Source: a virus (taxonomy: Duplodnaviria > Heunggongvirae > Uroviricota > Caudoviricetes). Taken from it: DNA of 22,482 nt. The notes below the pieces were generated by a model. The model was not told where the DNA came from. It ran no database searches and saw only the letters and a program-made list of their open reading frames with translations. The number at the start of each line of letters is the position of its first letter. Positions within the stretch are counted from its first letter, which is position 1. The position numbers and the translations under genes were made by a program. Positions 1 through 22,482 of this stretch are shown piece by piece. The DNA is taken from the IMG/VR virus record IMGVR_UViG_2531839146_000018; one strand, 5' to 3'.

Positions 1-276
1 TTACCGACTGCGGCCTGAGTTTTTTAAGTGACGTAAAATCGTGTTGAGGCCAACGCCCATAATGCGGGCTGTTGCCCGGCATCCAACGCCATTCATGGCC
101 ATATCAATGATTTTCTGGTGCGTACCGGGTTGAGAAGCGGTGTAAGTGAACTGCAGTTGCCATGTTTTACGGCAGTGAGAGCAGAGATAGCGCTGATGTC
201 CGGCGGTGCTTTTGCCGTTACGCACCACCCCGTCAGTAGCTGAACAGGAGGGACAGCTGATAGAAACAGAAGCCAC
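1..276 (-). CDS. insA: IS1 InsA (transposition regulator / N-terminal part of InsAB transposase)
   Basis: 91 aa ORF with zinc-finger-like CxxC...CxxC and HTH, recognised as IS1 InsA. Confidence 0.9.
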
Positions 277-331
277 TGGAGCACCTCAAAAACACCATCA
301 TACACTAAATCAGTAAGTTGGCAGCATCACC
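1..331 (-). mobile_element. Partial IS1 insertion sequence: insA-containing end with terminal inverted repeat (about 309-331); rest of IS1 lies beyond the window start
   Basis: Encoded protein [43 protein letters not shown]... is recognisable as IS1 InsA; reverse complement of 311-331 is GGTGATGCTGCCAACTTACTG, the characteristic IS1 terminus (recalled, not searched). Confidence 0.9.
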
Positions 332-1909
332 GTTGCAAGAGAACAAAAAGCCCTGGCAGCACGTAAGGAGAAAGCTGAATTAAAGCTCCTTGATGTATCA
401 AGCTCTATCAGTGCAATGCACCGTCTCTCTGTAGCGGAACAATACAAAGCTATTGCACAGGTTAGAGAGATAGCAAAACAATATGAGCAAGGGGCTATCT
501 CGCTTGCACGTATGAATAGCCAAATGAAACGCCTACAACAACAACAACGTAAGATTAATGGCAACAGAAAAGCTCAATTTGCCCCCGTTAAGGGAGGATC
601 AGGGAATTCCGCCACTATGGGCGCTCTGTTATTTGGAGGCGCTACGGCTGCTGCTGGCGTGATGGCTGTTAGTAAAACCTCTGAATTTATGGCTAATAGC
701 TTTGCGAATGCTGAAGCCCAAGGGGAGCTAATTCAACGTGCCAAGCTGGGCGGTGTAGACGTTAACCAGATGTATAACATTACAGAATGGGCGTATAAAA
801 ACGGCGTTGACTCTATGATGGGTGATCAAGGGGCTAGAAAATACCTGGATCAGATGAAAGATGTTAGGGAACGTGCCGCAAAATCCTACAGTGAAGCTGA
901 GTTAGTGAAAGACAAGAAAACCGGAAAATCTGAATGGAAAGGCGGTGATAACGCTATTAATGAACTTCTAAACATCGGTGTTATTAACAAGAGCGACCTT
1001 AAAAAATTTGCTGATAATCCAGCCGGATTAATTTCTAAGGCTGTTAATGGAATGATGAAAAAAGGGTTTTCAGATTCTCAAATTGGACAACGTTTAGAAG
1101 ACCTGGGCGATGATTTGATGCTTACGTCAAAATATTGGCAACGTTCCGTTAAAGATGTACAAGAAAGTATTAATCAGCAAAAAGCCTCTGGAAAATGGCT
1201 AACAGAAACACAGCAAGAATCTATCGTTAAATTCAGAGAACTAAACAGACAGCTTTCACAGCTTTCTGATGCAAGACAAGTAGCATTCGTAGACGGCTTT
1301 ATGAAGTCTCTCGATCCAAAAGTAACGGAAGAGTTTTTGAAAAACCTTTCTAATCTCACTCCGTATTTTACGAAGCTGGGAGAAGCTGTAGGAAGTCTCT
1401 TTGAAGCTATTATGAAGATTGTAAACTGGTTTAATCGTAATGATGATAAGACAGATGCTATTCAGAAAAATTTAGGTGATGCACCGCCATTAAGCAATGA
1501 AGGGATGAAACAGCATCTTTCTAATCTCGTTCCTGACCAATATAAAGGCGCTGGAACTGCAACAACTGCACCTGATAATAGTCATTCTCTCTTTAACACG
1601 ATTAAGGGATTGCTTTTCGATGATAATTCTTCTGTGTCAGATGTAAAAATGTCAGTCAATGAAGCACCGATAACCAATCTCAAACAGGGTGCTTTAAATA
1701 ATCTTGCAATGACAACTCCGGCTTATAATTTATCTCCTGTGTTTAATATAAATCCAACCTTTGAAGTGGTAACAGAGGTTCCTCTTACTATTAATTCTGA
1801 CACATCAAGATTAAGCGATTATGTGGATTTTACAGCGAGAGCAAGTCGGGATAGCTTCTTGAAATCATTAACATTAACCAGCTTATCAGGACAATCCAAC
1901 GGCGGGTAA
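332..1909 (+). CDS. Hypothetical protein, probably 5'-truncated by the IS1 insertion; coiled-coil K/E/Q-rich N-terminal part, Gly/Ala-rich hydrophobic segment (GALLFGGATAAAGVMAV), tape-measure-like or scaffold-like composition
   Basis: Reading frame is open from the base immediately after the IS1 terminus (332) and the first in-frame ATG (416) has no obvious Shine-Dalgarno; stop TAA at 1907-1909. Confidence 0.6.
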   Translation, partial: VAREQKALAARKEKAELKLLDVSSSISAMHRLSVAEQYKAIAQVREIAKQYEQGAISLARMNSQMKRLQQQQRKINGNRKAQFAPVKGGSGNSATMGALLFGGATAAAGVMAVSKTSEFMANSFANAEAQGELIQRAKLGGVDVNQMYNITEWAYKNGVDSMMGDQGARKYLDQMKDVRERAAKSYSEAELVKDKKTGKSEWKGGDNAINELLNIGVINKSDLKKFADNPAGLISKAVNGMMKKGFSDSQIGQRLEDLGDDLMLTSKYWQRSVKDVQESINQQKASGKWLTETQQESIVKFRELNRQLSQLSDARQVAFVDGFMKSLDPKVTEEFLKNLSNLTPYFTKLGEAVGSLFEAIMKIVNWFNRNDDKTDAIQKNLGDAPPLSNEGMKQHLSNLVPDQYKGAGTATTAPDNSHSLFNTIKGLLFDDNSSVSDVKMSVNEAPITNLKQGALNNLAMTTPAYNLSPVFNINPTFEVVTEVPLTINSDTSRLSDYVDFTARASRDSFLKSLTLTSLSGQSNGG

Positions 1910-1940
1910 TTCCCGCCATAACATTACAAGGAAAATTATT

Positions 1941-2654
1941 ATGGCAACGGCGGGAATTTTAACCATACGTGCAGCAAATACTCCAGAACAACACGTTCAG
2001 GCTGTTTACAAAGCAGAACAAGATATAAACTCTACAAAAAACGAAAATAGCAAAGCCAATAAAACAAAAGGAGAGAACGGATTTGCTATTGTTACCAGTG
2101 GCTTGGCATCTTCTGGCAATGACGTTTATGAAAATTATATGGCACTGGCCTTTGATAGTGTAGACAATGTGAACGTGAGACGTTTGGCAGATGTTACAAG
2201 CTACCCCGTAGAAAATGGTGCTACTGTGTCTGATCACGTTCAAATTAAAAACAATAAGTTTTCTCTTAAAGGAAGGATCACTGAAACACCGATTAAAAGC
2301 GATCCTGGCTTGTTAAAGAGTGCAGGGGTGAACGGGAACAGAAGATCATTAGCTATCGACTACCTGAATCAGATTATGGACAGTAGACAGCCTTTTCTTC
2401 TTGTTACAGAAAATAAAACTTTTGAGAACGTTGTTTTAACAGGCATCGAATACACAGAAGAGGCAAGCGAATCCCTGGTATTTGATCTTAGCTTTGAACA
2501 AATCAGATTAGTTTCTTATGGCACTGTAAACACTGTAGCTATCAAAACACAGCCATCTAAGAACATCGGGGCTAATATGAAAAAACGTGTTAACACTGAA
2601 AAATCAAGTAGTGAAGGTGAAGACACTATTACTCCTGCCTTTAAACAGGAATAG
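1941..2654 (+). CDS. Hypothetical protein (237 aa), function unknown; possibly a virion or tail-associated protein
   Basis: Long ORF 32 nt downstream of the previous gene, same strand; AAGGA upstream of the ATG; no domain recognised. Confidence 0.6.
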   Translation: MATAGILTIRAANTPEQHVQAVYKAEQDINSTKNENSKANKTKGENGFAIVTSGLASSGNDVYENYMALAFDSVDNVNVRRLADVTSYPVENGATVSDHVQIKNNKFSLKGRITETPIKSDPGLLKSAGVNGNRRSLAIDYLNQIMDSRQPFLLVTENKTFENVVLTGIEYTEEASESLVFDLSFEQIRLVSYGTVNTVAIKTQPSKNIGANMKKRVNTEKSSSEGEDTITPAFKQE

Positions 2655-2695
2655 CCGTAAACGCCTCTAAAACGCTCTGTAACGATGTAATTATA

Positions 2696-2728
2696 AAAGA
2701 GGCTACCAATCTATGTTGAAGCCTCTTT
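2696..2728. terminator. Stem-loop between convergent genes (9 bp stem AAAGAGGCT/AGCCTCTTT, 15 nt loop), candidate bidirectional terminator
   Basis: Inverted repeat read directly; flanked by a T/A-rich tract on the minus strand; lies between the stop codons at 2654 and 2736. Confidence 0.45.
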
Positions 2729-2735
2729 ATTGCGT

Positions 2736-4070
2736 CTATGGCGTTGTTTTATGCCTTAAATTTGATTTTTTATTGATTGATAAGCCTTTCTCTATTTCAG
2801 GGTAGCGTAGAAGCTCAATATAGTTTTTAAGCTCTACTGGAGAAGCTGCATTCTTGCTATATGTGCGGAATGTCTCTGTATTGCCGCGTGTATGGCCCAG
2901 GAGAAGGGCGATCCTGTCTTCTGGAATTTGATTTCGATCAAGAAGCTGTGCTACTCCGTGTCTCAGAGAATGAAACACCTTCCTTTCTGTTCCCTTTTCC
3001 CCTAAAGCCTTTCGTTTAGCTCTTGTAAATCTCTGCGTGTGCCACGTGGAACGTTTACCATCAGCACGCTCTGTAATGCTGGCGTGATAGAACAAAAAGC
3101 CATTGTGAGGCTTTTCACGAAGAGATAACACCAATGGAGTGATAAGGCTATGCACAGGCACAACACGTGCCGCAGCTTTCGTCTTTCCCTGTGTGATTTC
3201 AAAACACAGCACACCTTCGATCTCTTTCACATCGTCTATTGTGAGACTTGCTATCTCATTGATCCGCATACCTGTATAAGCACCGATAAGACACAAAGCC
3301 ATCATTTCTTTGTTTTCTGCTGAATCACCGGAAAATACTTGCAACACTTGCAATAGCTCTTTGTTAGAAAATGCCTCATAGCTCTCTCTACTTTGTGCCA
3401 CATCAAGCCTATGCCCTCGCCAGGGGGAGAGCGCCCTTTCTGGCGCATCGTGGTAACGTGATGAAGCTAACTCCCATAGCTGGGCCATTGGGCTGATATA
3501 ATTTGCAATTGATTGTTGTGAAAGGGTTTTTTGCATGTGTTCTATCCAGCCTGTAACAGTGGTGCGGCTCACATCTTGCAATGCAATATCAGGCTTTTTA
3601 CGGTAGGAGAGAAACATCTCTACCGCTTTTCTTGCCTTAGCTAAAGTGGCTGGCTTCTTCTTCGTGCTGTTAATTGTCAGGTAGATTTCAAGAATTTTAA
3701 GCAATGACGGACACGAAGACGCTGTATCTTGCATTCTGGTAGCTGTTTTGGCGTATTTAGCCTTACTGCGTAACAGTTCCAGCGTGTTCTCTATTGTGCT
3801 GTTTACAGGGGCGACACTCTCCCGTAGACAATGGTATTCATCTGCAATCTGATCACGCTTTCTACGTGCAACACGAAGATTACTTGTGTGCAGACTTCTA
3901 ACAAACGTCCTTTTTCCTTCAAAAAAGGGCTGCATATACACAGGCAACGTGATCCTCAAATAGTAGTTACCGTAAGAATCACAGATTATGTATTGATTGG
4001 GCTTGTATCTCATAAACTCCCCGGCTAAAGTGTCGGAGCGTTTGTAATGTGAAAATTGATTGTAACGCAT
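2736..4070 (-). CDS. Tyrosine-type site-specific integrase/recombinase (444 aa; start may be the internal Met at 4013)
   Basis: C-terminal catalytic region with HxxR (FHSLRHGVAQLL) and LLGH...Y signature typical of phage integrase family; N-terminal part unrecognised. Confidence 0.85.
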   Translation of the reverse strand: MRYNQFSHYKRSDTLAGEFMRYKPNQYIICDSYGNYYLRITLPVYMQPFFEGKRTFVRSLHTSNLRVARRKRDQIADEYHCLRESVAPVNSTIENTLELLRSKAKYAKTATRMQDTASSCPSLLKILEIYLTINSTKKKPATLAKARKAVEMFLSYRKKPDIALQDVSRTTVTGWIEHMQKTLSQQSIANYISPMAQLWELASSRYHDAPERALSPWRGHRLDVAQSRESYEAFSNKELLQVLQVFSGDSAENKEMMALCLIGAYTGMRINEIASLTIDDVKEIEGVLCFEITQGKTKAAARVVPVHSLITPLVLSLREKPHNGFLFYHASITERADGKRSTWHTQRFTRAKRKALGEKGTERKVFHSLRHGVAQLLDRNQIPEDRIALLLGHTRGNTETFRTYSKNAASPVELKNYIELLRYPEIEKGLSINKKSNLRHKTTP

Positions 4071-4152
4071 AGAAAATGATAATTTTTTCTATAAGATTCA
4101 ATCAATTAGTAATGGTCGTAGGTGATGGCATTAACACGAGATTAATCGAGTG

Positions 4153-4181
4153 TTTTACTCCTATTATCGGCACCATTCAAA
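4153..4181. repeat. Repeat X (TTTTACTCCTATTATCGGCACCATTCAAA), second copy at 21925-21952; candidate att-associated sequence
   Basis: About 24 of 29 positions shared with 21925-21952 in the same orientation. Confidence 0.45.
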
Positions 4182-4191
4182 CATCTCCCCA

Positions 4192-4272
4192 AGTCTACTA
4201 AAGTCTTTCAAAACCCCTTATAATCCGCGTATTAAAGCCCCGTTCGTCTTTTGACGTCTACTAAAGTCCCTC
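4192..4272. repeat. Two direct copies of TCTACTAAAGTC(T/C)(T/C)TCAAAA spaced about 63 bp apart in the inter-integrase region; candidate protein-binding (arm-type) sites
   Basis: Direct repeat read at about 4193-4212 and 4256-4275. Confidence 0.4.
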
Positions 4273-4288
4273 AAAATCTACGGCCAGA

Positions 4289-4340
4289 TGGGGGTACTTA
4301 TGGGGGTATTTGCTGTTCGGTTTAGTGGAGGTACCCCCAA
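4289..4340. repeat. Repeat Y: two direct TGGGGGTA copies (4289-4309) plus an inverted copy GTACCCCCAA (4331-4340) immediately upstream of the P4-type int start; near-identical direct copy at 21848-21868
   Basis: TGGGGGTACTTATGGGGGTAT versus TGGGGGTACTTTTGGGGGTAT at 21848-21868 (20 of 21 identical); candidate att core or integrase-binding sites. Confidence 0.5.
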
Positions 4341-5555
4341 GTGAAACTCAATGCCCGTCAAATAGACACAGCCAAGCCAAAAGAGAAGGCTTACAAGCTG
4401 GCCGATGGTGGCGGTTTGTATCTCTTGGTAAAACCTAATGGAGGTAAATACTGGCGACTTAAATATCGTGTAGCTGGTAAAGAGAAGCTATTGGCACTAG
4501 GTGTGTATCCTGAGGTTACTCTAGCCGATGCTCGGGCAAAACGTGAAGATGCGAAAAGAGGTATCGCTGGTGGTATCGATCCGATGGAAGCGAAACGAGA
4601 GGAAAAGATTGCCCGGGAAACGCAGTTAAACAACACCTTCAAAGATATTGCCCTTGAGTGGCACAGCAGTAAATTAAAAAAATGGTCTGCTGGTTATGCT
4701 TCAGACATCCTCGAAGCCTTCAACAAAGATGTGCTCCCTTACATTGGCAAAAAACCAATCGCCGAAATCAAACCACTTGAACTTCTGAATGTGCTGCGGC
4801 GCATCGAGGGGCGAGGTGCTACAGAAAAAGCCAAAAAAGTGAGGCAGCGGTGCGGGGAAGTTTTCCGCTATGCAATAGTCACTGGTCGCGCAGAGTATAA
4901 CCCTGCACCAGACCTTACTAGCGCGATGCAAGGCCATGAATCTAATCATTACCCTTTCCTTACAGCCAAAGAATTACCTGATTTTTTCAAGGCATTGTCC
5001 AGTTACTCAGGAAGCGCATTGGTTGTTATGGCGGCTCGTCTACTGATTATCACCGGCTTGCGAACTGGCGAACTACGTGGCGCATTATGGGATGAAATTG
5101 ATTTCAACAAGGCTATCTGGGAGATACCCGCTTCACGTATGAAAATGCGGCGGCCTCATATTGTGCCATTGTCTGAGCAGGCTCTTTCGCTTATTGGGAA
5201 GATTAGAGAAATAACAGGCAATTACCCTCTTATGTTTCCCGGGCGCAATGATCCAAGGAAAACAATGAGTGAGGCCAGCATAAACCAAGTGTTTAAGCGC
5301 ATTGGCTACGCTGGACGTGTAACTGGTCATGGGTTCCGGCACACTATGAGTACGATTTTGCATGAGCAGGGCTATAACACTGCGTGGATAGAAACACAGC
5401 TCGCTCACGTTGATAAGAACTCAATTCGTGGCACATACAACCATGCGCAATATCTGGATGGAAGGCGGGAGATGCTTCAATGGTATGCCGACTATATGGA
5501 TTCTCTCGAGCATGGCGGAAATGTGGTGCATATGGTGTTTGAAAAACACGCATGA
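4341..5555 (+). CDS. int: P4-type (IntA/CP4-57-like) tyrosine integrase, GTG start
   Basis: N-terminus MKLNARQIDTAKPKEKAYKLADGGGLYLLVKPNGGKYWRLKYR matches the conserved arm-binding N-terminal pattern of P4-family integrases; C-terminal HGFRHT...Y catalytic motifs; GGAGG 9 nt upstream of the GTG. Confidence 0.9.
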   Translation: MKLNARQIDTAKPKEKAYKLADGGGLYLLVKPNGGKYWRLKYRVAGKEKLLALGVYPEVTLADARAKREDAKRGIAGGIDPMEAKREEKIARETQLNNTFKDIALEWHSSKLKKWSAGYASDILEAFNKDVLPYIGKKPIAEIKPLELLNVLRRIEGRGATEKAKKVRQRCGEVFRYAIVTGRAEYNPAPDLTSAMQGHESNHYPFLTAKELPDFFKALSSYSGSALVVMAARLLIITGLRTGELRGALWDEIDFNKAIWEIPASRMKMRRPHIVPLSEQALSLIGKIREITGNYPLMFPGRNDPRKTMSEASINQVFKRIGYAGRVTGHGFRHTMSTILHEQGYNTAWIETQLAHVDKNSIRGTYNHAQYLDGRREMLQWYADYMDSLEHGGNVVHMVFEKHA

Positions 5556-5649
5556 AACAACTGGACAAGTGTACAGAGGTTTACTAAAGTATAGGGGAGT
5601 AGATTGATAAAAACTCACAGAGGATTGCTATTTAACAGTTAGCCCTGGA

Positions 5650-5900
5650 GAAGGGCAATCGCTCTTTTATAAACGAAGGTGTATTGAGCCTTCTACGCTG
5701 CTGAAAAGCGGAATGTTCTTTAACAGGCTTTGGCGCTGACAAAGCGCAATTGTTCTTTAAAACTACTGGATGTCACGCCTAATAGCGTGATCCTGCCGAA
5801 ATGCAGGGTAGCTCTACCCTTGTGGAGCAAACAAACCAAAACAATCTGACTATCTTTTATAAAAGACCGCAATATGTTTTTCATATTGTGGTCTTTGGCG
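5650..5900. promoter_or_regulatory. int-alpA intergenic control region: three direct repeats of about 20 bp (GGCAATCGCTCTTTTATAAA-like at about 5653, 5708, 5745) and a 15 bp-stem hairpin (5862-5896)
   Basis: Repeats and inverted repeat read directly; position upstream of alpA suggests operator or promoter function. Confidence 0.35.
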
Positions 5901-5982
5901 TATTCGACATTTGACGCAAATAAAACTCTCGCCATTCGTTGCAGGAGGGGGTTATTGCGTCATTAGTACAGGATATTAATAA

Positions 5983-6186
5983 ATGGCTAATTACAATTCA
6001 TTAATTCGTCTCTCTGAAGTTCAAAGGCGAACTGGTTATAGCAAAGCATGGATTTATCGTCTTATTAGTCAGGGGAGGTTCCCTAAACAGGTAAAAATTG
6101 GAAGTCGGGCTATTGCTTTTGTTGAGTCTGAAATAGATGAATGGATTGAGAAGTGTATATTAGAATCTAGAGACGAGGTGGCCTGA
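5983..6186 (+). CDS. alpA: AlpA-family transcriptional regulator / excisionase-like protein
   Basis: 67 aa protein with the AlpA signature (LIRLSEV...TGYSKAWIYRLISQGRFPKQVKIG.R.IAFVESEIDEWI); position directly after a P4-type int. Confidence 0.85.
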   Translation: MANYNSLIRLSEVQRRTGYSKAWIYRLISQGRFPKQVKIGSRAIAFVESEIDEWIEKCILESRDEVA

Positions 6187-6617
6187 TGGAAAAGAAAAAC
6201 CGCCCATTACAGGCGGCTAATTCAGATATTCGCGTATCTGATATTACGCCCCTTACAAAATCCCTTCAAGCACCAAAGCGCACACCGAAAAAGCATCGTG
6301 CCCGAGTCTATATGCTGCGTACTGGTATAGAGGGATGGACAGAAAACGACATTCTTCGCTACTGCCGTCTGTCTTCTGGTCGTAACTATGCAACAGAGTT
6401 AGAACGCCAGCTTGGAATCACTCTGGAGCGTATCGACGAAAAGAATCCTGATGGTATCGGAACACACCTTCGCTACCGTTTCTCCTGCCGTGGTGATGTT
6501 CTGAAAGTGATCACTCATATTAACCATCTTGCGAACATAAATGATCACAACGGACTTTCTCAGCAGGAAATTGCCGACATTCTGAAACTCTACCCGGACG
6601 CGTTTAACGCCGCTTAA
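6186..6617 (+). CDS. Hypothetical protein (143 aa), basic N-terminus; conserved-island protein of unknown function
   Basis: Start overlaps the alpA stop (TGATG), GAGGTGG Shine-Dalgarno; no domain recognised. Confidence 0.7.
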   Translation: MEKKNRPLQAANSDIRVSDITPLTKSLQAPKRTPKKHRARVYMLRTGIEGWTENDILRYCRLSSGRNYATELERQLGITLERIDEKNPDGIGTHLRYRFSCRGDVLKVITHINHLANINDHNGLSQQEIADILKLYPDAFNAA

Positions 6618-6629
6618 CGGAGACTGAAA

Positions 6630-7463
6630 ATGAACATCGAAAAAAGCAGATTAATTTCTGAGGCCGCCCCTCATCTGAACGCCTCTCTGAGCACAATTAA
6701 CGGTAATGAATTTGCCGCAATTGTCCCGGTTATTCCTGGTCATATCGGTGGGCGTGAAACCAATATTGTTAGCGCAAAAGCGTTACACAAAGCGTTGGGC
6801 GTGGGAAAAGACTTCTCTACATGGATCACTGATCGCATCTCTGAATATGACTTCACCATTGGGCACGATTACTCAGTCCATAAAACTATTTCCCCAAATT
6901 TGGGGAAAAGCCCGAATGGCGCGGCTTACAGCAAGATTAAGCAGTCTGGCAGACCCGGCAAAGACTATCTGTTAAGTGTCGGAATGGCGAAAGAACTGGC
7001 AATGATCGAACGCAATGATCAGGGTCGCGCTATCCGCCGTTATTTCATCCAGTGCGAGGAAGAATTACAGCGTAGCGTTCCTGAAATCGCCGCCCGCTAT
7101 CGTCGCCAGCTAAAAGCCCGTATCAGTGCCGCAAACAACTTTAAGCCAATGTGCGATGCGCTGAATATGGCCCGTGCCGAGCAGGGGAAAACGACGCAGC
7201 AACACCACTACACAAACGAGAGCAATATGATTTCTCGTATCGTTCTTGGTGGGCTAACTGCTAAGCAGTGGGCGCGGATAAATGGCTATTCTGGCGAACC
7301 TCGCGACCATATGAACGCAGAACAGCTTGAGCACCTCTCATATCTCGAAAGCACCAATATCACGTTAATTGATATGGGCATGGAATATGAGCAGCGCAAA
7401 GGAGAACTCACCCGCCTGTCGCAACGCTGGCTCGCTAAGCGTCTGGAGGCGGTCCATGTTTAA
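6630..7463 (+). CDS. Phage antirepressor-like protein (Bro-N / KilA-C type domains)
   Basis: Composition and motifs (N-terminal AntA/Bro-like region, C-terminal ...RAIRRYFIQCEEELQR... KilA-C-like region) recalled as antirepressor family; ACGGAG Shine-Dalgarno. Confidence 0.75.
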   Translation: MNIEKSRLISEAAPHLNASLSTINGNEFAAIVPVIPGHIGGRETNIVSAKALHKALGVGKDFSTWITDRISEYDFTIGHDYSVHKTISPNLGKSPNGAAYSKIKQSGRPGKDYLLSVGMAKELAMIERNDQGRAIRRYFIQCEEELQRSVPEIAARYRRQLKARISAANNFKPMCDALNMARAEQGKTTQQHHYTNESNMISRIVLGGLTAKQWARINGYSGEPRDHMNAEQLEHLSYLESTNITLIDMGMEYEQRKGELTRLSQRWLAKRLEAVHV

Positions 7464-7638
7464 GCCGACAGGAACATCACAACCTCAAAAACGCTACAAA
7501 GATGCCCACGGAGCACTCGTTACTGTCGAAAGCGTGTCTCACAACCAAGTGACGTTTTATCGCGACGGGTATCAATCGCCATGCGTACAACCGCTGGCAC
7601 GTTTCATGAAGGAGTTCGCGGAGGTTAACAAATGCTAA
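7456..7638 (+). CDS. Small hypothetical protein (60 aa; MFKPTGTSQPQKRYKDAHGALVTVESV...), possibly DUF4222-like
   Basis: ATG overlapping the end of the previous gene; family assignment is from memory and uncertain. Confidence 0.55.
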   Translation: MFKPTGTSQPQKRYKDAHGALVTVESVSHNQVTFYRDGYQSPCVQPLARFMKEFAEVNKC

Positions 7639-8480
7639 CCGCCCAGAAGAAGATATTTTCACTGGCTGGCATGTCGCCAAAATCCAGTAATATGACGGCA
7701 AAATCAGGCATTAATACAGCAGATACAAGCAAAGTTTATCATTTGCTGGTGGTAGGAGCGGATGCCTTAACTATGTCAGAAATCACGGTCGATGGTGTTA
7801 GCGTTGAGAAGGTCAGCAGCTGCGCCAGAGAATTTCTGGTCGTAGATGGCTTTCTCTGCTCGCGTAGTGACTCCACAAAAACCTTCGTCCACACGCGCGA
7901 CGTTAACGAAATGAGCGCGATGTATTGTACATCTGGTGCTTCCAATAGTGAGTTTTCGGAGTCCATAAAAAAGAGCTTGCCGTTATGCGGCAACACGGTT
8001 TATGGTTATAAGGCACCTCATAAAACGGGTGCCGGGTTTCGCAGCCCGGAAATGTACGAGGCGACACATGACGCGCCGAGCGTCTTTTTTTGTGCCGTTA
8101 GCCAGACTCACACTTTTTTCAGTGATGCGGTTATAATCCGCGTCGCTTGCAAAATTATGGTGGGCTGGACAGGGCAGCCGAAAGGCTGGCCGGTTTCCTT
8201 GTACGCCGGTACTGCGAACTCTGTTCAGTCCACCACCAGCGAGTTTCGCAGCTCCGGTGGTGGGAAGAATTCCCAGTACAAGGAGGCTGCCACATGCTGG
8301 CTACTACCCCTACCCAAAAACCGCAATTTATCTGGATTATCGCCGCAGTTCGCCGCGATTGCCCGACAATTACCGCCAAAATTCATCATATTGCTGCCGA
8401 GTCTGAACGCGATGCTCGCCGTTCTCTGGTGCGCGATCACGTCTGCTTTTTTGCTGGTCGTATCCGCATGGAGGTGGCAC
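7632..8480 (+). CDS. Uncertain ORF (first part of a 355-codon open frame); Ser/Cys/Trp-rich translation looks poorly protein-like
   Basis: ATG overlaps the previous stop and follows GAGG, but the frame runs into the well-supported gene at 8481 and overlaps 8294-8488 in another frame. Confidence 0.25.
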
Positions 8481-8488
8481 ATGATTAA
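8294..8488 (+). CDS. Small hypothetical protein (64 aa; [24 protein letters not shown]...)
   Basis: Strong AAGGAGG Shine-Dalgarno 8 nt upstream of the ATG. Confidence 0.5.
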   Translation: MLATTPTQKPQFIWIIAAVRRDCPTITAKIHHIAAESERDARRSLVRDHVCFFAGRIRMEVAHD

Positions 8489-8699
8489 AACCTACGATGT
8501 GCATATGGATCCCCTCGAACGCACAAGCCAGATCATCACACTGACAGAAGTGATTAATGACATTCTGGTGAGCAACTCTCCCTCACGAGACGAAAAACTG
8601 AAGGCGTTACTCGCGATATTGGATCTCGCCGTTCGTGACGTTCATTTCCTGCTGGAAGGTGGCGAAATGCCAGGAAAAACGGGGGCAACCAATGAATAA
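8481..8699 (+). CDS. Small hypothetical protein (72 aa; MIKTYDVHMDPLERTSQIITLTEV...)
   Basis: GGAGGTG Shine-Dalgarno 5 nt upstream of the ATG; stop overlaps the next start (ATGAATAA). Confidence 0.6.
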   Translation: MIKTYDVHMDPLERTSQIITLTEVINDILVSNSPSRDEKLKALLAILDLAVRDVHFLLEGGEMPGKTGATNE

Positions 8700-8886
8700 C
8701 TCAATTAATGCCCCTCGACTTACGTCCGCACTTCAATTAATCGAGCAAGCAGCGGCTGTCCTGGTTGCTGTCAGTCTTTCGGCTGAAGAAATGGACGCTG
8801 CTGATGTCGTGGATGCGATTAAAGCGTGCTCATCTTTGGTTAACGATGCTCGTGCAGAGCTGGTAATTCTTGGGGGTGAAAAATGA
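8692..8886 (+). CDS. Small hypothetical protein (64 aa; MNNSINAPRLTSALQLIEQAAAVLVAV...)
   Basis: Translationally coupled to neighbours through overlapping stop/start. Confidence 0.55.
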   Translation: MNNSINAPRLTSALQLIEQAAAVLVAVSLSAEEMDAADVVDAIKACSSLVNDARAELVILGGEK

Positions 8887-9146
8887 ATATCAACTTAATT
8901 TATCGTCATCCGTGTGAGCTGGAAATTGAATCATTGCTGAGCCGTGAAGAGCCATATCCAGACACATTCACTCTTGCAGATCGCACGACTGAACGGCTTA
9001 CCAGAGCGCGCACAGGTCTGGTTCATGTGATGAATGAGATTCTTCCATCGGTGGGAGGGGAACAGGCGACAGTAATCACTAGCTGGCTACAAAAAGTTAC
9101 CTCTCTGATAGATATCAGTTTAATCGATGCGGAGAGTGCGAAATGA
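8883..9146 (+). CDS. Small hypothetical protein (87 aa)
   Basis: ORF with overlapping start/stop coupling on both sides. Confidence 0.6.
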   Translation: MNINLIYRHPCELEIESLLSREEPYPDTFTLADRTTERLTRARTGLVHVMNEILPSVGGEQATVITSWLQKVTSLIDISLIDAESAK

Positions 9147-9364
9147 CCAACATCCAGCTCATTGAAGCACAATGTCGCATCGAACAGGTTCAGACTGTTT
9201 TAGGGTTCTGGCTTGAAGGGGCCAGCCCCAGCAACAGAGACAAGTTAATGATTGGCGCGGTTATGTCACTGCTCAATGGCGTACCAGAAGCTATTCAGGA
9301 AGCAGACGAATTGTTGGGCAAATATGAGTTACAGAATCATTCAGGCGAGGCGAAACATGAATAA
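9143..9364 (+). CDS. Small hypothetical protein (73 aa)
   Basis: ORF with overlapping start/stop coupling on both sides. Confidence 0.6.
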   Translation: MTNIQLIEAQCRIEQVQTVLGFWLEGASPSNRDKLMIGAVMSLLNGVPEAIQEADELLGKYELQNHSGEAKHE

Positions 9365-9959
9365 TTTCTTAACTTTCCATGCAGAAGCAACGCCTGACGG
9401 CGTAAACATCATGTACCGCAGCAACGATGGAATGACAGAACGCGTTGAGGCCGTCTCATATATTGATGCCGTAAATCGTCTGGATGCCGGGGATTATGAC
9501 GATAAACCAGATGAAGGTATGTCAATACATCTCGCTATAGCCGATGGCGGCAACCAGGGATATTTCGATTACACATCACAGCATAACGTCATTATGTGGA
9601 GATGGCTGATCGCAACAGTATTCATGCTGGAAATGAGAGAGGAAAACGGCACTGTCAGCATCATTGATGATACTGGCAATCCTTCCGAAGTGGCTGTTTA
9701 TTCCAACGGCATCGTCGCCATGCCGCTGTATCCAGTAGCAGAGCGCCTCGCTATGGCAAACAACATTGAGGGCGCGATGATAGAACGTTTTGGCATCGAG
9801 TCTGGCACAGAACGCGCCATCATTTTCTACAGAGCCATGATGGATGTGGAACAAGGAGCACTGACTCCATTTGGTCGTGAAACGCTTGCTGAACTTCACA
9901 ACAGCTTTATAGCTGAACTGAATGAAAACGGCATGCCAGCGGAACCAGTGACGCACTGA
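9357..9959 (+). CDS. Hypothetical protein (200 aa from the ATG at 9357; MNNFLTFHAEATPDGVNIMYRSNDG...)
   Basis: ATG overlaps the previous stop; the ORF track's upstream extension (9252) is probably not translated. Confidence 0.65.
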   Translation: MNNFLTFHAEATPDGVNIMYRSNDGMTERVEAVSYIDAVNRLDAGDYDDKPDEGMSIHLAIADGGNQGYFDYTSQHNVIMWRWLIATVFMLEMREENGTVSIIDDTGNPSEVAVYSNGIVAMPLYPVAERLAMANNIEGAMIERFGIESGTERAIIFYRAMMDVEQGALTPFGRETLAELHNSFIAELNENGMPAEPVTH

Positions 9960-9969
9960 GGATGGAACC

Positions 9970-10311
9970 ATGATTACTAAAAATTTCCGACTGAATGCGC
10001 TGGCAAATAAGTATGCGTCGGCACTGTATAAGCACATTACCTCCACCAGCGGCGGGGACTATTTCATGGTTGATGCGGACGGCGAGGCCGTCCGTGTGGA
10101 AATCGTCAATGGAGTAAAAGGCGTTCGCAGCCTGATCGATAGCTACACACTAGCAGCCATGAAAGTGTTCTACCCGCAGTGGGAAACCGTGGGGATCGAG
10201 CTTCTTGATCGTTGCGTCACTAAGGACGGATTGACTGACGTCGGGCGTGAGATATGGCAAAGCATGGTTAATGACATGGGCGCAACTGTAGCGGGAGGTT
10301 CTCATGCGTGA
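9970..10311 (+). CDS. Hypothetical protein (113 aa)
   Basis: ORF in the same-strand coupled block upstream of the primase. Confidence 0.65.
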   Translation: MITKNFRLNALANKYASALYKHITSTSGGDYFMVDADGEAVRVEIVNGVKGVRSLIDSYTLAAMKVFYPQWETVGIELLDRCVTKDGLTDVGREIWQSMVNDMGATVAGGSHA

Positions 10312-10675
10312 AAATGCAGAAATGGCGCTTAGCTCCGCAATCGGAGAGCAGGTGGCAAAGATTGCTGGTGCTGTGTGGATTCATAACCTTCATTCTACTG
10401 GTGAAGAGAAAATGGCAATTCAGACGCCAGAGGGACGCACCATTACTACATCTCTGAAGCCGTCAGATGTTTGTGATCTGATTTGCGCATTCATGTACCC
10501 AGCAATGAGGACTGCCCACGGCGATAAGTGGAAACTTGCGACAACCGCTGAATTTGATATGTGGCTAAACAATGATGGCATGCTGACTGATTACGGAATA
10601 ACCAAGTGGCAGATGCTGGTTAGCCATATCGCAAACGCTATAGACCACGTGGGGTACGGTGATGCGAAACATTGA
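10304..10675 (+). CDS. Hypothetical protein (123 aa)
   Basis: ORF overlapping both neighbours; immediately precedes the primase. Confidence 0.65.
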   Translation: MRENAEMALSSAIGEQVAKIAGAVWIHNLHSTGEEKMAIQTPEGRTITTSLKPSDVCDLICAFMYPAMRTAHGDKWKLATTAEFDMWLNNDGMLTDYGITKWQMLVSHIANAIDHVGYGDAKH

Positions 10676-13418
10676 TCTTATCCGTCAGGTTATCAGTGCG
10701 TCTGAAAACAACTGGCCTCATGTGCTGGGCTGCCTGAACATAAATGTCCCTGACTCTCCGCGCCGTCATGCTCCCTGCCCTGCATGTGGGGGCAAAGATC
10801 GATTCCGGTTCGATGACAACGGGCGCGGTAGCTTCATCTGTAATCAGTGCGGCGCTGGTGATGGGCTGGATTTAATTAAACGCGTAAATAACTGCGACAC
10901 AACAGAGGCGGCGCTTCTTGCCGCTGATGTTCTGGGTATTGATTACCGGACAACGGAAACACCAGAAGCCACCAGCCAGAAACGGGAACAACTGGAAACC
11001 GAGCGCCAGCGACGCGAACAGGAGCGCCTGAAAAGGGCAGAGAAGGACGAACAACAAAGACGGGATACGTTTTCCCGTCAGTTTGATGACATGCGCAGAA
11101 AGGCTGTAAACGGCAAATCTGATTATCTGGTTGCGAAAGGGGTAGGTGATTTTACATTCCCCGTGTTGCCCGATGGATCTCTGTTGCTGGCGCTGGTGGA
11201 TAAATCCGGCGCAGTCACAGCAGCACAGACAATTACCTCACATGGTGAAAAAAGACTCCTGACAGGTTCAGCAAAGCGGGGGGCATATCACGCCATAAAC
11301 GCACCAGAAACAACACAGAGCATCTTAATCGCAGAAGGGCTGGCAACGGCATTATCTGCCCATTTAATTCGTCCAGAGGCGCTGACAGTGGCGGCGATTG
11401 ATGCCGGGAACCTGTTATATGTCGCCCAGGTACTGCGGGATAAATTTCCTTCAGCACAAATCATCATTGCTGCGGATAACGACCACAGCGAAGGAAGACA
11501 AAACACGGGGAGAATAGCAGCAGAAAAAGCAGCTTTATCTGTTTCTGGATGGGTGGCATTACCCCCGACAGATCACAAAGCAGACTGGAATGATTACCAC
11601 CAAAAACACGGCATTAAATGCGCCACAGAAGCGTTCAATAAATCAATGTACCAACCACAGGGTAATGGCGTGAAACAGGAGCCACAGACCATTGAAGGAA
11701 GCGATTTTAAGGTTATGGATACCGACCCACTGAAACCAAGAATAGAAAGCCGCGAGGATGGTATTTATTGGGTATCTCCGAGAGCTGACAGCCAGAGTGG
11801 AGAAATCATCAATAACGAAAGCTGGTTATGTTCTCCGTTAAGCGTTATCGGTACTGGCAGAGACGATAAAGACCAGTATCTCATTCTGCGCTGGCTGTCG
11901 TTTGGTTCTGAAACGCCGACAACCGCTGCCATTCCACTGGCTGATATTGGTGAACGTGAAGGATGGCGCACACTTAAAGCTGGTGGGGTAAATGTCACGA
12001 CCAAAAGCAGCCTCAGAGCAATACTGGCAGACTGGCTACAACGCAGTGGCTCTCGTGAATTGTGGCGTGTTGCTCATGCCACTGGCTGGCAATGCGGAGC
12101 GTACATCATGCCTGATGGGGAAATCATCGGAACACCTGAAAATCCTGTGCTGTTCAGCGGGAGAAGCTCAGCCGCAGCCGGATATACCGTCTCAGGGAGC
12201 GCGAAAAGCTGGCGTGATAACGTGGCGCGTCTGGCCTTTGGTAACTATTCAATGATGACCGGGATCGGCGCAGCACTGGCAGCGCCATTGATTGGGCTGG
12301 TGGGCGCTGACGGGTTCGGCATTCATTTCTATGAGCAGTCGAGCGCAGGTAAGACCACCACGGCAAACGTGGCGAGCAGCTTATACGGCAACCCTGATTT
12401 ACTGCGGCTGACGTGGTACGGAACCGCGCTGGGGCTGGCAAATGAGGCCGCCGCCCACAATGATGGATTAATGCCGCTTGATGAAGTTGGTCAGGGCGCT
12501 GATCCTGTCAGCGTTTCACAGTCTGCCTATGCGTTATTTAACGGTGTAGGGAAACTGCAAGGCGCTAAAGACGGTGGAAACCGGGATCTAAAACGCTGGC
12601 GTACAGTGGCAATCAGCACCGGAGAAATGGATTTAGAAACATTTATCGCTACTTCCGGGCGAAAAACTAAAGCCGGGCAACTGGTGCGACTGCTGAATAT
12701 TCCGTTGAGTAAAGCAGTACGCTTTCACGATTATCAGAACGGAAAACAGCACGCAGACGCACTGAAAGACGCTTACCAGCATCACCATGGCGCAGCCGGG
12801 CGTGAGTGGATTAAATGGCTGGCAGACCACCAGCAACAGGCAATTAAAACTGTTCGTGACTGCGAAAGCAGATGGAGAAGTCTGATCCCATCCGATTATG
12901 GTGAGCAGGTTCACCGTGTAGCCGCGCGATTTGCCATTCTGGAGGGCGCATTGCTGTTAGGCGAGGTTGTAACAGGCTGGGATGCTCAGATATGCCGTGA
13001 TGCGATACAGCACAGCTATAACGCATGGTTGCGCGAGTTCGGCACAGGTAACAAAGAACATCAGCAGATTATTGAACAAACGGAGGCATTTCTTAATGCC
13101 TATGGGCTTAGCCGTTTTGCACCATTTCCATACAGCCCGGCAGATTTGCCCATCAAAGATTTAGCCGGATACCGTCAGCGTGGAGAACATGACGAAAGCC
13201 CAATGATTTTCTACACATTCCCGGCCACATTTGAAAAGGAGATCGCATGTGGTTTCAACGCAAAACAGTTTGCTGAAGTGTTGAAAAAAGCCGGGATGCT
13301 AACCCCACCAAACAGCGGTCGTGGATACCAAAGAAAATCACCACGTATTCAGGGACGACAAATAAACGTTTATGTACTCAATTACCAGCCGGGAGATTAT
13401 AACTCATCTGAAGAATGA
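10662..13418 (+). CDS. Satellite/PICI-type replication protein: primase-helicase with N-terminal zinc finger, Toprim and C-terminal P-loop NTPase (DUF927-like) regions
   Basis: CPACGG...CNQCGAGDG zinc-binding motif, Toprim-like acidic motif IIIAADNDHSEGRQNTG, Walker A-like FYEQSSAGKTTT; family identification recalled, not searched. Confidence 0.9.
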   Translation: MRNIDLIRQVISASENNWPHVLGCLNINVPDSPRRHAPCPACGGKDRFRFDDNGRGSFICNQCGAGDGLDLIKRVNNCDTTEAALLAADVLGIDYRTTETPEATSQKREQLETERQRREQERLKRAEKDEQQRRDTFSRQFDDMRRKAVNGKSDYLVAKGVGDFTFPVLPDGSLLLALVDKSGAVTAAQTITSHGEKRLLTGSAKRGAYHAINAPETTQSILIAEGLATALSAHLIRPEALTVAAIDAGNLLYVAQVLRDKFPSAQIIIAADNDHSEGRQNTGRIAAEKAALSVSGWVALPPTDHKADWNDYHQKHGIKCATEAFNKSMYQPQGNGVKQEPQTIEGSDFKVMDTDPLKPRIESREDGIYWVSPRADSQSGEIINNESWLCSPLSVIGTGRDDKDQYLILRWLSFGSETPTTAAIPLADIGEREGWRTLKAGGVNVTTKSSLRAILADWLQRSGSRELWRVAHATGWQCGAYIMPDGEIIGTPENPVLFSGRSSAAAGYTVSGSAKSWRDNVARLAFGNYSMMTGIGAALAAPLIGLVGADGFGIHFYEQSSAGKTTTANVASSLYGNPDLLRLTWYGTALGLANEAAAHNDGLMPLDEVGQGADPVSVSQSAYALFNGVGKLQGAKDGGNRDLKRWRTVAISTGEMDLETFIATSGRKTKAGQLVRLLNIPLSKAVRFHDYQNGKQHADALKDAYQHHHGAAGREWIKWLADHQQQAIKTVRDCESRWRSLIPSDYGEQVHRVAARFAILEGALLLGEVVTGWDAQICRDAIQHSYNAWLREFGTGNKEHQQIIEQTEAFLNAYGLSRFAPFPYSPADLPIKDLAGYRQRGEHDESPMIFYTFPATFEKEIACGFNAKQFAEVLKKAGMLTPPNSGRGYQRKSPRIQGRQINVYVLNYQPGDYNSSEE

Positions 13419-13440
13419 GCTTCTTCATGTGCGTAGAAAA

Positions 13441-13555
13441 GGTGTTGGTTCAGTTGGTTCAGTTGGTTCAATTTGTAAAGAGTATTGTTTTATAAGGATT
13501 TTATTCTTTTTATTGAACCAACACTGAACCAACAATACGGTATTTTGAACCAACA
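13441..13555. repeat. Iteron-type replication origin candidate: three direct GTTGGTTCA repeats (13444-13470), AT-rich spacer, three inverted TGAACCAACA repeats (13514-13555)
   Basis: Repeats read directly; location immediately downstream of the primase gene matches ori placement in P4/PICI-type elements. Confidence 0.7.
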
Positions 13556-13662
13556 CAATGTGACTGAATTGATGCGCACAACACCTGGCTGGCATCAGAG
13601 AGTGTTTTACGAGACTTTCGTAAAATCCTGTGTACAAGGGCGTGACGTTTTTGAAAGTGAGC

Positions 13663-13681
13663 ACTACGAAATTTTCGTAGT
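13663..13681. promoter_or_regulatory. Perfect palindrome ACTACGAAA-T-TTTCGTAGT; the same half-site motif (CGAAAATTTCGTAGG) recurs twice at 21539-21575
   Basis: 9 bp inverted arms read directly; shared motif at the right end suggests a common DNA-binding protein site. Confidence 0.4.
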
Positions 13682-13874
13682 TCAGAAAACAGGCCCTGAG
13701 AAGTTGTTATGCCTGTTCAGCAAACCATCCGCATAGCTGATCGCGAATCAAATTACCAATGGAGCCAGAAGTAAGGGCAGAACTGAAAAGCGCCTGCCGT
13801 GAAGAGTAATGCGACACCATAAATATAGTTTTTAGAGTCCATAAAAAACCTGTCAAAACCTGACACACAGAACG

Positions 13875-13908
13875 ATGCCACCAGCTACTGAACGGTGGCA
13901 TTTTTTTG
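13875..13908 (+). terminator. Rho-independent terminator candidate (8 bp stem ATGCCACC/GGTGGCAT, 11 nt loop, followed by TTTTTTT)
   Basis: Hairpin plus a 7-T run read directly. Confidence 0.6.
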
Positions 13909-14002
13909 TGCTATTTGTTTCATATTTTGCAATTACGATGATGAATATTGCGATTTGTGAAACTATAATAACTGTTGTTTTATACAGTTCTAAGGGGGCG
14001 TT

Positions 14003-14164
14003 ATGGCTGTTTCAGTAAAGCCGGTATTGATAAGTGAGAAGCAAATGGAAGCGATAAAGAAAATTCAGGAAGAGCAGCGTAAAAAATCAGGAATTGGAGT
14101 AGCGCCAACTCTGCATGAAATTGCACGAGGGTTAATAGATAAGGCGCTGGCAGGCTGTATGTGA
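14003..14164 (+). CDS. Small protein (53 aa; MAVSVKPVLISEKQMEAIKKIQEEQRKKSGIGVAPTLHEIARGLIDKALAGCM), possibly a ribbon-helix-helix type DNA-binding regulator
   Basis: Strong AAGGGGG Shine-Dalgarno 3-4 nt before the ATG; beta-strand then two-helix pattern typical of Arc/CopG-like proteins; not in the ORF track (under 60 aa). Confidence 0.5.
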   Translation: MAVSVKPVLISEKQMEAIKKIQEEQRKKSGIGVAPTLHEIARGLIDKALAGCM

Positions 14165-14180
14165 AAATGGATGGCATCGC

Positions 14181-14642
14181 ATGGAACTAAAATTTATTGA
14201 TAACCCTGTGCGATTACAGGCCTTTCTTAACGAGCCTGGCAATACCGAAAATATTGTTGAGCCGGGGCACACGTACTACATCAAGCCTGATGCGGTATAT
14301 CTCGGCATCTACGAAGGATTAGTGCTGGCCGGCGTTCATGAAGTGCGTAACTTCTGGCATAGCGTTGTTGAATGCCATGCGGTGTACGACCCCGGATTCC
14401 GTGGTGAATATGCACTGCAAGGTCATCGATTATTCTGCAAATGGCTTCTCGAAAACTCACCATTCCTTAACAGCGTCACCATGGTTCCTGACACAACGAA
14501 ATACGGACGGTCAATTATCCGTTTGCTTGGCGCTACCCGTGTTGGTCACCTGGCCGATGCATATATCAGATGTGGTAAGCCAGTCGGCGTAACGCTTTAT
14601 CAGTTAACGCGGCAACAATATAAGGAACTCAGCGAATGTTAA
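14181..14642 (+). CDS. Hypothetical protein (153 aa), first gene of the four-gene cargo operon; unknown function
   Basis: ORF tightly followed by three overlapping downstream genes; no domain recognised. Confidence 0.7.
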   Translation: MELKFIDNPVRLQAFLNEPGNTENIVEPGHTYYIKPDAVYLGIYEGLVLAGVHEVRNFWHSVVECHAVYDPGFRGEYALQGHRLFCKWLLENSPFLNSVTMVPDTTKYGRSIIRLLGATRVGHLADAYIRCGKPVGVTLYQLTRQQYKELSEC

Positions 14643-15313
14643 TTACCCATATAGCTCATAAACATCTCAATCGTGCCGTATACGAAAAAGGCGGTGATGG
14701 TGGTGCCTCTAAAGCCCAGGCGAAGGCCCAGCAGCAGGCAATTGATTTGCAGCGCGAGCAGTGGAATACGGTGATGAATAATCTCAAGCCGTATGCAGAA
14801 GTCGGATTGCCTGCTTTACAACAACTACAAGGACTGATGACTCTGGAAGGGCAGAATAAAGCCGCGAATGATTTCTTTGGTTCTGGTTTATATAAAACAC
14901 AGGCAGATCAGGCCCGTTATCAGAACCTTGTCTCAGCAGAAGCTACCGGGGGGCTTGGCTCAACAGCTACCAGTAACCAGTTATCTTCCATTGCGCCCAT
15001 GCTTTATAACAATTGGCTCAGTGGGCAAATGCAAAATTATGGAAACCTGCTAAATGTCGGGATGAATGCGGCATCAGGGCAGGCAACAGCAGGGCAAAAC
15101 TACGCCAATAATACCGGACAACTCTTGCAGGGGCTTGGCGCTATTCGTGCAGGTCAGGCGCAGCAGCCATCCAGTCTTGCGCGTGGTATTGGTGGGGCGG
15201 CATCAGGCGCTTTAGCGGGTGCGCAACTTGGTTCCGTTGTTCCGGGTATAGGTAATGTCGCCGGGGCTATTGGTGGTGGGCTTATTGGTCTTGTTGGGGG
15301 GCTTGGATTCTAA
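14636..15313 (+). CDS. Low-complexity Q/A/G-rich protein (225 aa) with glycine-zipper-like hydrophobic C-terminus; candidate ejection/injection (P22 gp7-like) protein
   Basis: Start overlaps the upstream stop; composition and C-terminal GGLIGLVGGLGF segment; the P22-like assignment rests on size, order and composition only. Confidence 0.75.
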   Translation: MLITHIAHKHLNRAVYEKGGDGGASKAQAKAQQQAIDLQREQWNTVMNNLKPYAEVGLPALQQLQGLMTLEGQNKAANDFFGSGLYKTQADQARYQNLVSAEATGGLGSTATSNQLSSIAPMLYNNWLSGQMQNYGNLLNVGMNAASGQATAGQNYANNTGQLLQGLGAIRAGQAQQPSSLARGIGGAASGALAGAQLGSVVPGIGNVAGAIGGGLIGLVGGLGF

Positions 15314-16734
15314 TGGCGACATGGCAACTTGGCGGGCTGCCTGGCATGGCACCGCAAAATGATAATGCTCCTCGTTCTTCCGTTCCTCAGCCTGTGCAGT
15401 ATCAGCAGCAGCCAAACGTAGGTTTAATGGCGCTACAGGGGCTAAGAGGCGTTGCTGAGATTAATCAGCAGGCACGTCAACAACAGCGTAAAGCAGAGTT
15501 TCAGAAAGCATATGCCGGGGCTTTTGAGTCTGGAGACAGAAACAAAATGCGCAGTCTTATTTCTGAGTATCCAGAAGAATTTGAAAGCGTTCAGAAAGGG
15601 ATGGGCTTTATTGATGACGACCAGAGAAATTCTATTGGTCATCTTGCGACTAGTGCTCAAATCGCATCTTCGCTCGGAACTGGGGCATTTGGAAAATTCA
15701 TAGCAGATAACGAAGATGAAATGCGTCGCTTGGGAATTTCTCCTGAGTCTGTTGCCGAAATGCATGTTAATGATCCACAGGAATTCCAGCGGCTTGCTGG
15801 TAGTATGGCACTGTTTTCTCTCGGTCATGAGAAGTACTTCGATATCAAAGATCGAATGGAAGGTCGGGATATTGAGCGTGGCAAGTTGGCAGAGACAATC
15901 CGCAGCAATCAGGCTGGAGAGGCGCTTCAGGCGAGAGGGCAGGATATTAGCCGAGCAAATGCGTTAACGTCAGCATATGCACCAACAGCCGCAATGCAGA
16001 ATTACAATCAGTACGCGCAAATGTTAAAGGCGGATCCAGAGGGGGCAGCGGCATTTGCGGCAGCGGCTGGAATTAATACAAACGCCAAAAAATTAATGAG
16101 TGTTAGGGAAAACGATGATGGCACTGTCACAAAATACTACACAGACGGAAGTGAAGAGCAGGGAAAACTAAACCAGCCAATATCTGGAGATGGGTTTCGT
16201 CCAATAGCTTTGCCAACAGCTCAAAAGATCATGGAAAAGTCGCCAGAAGGGGCTAAAAAAGTTGCTGGATTTGCATACAGAGTTAGGGATGCTCTTGATT
16301 CAATGGATACACTGAAAGGCCAGCTTAGCCCACAGCGAGTGGCGATCATTAATAATGCTTTGGGTAATGGGACGCTGGCTAACTTAACGCTCAGCCCAAC
16401 AGAGCAGCAATACGTTGTTAATGCTAATGACGCAATAATGGCAATACTCCGTCAGGAAACAGGGGCAGCAATCGTACCTGCTGAAATGTCAAAATATTAT
16501 CAAATGTATTTCCCTCAGCCTGGCGACTCCACAAAAACCATTGATACCAAGCGCCGGAAGATGGAAAACCAGTTCAATTCGCTGAAAGCTGCTTCTGGTC
16601 GAGCTTATGATGCTTTGCGTGTTATTTCAGCAGTTGACAGAGGAACTTCTTCTTCGTCGCAGACATTGCCGCAATCTGAGCAGGTATCACAGCCAGCAGC
16701 CAGCAGTAATTTTTCTTCACTATGGGGTGATTAA
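15313..16734 (+). CDS. Low-complexity Q/A/S-rich protein (473 aa); candidate ejection/injection (P22 gp20-like) protein
   Basis: TAATG start/stop overlap with neighbours; size close to 471 aa recalled for P22 gp20; no sequence-level confirmation. Confidence 0.8.
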   Translation: MATWQLGGLPGMAPQNDNAPRSSVPQPVQYQQQPNVGLMALQGLRGVAEINQQARQQQRKAEFQKAYAGAFESGDRNKMRSLISEYPEEFESVQKGMGFIDDDQRNSIGHLATSAQIASSLGTGAFGKFIADNEDEMRRLGISPESVAEMHVNDPQEFQRLAGSMALFSLGHEKYFDIKDRMEGRDIERGKLAETIRSNQAGEALQARGQDISRANALTSAYAPTAAMQNYNQYAQMLKADPEGAAAFAAAAGINTNAKKLMSVRENDDGTVTKYYTDGSEEQGKLNQPISGDGFRPIALPTAQKIMEKSPEGAKKVAGFAYRVRDALDSMDTLKGQLSPQRVAIINNALGNGTLANLTLSPTEQQYVVNANDAIMAILRQETGAAIVPAEMSKYYQMYFPQPGDSTKTIDTKRRKMENQFNSLKAASGRAYDALRVISAVDRGTSSSSQTLPQSEQVSQPAASSNFSSLWGD

Positions 16735-18839
16735 TGGCTAAAGCATGGAAAGATGTTATCGCCTCTCCACAGTATCAGGCGTTAGCACCAGAACAAAAAG
16801 TGCAGGCTCAGGAGCAATACTTCAATGAAGTCGTGGCCCCACAAGCCGGAGAAAGTGTAGAGCAGGCTAAGCAGGCTTTTTATGCTGCCTATCCACTACC
16901 ATCAACGAATGAAATAGACAGATCCCAATCAGCAACTCAAAATATTCAACATACATCATCTGATAATTCTCTTGCGTCAGGGTATGCAAAGTTAGCTACT
17001 CAGCAAAGAGAGGGGCTTGAGCGTTCAGCAGAACAGGGAGCCAGTCTTGGGGCTGCGATGCGCGATGCTATAACAGGCGAAAGCCGAATGACTCCAGAGA
17101 TGGAGAGACTGCAAAATGTCGCCTCTGCCCCAGAATTGAACTCACTAAGCATGGATGCCCTGAAGGCTGGATGGTCTCAACTTTTCGGCTCTGACGCGTC
17201 TCAGGAAAAGATTCTTCAGGGAATGGGGGCGACATTAAGGCAGGATGAGAAGGGGAATACTATCGTTTCTCTTCCATCAGGTGATTATGCCCTGAACAAG
17301 CCGGGTTTATCACCGCAAGACCTGACTTCGTTTCTTGCTAATGCGTTGGCGTTTACACCAGCGGGCAGGGCTGGAACGGTGCTTGGTGCCATAGGAAAAT
17401 CAGCAGCTACAGATTTAGCACTACAGGGAGCCACCAGCCTTGCTGGTGGAGAAGATATTGATCCGTTACAAACGGTAATTTCTGCTGGCATTGGTGGTAT
17501 TGGTAAGGGGCTGGAAAATACAGCGAGTGCGGTTTCGAGGGCTGTTCGTGGTGATATGTCTCCTGAAGCAAAGGCTGCTGTCGACTTTGCATCGGAAAGA
17601 AATCTGCCGTTAATGACCAGTGACATGCTGAAAGATAAAACCTTTATGCAGAGTCAGGCTCAGACATTAGGCGAAAGAGTTCCTTTTTTTGGAACCGGTA
17701 AGAATCGACTGAATCAACAACAAGCACGAGAAAATTTAGTCAGAACATTTAGCGATGGTCTGGGTAGCATTTCTGATAAACAGCTTTATGAATCTGCGAC
17801 TAAAGGGCAACAAAAATTCATTGAGGCAGCAGGAAAGCGATATAACCGCATAATTGACGCTATGGGGGATACCCCTGTCGATCTCTCAAACACGGTAAAA
17901 ACTATCGACAATCAGATTGCCGTGTTAAGCCGCCCTGGCAAATCTCAGGATAGAGCCGCGGTAAAAGTCTTGCAGCAATTTAAAGACGATATCACCAGCG
18001 GACCAAATGACCTGCGTCTGGCGAGGGAAAACAGAACCGATCTTCGAAAGCGATTTATAGCGTCATCTGACACTGTTGATAAAGATACGCTACAGAAAGC
18101 CAGCGATATTATCTACAAGGCATATACGGCGGATATGAAAAAAGCCGTAGCCAAAAATCTTGGAGCAGACGAAGCCATTAATATGGCAAGGGTTGATCGC
18201 TCATGGTCTAAATTCAATGACATGATGGGAAGAACACGCGTTCAAAAGGCAATAGCCAGCGGCAAGTCCACGCCTGAGGATGTAACAAAACTCGTTTTTA
18301 GCCAAAGCCCATCAGAACGTTCTCAGCTTTACAGGCTTCTGGATGACAATGGTAGGCAAAACGCACGAGCAGCCATAGTTCAGAATGCTGTAGATAAGGC
18401 GACTGATCCGTCTGGAAATATCAGTGTTGAGAAGTTTATTAATGCGTTACACCGGAACAGGAAGCAATCAGCAACTTTCTTTAAAGGCGTACATGGAAAG
18501 GAACTGGACGGCGTTATTAAATACCTCAACGATACAAGACACGCGGCAAAAGCGAACGTTCAAAACTTAAATGGTCAGCAACTTTATGGATTATTAGTTG
18601 GTGGTGGCATCATAAACGCAGCAGTATTGGCGGGGATGCTAAAAACGGCTGCGTTTGTTGTTCCTGCTGCTGGTGCCGTAGGCGGAGCAGCGAAGGCATA
18701 CGAAAGCCCTGTTATACGAAATGCCTTGTTACGTCTGGCAAATACGCCAAAAGGTAGCACAGCATATGACAGAGCGATCAGTACGGTCACACAATCGCTC
18801 ACCAGAGTCGCACAGGCATCACAAAAAGAAGCTCAATAA
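16734..18839 (+). CDS. Large low-complexity protein (701 aa) with C-terminal hydrophobic segments; candidate ejection/injection (P22 gp16-like) protein
   Basis: TAATG overlap with the upstream gene, GGGGTGA Shine-Dalgarno; C-terminal membrane-like region LYGLLVGGGIINAAVLAGML... Confidence 0.8.
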   Translation: MAKAWKDVIASPQYQALAPEQKVQAQEQYFNEVVAPQAGESVEQAKQAFYAAYPLPSTNEIDRSQSATQNIQHTSSDNSLASGYAKLATQQREGLERSAEQGASLGAAMRDAITGESRMTPEMERLQNVASAPELNSLSMDALKAGWSQLFGSDASQEKILQGMGATLRQDEKGNTIVSLPSGDYALNKPGLSPQDLTSFLANALAFTPAGRAGTVLGAIGKSAATDLALQGATSLAGGEDIDPLQTVISAGIGGIGKGLENTASAVSRAVRGDMSPEAKAAVDFASERNLPLMTSDMLKDKTFMQSQAQTLGERVPFFGTGKNRLNQQQARENLVRTFSDGLGSISDKQLYESATKGQQKFIEAAGKRYNRIIDAMGDTPVDLSNTVKTIDNQIAVLSRPGKSQDRAAVKVLQQFKDDITSGPNDLRLARENRTDLRKRFIASSDTVDKDTLQKASDIIYKAYTADMKKAVAKNLGADEAINMARVDRSWSKFNDMMGRTRVQKAIASGKSTPEDVTKLVFSQSPSERSQLYRLLDDNGRQNARAAIVQNAVDKATDPSGNISVEKFINALHRNRKQSATFFKGVHGKELDGVIKYLNDTRHAAKANVQNLNGQQLYGLLVGGGIINAAVLAGMLKTAAFVVPAAGAVGGAAKAYESPVIRNALLRLANTPKGSTAYDRAISTVTQSLTRVAQASQKEAQ

Positions 18840-18842
18840 CTG

Positions 18843-18869
18843 GTTAGCCACGGATGGCTAATTTTTGTT
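18843..18869 (+). terminator. Rho-independent terminator candidate for the cargo operon (stem GTTAGCCA/TGGCTAA(T), loop CGGA, then TTTTTGTT)
   Basis: Hairpin and T-run read directly, 4 nt after the stop of the 701 aa gene. Confidence 0.65.
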
Positions 18870-19277
18870 CTTTGCTCTCATCCACAGGTAAAGAAGGGCA
18901 AGAACAAGACAAAAAACAGAGAATAGATAACCTACCTCATATGGTGCGCCAAAAAAATTAGCTATTGATACGGGCAAAAAAGCTGAAGCGATCAAAATTG
19001 AAAGGCAAAAAATAAGCCCAGTAATATAGTTTATTAAATTCTTAAATGAGAAATGTTTTGCTTGATTTACGGTCTTAGCGAATGATCGCTTAACGACGGA
19101 TAAAAGCAAATAGATGGCGACAGTTGCTAATGCCCCTTTCCACCAATCTGGATATAGTTTTGCGACAATCAGACCAAGGAAAACCATGATGACAGCCTGA
19201 GCATTCACACCAACCCTCCCTTTAGCGTTGTTTAGAATGGCAATCATCATATATCCAAGACATGGCATTTGGTACAT
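18858..19277 (-). CDS. Small integral membrane protein (139 aa, about 4 hydrophobic helices), AT-rich; moron-like, candidate superinfection-exclusion or abortive-infection factor
   Basis: Convergent with the cargo operon; strongly hydrophobic segments; markedly lower GC than neighbours. Confidence 0.6.
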   Translation of the reverse strand: MYQMPCLGYMMIAILNNAKGRVGVNAQAVIMVFLGLIVAKLYPDWWKGALATVAIYLLLSVVKRSFAKTVNQAKHFSFKNLINYITGLIFCLSILIASAFLPVSIANFFGAPYEVGYLFSVFCLVLALLYLWMRAKNKN

Positions 19278-19401
19278 AGCTTGGGTCGGGATTTCAAATC
19301 CGATCCCCGTTGATGGGGCCGTTACAGTACGCGCATATCCGCTTTATGTGAAACAGGAAGATTTTTCTGATATCACTGCCACAGCAAAACACCAATTTCG
19401 G

Positions 19402-19704
19402 GACAAGTACGCGCGCGAGGGGTATCAGTTGCAAAAAATTTTGCAACTACGTCCGACCAGTATGCACACGATGGCGGGGGGATACCATAAAACTGTTCTC
19501 TACATGAGACAGAGTGGTGGTGATGTGTTGATTATCGGCGTATATGCGCACAGGACGCGCTATGACGATGTTTTATGCGGGTACACCAATCCCATGTATC
19601 TGGTGTGATAAATCGCGTTACATGACCTCTCATGTTGTGCTGGTGGTTATCACGACGTTCTGAATCTGGCCTTTGCCTGGTATTTTGCGACAAGTACGCG
19701 CGCG
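19402..19704. repeat. Degenerate GC-rich region with a 16 bp direct repeat GACAAGTACGCGCGCG (19402-19417 and 19689-19704) and an operator-like inverted repeat GTTGCAAAA-AA-TTTTGCAAC (19428-19447)
   Basis: Repeats read directly; no convincing ORF on either strand. Confidence 0.4.
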
Positions 19705-20252
19705 TAGCATCGAAATAATCGGATGGCGTATGCTGCTGGTAATATGAAGACCGATAGCATTAACCGTAAGGAGAAAGACTTCTCGATAACGGCAAGATCG
19801 CGGCAAGGGGGCTGAATTGCGAGGCGAGATTAAGCAACTGTCTTGAACGTAAAAATCATGGAGCAACATGATGGTACGATTCATTCCATTCTTCGTTCTT
19901 TCTGAGCATTGCGTTCAGGCTTAGTCAAAATTAGTGTTGCGAGCGGACCTATTAGTAATTGTTAGTGCGATGCGCCTGTTATGGATTGTTATGGTTGTGG
20001 CAGGCCTGATTAATATCCAGTATGACCACCAGCTATGAGAGGCCACCTCAGTGGTTCGCAGTTGCAGGTTTGCACTCAGGTTCGCAGGGTTTTGGCTACT
20101 TTCACGTGCGAACCTGCAGAATTGCAAAGGACAACTAAGTCCTCTGGCCAACTCCCGGTTTATGAGCGACACAGTCCGCCTGGCGCATCGTTTTCGTCGA
20201 GTGCGCCCATCAGCTTGTCCATGGACTATCCACCACTCGATATTAAAGCTAA

Positions 20253-20438
20253 TCATTGGTTGCCAGCCCGCGAATCAAGTTTGTTCTGGATCCAAGCTTC
20301 AACCTCCTCAAGCGACCATCTAGCTGATCTACCAATTTTAACTGGCTGTGGAAACGTGCCCGTCTTAACCCATGAGTAGATTGCCGTTTTCTTGAAGCCC
20401 GTTCTGAGCATAACTTCGCTTAATTTGATAAGGCGCAT
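20253..20438 (-). CDS. Second AlpA-family regulator (61 aa), opposite orientation to the first
   Basis: MRLIKLSEVMLRTGFKKTAIYSWVKTGTFPQPVKIGRSARWSLEEVEAWI matches the AlpA signature. Confidence 0.75.
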   Translation of the reverse strand: MRLIKLSEVMLRTGFKKTAIYSWVKTGTFPQPVKIGRSARWSLEEVEAWIQNKLDSRAGNQ

Positions 20439-20486
20439 AGAGGCTCCTCTGCTTTAGATTAAGCATAGTGACAATCTGGCTTTGGC

Positions 20487-20521
20487 GGTATCCAAAAGCG
20501 AGGTATCCATGTTGGTATCCA
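20487..20521. repeat. Three direct GGTATCCA repeats spaced 12-15 bp, upstream of the minus-strand alpA-like gene; candidate binding sites
   Basis: Read directly at 20487-20494, 20502-20509 and 20514-20521. Confidence 0.35.
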
Positions 20522-20689
20522 CCAAAACGCTGTTTACCAAAAAAGTTACCACCGGAACAGGACATTTTGAGCTGTAACTTAACACATAGCATATGGAGTT
20601 CACGCATAGACTTCACGCACAACGGCTCCGGCCAGTGAAGAATCACCCTGGCTGGCAATATAATGCCGATCACCATCAGAGGGGGATCC

Positions 20690-20881
20690 ATGACACCACG
20701 AGAAATCGAGCTGCTGACCATTGCCAAGCTGGAGCATGACGGCCACCAGCTCAGCCCGGCAGAACTGCGGGAATTAAGGCGCCAGCTGGCAGAGGGCCCT
20801 GTAATAGCCAGGCGGTACCGCGAAATGATGACCAGCCCCGCATATCGCTGGAGCAAACCAGCGCCGCTCCGTGCGCGGTGA
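20690..20881 (+). CDS. Small hypothetical protein (63 aa; MTPREIELLTIAKLEHDGHQLSPAELRELRRQLAEGPV...)
   Basis: GGGGGA Shine-Dalgarno just upstream of the ATG at 20690; helical charged composition; function unknown. Confidence 0.45.
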   Translation: MTPREIELLTIAKLEHDGHQLSPAELRELRRQLAEGPVIARRYREMMTSPAYRWSKPAPLRAR

Positions 20882-20955
20882 GCAGCACCTAACCAGCACT
20901 AGACAAGCCCTGTGCTGGTGGATGTCCCTCATAATTAGCGGTTTTTAAACAGCGT

Positions 20956-21077
20956 GTTGGTTCACGGCCTCTTTTTGTTGGTTCAAAAATGGGGTGTGTT
21001 GGTTCACTTTTTGCGAATAATTCTTTTAAAAACAATACTCTTTACAAATTGAACCAACTGAACCAACTGAACCAACA
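20956..21077. repeat. Second iteron-type origin-like region, inverted relative to 13441-13555: three TGTTGGTTCA (20956-21007), AT-rich spacer, three TGAACCAAC (21051-21077)
   Basis: The reverse complement of 21020-21077 is nearly identical to 13437-13495 (about 58 bp); the remaining iterons have different spacing. Confidence 0.7.
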
Positions 21078-21112
21078 CCTTTTTGCTTATCTATATAGTC
21101 TGAGAGGCAGAA

Positions 21113-21400
21113 ATGATAAGGGACAGGAAAGCTGAAGATCTGGAGTCAAAAGGGCTATACCGGAGAGCTGCCGCACGATGGGCAGAAATCATGATGCTGG
21201 CAGATGGCGATAAAGAACGTGAACATGCAGCAAACAGACGCTCTGAATGTATCCGTAAGGCGGCACGCCAACCAGCAACTACAGACAGATTCGGAGATTT
21301 AAGACAGGCAGTTAAGCGAACTCATTCGGCTCTTGGTATGGATGAGGAAGCGAGAGGGTACTTCAGGCGTTATCGCGATAAAGATTGCCAGAGACAGTAA
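21113..21400 (+). CDS. Small basic protein (95 aa), possibly a PerC-family transcriptional regulator
   Basis: GAGAGG Shine-Dalgarno; N-terminus MIRDRKAEDLESKGLYRRAAARWAEIM resembles the PerC/Pch family as recalled; uncertain. Confidence 0.55.
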   Translation: MIRDRKAEDLESKGLYRRAAARWAEIMMLADGDKEREHAANRRSECIRKAARQPATTDRFGDLRQAVKRTHSALGMDEEARGYFRRYRDKDCQRQ

Positions 21401-21489
21401 TGCTCTCTCTGTTTTGGCAAATTACCCTTCACTTTGAAGAGATCGGAGCTATAAAAATGGTGTTATCCGGCTTCCTCAAATTGAGGTTT

Positions 21490-21750
21490 CCGAAAATATC
21501 AGCGGGTTAGCGATTAATCTGGCGAGTAATTAAACTGCGAAAATTTCGTAGGGGGTTACGAAAATTTCGTAGGTCTACTCATGGTTTAGGCTTACTTTCC
21601 CGACATCCCCCAATGGGTGGGGGCGAAATAATCAATGGGTTAGGCTTACCTCCCCCATTTCCTGCATTGCAGGTTTTCGAAAGAATCAATGGGTTAGGTC
21701 ATCGTGCAAATTTGCACTCTGACAGCCAACGCAATTTCTCGTTGGCGGAA
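21490..21750. repeat. Structured repeat array: three units (about 53 bp period) each starting (AAT)CAATGGGTTAGGCTTAC-like and followed by a different GC-rich hairpin; two CGAAAATTTCGTAGG motifs; perfect palindrome GTGCAAATTTGCAC (21704-21717)
   Basis: Unit starts at about 21580, 21633 and 21687; hairpins CCCCCAATGGGTGGGGG, CCTGCATTGCAGG and GCCAACG...CGTTGGC read directly. Confidence 0.5.
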
Positions 21751-21847
21751 ATATCAGGTATTTACTGAACGAACGGTCTACCCGCCTGTTCAACTACCAG
21801 TTGTACATGGCTGCTTTATGTGCAAATGGTGGTGAGAGAAAATTGTT

Positions 21848-21952
21848 TGGGGGTACTTTTGGGGGTATCTTCAAAGATGTAATTGGAAAATATCTTTATA
21901 TATCAATGTATTTTTATTGTTTGTTTTGTTCCTATTATCGCACCATTTAAAT
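21848..21952. repeat. Right-end copies of repeat Y (21848-21868) and repeat X (21925-21952); candidate attR or integrase-binding region marking the right boundary of the island
   Basis: Y matches 4289-4309 at 20 of 21 positions; X matches 4153-4181 at about 24 of 29; the X/Y order is reversed relative to the left junction. Confidence 0.45.
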
Positions 21953-22071
21953 CAATAAGTTACCCCATATTTAAATACACCACGTTTCCTCCTGTGCCGT
22001 ATTTGTGCCATTGTAACCCTGGCAATTCATCAAAATACTGTTCTGACATCAGGCAATGCAGGTGCAGACAT

Positions 22072-22482
22072 TTAAGCCAATTGCTGCCGCCATTCCTTGA
22101 CGTGGTCAATCAGGGCGCGGAGCTTTGGTGCAATATTGCGACGCTGTGGGAAATACAGATAGAAGCCTGGAAATTGTGGAAGAAAGTCATCAAGCAGCGA
22201 TACAAGCTTACCGCTTTCAATATATGGCCTGAAAGTTTCCTGAGTGGCAATTGTTATTCCTTCACCGACAAGAGCCAGCTGCAACATCAGACGCAGATCA
22301 TTAGTCGTAATCTGCGGTTCAATCGCAAGGTCGAAAGTTCTCCCGTTTTCTTCAAATGGCCAGCGATAAGGCGCAACCTCCGGGGACTGACGCCAGCCGA
22401 TACACTTATGGGTATTTCCCCCGGAGGCGAGAAAGCGCTCTCCACGCCCGGCCGCAAGGATCAGGACGACGGGGGCAGGCAT
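22072..22482 (-). CDS. LysR-family transcriptional regulator, C-terminal substrate-binding domain (partial; N-terminus lies beyond the window end)
   Basis: C-terminal region ...LVGEGITIATQETFRPYIESGKLVSLLDDF...FYLYFPQRRNIAPKLRALIDHV is typical of LysR-type effector domains; taken as chromosomal flank. Confidence 0.75.
   Translation of the reverse strand: MPAPVVLILAAGRGERFLASGGNTHKCIGWRQSPEVAPYRWPFEENGRTFDLAIEPQITTNDLRLMLQLALVGEGITIATQETFRPYIESGKLVSLLDDFLPQFPGFYLYFPQRRNIAPKLRALIDHVKEWRQQLA

Follow-up and report, generated by a model that had tools for sequence, protein, structure and literature searches.

Organization of the locus

The window analyzed here, a stretch of 22,482 nucleotides deposited as a viral record (IMGVR_UViG_2531839146_000018), was placed by megablast in the E. 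coli chromosome between proA-thrW and yagP'-paoD. Strain 20KM2222 (L001) is 98.7% identical to positions 356-22482 of the window, and its chromosome gives the order of the locus as proA, the intact tRNA-Thr gene thrW, a 13-kb element that we term A, the interval studied here, a second element that we term B, the LysR fragment yagP', and paoD, with the intact thrW located about 13 kb to the left of the window, at the outer left end of the array and beyond element A. An earlier note on this DNA, made from its letters and open reading frames, had described two integrase genes diverging from the interval 4071-4340. This is what we find: the left gene, that of element A, lies on the minus strand, the right gene, that of element B, lies on the plus strand, and Pfam integrase domains are present in both (Table 1). 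The start of the A gene is ambiguous, as position 4070 corresponds to the longest open reading frame, which is without a Shine-Dalgarno sequence, and position 4013 is the RefSeq call, which is preceded by the Shine-Dalgarno sequence GGGGAG; the non-coding interval between the integrases is 270 or 327 bp depending on which start is used. The B gene starts with GTG, and an ATG is found at the same position in more distant relatives (Int at most 87% identical), which supports 4341 as the start of B int. To the right of element B, the chromosomal flank B' is identical to the sequence that follows thrW at the unoccupied site of E. coli 042.

Table 1. Features of the thrW junction and of the ends of element B (window coordinates; offsets are relative to the start of B int)
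Feature	Position	Strand	Description	Evidence or comment
Integrase of element A	2736..4070	-	Phage_integrase, DUF6538, Phage_int_SAM_5 (Pfam)	Annotated as tyrosine recombinase in L001 and L004
P arm of A (its attR side) and upstream region of A int	4071..4156			Identical to the sequence left of the core where A is alone (L004)
X1, hybrid att core	4157..4177	+	ACTCCTATTATCGGCACCA = last 19 nt of thrW, then TT	Alignment of thrW and of the empty site
P' arm of B (attL side)	4178..4340	+	163 nt, core to int start codon	Same sequence after intact thrW in L003 and MP1
S1	4193..4213	+	21-nt unit GTCTACTAAAGTCTTTCAAAA with GTCTACT; -149
S2	4256..4276	+	Second copy of the 21-nt unit; -86
S3	4276..4282	+	ATCTACG, third and shorter copy of the motif; -66
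Y1	4289..4296	+	TGGGGGTA; -52	Probable arm-type Int site
Y2	4301..4308	+	TGGGGGTA; -40	Probable arm-type Int site
Y3	4332..4339	-	Inverted TGGGGGTA; -9	Overlap with the GGAGG ribosome-binding site; 1 nt short of the GTG start
Integrase of element B	4341..5555	+	Arm-DNA-bind_3, Phage_int_M, Phage_integrase (Pfam)	NCBIfam PRK09692
AlpA-family protein of B	5983..6186	+	Weak 'excise' domain match	WP_000035054.1, also annotated at the alpA position in MP1
Y4 and Y5	21848..21867	+	Direct TGGGGGTA pair	P arm of B, 82 nt before the core
X2, attR core of B	21929..21947	+	TTCCTATTATC-GCACCATT = thrW 3' end minus one G
Chromosomal flank B'	21948..22482		yagP' LysR-fragment pseudogene and paoD 3' end	Annotation; matches the E. 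coli 042 empty site
yagP' LysR-fragment pseudogene	22072..22410	-

Two independent elements at the thrW site

The distribution of the junction was determined by searching synthetic junction queries against 5,426 complete E. coli genomes. The empty site, in which proA, thrW and yagP' are contiguous, is present in 948 of them, and the unoccupied site of E. coli 042 aligns exactly as left flank, one core, and right flank. In 712 genomes (for example AR_0069, L003) thrW is joined straight to the P' arm and a B-type int, and in 277 (for example cq9, L004) the int of element A, the core and the chromosomal flank B' are directly joined. The A-then-B junction of the window occurs in 70 genomes, and the reverse order, thrW-B-A-yagP', is found in E. 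coli O26 strain RM10386 (L085) and a few other genomes. The predicted junctions match base for base in the example loci with A alone and with B alone, which confirms the X copies as marks of the element boundaries, and in both documented tandem orders (20KM2222, A then B; RM10386, B then A) a core copy is shared between the elements. The 5,426 genomes thus amount to a natural experiment in which two unrelated integrases use one 19-bp core in either order.

The alignment against an unoccupied site that the earlier note had put forward as a check identifies the core as the 3' end of thrW, with a right flank that matches E. coli 042. Its proposal of a boundary between two tandem integrative elements is borne out, as each element occurs alone at thrW, an empty site exists and both orders are found, and the two outcomes that it had named as refuting the proposal, namely repeats lying away from the boundaries and both integrases belonging to one element, are contradicted by the related genomes. 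We conclude that two integrative elements, independent of each other and each recombining within the 3' end of thrW, very probably meet in the interval. The element boundaries, the identity of the core and the independence of A and B are direct observations.

The att cores and the tRNA fragment

The 3' end of thrW reads ...GGTTCGACTCCTATTATCGGCACCA, and X1 and X2 both align to it, so that element B is bounded on either side by a directly repeated tRNA 3' end. X1, which serves as attR of element A and attL of element B, is found once in the window when up to three mismatches are allowed. Over its larger extent repeat X (4142-4169 and 21913-21940) matches at 79%, and its core, TCCTATTATCGGCACCATT at 4159-4177, is found again at 21930-21947 with one nucleotide missing. 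The recurrence of both X and Y at the far right end, which had been recognized in the earlier reading, is therefore seen again here (Y at 21848 and 21860), and the assignment of the interval to the attL side of a right-hand island also holds, X1 and the P' arm of B following the thrW 3' sequence as in AR_0069 and MP1. The island itself is real, and its length is 17,770 bp (4178-21947) instead of the 17.6 kb first estimated.

The junction shows no tRNA because X is a copy of the thrW 3' end made by integration and the intact gene lies outside the window. ARAGORN found no complete tRNA over the window, as the earlier note had remarked, and an Rfam scan of 4000-4400 at a permissive threshold gave chance-level matches only, the 19-nt tRNA fragment being too short for the tRNA model. 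The accompanying suggestion that this is atypical for a P4-type integrase does not stand, X being the end of thrW.

The thrW-side core copy is intact in every B-type element compared. The attR core is perfect in L024 and L026, whereas one G is missing from it in the window, MP1 and Citrobacter and four bases in AR_0069, where the copy lies at about 36527-36542 (the copy in MP1, on the reverse complement, is at 21784). The form with the 1-nt deletion is common to the window, the experimentally mobile EcCIMP1 of MP1 and the Citrobacter amalonaticus island. Given these variable attR cores, some B-type copies may be immobile. The shared 1-nt deletion would suit strand exchange within CACCATT, but a circular contig with the P arm of MP1 has a perfect core and AR_0069 has the 4-nt deletion. 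Because the attR core varies between perfect, 1-nt-deleted and 4-nt-deleted forms, the crossover can be placed only to the 19-bp identity block.

Repeats in the arms of element B

The Y repeat, TGGGGGTA, is present in five copies in 22.5 kb (4289, 4301, 4332 inverted, 21848 and 21860), compared with about 0.32 expected, and none of 100 shuffles reaches five. All five lie in the two arms of B, three in P' and two in P, with none elsewhere in the window; the three upstream of the right int, two direct and one inverted, are those that the earlier note had listed. The other repeat, TCTACTAAAGTC, is present twice (4194 and 4257, with about 0.03 copies expected) and extends to 21 nt at 90% identity. 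These two copies of the GTCTACT-type motif had been identified previously, and a shorter third copy at 4276-4282 had been overlooked; in 25 sequences this S3 motif is invariant (AAATCTAC / AAATCAAC) at -66. By itself RTCTACK is scattered over the window (12 copies, 5.5 expected), and among these copies only the three conserved ones of the P' arm are meaningful.

Conservation was assessed in relatives fetched with the B Int protein, one genome per species. Where Int is at least 71% identical, int starts 165-166 nt after tRNA-Thr(CGT) in 22 of 24 species, as it does here, and for more distant Int relatives the gap is comparable (about 160-245 nt), the neighbouring gene being that of tRNA-Arg, Gly, SeC, Ser or Phe. 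Alignment of the P' arm (165 nt) across genera reveals conserved islands at fixed offsets from the int start codon. The S sites change jointly, all three of them reading TCAAC in L022-L028 and two of them reading TCCAC in L021, and the Y sites also change jointly and independently of S, from GGGGGTA to GGGGGCA at all three P' copies in L018-L020 and L022-L028. On the other side of the element, E. coli AR_0069, Citrobacter, L024 and L026 (Siccibacter) retain the Y pair of the P arm at 78-83 nt from the core, with a spacer whose sequence differs.

We propose that the TGGGGGTA repeats are probably arm-type sites for the N-terminal domain of Int, since their conservation extends across genera and their changes parallel those of that domain. 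Of the Int alignment columns that separate the Y types, 9/16 fall within residues 1-88, compared with 48/188 of the variable columns (hypergeometric P = 0.006), a covariation that is confounded by phylogeny; between the L018-type Int and the window Int, the N-terminal domain is 66% identical and the remainder 83%. The GTCTACT (S) repeats, which are found only between the core and the int-proximal Y sites while Y is found on both arms, are probably sites of an AlpA excisionase, that is, of a recombination directionality factor (RDF), a pairing that we hold less firmly than that of Y with Int. The candidate excisionase or regulator acting on them, by analogy, is the AlpA-family protein encoded at 5983-6186. 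The link between S sites and AlpA is weakened by L012, which has an AlpA of the second type and yet keeps TCTAC at S2 and S3. Both pairings of protein and site draw on analogy together with covariation. A parallel comparison of the Int columns that separate TCTAC from TCAAC loci gave 67 columns spread over the whole protein and was uninformative because of phylogeny.

The innermost arm site, Y3, overlaps the ribosome-binding site of int, and from this overlap repression of int by Int is expected. The layout parallels that of KplE1 (see below), by analogy with which Y3 is a candidate site for Int autoregulation. A simple promoter scan detected no sigma-70 consensus upstream of B int.

Relationship of element B to EcCIMP1

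EcCIMP1 is a published phage satellite, a phage-inducible chromosomal island (PICI) of 19,963 bp in E. coli MP1 that is located in tRNA-Thr between proA and yagU and is flanked by TCCTATTATC (ISME J 2025, PMC11773190). Its genes include int, alpA and a second alpA of opposite orientation, together with ash, perC, genes for an antirepressor and a primase, and DUF2824 and DNA-transfer-like genes. Experiments showed that it excises, circularises and is transferred with the help of phage Kapi1, int and alpA both being required, and helper-driven induction, packaging and transfer are known for the MP1 element only (PMC11773190). Identity of the MP1 locus (L086) reaches 99.2% over window 4157-15473, a match that spans 11.3 kb of element B, and 97.9% over 19283-21181, and many of the RefSeq protein accessions are identical. 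On this similarity we regard element B as a variant of EcCIMP1, that is, as an EcCIMP1-type PICI with a different gp16-like region and a different right-end cargo. Its integrase, about 50% identical to those of Sf6, CUS-3 and Kapi1, belongs to the IntS/P4 type, with an arm-binding domain, and is predicted to be heterobivalent. B retains intact ORFs for int, alpA and the primase, and among 20 ORFs of 95 aa or longer Pfam detected AntA, Ash, Toprim/DUF927, P22 gp7, gp14, gp20-like and PerC domains.

A circular attP form exists for an element that is 98-99% identical to B. The contig IMGVR_UViG_2617270975_000009, of 21,415 nt, has a perfect 391-nt terminal overlap that closes it to a circle of 21,024 nt, and it carries P_B, TGTTCCTATTATCGGCACCATT, P'_B and int. 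A second and more distant circular relative of B, a contig of 12,914 nt with a 77-nt terminal overlap, has the same attP layout.

Several other features of element B were observed. An origin-like block is present twice in inverted orientation (13444-13554 and 20956-21076), with arms of 65 nt that are 94% complementary. In either block three GTTGGTTCA iterons are separated from three inverted ones by an AT-rich spacer of about 43 nt. One block lies just after the primase gene, and the two bracket a 7.4-kb module of P22-like ejection genes, as they also do in EcCIMP1 of MP1; the second block is a candidate for one side of an invertible segment or for a recombination scar. Window 14181-18839 encodes homologues of the P22 ejection proteins gp14 (DUF2824), gp7 and gp20, followed by a 701-aa ORF for which Pfam gave no match. 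In place of window 15473-19283, to which it has no similarity there, EcCIMP1 of MP1 encodes a 906-aa protein with a lytic-transglycosylase domain, and this segment has the appearance of an exchanged gp16-like cassette, one that may suit another P22-like helper. Between perC and attR (21472-21697) lie three 39-nt units, each a short hairpin followed by GAAAnAATCAnnGGGTTAG, and within this stretch (21535-21573) two tandem copies of the near-palindrome CGAAAATTTCGTAGG, a related copy of which is found at 13664-13682 near the first origin-like block; these units and near-palindromes may be packaging or regulatory sites.

Element A

Element A is a 12-13 kb phage-like island of several hundred E. 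coli genomes. Apart from the DUF6538 integrase, its products comprise a gpE-type major capsid protein, tape-measure-like (609 aa) and Dit-like proteins and a Rep-like HTH protein, and near its thrW-proximal end a stretch of 2-3 kb (L085 21050-24011; L001 9329-11958) is without any annotated gene or any ORF longer than 127 aa and gave no Rfam match. Upstream of A int a weak promoter-like site is predicted on the minus strand (4105-4076), around which lies a 23-nt inverted repeat (4054-4076 / 4085-4107), and a palindrome (4133-4154) abuts the core. A search for arm-type repeats common to the P and P' arms of A yielded nothing beyond an 8-mer and a 10-nt inverted match, close to what chance would give. 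The A integrase has no close relative among deposited phage genomes, and its relatives in IMG/VR are almost all 97-100% identical, leaving no power for footprinting. Viral contigs and metagenomes yielded neither a circular form of A nor its attP.

Positions 1-332 of the window are part of an IS1 copy (98.5% identical to K-12 IS1C, including insA) that interrupts a 613-aa tape-measure-like gene of A and is absent from the near-identical genome 20KM2222. Given this insertion and the lack of a circular form in the collections searched, element A may be a fixed remnant in this window. The element does not appear to be described. That it represents an undescribed family of phage satellite or phage-derived element, and not a decayed prophage, is a doubtful proposal that we offer tentatively; if true, A and the EcCIMP1-type PICIs would be rivals or partners at one and the same 19-bp core of thrW, and the upstream region of A int, which in the A-then-B order lies less than 100 bp from attL of B, could couple the regulation of the two integrases. 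The present analysis in any case points to A as a widespread and uncharacterised phage-like island.

Alternative readings of the junction

Three other readings of the interval have to be weighed. It could be the internal regulatory region of one composite element, for example a prophage with two recombinases, as would suit int genes that are adjacent and divergent and a junction common to 70 genomes. Against this, a B-type int stands right after thrW in 712 genomes and the A int right against the flank in 277, the reversed order in O26 strains sets the two int genes about 30 kb apart, and B alone occurs as a circle. As either half is found at thrW without the other and with exact junctions, the interval cannot belong to one element with two integrases; the population data already refute this reading, and its probability is negligible. 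It is also conceivable that the junction of two elements is an inert scar, both having decayed so that they no longer recombine and the repeats being relics. The 1-nt deletion in the attR core of B, the interruption of A by IS1 and the failure to find an attP of A in public collections all speak for decay, but the experimentally mobile EcCIMP1 has the identical 1-nt-deleted attR core (PMC11773190), B retains intact int, alpA and primase ORFs, and the sites of B are conserved across genera. We consider an inert scar unlikely for the junction as a whole, and this reading may still hold for element A.

A boundary that is real could also carry repeats whose roles are swapped or different, GTCTACT being the arm sites of Int and TGGGGGTA binding AlpA or a host or helper-phage protein. 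In L012, TCTAC indeed goes with the Int clade and not with the AlpA type. Arm-type sites are expected on both arms, however, and Y alone is found in both P and P', the S-type repeats being confined to the int side; the Y variants track changes that are concentrated in the arm-binding domain of Int; and in the homologous attL of KplE1 the GGGTA-containing arm sites lie by the start codon, with the RDF sites between them and the core. We judge a reassignment of the repeats to be quite unlikely and retain Y as the probable Int sites and S as the probable AlpA sites.

Proposed arrangement and comparison with known systems

From left to right, the joint of elements A and B consists of the int-proximal P arm of element A, the 21-bp hybrid core and the 163-bp P' arm of element B. 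At the other end of B, 17.8 kb to the right, a somewhat eroded second copy of the core adjoins the ancestral flank yagP'-paoD. The predicted attP junction of B is P_B-TCCTATTATCG(G)CACCATT-P'_B. In the arrangement that we propose, the five TGGGGGTA copies would be bound by the N-terminal domain of Int, an L018-type Int would favour TGGGGGCA in place of TGGGGGTA, and the three GTCTACT-type direct repeats would most likely bind the AlpA-family excisionase. Int, and probably AlpA as well, would repress int, as is the case in KplE1 and P4.

The gene thrW is a classic integration hotspot, and tandem islands at tRNA genes are familiar. The feature studied here is a textbook tandem array at such a hotspot, and the PICI of which its right-hand element is a variant was described in 2025. 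In E. coli, thrW is the target of at least three families of integrase, which fits its known status as a hotspot (PMC7545054). One of them is that of the cryptic prophage CP4-6 in K-12 (IntF, with the pseudo-tRNA ptwF), which resembles element A in its use of the thrW site and in having a minus-strand int by a partial copy of thrW, followed by yagP. The two differ in that the thrW duplication is 47 nt in CP4-6 and 19 nt here, and in that the A integrase is 24% identical to IntF over 136 residues, from which we take the two integrases to be unrelated.

The term 'P4-type' used in the earlier note describes, for element B, the integrase family only. B shares with the satellite phage P4 (Int, Vis, attP at leuX) the domain architecture of the integrase, comprising arm-binding, central and catalytic domains, and the position of int adjoining a tRNA 3' end, the target being leuX for P4 and thrW for B. 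Int and the RDF repress int in P4 (PMC2951348). Genes for capsid-size control (capsid remodelling) or interaction with P2 (sid, psu, delta) did not appear in the Pfam scans of the 20 ORFs of at least 95 aa, P4 is not among the top 25 phage matches to B Int, and the helper of B is predicted to be P22-like.

The closest parallel to the layout of the P' arm is provided by the group of KplE1 (CPS-53), HK620 and Sf6. At argW-intS of K-12, attL consists of the core, TorI (RDF) sites in two blocks, and GGGTA/TACCC arm sites abutting the start codon (PMC2951348). There attL overlaps the int promoter, Int and TorI both repress intS, and negative autoregulation has been demonstrated (PLoS Genet 2010, PMC2951348). 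Element B is alike in that its Int is about 50% identical, int points away from the tRNA 3' end, and the core is followed by probable RDF sites in two blocks and by three putative arm sites with GGGTA/TACCC, the last of them at the start codon. It is unlike KplE1 in its target (thrW and not argW), in its presumed RDF motif (GTCTAC and not GTTCG) and in its putative arm motif (TACCCCCA and not TTTTTACCC).

EcCIMP1 itself agrees with element B in the thrW insertion site, the direct repeat TCCTATTATC, the 1-nt-deleted attR core and the gene order int, alpA, antA, ash, icd, primase, DUF2824/ejection-like genes, second alpA on the opposite strand, and perC. It differs in size (19,963 bp, compared with 17.8 kb) and in two segments of B that have no match in MP1, namely window 15473-19283 with the 701-aa gp16-like ORF and its neighbours, and the last 0.8 kb or so before attR. 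The neighbours differ as well: in MP1 the vat island, with a truncated B-type integrase, is distal to the PICI, whereas here element A, with an unrelated integrase, is proximal. In MP1 (reverse complement, about 21784-22290) the attR core of EcCIMP1 is directly followed by a second B-type P' arm and this truncated integrase, which is 86% identical, making another tandem type at the same core. The published description of EcCIMP1 stops at the 10-bp repeat and does not include the arm architecture; the present analysis extends it to a base-level map of attP, attL and attR for the EcCIMP1 integrase clade, comprising the core, three RDF-like repeats and five arm-type repeats, together with their fixed offsets and their covariation.

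Follow-up and report, generated by a model that had tools for sequence, protein, structure and literature searches.

Replication origins of SaPIs and PICIs, on which Ubeda and co-workers reportedly worked, are described as one module, in which an AT-rich stretch lies between two sets of iterons. The window analyzed here, a DNA stretch of 22,482 bases, holds two such regions, inverted with respect to each other and separated by cargo genes. What is the second region, and why does it lie so far from the first? Our analysis indicates that a large family of enterobacterial satellites has an origin made of two mirror-oriented modules and that these modules still coevolve at separations of up to 9 kb. 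On balance, we favor the explanation that the two regions are units of a single replication origin, split by accessory genes (cargo).

An att-bounded satellite island

The window contains a 17.8-kb E. coli island of the Gram-negative PICI/P4-like satellite type, bounded by att sites. Its gene set comprises int, AlpA, a P4-type immunity RNA, a fused primase-Rep helicase, and PerC:

4157-4178, plus strand: attL, core TCCTATTATCGGCACCATT (att core comparison)
4341-5555, plus strand: tyrosine integrase with arm-binding domain (Pfam)
5983-6186, plus strand: AlpA-family regulator (Pfam)
8013-8240, plus strand: isrK and C4/P4-CI-type antisense immunity RNA (Rfam gathering-score matches, 69 and 81 bits)
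10659-13418, plus strand: fused primase-Rep initiator with Zn-ribbon, Toprim, and DUF927 helicase (Pfam)
21113-21400, plus strand: PerC-family regulator (Pfam)
21929-21947, plus strand: attR (TCCTATTATCGCACCATT) (att core comparison)

The attL core is presumably the 3' end of tRNA-Thr; in the sister islands L081 and L082 it adjoins an annotated tRNA-Thr. The same core is also given for PICI CnCIND14b (Table S1 of PMC6092414), and PerC is a known PICI accessory gene (PMC6092414).

The island shares with PICIs (i) a left-end integrase together with specific att sites, (ii) an AlpA-type regulator and a rightward backbone, all ORFs of which (4341 to 18839) lie on the plus strand, the sole minus-strand part beside it being an accessory block at 18858 to 20856, and (iii) a pri-rep gene followed directly by an origin with two iteron sets around an AT-rich region. 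It departs from the PICI definition in its phage structural genes (homologues of gp14, gp7, gp20, and gp16) and in its length, PICIs measuring about 10 to 15 kb. Of the features that define P4-like satellites, it has an alpha-type primase domain and the C4/isrK RNA found by Rfam, and none of the 20 island ORFs scanned matched the Psu, Sid, or Delta families in a check that used Pfam only, without dedicated satellite HMMs.

Two origin-like units in mirror image

A sequence-only reading of this DNA had described two iteron regions of the same architecture, 7.4 kb apart and inverted, and an iteron scan confirmed the description. All 12 exact copies of GTTGGTTCA in the window fall into two clusters, one at 13444 to 13554 (starts at 13444, 13453, and 13462 on the plus strand and at 13514, 13525, and 13546 on the minus strand) and one at 20956 to 21076 (starts at 20956, 20977, and 20998 on the plus strand and at 21050, 21059, and 21068 on the minus strand). 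In each cluster, an AT-rich spacer of 43 bp separates three tandem iterons from three phased inverted iterons, and the clusters are mirror images:

13444-13470, plus strand: unit 1 tandem block, three GTTGGTTCA copies with a 9-bp period (iteron scan)
13471-13513, no strand: unit 1 spacer, 43 bp, 84% A+T, starting with ATTTGTAAAG (composition measured)
13514-13554, minus strand: unit 1 phased block, three inverted iterons, start spacings 11 and 21 bp
13582-13594, plus strand: CACCTGGCTGGCA motif (sequence reading)
20956-21006, plus strand: unit 2 phased block, three iterons, start spacings 21 and 21 bp
21007-21049, no strand: unit 2 spacer, 43 bp, 79% A+T (composition measured)
21050-21076, minus strand: unit 2 tandem block, three inverted iterons with a 9-bp period
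21077-21098, plus strand: conserved outer flank ACCTTTTTGCTTATCTATATAG (comparison of relatives)

Unit 1 begins 26 bp past the primase stop codon. No exact GTTGGTTCA iteron lies upstream of the primase gene in the window, and no DnaA box was found near either unit. The CACCTGGCTGGCA motif is central between both units in compact relatives, and in every relative read the second tandem block is followed by the outer flank ACCTTTTTGCTTATCTATATAG, irrespective of the iteron sequence. A SaPI-type origin unit is defined by at least two opposed iterons on each side of an AT-rich centre (PMC9371898); both units have this form, with 3 + 3 opposed iterons around a spacer of 79 to 84% A+T.

Chance matches of simple sequence do not account for the pair. 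With up to one mismatch, GTTGGTTCA occurs 18 times, whereas 100 shuffles averaged 5.4 matches and never exceeded 14, and a sister island has 12 exact copies where 0.22 is expected. The near identity claimed for the reverse complement of the second region was borne out by alignment: the 65-nt arms at 13437 to 13501 and 21019 to 21083 are 94 to 95% complementary (blastn E value, 3e-22), include an unbroken identical run of about 55 nt, and form the sole significant internal repeat in the window. Within one unit the two iteron triplets are not equivalent, one being tandem and the other phased. Outside the 65-nt arm, units 1 and 2 share only their iterons, and the sequence between these is unconserved; therefore, the units are not simply a recent duplication.

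Unit number and covariation among relatives

Among about 60 primase relatives, the usual arrangement is a pair of inverted units. The second unit lies at most about 350 bp from the primase stop codon in about 28 loci and 1.1 to 9 kb away in 12. All seven islands with both att ends located have two units, and 12-kb islands likewise have two, side by side. In 16 relatives, unit 1 alone was seen across 10 kb downstream, the right ends of these islands lying beyond the stretch examined; unit 2 may therefore be dispensable.

The geometry of the units is fixed across Enterobacterales (the spacer is exactly 43 bp in 23 of 23 units measured), and both units bear the island's own iteron. At least eight variant iterons occur by lineage (GTTGTCTCA, GTCGGTTCA, ACGGGTTA, GTGGGTTA, GTCGGGTA, TGGGATAA, GTAGGGATA, and AACCGACC), and each change affects both units together. 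All split examples carry one iteron, GTTGGTTCA. Across elements, spacer likeness is 79% for unit 1 and 76% for unit 2 but only 69% between unit 1 and unit 2, which marks the units as long-diverged paralogues and not as new copies. In many compact origins (e.g., L003, L007, and L045), the second-unit spacer is GC-rich and hairpin-like; thus, in these origins the second unit might be bound by the primase but not melted. The variable hexamer following ATTTGTAAA is shared, with little or no change, by both units of one element (the window, L059, L060, and L061), which suggests occasional gene conversion between units 1 and 2.

These comparisons bear on the earlier suggestion that the second region is the scar of a nested, oppositely oriented element. 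The near identity of the arms and an AlpA-like gene on the minus strand within the cargo (20253 to 20438) could indeed point to a relic origin of a second satellite or to a recent, functionless duplication. However, tblastn finds a single primase in the window, and there is a single integrase within one att pair, which also encloses both units. Furthermore, the two-unit layout recurs in the small islands of 12 kb and in no fewer than eight iteron classes, the unit 2 spacers of different species group together as a conserved lineage, and the sequence flanking the unit 2 tandem block has its homologue at the right edge of compact origins. The comparative data thus already contradict a nested or freshly duplicated origin, which we regard as exceedingly improbable. 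As judged from the same comparisons, the two-unit layout appears to be ancestral, and the window probably shows a normal compact origin pulled apart, not a rearrangement scar.

The gap between the units as a cargo site

The DNA between the two units carries the following:

14003-18839, plus strand: a conserved 53-aa ORF, then P22-type gp14 (DUF2824), gp7, gp20, and gp16 (Pfam, PHROGs, phage BLAST)
18858-20856, minus strand: variable accessory subregion, ORFs without assigned function (ORF list, PHROGs)
20253-20438, minus strand: AlpA/excisionase-like ORF, 61 aa, inside the accessory subregion

The gp14, gp7, gp20, and gp16 genes are P22-type DNA-ejection genes. In L081 and L082, the accessory subregion is replaced by AbiD and a conserved minus-strand ORF (ribbon-helix-helix-like by eye); E. 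coli A34 and SCU-115 have AbiD instead of the window's minus-strand ORFs, with an identical 6 + 6 iteron geometry. The Lonsdalea islands L045 and L012 have flanks 93 to 97% identical and differ by the presence or absence of 5.86 kb, the extra DNA lying precisely in the interval from the unit 1 phased block to the unit 2 tandem block. Such comparisons suggest that the gap between the units is a site of cargo gain and loss, that is, a cargo hotspot.

The initial impression that the units bracket the entire cargo did not hold as a family rule. PerC lies outside the unit pair in the window and inside it in L012, L018, L020, L026, and L054, and compact-origin relatives have similar cargo placed after both units. 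Relatives differ in where unit 2 lies with respect to PerC and the virion-protein module; therefore, the bracketing has no constant gene content.

A further proposal was that the pair is a substrate for inversion or deletion of the cargo. The L045/L012 difference agrees with cargo presence and absence; inversion found no such agreement. Recombination between the inverted copies could work as a 7.4-kb inversion switch or could flip a replication fork and so start double rolling-circle amplification, as in the yeast 2-micron plasmid. The likeness of the 65-nt arms would suit such recombination, as would the gene conversion suggested by the shared hexamer. However, an inverted-junction probe was covered by at least 80% in 0 of the 528 E. 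coli genomes that matched in the probe search, cargo genes keep a constant orientation relative to the primase in every relative, and the ORFs scanned against Pfam and PHROGs include no dedicated invertase (resolvase-type) domain. Most relatives, moreover, have adjacent units and so lack an intervening segment that could be inverted. A role as a recombination pair is thus very unlikely.

The initiator and a candidate specificity motif

Residues 8 to 362 of the primase-Rep protein are 33% identical to P4 alpha (BLASTP E value, 2e-41), and residues 403 to 814 match PDB 8TCH, a SaPI Rep of solved structure entered as a "pathogenicity island protein" (E value, 2e-11). By these matches, the initiator appears to join a P4 alpha-like N-terminal part to a SaPI Rep-like helicase part. 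Only 5 of 919 alignment columns distinguish the 16 loci with GTTGGTTCA from the 5 loci with GTTGTCTCA, and four of the five are residues 892, 893, 894, and 897, in the tail of the protein:

13332-13349, plus strand: codons of primase residues 892 to 897 (R-K-S-P-R-I), putative iteron-specificity motif

These residues read RKS-PRI with GTTGGTTCA, GRV--RE with GTTGTCTCA, and RKT-PRI with GTCGGTTCA in L021. The six-residue motif thus tracks the iteron sequence and is a candidate specificity motif that could be swapped. It is solely from this covariation of motif and iteron that we infer binding of the initiator to the iterons.

A probable split two-unit origin

If both regions belong to one origin, each unit would be a complete SaPI/PICI-type origin, with opposed initiator-binding iterons around an AT-rich stretch to be melted. 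The fused primase-Rep would read the iterons via a short basic motif in its C-terminal tail, assemble on both iteron blocks of one unit, open the 43-bp spacer, and load itself as the replicative helicase. The ground plan would be two inverted units directly after the primase gene, with the tandem blocks outward. In the lineage of the window, accessory DNA (the P22-type ejection genes and the variable subregion) would lie between the units, which would therefore work 7.4 kb apart, or 10.3 kb apart the other way round the excised circle. Initiation could occur at each unit separately, or the two could pair by looping in the manner of P4 ori and crr.

Alternatively, unit 2 might be a primase-binding control site and not an origin, acting either (i) by initiator titration or "handcuffing" that limits copy number, as with P1 incA or F incC, or (ii) as an operator that links primase occupancy to neighboring genes (PerC on the right and, in relatives, a regulator-like gene on the left). 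The outer flank TTTTTGCTTATATATA is conserved across iteron classes, with the first rightward gene directly after it, and a conserved minus-strand gene of 130 to 147 aa (MSKSLSVTFR...) lies near unit 2 in L018, L020, L026, L059, L060, L081, and L082. The start of this gene is roughly 80 to 240 bp from unit 2 (about 90 bp in L018 and L059), with repeated GTAAGACA-type motifs in between. The GC-rich second spacer of many compact origins also fits a control site. On the other hand, a consensus scan found no sigma-70-like promoter in 20300 to 21250 or 13300 to 14250, and unit 2 of the window retains the whole origin geometry, its AT-rich spacer of 43 bp and the ATTTGTAAAG motif of that spacer included, features superfluous for a mere titration array. 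In compact relatives, the MSKSLSVTFR... gene keeps an upstream region devoid of iterons; therefore, its adjacency to unit 2 is not obligatory. We consider a pure control site unlikely, though worth weighing.

To return to two units of one origin, a bolder form of this explanation can be offered tentatively: the origin may be a true dyad of entry sites for a self-loading helicase, separable by kilobases, with the gap as a dedicated slot for cargo exchange. If so, the genes between the units, including helper-matched DNA-delivery proteins, would lie between two initiation sites and would thus, on induction, be the earliest replicated and the most amplified. The units would also be homology anchors for cargo swaps between satellites that share primase specificity.

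The family offers a natural series for studying bidirectional replication by a self-loading Rep helicase, with units adjacent or 1, 2, 5, 7, and 9 kb apart and with AT-rich or GC-rich spacers in the second unit. For island annotation, the second unit is a sequence signature that helps delimit the accessory region, and inverted origin copies of this kind should not be taken as assembly errors or nested elements.

Comparison with known systems

Gram-negative PICIs were described by Fillol-Salom et al. in 2018 (PMC6092414) and the SaPI origin by Qiao et al. in 2022 (PMC9371898). SaPI/PICI origins lie immediately 3' of rep. Their 6 to 12 iterons are divided equally between the two sides of an AT-rich centre, face opposite ways on the two sides, and are the binding sites of the Rep C-terminal domain (PMC9371898; PMC6092414). 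The window resembles them in its origin 3' of pri-rep, its short opposed iterons and AT-rich centre, its Rep-type helicase (PDB 8TCH), its int-alpA-...-pri backbone, and PerC as cargo. It differs in having two complete inverted units 7.4 kb apart with cargo, where SaPIs/PICIs have one described unit, and in carrying P22-type ejection proteins, whereas the PICI definition excludes phage structural and lytic genes.

The only experimentally tested Gram-negative PICI origin is the pri-ori of EcCICFT073, tested as a whole compact region, undissected (PMC6092414). Situated after the primase gene, this region of about 230 bp (L080, 7010 to 7240) likewise starts with tandem iterons and an AT-rich stretch and ends with a spacer and opposite tandem iterons. 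It differs in its primase (584 aa), its iteron (TCTACC), its adjacent units, and its GC-rich second spacer.

Plasmid control loci (P1 incA/incC and F incB/incC) also place a second cluster of initiator-binding repeats at a distance, where pairing is possible. Such control arrays are not known to have an origin-like AT-rich centre, whereas unit 2 of the window copies the whole origin geometry.

Phage P4 has a homologous N-terminal primase domain, an iteron cluster directly after the primase gene, and a second cluster kilobases away (4.7 kb, compared with 7.4 kb in the window). In each of its 120-bp crr repeats, a spacer of about 35 bp separates two tandem iterons from inverted iterons, and the window further resembles P4 in its P4-type immunity RNA and in the absence of a DnaA box near its units. 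In P4, however, crr is two direct repeats after alpha, with ori (9086 to 9809) located upstream of the alpha operon; the window units are inverted, and both are downstream of the primase. The helicase and C-terminal parts of the two initiators do not align, and P4 has no Chi sites, whereas the window island has 16. The exact P4 layout is therefore not that of the window; the bipartite origin that the sequence-only reading offered as one possibility is supported in substance, with units of fixed geometry that covary.

Two mirror-image iteron units on a PICI-like island

The sequence-only reading had described two similar iteron regions in inverted orientation, and both a pattern search and an alignment of the first region with the reverse complement of the second bear this out. 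All 12 exact copies of the iteron GTTGGTTCA in the window lie in one of two clusters, unit 1 (13444-13554) and unit 2 (20956-21076). Allowing one mismatch raises the count in the window to 18 (shuffle mean, 5.4; shuffle maximum, 14), and in a sister island 12 exact matches were observed against 0.22 expected. A repeat finder reported inverted arms of 65 nt (13437-13501 and 21019-21083) that are 94% complementary, and by self-BLAST this shared arm is the sole internal repeat of the window. The identical run extends for about 55 nt without a break, beyond which only the iterons are conserved.

Each unit is asymmetric, with a tandem block of three iterons at a 9-bp period, a 43-bp spacer of 79 to 84% A+T, and a phased block of three inverted iterons, whose two spacings are 11 and 21 bp (unit 1) or both 21 bp (unit 2). 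The pair forms mirror images, the tandem blocks lying outward and the phased blocks toward the intervening 7.4 kb. Unit 1 begins 26 bp after the primase stop codon, and 36 bp separate unit 2 from PerC. No DnaA boxes were found inside or adjoining the units, their count in the window being not above chance, and Rfam gave no known RNA at either unit. The motif CACCTGGCTGGCA occurs at 13582-13594, 3' of the phased block of unit 1; in compact origins (two units side by side) of several iteron classes, it is central, between the units.

The island that carries the units is 17.8 kb long and is bounded by att direct repeats.

Features of the island (window positions; strand where assigned)
4157-4178 and 21929-21947, att direct repeats TCCTATTATCG(G)CACCATT
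4341-5555, tyrosine integrase (Pfam)
5983-6186, AlpA (Pfam)
8013-8240, isrK and C4/P4-CI-type antisense RNA (Rfam), inside a region called as an Ash-family ORF
10659-13418, plus strand, primase, a Zn-ribbon/Toprim/DUF927 protein of 919 aa (Pfam)
13332-13349, six-residue basic motif (primase residues 892-897) that varies with the iteron sequence
14181-18839, P22-type gp14 (DUF2824), gp7, gp20, and gp16 homologue (Pfam, PHROGs)
18858-20856, minus strand, unknown ORFs
21113-21400, PerC (Pfam)

AntA and Ash proteins were also assigned by Pfam. The island backbone is the Gram-negative PICI backbone of Fillol-Salom et al. (PMC6092414), and the att core is also given as that of a published PICI (PMC6092414). 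In the sister islands the att core adjoins tRNA-Thr; ARAGORN found no tRNA gene in the window. Escherichia coli 042 has the same island between yicC and dinD, with 98.7% identity over the 7.9-kb region of the finding, and the whole 7.9 kb is present in 154 complete E. coli genomes. Because isrK and the C4/P4-CI-type RNA lie at 8013-8240, the island combines P4-type immunity with a PICI-like backbone. To the left of attL, the stretch 416-4070 has the appearance of a neighboring prophage's end, with a 497-aa ORF, a gene for a Dit-like tail protein, and a second integrase (with DUF6538) that points leftward.

Compact and split origins among relatives

A primase scan with one genome per species yielded 77 loci, mostly from Enterobacterales, which K-mer counting divided into three groups. 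In about 28 loci (e.g., L003, L007, L015, L023, L035, L045, and L053), the second unit lies within about 350 bp after the first. In 12 loci (the window, L001, L012, L018, L020, L026, L034, L037, L054, L059, L060, and L061), it lies 1.1 to 9 kb downstream, a split arrangement. For 16 further loci, unit 1 alone was seen in the 10 kb downstream; an att search placed the right ends of these islands outside the DNA covered. Two units are present in all seven islands with both att ends located, whether compact (L007 and L065) or split (L012, L054, the window, and the sister islands L081 and L082). That unit 2 is the scar of a nested, oppositely oriented element is contradicted by these data: no second primase or other long repeat occurs in the window, the island has one att pair, and two units are also found in 12-kb islands.

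L033 (Yersinia pekkanenii) has three clusters with 24 iterons (8154-8413, 12736-12995, and 13917-14206), two of them upstream of or within the primase-matched stretch, a sign that the origin may have taken part in a duplication or insertion. In L068 (Oceanospirillum), a 29%-identical primase homologue is flanked by two inverted AAGTGTGTA clusters 12 kb apart (7656-7737 and 20006-20079), an arrangement that may be distantly parallel or may be unrelated.

Conservation of both units

Iterons vary among lineages (GTTGTCTCA, GTCGGTTCA, ACGGGTTA, GTGGGTTA, GTCGGGTA, TGGGATAA, GTAGGGATA, and AACCGACC), and in every case the lineage's own variant is present in both units. All 23 extracted units of the AT-rich type have a spacer of exactly 43 bp between tandem block and phased block, in a search that allowed 39 to 59 bp. 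The sequence 3' of the second tandem block is likewise conserved across iteron types, as ACCTTTTTGCTTATATATA or a variant. This is evidence for selection on both units. Spacer likeness between elements is 79% for unit 1 and 76% for unit 2, as against 69% between unit 1 and unit 2; therefore, the units are old paralogues with lineages of their own. In the window, the spacer half adjoining the tandem block is identical between the units, and a similar local resemblance in L059, L060, and L061 hints at occasional gene conversion.

Accessory DNA between the units

Two Lonsdalea britannica islands, L012 and L045, share 93 to 97% identity through the primase and unit 1 and 89 to 97% from the second tandem block on, yet their inter-unit DNA measures 5.86 kb in L012 versus 118 bp in L045. 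In the E. coli A34 and SCU-115 sister islands, the ejection genes are kept, AbiD and a conserved 147-aa minus-strand gene replace the window ORFs before unit 2, and the 6 + 6 iteron geometry is unchanged across an inter-unit gap of 8.3 kb. Thus, the inter-unit space gains, loses, and exchanges accessory DNA. Presence and absence of the cargo is seen between the Lonsdalea islands; in E. coli, no cargo-less form turned up with a probe in which the end of the primase was fused to the perC flank (0 of 1,533 within about 1.2 kb), so that the evidence for presence or absence comes from Lonsdalea and not from E. coli. The further proposal that the units serve as a substrate for inversion finds no support, since none of the 528 E. 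coli genomes that matched a chimeric probe for the inverted junction (window 13002-13501 followed by 20519-21018 in reverse complement) covered at least 80% of it.

Nor do the units form a fixed bracket around the entire cargo. In the window PerC is not enclosed by the pair, but in L012, L018, L020, L026, and L054 it is, and in relatives with compact origins similar kinds of cargo follow both units. The stretch from gp16 to unit 2 is a variable subhotspot (window 18858-20856; L081 19644-20606; L082 19644-20621), holding AbiD in A34 and SCU-115 and, in the window, the unknown minus-strand ORFs, including a 61-aa AlpA/excisionase-like ORF.

Family-wide, a conserved 53-aa ORF precedes a virion DNA delivery protein whose type varies: gp14/gp7/gp20/gp16 of the P22 type in E. 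coli, tape-measure proteins (TMP_2, TMP_3, and TMP_4), SLT-transglycosylase proteins of 584 to 600 aa, or a baseplate hub together with a P2 gpV-like spike. P22-like phages are candidate helpers of the island.

Positions of the 53-aa ORF and delivery genes
14003-18839, window
16228-18912, L054
14632-18042, L018
15686-18826, L021
16258-18012, L059
13918-16125, L034

Satellites equipped with helper-matched ejection or tape-measure proteins of their own were not found by literature search. Exact Chi sites (GCTGGTGG) number 16 at 4566-20921, eight per strand and all within the island (shuffle expectation, 0.7); they occur about 0.9 times per kb both here and in the EcCICFT073 island, as against about 0.13 times per kb in the chromosomal DNA flanking L001 and not at all in P4. 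The Chi density and the family-wide helper-matched delivery proteins may deserve more attention than the origin itself.

A possible control site or one unit of a proposed two-unit origin

The main rival explanation is that unit 2 is a control site with a promoter or operator role. It retains this standing because a conserved regulator-like gene starts about 80 to 240 bp from unit 2 in seven relatives (about 90 bp in L018 and L059) and because the second spacer is GC-rich in many compact origins; consensus scans, however, detected no sigma-70-like promoter around either unit, leaving the outer flank of unit 2 unsupported as a promoter. Comparative evidence supports the putative bipartite origin that the sequence-only reading had listed among its options. 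The best explanation is a mirror-symmetric, two-unit satellite origin whose units have been pulled apart by accessory DNA.

The conserved regulator-like gene that adjoins unit 2 in most split origins is on the minus strand and encodes a protein of 130 to 147 aa (MSKSLSVTFR...), ribbon-helix-helix-like by eye and without a Pfam hit (L018 21104-21499; L059 19215-19604; L081 20662-21051; L060 12861-13250). Repeats of GTAAGACA or TGTATAAC precede it. In compact islands this gene is kilobases distant from the origin, and the window does not have it.

Primase and iteron specificity

The initiator is a mosaic: the N-terminal 360 residues of the primase are 33% identical to P4 alpha (E = 2e-41), and residues 403-814 match 8TCH, a solved staphylococcal "pathogenicity island protein." Segment-wise primase identity against iteron class gave a weak trend confounded by phylogeny (ratio of 1.48 in the last 49 residues), and the informative test of specificity was column-level alignment. 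Among 30 aligned full-length primases, only five columns distinguish the GTTGGTTCA iteron class (16 proteins) from the GTTGTCTCA class (five proteins), and four of these columns are residues 892, 893, 894, and 897 (RKS-PRI versus GRV--RE). The primase of L021, with iteron GTCGGTTCA, has RKT-PRI. Such covariation is the expected signature of a putative base-reading motif in the C-terminal tail. Base reading by the C-terminal tail also fits P4 alpha. The putative motif would likewise fit the Reps of SaPIs, self-loading helicases whose C-terminal winged-helix domain reads the iterons (PMC9371898).

Comparison with known satellite origins

The likeness to the P4 ori/crr arrangement that had been noted holds in part. 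As in P4, one iteron module directly follows the primase, which has a homologous domain, another is kilobases distant, and the island has an immunity RNA of the P4 type. According to its GenBank record, P4 has crr immediately 3' of alpha, in the form of two 120-bp direct repeats. Within each repeat, a spacer of about 35 bp separates two tandem iterons from the inverted iterons that follow; ori is 4.7 kb away, upstream of the alpha operon. In contrast, the window units are inverted, and both lie downstream of the primase, the upstream side being without iterons. The two-unit outline is shared by EcCICFT073, whose origin region together with pri has been shown experimentally to support plasmid replication (PMC6092414): tandem iterons come first, then an AT-rich stretch and mixed iterons, and, beyond a spacer, tandem iterons in opposite orientation. 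A SaPI origin lies directly after rep and has at least two iterons, in opposite directions, on either side of an AT-rich center (PMC9371898), a definition by which each window unit alone would be a complete origin. A literature search found nothing relevant on split PICI origins.

Follow-up and report, generated by a model that had tools for sequence, protein, structure and literature searches.

Tandem variable palindromes paired with candidate IHF sites at the end of Escherichia coli phage satellites, and their homology to a segment of phage roi/pRha antirepressor genes

The stretch of viral DNA analysed here (22,482 nucleotides, referred to as the window) carries near one end a non-coding repeat array of at least five units (21452-21774), in which a near-perfect palindrome that varies from unit to unit is followed, after 4-6 nt, by G(A/G)AAnn and then by the conserved motif (A/T)ATCA(A/G)NNNNTTA. 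This motif fits the consensus binding site of IHF, the units share homology with part of the roi/pRha antirepressor genes of phages, and in those genes the palindrome covaries with a residue of the predicted recognition helix of the encoded protein. Judged from these sequence features, the array probably serves, with a probability of roughly 0.55, as a non-coding, multivalent docking platform of several specificities for Roi-type proteins of helper phages together with IHF.

The satellite and its array

The window contains a 17.8-kb integrated element flanked by the direct repeat TCCTATTATCG(G)CACCATT at 4159 and 21930; given its att repeats, gene set, RNAs and iterons, this element is a P4/PICI-like phage satellite. 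Its genes encode a P4-type integrase, AlpA, an AntA-domain protein, an Ash-family ORF, a primase with Zn-ribbon/Toprim/DUF927 domains, and homologues of the P22 ejection proteins gp14, gp7, gp20 and gp16, for which the best matches (APSE and P22-like phages) are only about 50% identical; the RNAs isrK and C4 are also present. No terminase gene was found by domain scans of the island ORFs, no lambda cosN was found in the island, and no tRNA was found at the att site. The array is flanked by perC on one side and by the attR arm on the other, with the att core about 165 bp away, and in a close relative (a linear record of 19 kb) the order is perC, array, int, as would be expected from circularisation. 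The features are, along the window:

4159-4177: attL copy of the att core, TCCTATTATCGGCACCATT
13445-13553: first cluster of the island iteron, after the primase gene
20957-21076: second cluster of the same iteron, P4-crr-like, with three copies of TTGGTTCA and three of TGAACCAA
21113-21400, + strand: perC-family gene, directly upstream of the array (Pfam PF06069, E = 3e-32; RefSeq annotation of the identical locus)
21452-21510, + strand: unit 1, roi-like segment, 96% identity over 50 nt to phage roi
21474-21486, + strand: palindrome of unit 1, CCTCAAaTTGAGG, followed by GAAAAT
21497-21509, + strand: IHF-like site of unit 1, TATCAGCGGGTTA, one mismatch (ATCAG) to WATCAANNNNTTR
21535-21572, + strand: palindrome CGAAAATTTCG twice, at 21538-21548 and 21559-21569
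21557-21571, + strand: extended form of the second CGAAAATTTCG copy, TACGAAAaTTTCGTA
21578-21597, + strand: degenerate conserved motif, CTCATGGTTTAGGCTTAC, the first of three CAATGGGTTAGGCTTAC-like segments listed in the preliminary description
21607-21642, + strand: unit 3
21607-21623, + strand: inverted repeat of unit 3, CCCCCAatgggTGGGGG (5-nt centre, CCCCCA..TGGGGG), followed by GAAATA
21630-21642, + strand: exact IHF consensus of unit 3, AATCAATGGGTTA
21661-21696, + strand: unit 4
21661-21673, + strand: palindrome of unit 4, CCTGCAtTGCAGG, followed by TTTTC and GAAAGA
21684-21696, + strand: exact IHF consensus of unit 4, again AATCAATGGGTTA
21704-21717: perfect 14-bp palindrome with an even centre, GTGCAAATTTGCAC
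21725-21764, + strand: unit 5
21725-21746, + strand: inverted repeat of unit 5, GCCAACG-caatttct-CGTTGGC (7-bp arms, 8-nt gap), followed by GGAAA
21752-21764, + strand: IHF-like site of unit 5, TATCAGGTATTTA, one mismatch (ATCAG)
21766-21774, + strand: TGAACGAAC, a one-mismatch copy of the island iteron TGAACCAAC, abutting the array end
21846-21870, + strand: direct repeats TGGGGGTAcTT / TGGGGGTAtCT in the attR arm; their counterparts lie upstream of int, at 4289-4312
21930-21948, + strand: attR core, TCCTATTATCGCACCATT

The preliminary description, made from the same DNA, had placed a periodic array of three units at 21490-21750. Repeats are indeed found there, as exact core matches and inverted repeats confirm, but the array starts at 21452 or 21472 and comprises at least five units. 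On the + strand, the core GAAANNATCANNNNGTTA has four occurrences, three exact ones (21492, 21625 and 21679) and one that differs at two positions (21747); a repeat finder aligned three 39-nt copies (21472, 21605 and 21659, the last two 54 nt apart), and CAATGGGTTAGG-type segments also show a spacing of 54 nt. Each unit had been read as a conserved segment followed by its inverted repeat, and this order has to be reversed, the natural register being palindrome and then conserved motif. Both the different inverted repeat in each unit and the perfect 14-bp palindrome were described correctly. With arms of at least 5 nt and a centre of at most 1 nt, five palindromes fall in the 300 nt from 21470, which is the maximum for the window, against a window mean of 0.54 per 300 nt, and more than chance would give. 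Classes represented include CTCAA, CCCCA and CTGCA, among others.

Not all of these units are of the odd-centred type that is found in pRha genes: the exceptions are the two CGAAAATTTCG copies, the CCCCCA..TGGGGG repeat, the even-centred 14-mer and the repeat with 7-bp arms. The CGAAAATTTCG copies look like degenerate or alternative units, and their arms also occur in ACTACGAAAtTTTCGTAGT at 13663-13681, near ori-like iterons, while the 14-mer GTGCAAATTTGCAC shares the core CAAATTTG with a 20-bp palindrome (6889-6908) in the AntA gene of the island itself. As for an iteron origin, this was rejected, in that the island iterons are clustered at 13445-13553 and 20957-21076 and only the one degenerate copy abuts the array. 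Integrase arm sites were likewise discarded: the repeat common to both arms is TGGGGGTAyTT, not the array motif, and the TGGGGGTAyTT pairs are the probable arm-type sites. The array had also been called non-coding and not CRISPR-like, and both views were upheld. A frame at 21613-21768 is open over three units, yet the units of the related satellite EcCIEDL933 lie in different frames and carry stops, which excludes a coding repeat protein; the repeats are not identical, TRF finds no array, and no cas-type domain was detected among the scanned ORFs.

Unit architecture and its conservation among satellites

For a quantitative description, 63 distinct units were taken from the window and from related satellites, with ATCA and TTA used in their selection. 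A perfect palindrome with arms of at least 5 nt is present in the 32 nt upstream in 68% of the units, compared with 5.8% of shuffled sequences and 9% of random genomic 32-mers. The array palindromes are 11-23 bp long and have a centre of a single nucleotide in 30 of 43 units; in 42 of the 43, a gap of 4-6 nt separates the palindrome from the G(A/G)AA that follows. Adjacent units are 54 nt apart in 56 of 126 intervals, and even the conserved part is only about 65-75% identical between copies. In an alignment of 38 units, all seven palindrome pairs have changed on both sides; compensatory cells number 48, against 19 +/- 3.6 in shuffles (a value that none of 500 shuffles reached), and a covariation score of 0.417 compares with 0.153; slid controls are lower. 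In the array units, then, the symmetry is conserved and the sequence is not.

The conserved motif fits the published 13-bp IHF consensus of Craig and Nash and of Friedman, WATCAANNNNTTR, and by this match it is a candidate IHF site. The sites at 21630 and 21684 agree with this consensus fully and those at 21497 and 21752 in all but one position; the two strands of the 22.5-kb window together have only three exact occurrences, two of them in the array and the third at 21950, just outside attR. Among the 63 units the consensus is exact in 43 and one mismatch away in 20, counts that are partly circular given the use of ATCA and TTA in the selection. The motif GAAA(A/G)(A/T) directly precedes the IHF core, and the four N positions are the most variable ones across units. 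In genes of the roi type, the IHF consensus falls on the codons for E-x-I-N-x-L-G, and copied gene fragments could have brought it along without any selection for it; that non-coding units have kept it, and vary mostly at the four N positions, speaks for selection without proving it.

Besides the window island, at least three other satellite families of E. coli have this architecture, mostly with the 54-nt period, at their integrase-distal end, so that the unit structure is kept in related islands, a point that the preliminary description had raised. The array-bearing types are the PerC/ejection-protein island of the window, the capsid-forming PICI EcCIEDL933, EcCICFT073-like PICIs and a capsid/decoration/Nu1-like-TerS satellite inserted in a lambdoid portal gene. 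The EcCIEDL933 type (O157:H7, beside phoQ) has six units by core-motif scan, or about eight to nine by eye, of the same design as in the window and with different palindromes, directly after hnh-terS-terL and a gene of 93 amino acids; the EcCICFT073-like PICIs carry two inverted lambda cosN sites. Unit numbers range from two to six per array by core-motif scan. Scans of IMG/VR for the array returned 14 and 60 loci, further types were obtained from E. coli chromosomes, and positions 21520-21790 of the window are matched in 693 of 5426 complete E. coli genomes. A strict two-unit pattern, searched in one genome per species, gave no enterobacterial representative and only three unrelated loci in Firmicutes/Clostridia; as no enterobacterial match was obtained, the array looks narrow in distribution and mostly confined to E. 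coli. Short-read assemblies seem to break at satellite ends, at the array.

The setting of the array is less constant than its design. It has the same orientation as int in the window type and the opposite one in the other families, its orientation relative to the upstream operon is reversed between window-type and hyp93-type satellites, and its distance from att varies from about 165 to 435 bp; because orientation and att distance differ in this way, no single downstream output is obvious. The 93-aa gene found beside most arrays belongs to no Pfam family and matches only phrog_1561, to which no function is assigned there; its product was ruled out as a general array binder, since the gene is absent from the window. 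A conserved 170-bp block beside the array in hyp93-type satellites, searched for as a phage cos site, had no phage match. In L025 and other relatives, units have been fused or deleted, a pattern in keeping with recombination between them.

Homology to roi/pRha genes and the intragenic palindrome

The array units are homologous to a segment of about 50 nt within the roi/pRha antirepressor genes of phages. Over 50 nt, unit 1 shares 96% identity with roi nt ~108-157 of HK620, H-19B, CUS-3, HK75 and many Stx phages, which encode ..KNGVIRLPQIEVSERINNLG.. within the Phage_pRha domain; the match has a perfect stretch of 43 nt, including 21 nt upstream of the palindrome that are absent in the other units. 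Unit 4 resembles the roi allele of HK542 (CTGCAtTGCAG and then AATCAATGATTTA) and KilAC antirepressor genes of E. coli (90% over 40 nt), and one EcCIEDL933 unit matches the phiP27 ant gene. For most units, the match to phage alleles is confined to the palindrome and the motif (36-50 nt at 89-96%), with flanks that are specific to the array. The palindrome and the IHF motif have the same geometry in pRha genes as in array units, and the single units detected in large phage contigs all map to the same pRha codons, each with a different palindrome. With an HMM built from pRha domains, none was detected in 25 satellite loci, the whole window island included; the same HMM recognises phage roi genes at E = 1e-34 to 1e-40. 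A sequence-based search for solved structures related to the Roi N-domain gave none.

Two pattern-seeded IMG/VR scans yielded 56 distinct pRha alleles, and 53 of these have a perfect palindrome centred at codons 34-36, compared with 0-6 in any other 9-nt bin. These intragenic palindromes are 11-29 bp long and nearly always have a 1-nt centre. One base of the 5' arm is the third position of a Pro codon, and its counterpart in the 3' arm is the second base of an E, V, G or A codon; because the 5' partner is synonymous, the symmetry must be selected at the level of DNA. Nearly every pRha-domain gene, and many AntA-domain genes, would appear to contain their own candidate dyad operator at a fixed codon position.

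The palindrome is linked to the protein through residue x of the sequence R-H-D-x-V, which lies in the predicted recognition helix, a helix that Pfam aligns to a winged-helix recognition helix (HTH_24). In each of the 49 alleles compared, the identity of this residue goes with that of the second half-site base (N with T in 24, S with A in 17, K with C in 7 and D with G in one), an association that is perfect yet partly confounded by shared ancestry. Five alleles have their closest relative over the rest of the domain in another class, and a sixth is a tie; as an example, L157 (S) and L185 (K) are 88% identical. Since nearest relatives can belong to different classes, residue and base have switched together more than once. 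The Roi protein of HK542 (x = N, half-site CTGCA) also obeys the rule. In protein-DNA contacts, Asn prefers A, Lys prefers G, and Asp or Glu prefers C. The observed pairings resemble these preferences and suggest that the protein reads the palindrome of its own gene, in such a way that one residue of the pRha helix appears to read one base (N-T, S-A, K-C and D/E-G). This agrees with a study by Clerget and Boccard, in which Roi was reportedly found to bind a site inside the roi gene with an IHF site close by, IHF being reported to stabilise the binding. No description of a near-universal intragenic pRha palindrome, or of a residue-base rule, was found in the literature searched.

Possible functions and comparison with known systems

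A set of protein-binding sites, which the preliminary description had put forward in several versions, is as a general class the most likely reading of the array. The IHF match and the roi/rha-type copies shift the candidate binders from AlpA, PerC and the integrase to IHF and pRha proteins. In the preferred reading, the docking platform, each unit would be a composite site made of a roi/rha-type dyad operator of 11-23 bp and, about 10 bp further on, an IHF-consensus site. Different units would be operators of different allelic classes and serve different helper alleles; the CCCCCA-type palindrome of unit 3, for instance, seems to correspond to the K-class pRha alleles. Because the satellite encodes no pRha protein, the proteins on the operators would have to act in trans; they would be of the Roi/Rha type and be supplied by lambdoid and P22-like phages that co-reside with the satellite or infect its host, and with several palindrome classes in one array such binders, if any, would come from different phages. 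At each complex, IHF from the host would introduce a bend and add stability, and expression of a helper Roi-type protein would lead to a large nucleoprotein assembly beside attR. What we infer here is the occupancy of the array by Roi-type proteins and by IHF. As to the consequence, our preferred guess is that the satellite senses or hijacks (titrates) the regulator of its helper, with the bound array acting as a barrier to traffic across the end of the island; it is held loosely, because orientation and att distance differ between families. In a related and more tentative version, the array could be a library of operator decoys, tandem self-operator and IHF copies of several Roi/Rha alleles, by which the regulator of the active helper is detected, recruited or titrated.

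Among the alternatives, an architecture based on IHF alone, in which phased bends shape the DNA near attP/attR for integrase/AlpA recombination, replication or packaging and the palindromes are passengers, is possible though rather unlikely. The dominant 54-nt spacing corresponds to about five helical turns, all 63 units agree with the IHF consensus fully or in all but one position, and the array always lies near att, on the integrase-distal (P-arm) side. The palindromes, however, are perfect, stand at a fixed distance and show compensatory changes in non-coding DNA, and the variation in att distance, orientation and unit number argues against a precise intasome geometry. Less probable still is a role of the units as homology arms, whose 40-60 nt of identity to helper roi/ant alleles would allow RecA, Red or Erf to form cointegrates or to bring about gene conversion. 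The 43-nt perfect stretch of unit 1 and the fusions and deletions of the L025 type would suit such exchanges, from which a window-type island, having neither terminase nor lambda cosN, might gain by hitchhiking on headful packaging; against this, most units match the phage genes only in palindrome and motif, and cos-type satellites with a packaging specificity of their own carry the same array.

A structured noncoding RNA, also among the earlier proposals, is improbable, whether as weak terminators, as 3' hairpins similar to REP/BIME elements or as an sRNA or antisense RNA against ant/roi mRNA. The region does fold better than shuffled sequences (z = -3.0 on the + strand and -4.6 on the - strand), its hairpins are followed by TTTC or TTTTC on the + strand, and in every family the array is at the 3' end of the last operon. 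Nevertheless, no intrinsic terminator (GC-rich stem, loop of 3-8 nt, T-run) was found on either strand of 20800-22100 and no promoter-like site at the array; Rfam 15 gave nothing at the gathering threshold in the array and nothing at E<=1 in 21350-21950. Mostly 1-nt centres are ill-suited to RNA hairpins, the orientation to the upstream operon is opposite in window-type and hyp93-type satellites, and mismatches in the palindromes on the + strand (8 G.T versus 4 A.C) show no significant bias. That the units are non-functional debris, decaying fragments of antirepressor genes left by illegitimate recombination at the island end, is a slightly poorer candidate. Units do resemble gene fragments, only 13 of the 63 have a stop in the roi-like frame, and some are degenerate (21535-21600 in the window). 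Yet an ordered architecture, spacing and palindrome perfection recur in several families and in the 693 E. coli genomes, and arrays only ever hold the one segment of about 50 nt of the gene.

A centromere-like site bound by one protein, another earlier suggestion, does not fit palindromes that differ from unit to unit. Least credible is a terminase-binding (cosB- or pac-like) site, in spite of the position of the array directly downstream of terS/terL and the 93-aa gene in three families and of the IHF site likewise used by lambda cosB: the lambda cosN GGGCGGCGACCT has no match with up to one mismatch in or near the array and none in the window, related satellites carry an exact cosN elsewhere, beside terS/rpp and 0.3-1 kb from the array, PICI cosB adjoins cosN (PMC6739421, PMC9026076), and the window-type island has the array with neither terminase nor cosN.

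How Gram-negative satellites of the PICI type perceive and exploit their helpers is only partly understood. If the docking platform is real, it would be a conserved cis element common to four or more satellite families. Two of the types, EcCIEDL933 (helper HK106) and EcCICFT073 (helpers lambda and phi80), have been studied by experiment, and the element would direct attention to one helper protein family, Roi/Rha, and to IHF as the host factor. The IHF-dependent toxicity of Rha and Roi has long been known, and the pRha palindrome with its residue-base correspondence could explain it; the rule could also let operator specificity be predicted from sequence. Several parts have precedents, namely the single Roi and IHF site of HK022 roi, the BIME-1/RIB repeats and the IHF-assisted cosB and parS sites, and no description of tandem, multi-allelic arrays of Roi-type sites in satellites was found in the searchable literature.

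Of these precedents, cosB of lambda (R3-I1-R2-R1) and PICI cos sites resemble the array in combining repeated protein-binding sites with an IHF bend near terminase genes, but in related satellites cosN and cosB lie elsewhere and the window has no cosN. Centromeres are similar in another respect: sopC of F consists of twelve 43-bp repeats, each with an inverted repeat, and in P1 parS an IHF site is flanked by ParB boxes. Their repeats are, however, nearly identical and bound by one protein, whereas the inverted repeats of the array vary by unit, and no partition gene was identified among the scanned island ORFs. The BIME-1/RIB/RIP elements of E. coli, reportedly described by Boccard and Prentki and by Oppenheim as an IHF site flanked by REP palindromes at operon 3' ends, are also an alternation of palindromes and IHF sites just after the last gene of a transcription unit. 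The REP consensus palindrome is about 35 bp long, GC-rich and imperfect. The palindromes of the array, in contrast, are of 11-23 bp, odd-centred and variable, with no resemblance to the REP consensus by eye, and the array belongs to satellites and has units homologous to a phage gene segment. The roi site, reported for HK022, has the palindrome and then the IHF motif in the same order and at the same spacing as the array units; it is a single site in a coding sequence, reportedly bound by the product of that gene, whereas the array presents five or more (up to about nine) tandem non-coding sites, with palindromes that differ between units, in an element that has no pRha protein. A site inside the gene of its own binder is also known from the lambda ori iterons within gene O and from P1 oriL within repL (PMC9948254). 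The pRha genes share with these a dyad site in their own coding sequence, covarying with a helix of the protein, but gene O and repL contain replication origins, whereas Roi and Rha act as regulators; the satellite array, for its part, copies the site and lacks the gene.

Genes and conserved sequences flanking the array

Around the array (21452-21774 of the window) or its counterparts in related loci from IMG/VR and E. coli genomes lie the following:
L002 4372-4653 and L022 5368-5649: gene for a 93-aa protein (phrog_1561)
L002 3716-3888, also in L011, L022, L106 and L108: conserved block of ~170 bp
window 21950-21962: another exact match to the IHF consensus, AATCAATAAGTTA, the third in number, just beyond the core of attR

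The 93-aa gene directly adjoins the array in three satellite families, between which identity is 74%, and its stop codon overlaps the last array unit; the window lacks this gene. The protein has a basic C-terminus (..WKKPERLRR) and is assigned to no Pfam family, only to phrog_1561. Many draft contigs stop exactly 3 nt past the stop codon of this gene, where the array starts (L242, L246, L248, L249, L253 and some 20 further loci in IMG/VR), and short-read assemblies are probably broken by the array.

In the five loci that have it, the ~170-bp conserved block (GGGCGTTAATGTCGATATGGGGATCCCCAT...CCGGATTTTTTTTCCGGTTAAC) separates the array from att; it contains a perfect 14-bp palindrome and had no match in the phage collection. 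In the window, the sequence flanking the third IHF consensus (21930-22000) is similar to integrase/tRNA-Thr junctions found in other E. coli genomes.

Cargo and RNA genes of the island, and a satellite beside a portal gene

Additional genes and RNAs were located as follows:
window 8013-8090: isrK (Rfam, 69 bits)
window 8153-8240: C4 antisense RNA (Rfam, 81 bits)
window 20253-20438, minus strand: a second gene of the AlpA family (61 aa; PF05930, E = 2e-13)
L022/L023 satellite, 6337-6348: exact lambda cosN

Both isrK and the C4 antisense RNA lie within a long 'Ash family' ORF (7632-8699), and the pair is an RNA immunity module of the P4/P1 type. The second AlpA-family gene is on the opposite strand, close to the island's right end. 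Window 14181-18839 encodes homologues of the P22 ejection/injection proteins gp14 (DUF2824), gp7, gp20 and gp16, an unusual cargo in a P4/PICI-like island; the gp20-like protein, the sole ejection homologue searched, shares ~50% identity with the closest phage proteins (APSE, P22-like).

In L022 (4561-10163) and L023, from E. coli APEC O2-211 and EC93, a satellite adjoins a truncated portal gene that belongs to a lambdoid prophage. The satellite carries genes for a primase, an SSB, a major capsid protein, a decoration protein, an HTH/excisionase-like protein and a Nu1-like TerS, and appears to be integrated within a prophage of the helper type.

Palindromes and iterons elsewhere in the island

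Outside the array, the window holds these palindromes and iterons:
6889-6908: perfect 20-bp palindrome TTTCCCCAAATTTGGGGAAA, inside an AntA-domain gene (6630-7463)
13663-13681: palindrome ACTACGAAAtTTTCGTAGT, near ori-like iterons
13445-13553 and 20957-21076: iteron clusters, TTGGTTCA x3 facing TGAACCAA x3

The 20-bp palindrome occupies codons 87-93 (ISPNLGK), and palindromes with arms of at least 5 and a length of up to 30 bp are found at the aligned position in 19 of 46 distinct AntA-domain alleles from IMG/VR, with near-palindromes in further alleles. In this respect the AntA-domain genes are similar to the pRha genes (phage roi/rha antirepressor genes), as in both the dyad is encoded within the gene itself. 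The arms of ACTACGAAAtTTTCGTAGT are shared with TACGAAAaTTTCGTA within the array (21557-21571), and this palindrome may be a site for a protein encoded by the island.

The same iteron is present in two separate clusters. The first directly follows the gene for the DUF927 primase and the second lies 7.5 kb away, upstream of perC, an arrangement that resembles the ori/crr pair of P4.

Follow-up and report, generated by a model that had tools for sequence, protein, structure and literature searches.

A P4-family attachment site at the ends of an EcCIMP1-like island inserted at thrW

The window analysed here (the whole stretch of 22,482 nucleotides) starts inside one mobile element, called element A below, continues through an island of ~17.8 kb (4157-21947) and ends in chromosomal DNA. 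Just inside its left end, beside an attachment site, the island carries the gene for a tyrosine integrase with an arm-binding domain as well as a tyrosine-recombinase domain (Pfam matches within 4341-5555 to PF13356, Arm-DNA-bind_3, at 1.4e-28, and to PF22022 and PF00589). This is followed by a gene for an AlpA-family protein, which is likely to be the excision and directionality factor. The other island genes encode an AntA antirepressor, an Ash protein, a TOPRIM/DUF927 primase and a PerC-family regulator, together with P22-type DUF2824 and ejection proteins (P22-like gp7/gp20/gp16-type genes at 14181-18839). Two repeated motifs, X and Y, occur at both ends of the island. The features needed for what follows are these:

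2736..4070, minus strand: integrase of the neighbouring element A (DUF6538 + Phage_integrase)
4157..4177, plus strand: X-left, the attL core; 4157-4175 are the last 19 nt of the tRNA-Thr gene thrW (ACTCCTATTATCGGCACCA), followed by TT
4171-4177 (left) and 21941-21947 (right), plus strand: putative strand-exchange (overlap) region CACCATT
4193..4276, plus strand: accessory repeats GTCTACTAAAGTCYYTCAAAA of 21 nt at 4193-4213 and 4256-4276, in the P' arm only
4289..4312, plus strand: Y-left, in the P' arm; a direct pair of predicted arm-type repeats of 12 bp, TGGGGGTACTTA (at -52 from the start codon of int) and TGGGGGTATTTG (at -40)
4328..4339, minus strand: GTACCCCCA, the inverted third repeat of the P' arm; it follows the GGAGG ribosome-binding site and abuts the int start codon (GTG)
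4341..5555, plus strand: tyrosine integrase of 404 aa (N-terminal arm DNA-binding domain, central domain, catalytic domain), start GTG at 4341
5983..6186, plus strand: AlpA-family helix-turn-helix protein (Pfam Phage_AlpA, E = 7e-20)
21848..21871, plus strand: Y-right, in the P arm; a direct pair of predicted arm-type repeats of 12 bp, TGGGGGTACTTT and TGGGGGTATCTT, with a start-to-start distance of 81 nt to the TTCCTATT of X-right
21901..21913, plus strand: IHF-like site TATCAATGTATTT, matching WATCAANNNNTTR at 12 of 13 positions, in the AT-rich spacer between Y-right and X-right
21930..21947, plus strand: X-right, the attR core; TCCTATTATCG-CACCA followed by TT, a copy of the thrW 3' end without one G
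22072..22410, minus strand: chromosomal right flank, a LysR-family pseudogene fragment (yagP-like) and then the start of paoD

The interior of the island contains other repeats and RNA-like sequences. Sequences that match the Rfam families isrK (69 bits) and C4 antisense RNA (81 bits), in the intervals 8013-8090 and 8153-8240, fall within or beside the Ash-family gene and are consistent with a P4/P1-type RNA immunity module. Two clusters (13437-13561 and 20949-21083), each made up of three copies of GTTGGTTCA, an AT-rich spacer and three copies of TGAACCAAC, lie 7.5 kb apart and bracket the P22-type ejection genes; the first begins 19 nt past the primase stop codon, and their 65-nt arms are 94% complementary. 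Similar iteron clusters, crr and ori, are present in P4, whose primase binds them. Nearer the right end, the stretch 21472-21757 holds four units of ~39 nt (at 21472, 21605, 21659 and 21732), in each of which a short hairpin precedes TTTCGAAARAATCARYGGGTTAG; CGAAAATTTCGTAGG occurs as a pair (21538 and 21559) and once more, in inverted form, at 13664-13682. The part of this stretch from 21659 to 21822 is common to the relative in E. coli CX05 discussed below.

The island is an integrated phage satellite, a PICI similar to EcCIMP1 whose module for replication and integration is of the P4 type, and is a variant of the EcCIMP1 element that has already been studied. EcCIMP1 is a PICI of E. coli MP1 which is mobilised by the P22-like phage Kapi1; its excision and circularisation were followed by PCR and sequencing, and they require a helper phage as well as int and alpA (ISME J 2025, PMC11773190). 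The integrases of the two elements are identical at 403 of 404 residues, the attL of EcCIMP1 in MP1 is identical to that of the window, and the AlpA accession WP_000035054.1 is common to the MP1 annotation and to the orthologue in a third locus (L001) that matches the window at 99.9%. The backbone is likewise the same (antirepressor, Ash, TOPRIM/DUF927 primase, DUF2824 and ejection genes, PerC), as are the position at thrW next to proA and the flanking direct repeats TCCTATTATC, which were presumed to be the core of EcCIMP1 in a study that leaves arm-type sites unmentioned (PMC11773190). EcCIMP1 differs in its length (19,963 bp against ~17.8 kb here), in the P-arm spacer and in some of its right-end genes. 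The contiguous attP of the island had no match in the phage collection.

A preliminary description of this DNA had reported that X and Y recur at the two ends in reversed order, and this is borne out by the sequence. Y-right at 21848-21868 (TGGGGGTACTTTTGGGGGTAT) is identical to Y-left at 4289-4309 (TGGGGGTACTTATGGGGGTAT) at 20 of 21 positions, while X-right at 21925-21952 aligns to X-left at 4153-4181 with 25 of 29 columns identical and one 1-nt gap (TCCTATTATCG-CACCATT on the right against TCCTATTATCGGCACCATT on the left). All of these copies are on the plus strand, so that the left end reads X-Y and the right end Y-X. What had been missed was a third copy of Y, inverted, at 4328-4339 (a perfect 9-nt inverted repeat with 4289-4297), and the identity of X as the 3' end of tRNA-Thr thrW. 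The pattern is far beyond chance. Five copies of TGGGGGTA are present in the 22.5-kb window (4289, 4301, 21848 and 21860 on the plus strand, 4332-4339 on the minus strand) against 0.32 expected, five or more were found in none of 100 shuffles of the window, and all five sit at the two junctions, no more than 185 nt from X. The 17-mer TCCTATTATCGGCACCA had no match in the same number of shuffles.

The assignment of X to thrW comes from comparison with the genomes of relatives. The majority of E. coli matches to the island begin at position 4157, and it is there that the intact tRNA-Thr gene thrW (adjoining proA) ends in strain M24FEP, with the same integrase gene next to it. In L001 and MP1 the end of a complete thrW coincides with X-left, and what follows is the same sequence, including the same int. 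On the other side, the DNA 3' of X-right is continuous with the sequence of the empty site. When thrW joined directly to the right flank was used as a query, ~1,586 E. coli genomes with an unoccupied site were recovered, and in these sites the X sequence is not duplicated. X is thus a tRNA 3'-end sequence that forms a direct repeat at both boundaries of the island and is single where the island is missing, and we therefore identify it as the att core and place the island at 4157-21947. A tRNA scan of the window with ARAGORN called no tRNA, because only a 19-nt fragment of thrW is present and element A puts the intact gene beyond the left edge.

Element A makes this locus a tandem array. X-left doubles in the window as the right junction of element A, which uses the same 19-20 nt of thrW as its core. 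Strain 20KM2222 (L083), which is 98.7% identical to the window across 356-22482, shows the complete order: intact thrW, element A of ~13 kb (L083:1410-14494), X-left and then the island. A second integrase-bearing element thus abuts the core copy with the intact tRNA gene beyond it, and sequential integration did occur at this locus. The part of element A in the window (1-4156) also contains a major capsid gene and a gene for a Dit-like baseplate protein (1941-2654), and element A is possibly a small satellite-like island in its own right; at 4108-4122 there is a degenerate stretch, GTAATGGTCGTAGGT, that resembles thrW. MP1 is also a tandem array at thrW, with the opposite arrangement to that of the window: a related, degraded island is represented immediately to the right of the EcCIMP1 attR by its P' arm and by a truncated gene for the arm-binding domain (L086:560-720).

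The organisation of Y around the core is that of the arm-type sites of satellite phage P4. The P4 record (NC_001609) annotates five 'attP arm sequence repeat' features of GGGGGCA in 12-bp units, labels which are a matter of sequence annotation. Read in the direction of int, the P4 attP consists of a pair of repeats, 53 nt, a 20-bp core (the leuX 3' end, ...GGCACCA), 112 nt, a second pair, 15 nt and an inverted copy at the start of int, the last (3915-3926) overlapping the int start. If the attP of the island is rebuilt by joining its right end to its left end via the core, it aligns collinearly with that of P4: the pair at 21848-21871, ~57 nt, the core, 113 nt, the pair at 4289-4312, 15 nt, the inverted copy at 4328-4339 and the int GTG at 4341. 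Each arm thus has one pair, and the P' arm has in addition the inverted copy at the start of int. The two systems thus agree in their spacings (53-57, 112-113 and 15 nt), in the 12-bp unit and in a core that is a tRNA 3' end, GGCACCA, followed by TT. Their integrases are 42% identical and have the same N-terminus, and P4 Int reportedly footprints on these arm repeats. The P4 motif is one base off (GGGGGCA against GGGGGTA here, at base 6), and this goes together with differences at Int residues 29, 50 and 53. The target also differs (leuX rather than thrW), the attP-side core of the island has a 1-nt deletion relative to the tRNA, and the cargo and helper are distinct: the island is P22-like, and no sid, delta or psu genes were detected in the window.

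The Y-right pair recurs in other elements. MP1 has an identical Y-right pair with the same 81-nt spacing to the core despite a divergent spacer sequence, and the pair is also kept in L003 and L014. In 9 of 11 elements, P4 included, a site with at most one mismatch to the IHF consensus follows the P-arm pair at an offset of +47 to +52, and by its sequence would be a DNA-bending site. The accessory repeats GTCTACTAAAGTCYYTCAAAA are candidates for binding by the AlpA-type excision factor, or else by some other accessory protein; the hexamer they contain varies by clade at fixed positions (GTCTAC, GTCAAC and, in P4, TCCGAG), and a further ATCTAC lies at 4276-4281, by the second GTCTACTAAAGTCYYTCAAAA copy. 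Consensus promoter and terminator scans of attL and attR returned nothing useful. A weak -35/-10 pair that overlaps the first Y copy can be picked out by eye, unsupported by the promoter scan.

The wider family allows the behaviour of Y to be followed across many integrases. We collected 79 integrase relatives (61-98% identity) from species-representative genomes, and these adjoin seven different tRNA genes. Their layout has the tRNA end at about -165 from int, the direct motifs at about -51 and -39 and the inverted one at about -9, the position and 12-bp period of the direct pair being kept in more than 70 of the 79. The motif itself differs by clade (GGGGGTA, GGGGGCA, GTATAG [GTGTATAG] or GGGGGCC), and the copies within one element change together. 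At the far end a direct pair of the clade's own motif was found ~65-75 nt before the tRNA 3' copy in eight relatives, namely those whose far end falls within the fetched 10-kb flank (most islands are longer), as well as in E. coli NDM2 (L003) and MP1. The motif-pair scan recovered these eight right ends, where fuzzy matching of the tRNA end had found three. Small deletions just before CCA occur in the far-end tRNA copies of several relatives (L070, L032, L033, L037 and L078) and echo the single-G core of the island; in L070, for instance, the copy at 17826-17843 reads CTGGGGCACCA against CTGGGGGCACCA.

A natural exchange of modules separates Y from the cargo. E. coli CX05 (L084, NZ_CP081719.1 49831-89994) carries the same satellite backbone at yicC-dinD, which is not a tRNA site; its integrase and that of the island share only 29% identity. 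Similarity to the right end of the window stops at 21822, 26 nt before Y, and the arm motif of this element is instead GTGTACATA, repeated at both ends with a 12-bp pair at the far end. The whole integration module (int, AlpA and both arms) has thus been swapped. Since the backbone is the same while the integrase and the end motifs differ, Y travels with the integrase module and not with the cargo.

The sequence of Y also covaries with that of the integrase. We aligned 62 integrases, 41 from GGGGGTA elements and 21 from GGGGGCA elements (P4 among the latter), and found that three columns perfectly separate the two motif classes:

Int residue 29: Leu in GGGGGTA elements; Glu or Gln in GGGGGCA elements
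Int residue 50: Leu in GGGGGTA elements; Arg in GGGGGCA elements
Int residue 53: Leu, Val or Ile in GGGGGTA elements; Phe in GGGGGCA elements

All three lie in the arm-binding domain, and none of the other ~300 columns does the same. On a neighbour-joining tree of the catalytic part, a quick tree of related sequences, there are at least five changes of motif class, each of them accompanied by a change at residues 29 and 50. The arm-site sequence therefore tracks the integrase independently of the cargo. This covariation, which is correlative, favours the N-terminal domain of Int over AlpA as the reader of Y.

Taken together, these data make it very probable that X is the crossover core, that Y is the arm-binding site of a P4-type integrase, and that X-Y...Y-X is the normal product of integration of the island in thrW. 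The preliminary description had already raised the possibility that one motif was an arm-type site rather than the core; this proved well founded, with X as the core and Y as the arm-type site, as the P4 attP layout and the covariation of motif and Int both indicate. The catalytic domain of Int would recognise and cut X (the thrW 3' end, common to attP and attB), while its N-terminal domain is predicted to recognise the TGGGGGTA repeats. In the circular form, attP would consist of a P arm (the Y pair and ~57 nt of AT-rich DNA with the IHF-like site), the core and a P' arm (~113 nt, the Y pair, 15 nt, the inverted Y and the start of int). Recombination of attP with thrW would then split attP at the core, so that the left end receives the P' arm and int, and the right end the P arm. 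Y then lies to the inside of the core at either end, and the order must read X-Y...Y-X; the reversal needs no duplication event and implies none. Excision would require Int together with the AlpA-type factor. Physical binding of Y by Int, the involvement of IHF, autoregulation and the precise points of cleavage are put forward here as predictions.

A small difference between the two core copies suggests where the strands are exchanged. attL keeps the GG of the tRNA whereas attR has a single G, and this heterology is present in four differing elements (the window island, L003, L014 and MP1); because it recurs in this way, the single G looks like a feature of attP and not the result of decay. 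Exchange would be expected to the right of the G/GG position, because exchange further left would have given attR the GG of attB, and it would not extend past CACCATT, since attP and attB are no longer the same at the following base. Strand exchange is therefore most likely to take place in these 7 nt (the discriminator base together with CCA and TT), a length that is usual for the overlap in this class of enzyme. By eye, the flanks of CACCATT match at ~4 of 9 positions, too few for core-type inverted repeats to be proposed there. Placing the exchange in CACCATT would refine the published proposal of TCCTATTATC as the core. We give roughly even chances to the joint proposition, for which there is partial support, that exchange occurs in CACCATT with a tolerated 1-nt deletion in the attP-side core half-site and that residues 29 and 50 of the DUF4102/Arm-DNA-bind_3 domain (Leu/Leu versus Glu-or-Gln/Arg) specify base 6 of the arm motif (T versus C) in the manner of a simple code.

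The relationship of this attachment site to two other systems is one of principle and architecture. In lambda attP (P1, P2/core/P'1-3) the integrase binds two classes of site, the arms flank the core, and the attL and attR hybrids have the core outermost. The island shares the general principle of two site classes with the core outermost in the hybrids, but its integrase belongs to an unrelated clade and its sites bear no relation to those of lambda in sequence, number or spacing; in lambda, int is not transcribed through attL. The other system is the IntS-TorI module of KplE1, HK620 and Sf6, which has the same orientation of tRNA and int and an attL that overlaps the int promoter; the island integrase is ~50% identical to IntS of Sf6, CUS-3 and Kapi1. 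The island is analogous to this module in architecture but does not belong to it. The IntS arm sites of KplE1 share a TAAA motif (PMC2951348) where the island has TGGGGGTA, its excision factor is TorI in place of an AlpA-family protein, and its target is argW. In KplE1, the P' arm-type sites and excision-factor sites within attL lead to negative autoregulation of intS by IntS (PLoS Genet 2010, PMC2951348). By comparison, the P' sites that overlap the 5' region of the island int probably allow Int to repress its own gene, a suggestion that rests on analogy because no consensus sigma-70 promoter was detected in attL by the scan.

Other explanations of the reversed order have to be set against this one. 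The preliminary description had suggested sequential integrations at overlapping att sites, in which case X and Y would have come from different elements and the reversal would be a trace of two events. Half of this suggestion stands: the locus is truly tandem, with element A, which has an integrase of its own (2736-4070, minus strand), ending at X-left here and lying between intact thrW and X-left in 20KM2222, and MP1 has its own adjacent degraded island to the right of EcCIMP1. As the cause of the reversed order, however, successive integration is very unlikely, since genomes with only the island (L001, and the left end in MP1) already show thrW(X)-Y...Y-X, P4 attP carries Y-X-Y on one molecule, and in 10 elements, as well as in the CX05 swap, the arm motif at either end follows the resident integrase. 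That the right-hand Y and X are instead a relic attR left by an earlier occupant of thrW, such as a P22-like prophage, might be supposed from the nature of the site (thrW is the attachment site of P22), from the P22-like ejection genes at 14181-18839 and from the missing G of the right core. Yet the ejection genes are also present in EcCIMP1 and in the CX05 element, which occupies a non-thrW site, so they travel with the satellite backbone and we rejected a P22 prophage remnant as the owner of the right end. The single G recurs in four differing elements, and the sequenced excision boundaries of EcCIMP1 coincide with the right-hand TCCTATTATC (PMC11773190); a relic attR is accordingly extremely improbable.

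An alternative that leaves X as the core would make Y the operator of another protein, either the AlpA-type factor or a repressor. Y-left does overlap the int 5' region, where a regulator would be expected to bind, excision-factor sites also lie in the attL of KplE1 (PMC2951348), and AlpA differs along with int in the CX05 element, so that this swap cannot separate the two proteins. The covariation is what tells against it, the motif class having switched together with Int residues 29 and 50 at least five times; moreover, the layout of two, two and one inverted copies is that of the annotated arm repeats of P4, and the repeat confined to the P' arm (GTCTAC...) is a better candidate for the excision factor. 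We consider an operator of this kind unlikely. Finally, the shortness of X and Y might in itself suggest a generic dispersed repeat with no role in recombination, an outcome that the preliminary description had also allowed for. This is scarcely credible: the strict pair GGGGGTA-N5-GGGGGTA occurs 47 times in the 1.63 Mb of loci that we fetched, always at attL or attR, and at 1-4 places per carrying genome in a search of 5,426 E. coli genomes, which is not the distribution of a REP- or ERIC-like repeat.

The feature is a textbook P4-family attachment site, in an element that has already been described and tested experimentally. What is new is in the detail, in that the G/GG difference would put the exchange in CACCATT; otherwise this is ordinary, known biology. 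For annotation, the analysis provides exact island boundaries (4157/4177 to 21930/21947), two elements stacked at thrW and a variant of EcCIMP1. The clade-specific pair of motifs 12 bp apart, ~80 nt inside the far copy of the core, is a practical signature of attR, and with its help an attR in a P4-family island could be assigned to its integrase, even in tandem arrays where core repeats by themselves are ambiguous. Both the G/GG heterology and the correlation with residues 29 and 50 are details that can be tested and whose scope is limited, although if the residue code is true, the arm-site specificity of these integrases would become predictable from sequence or open to re-engineering.
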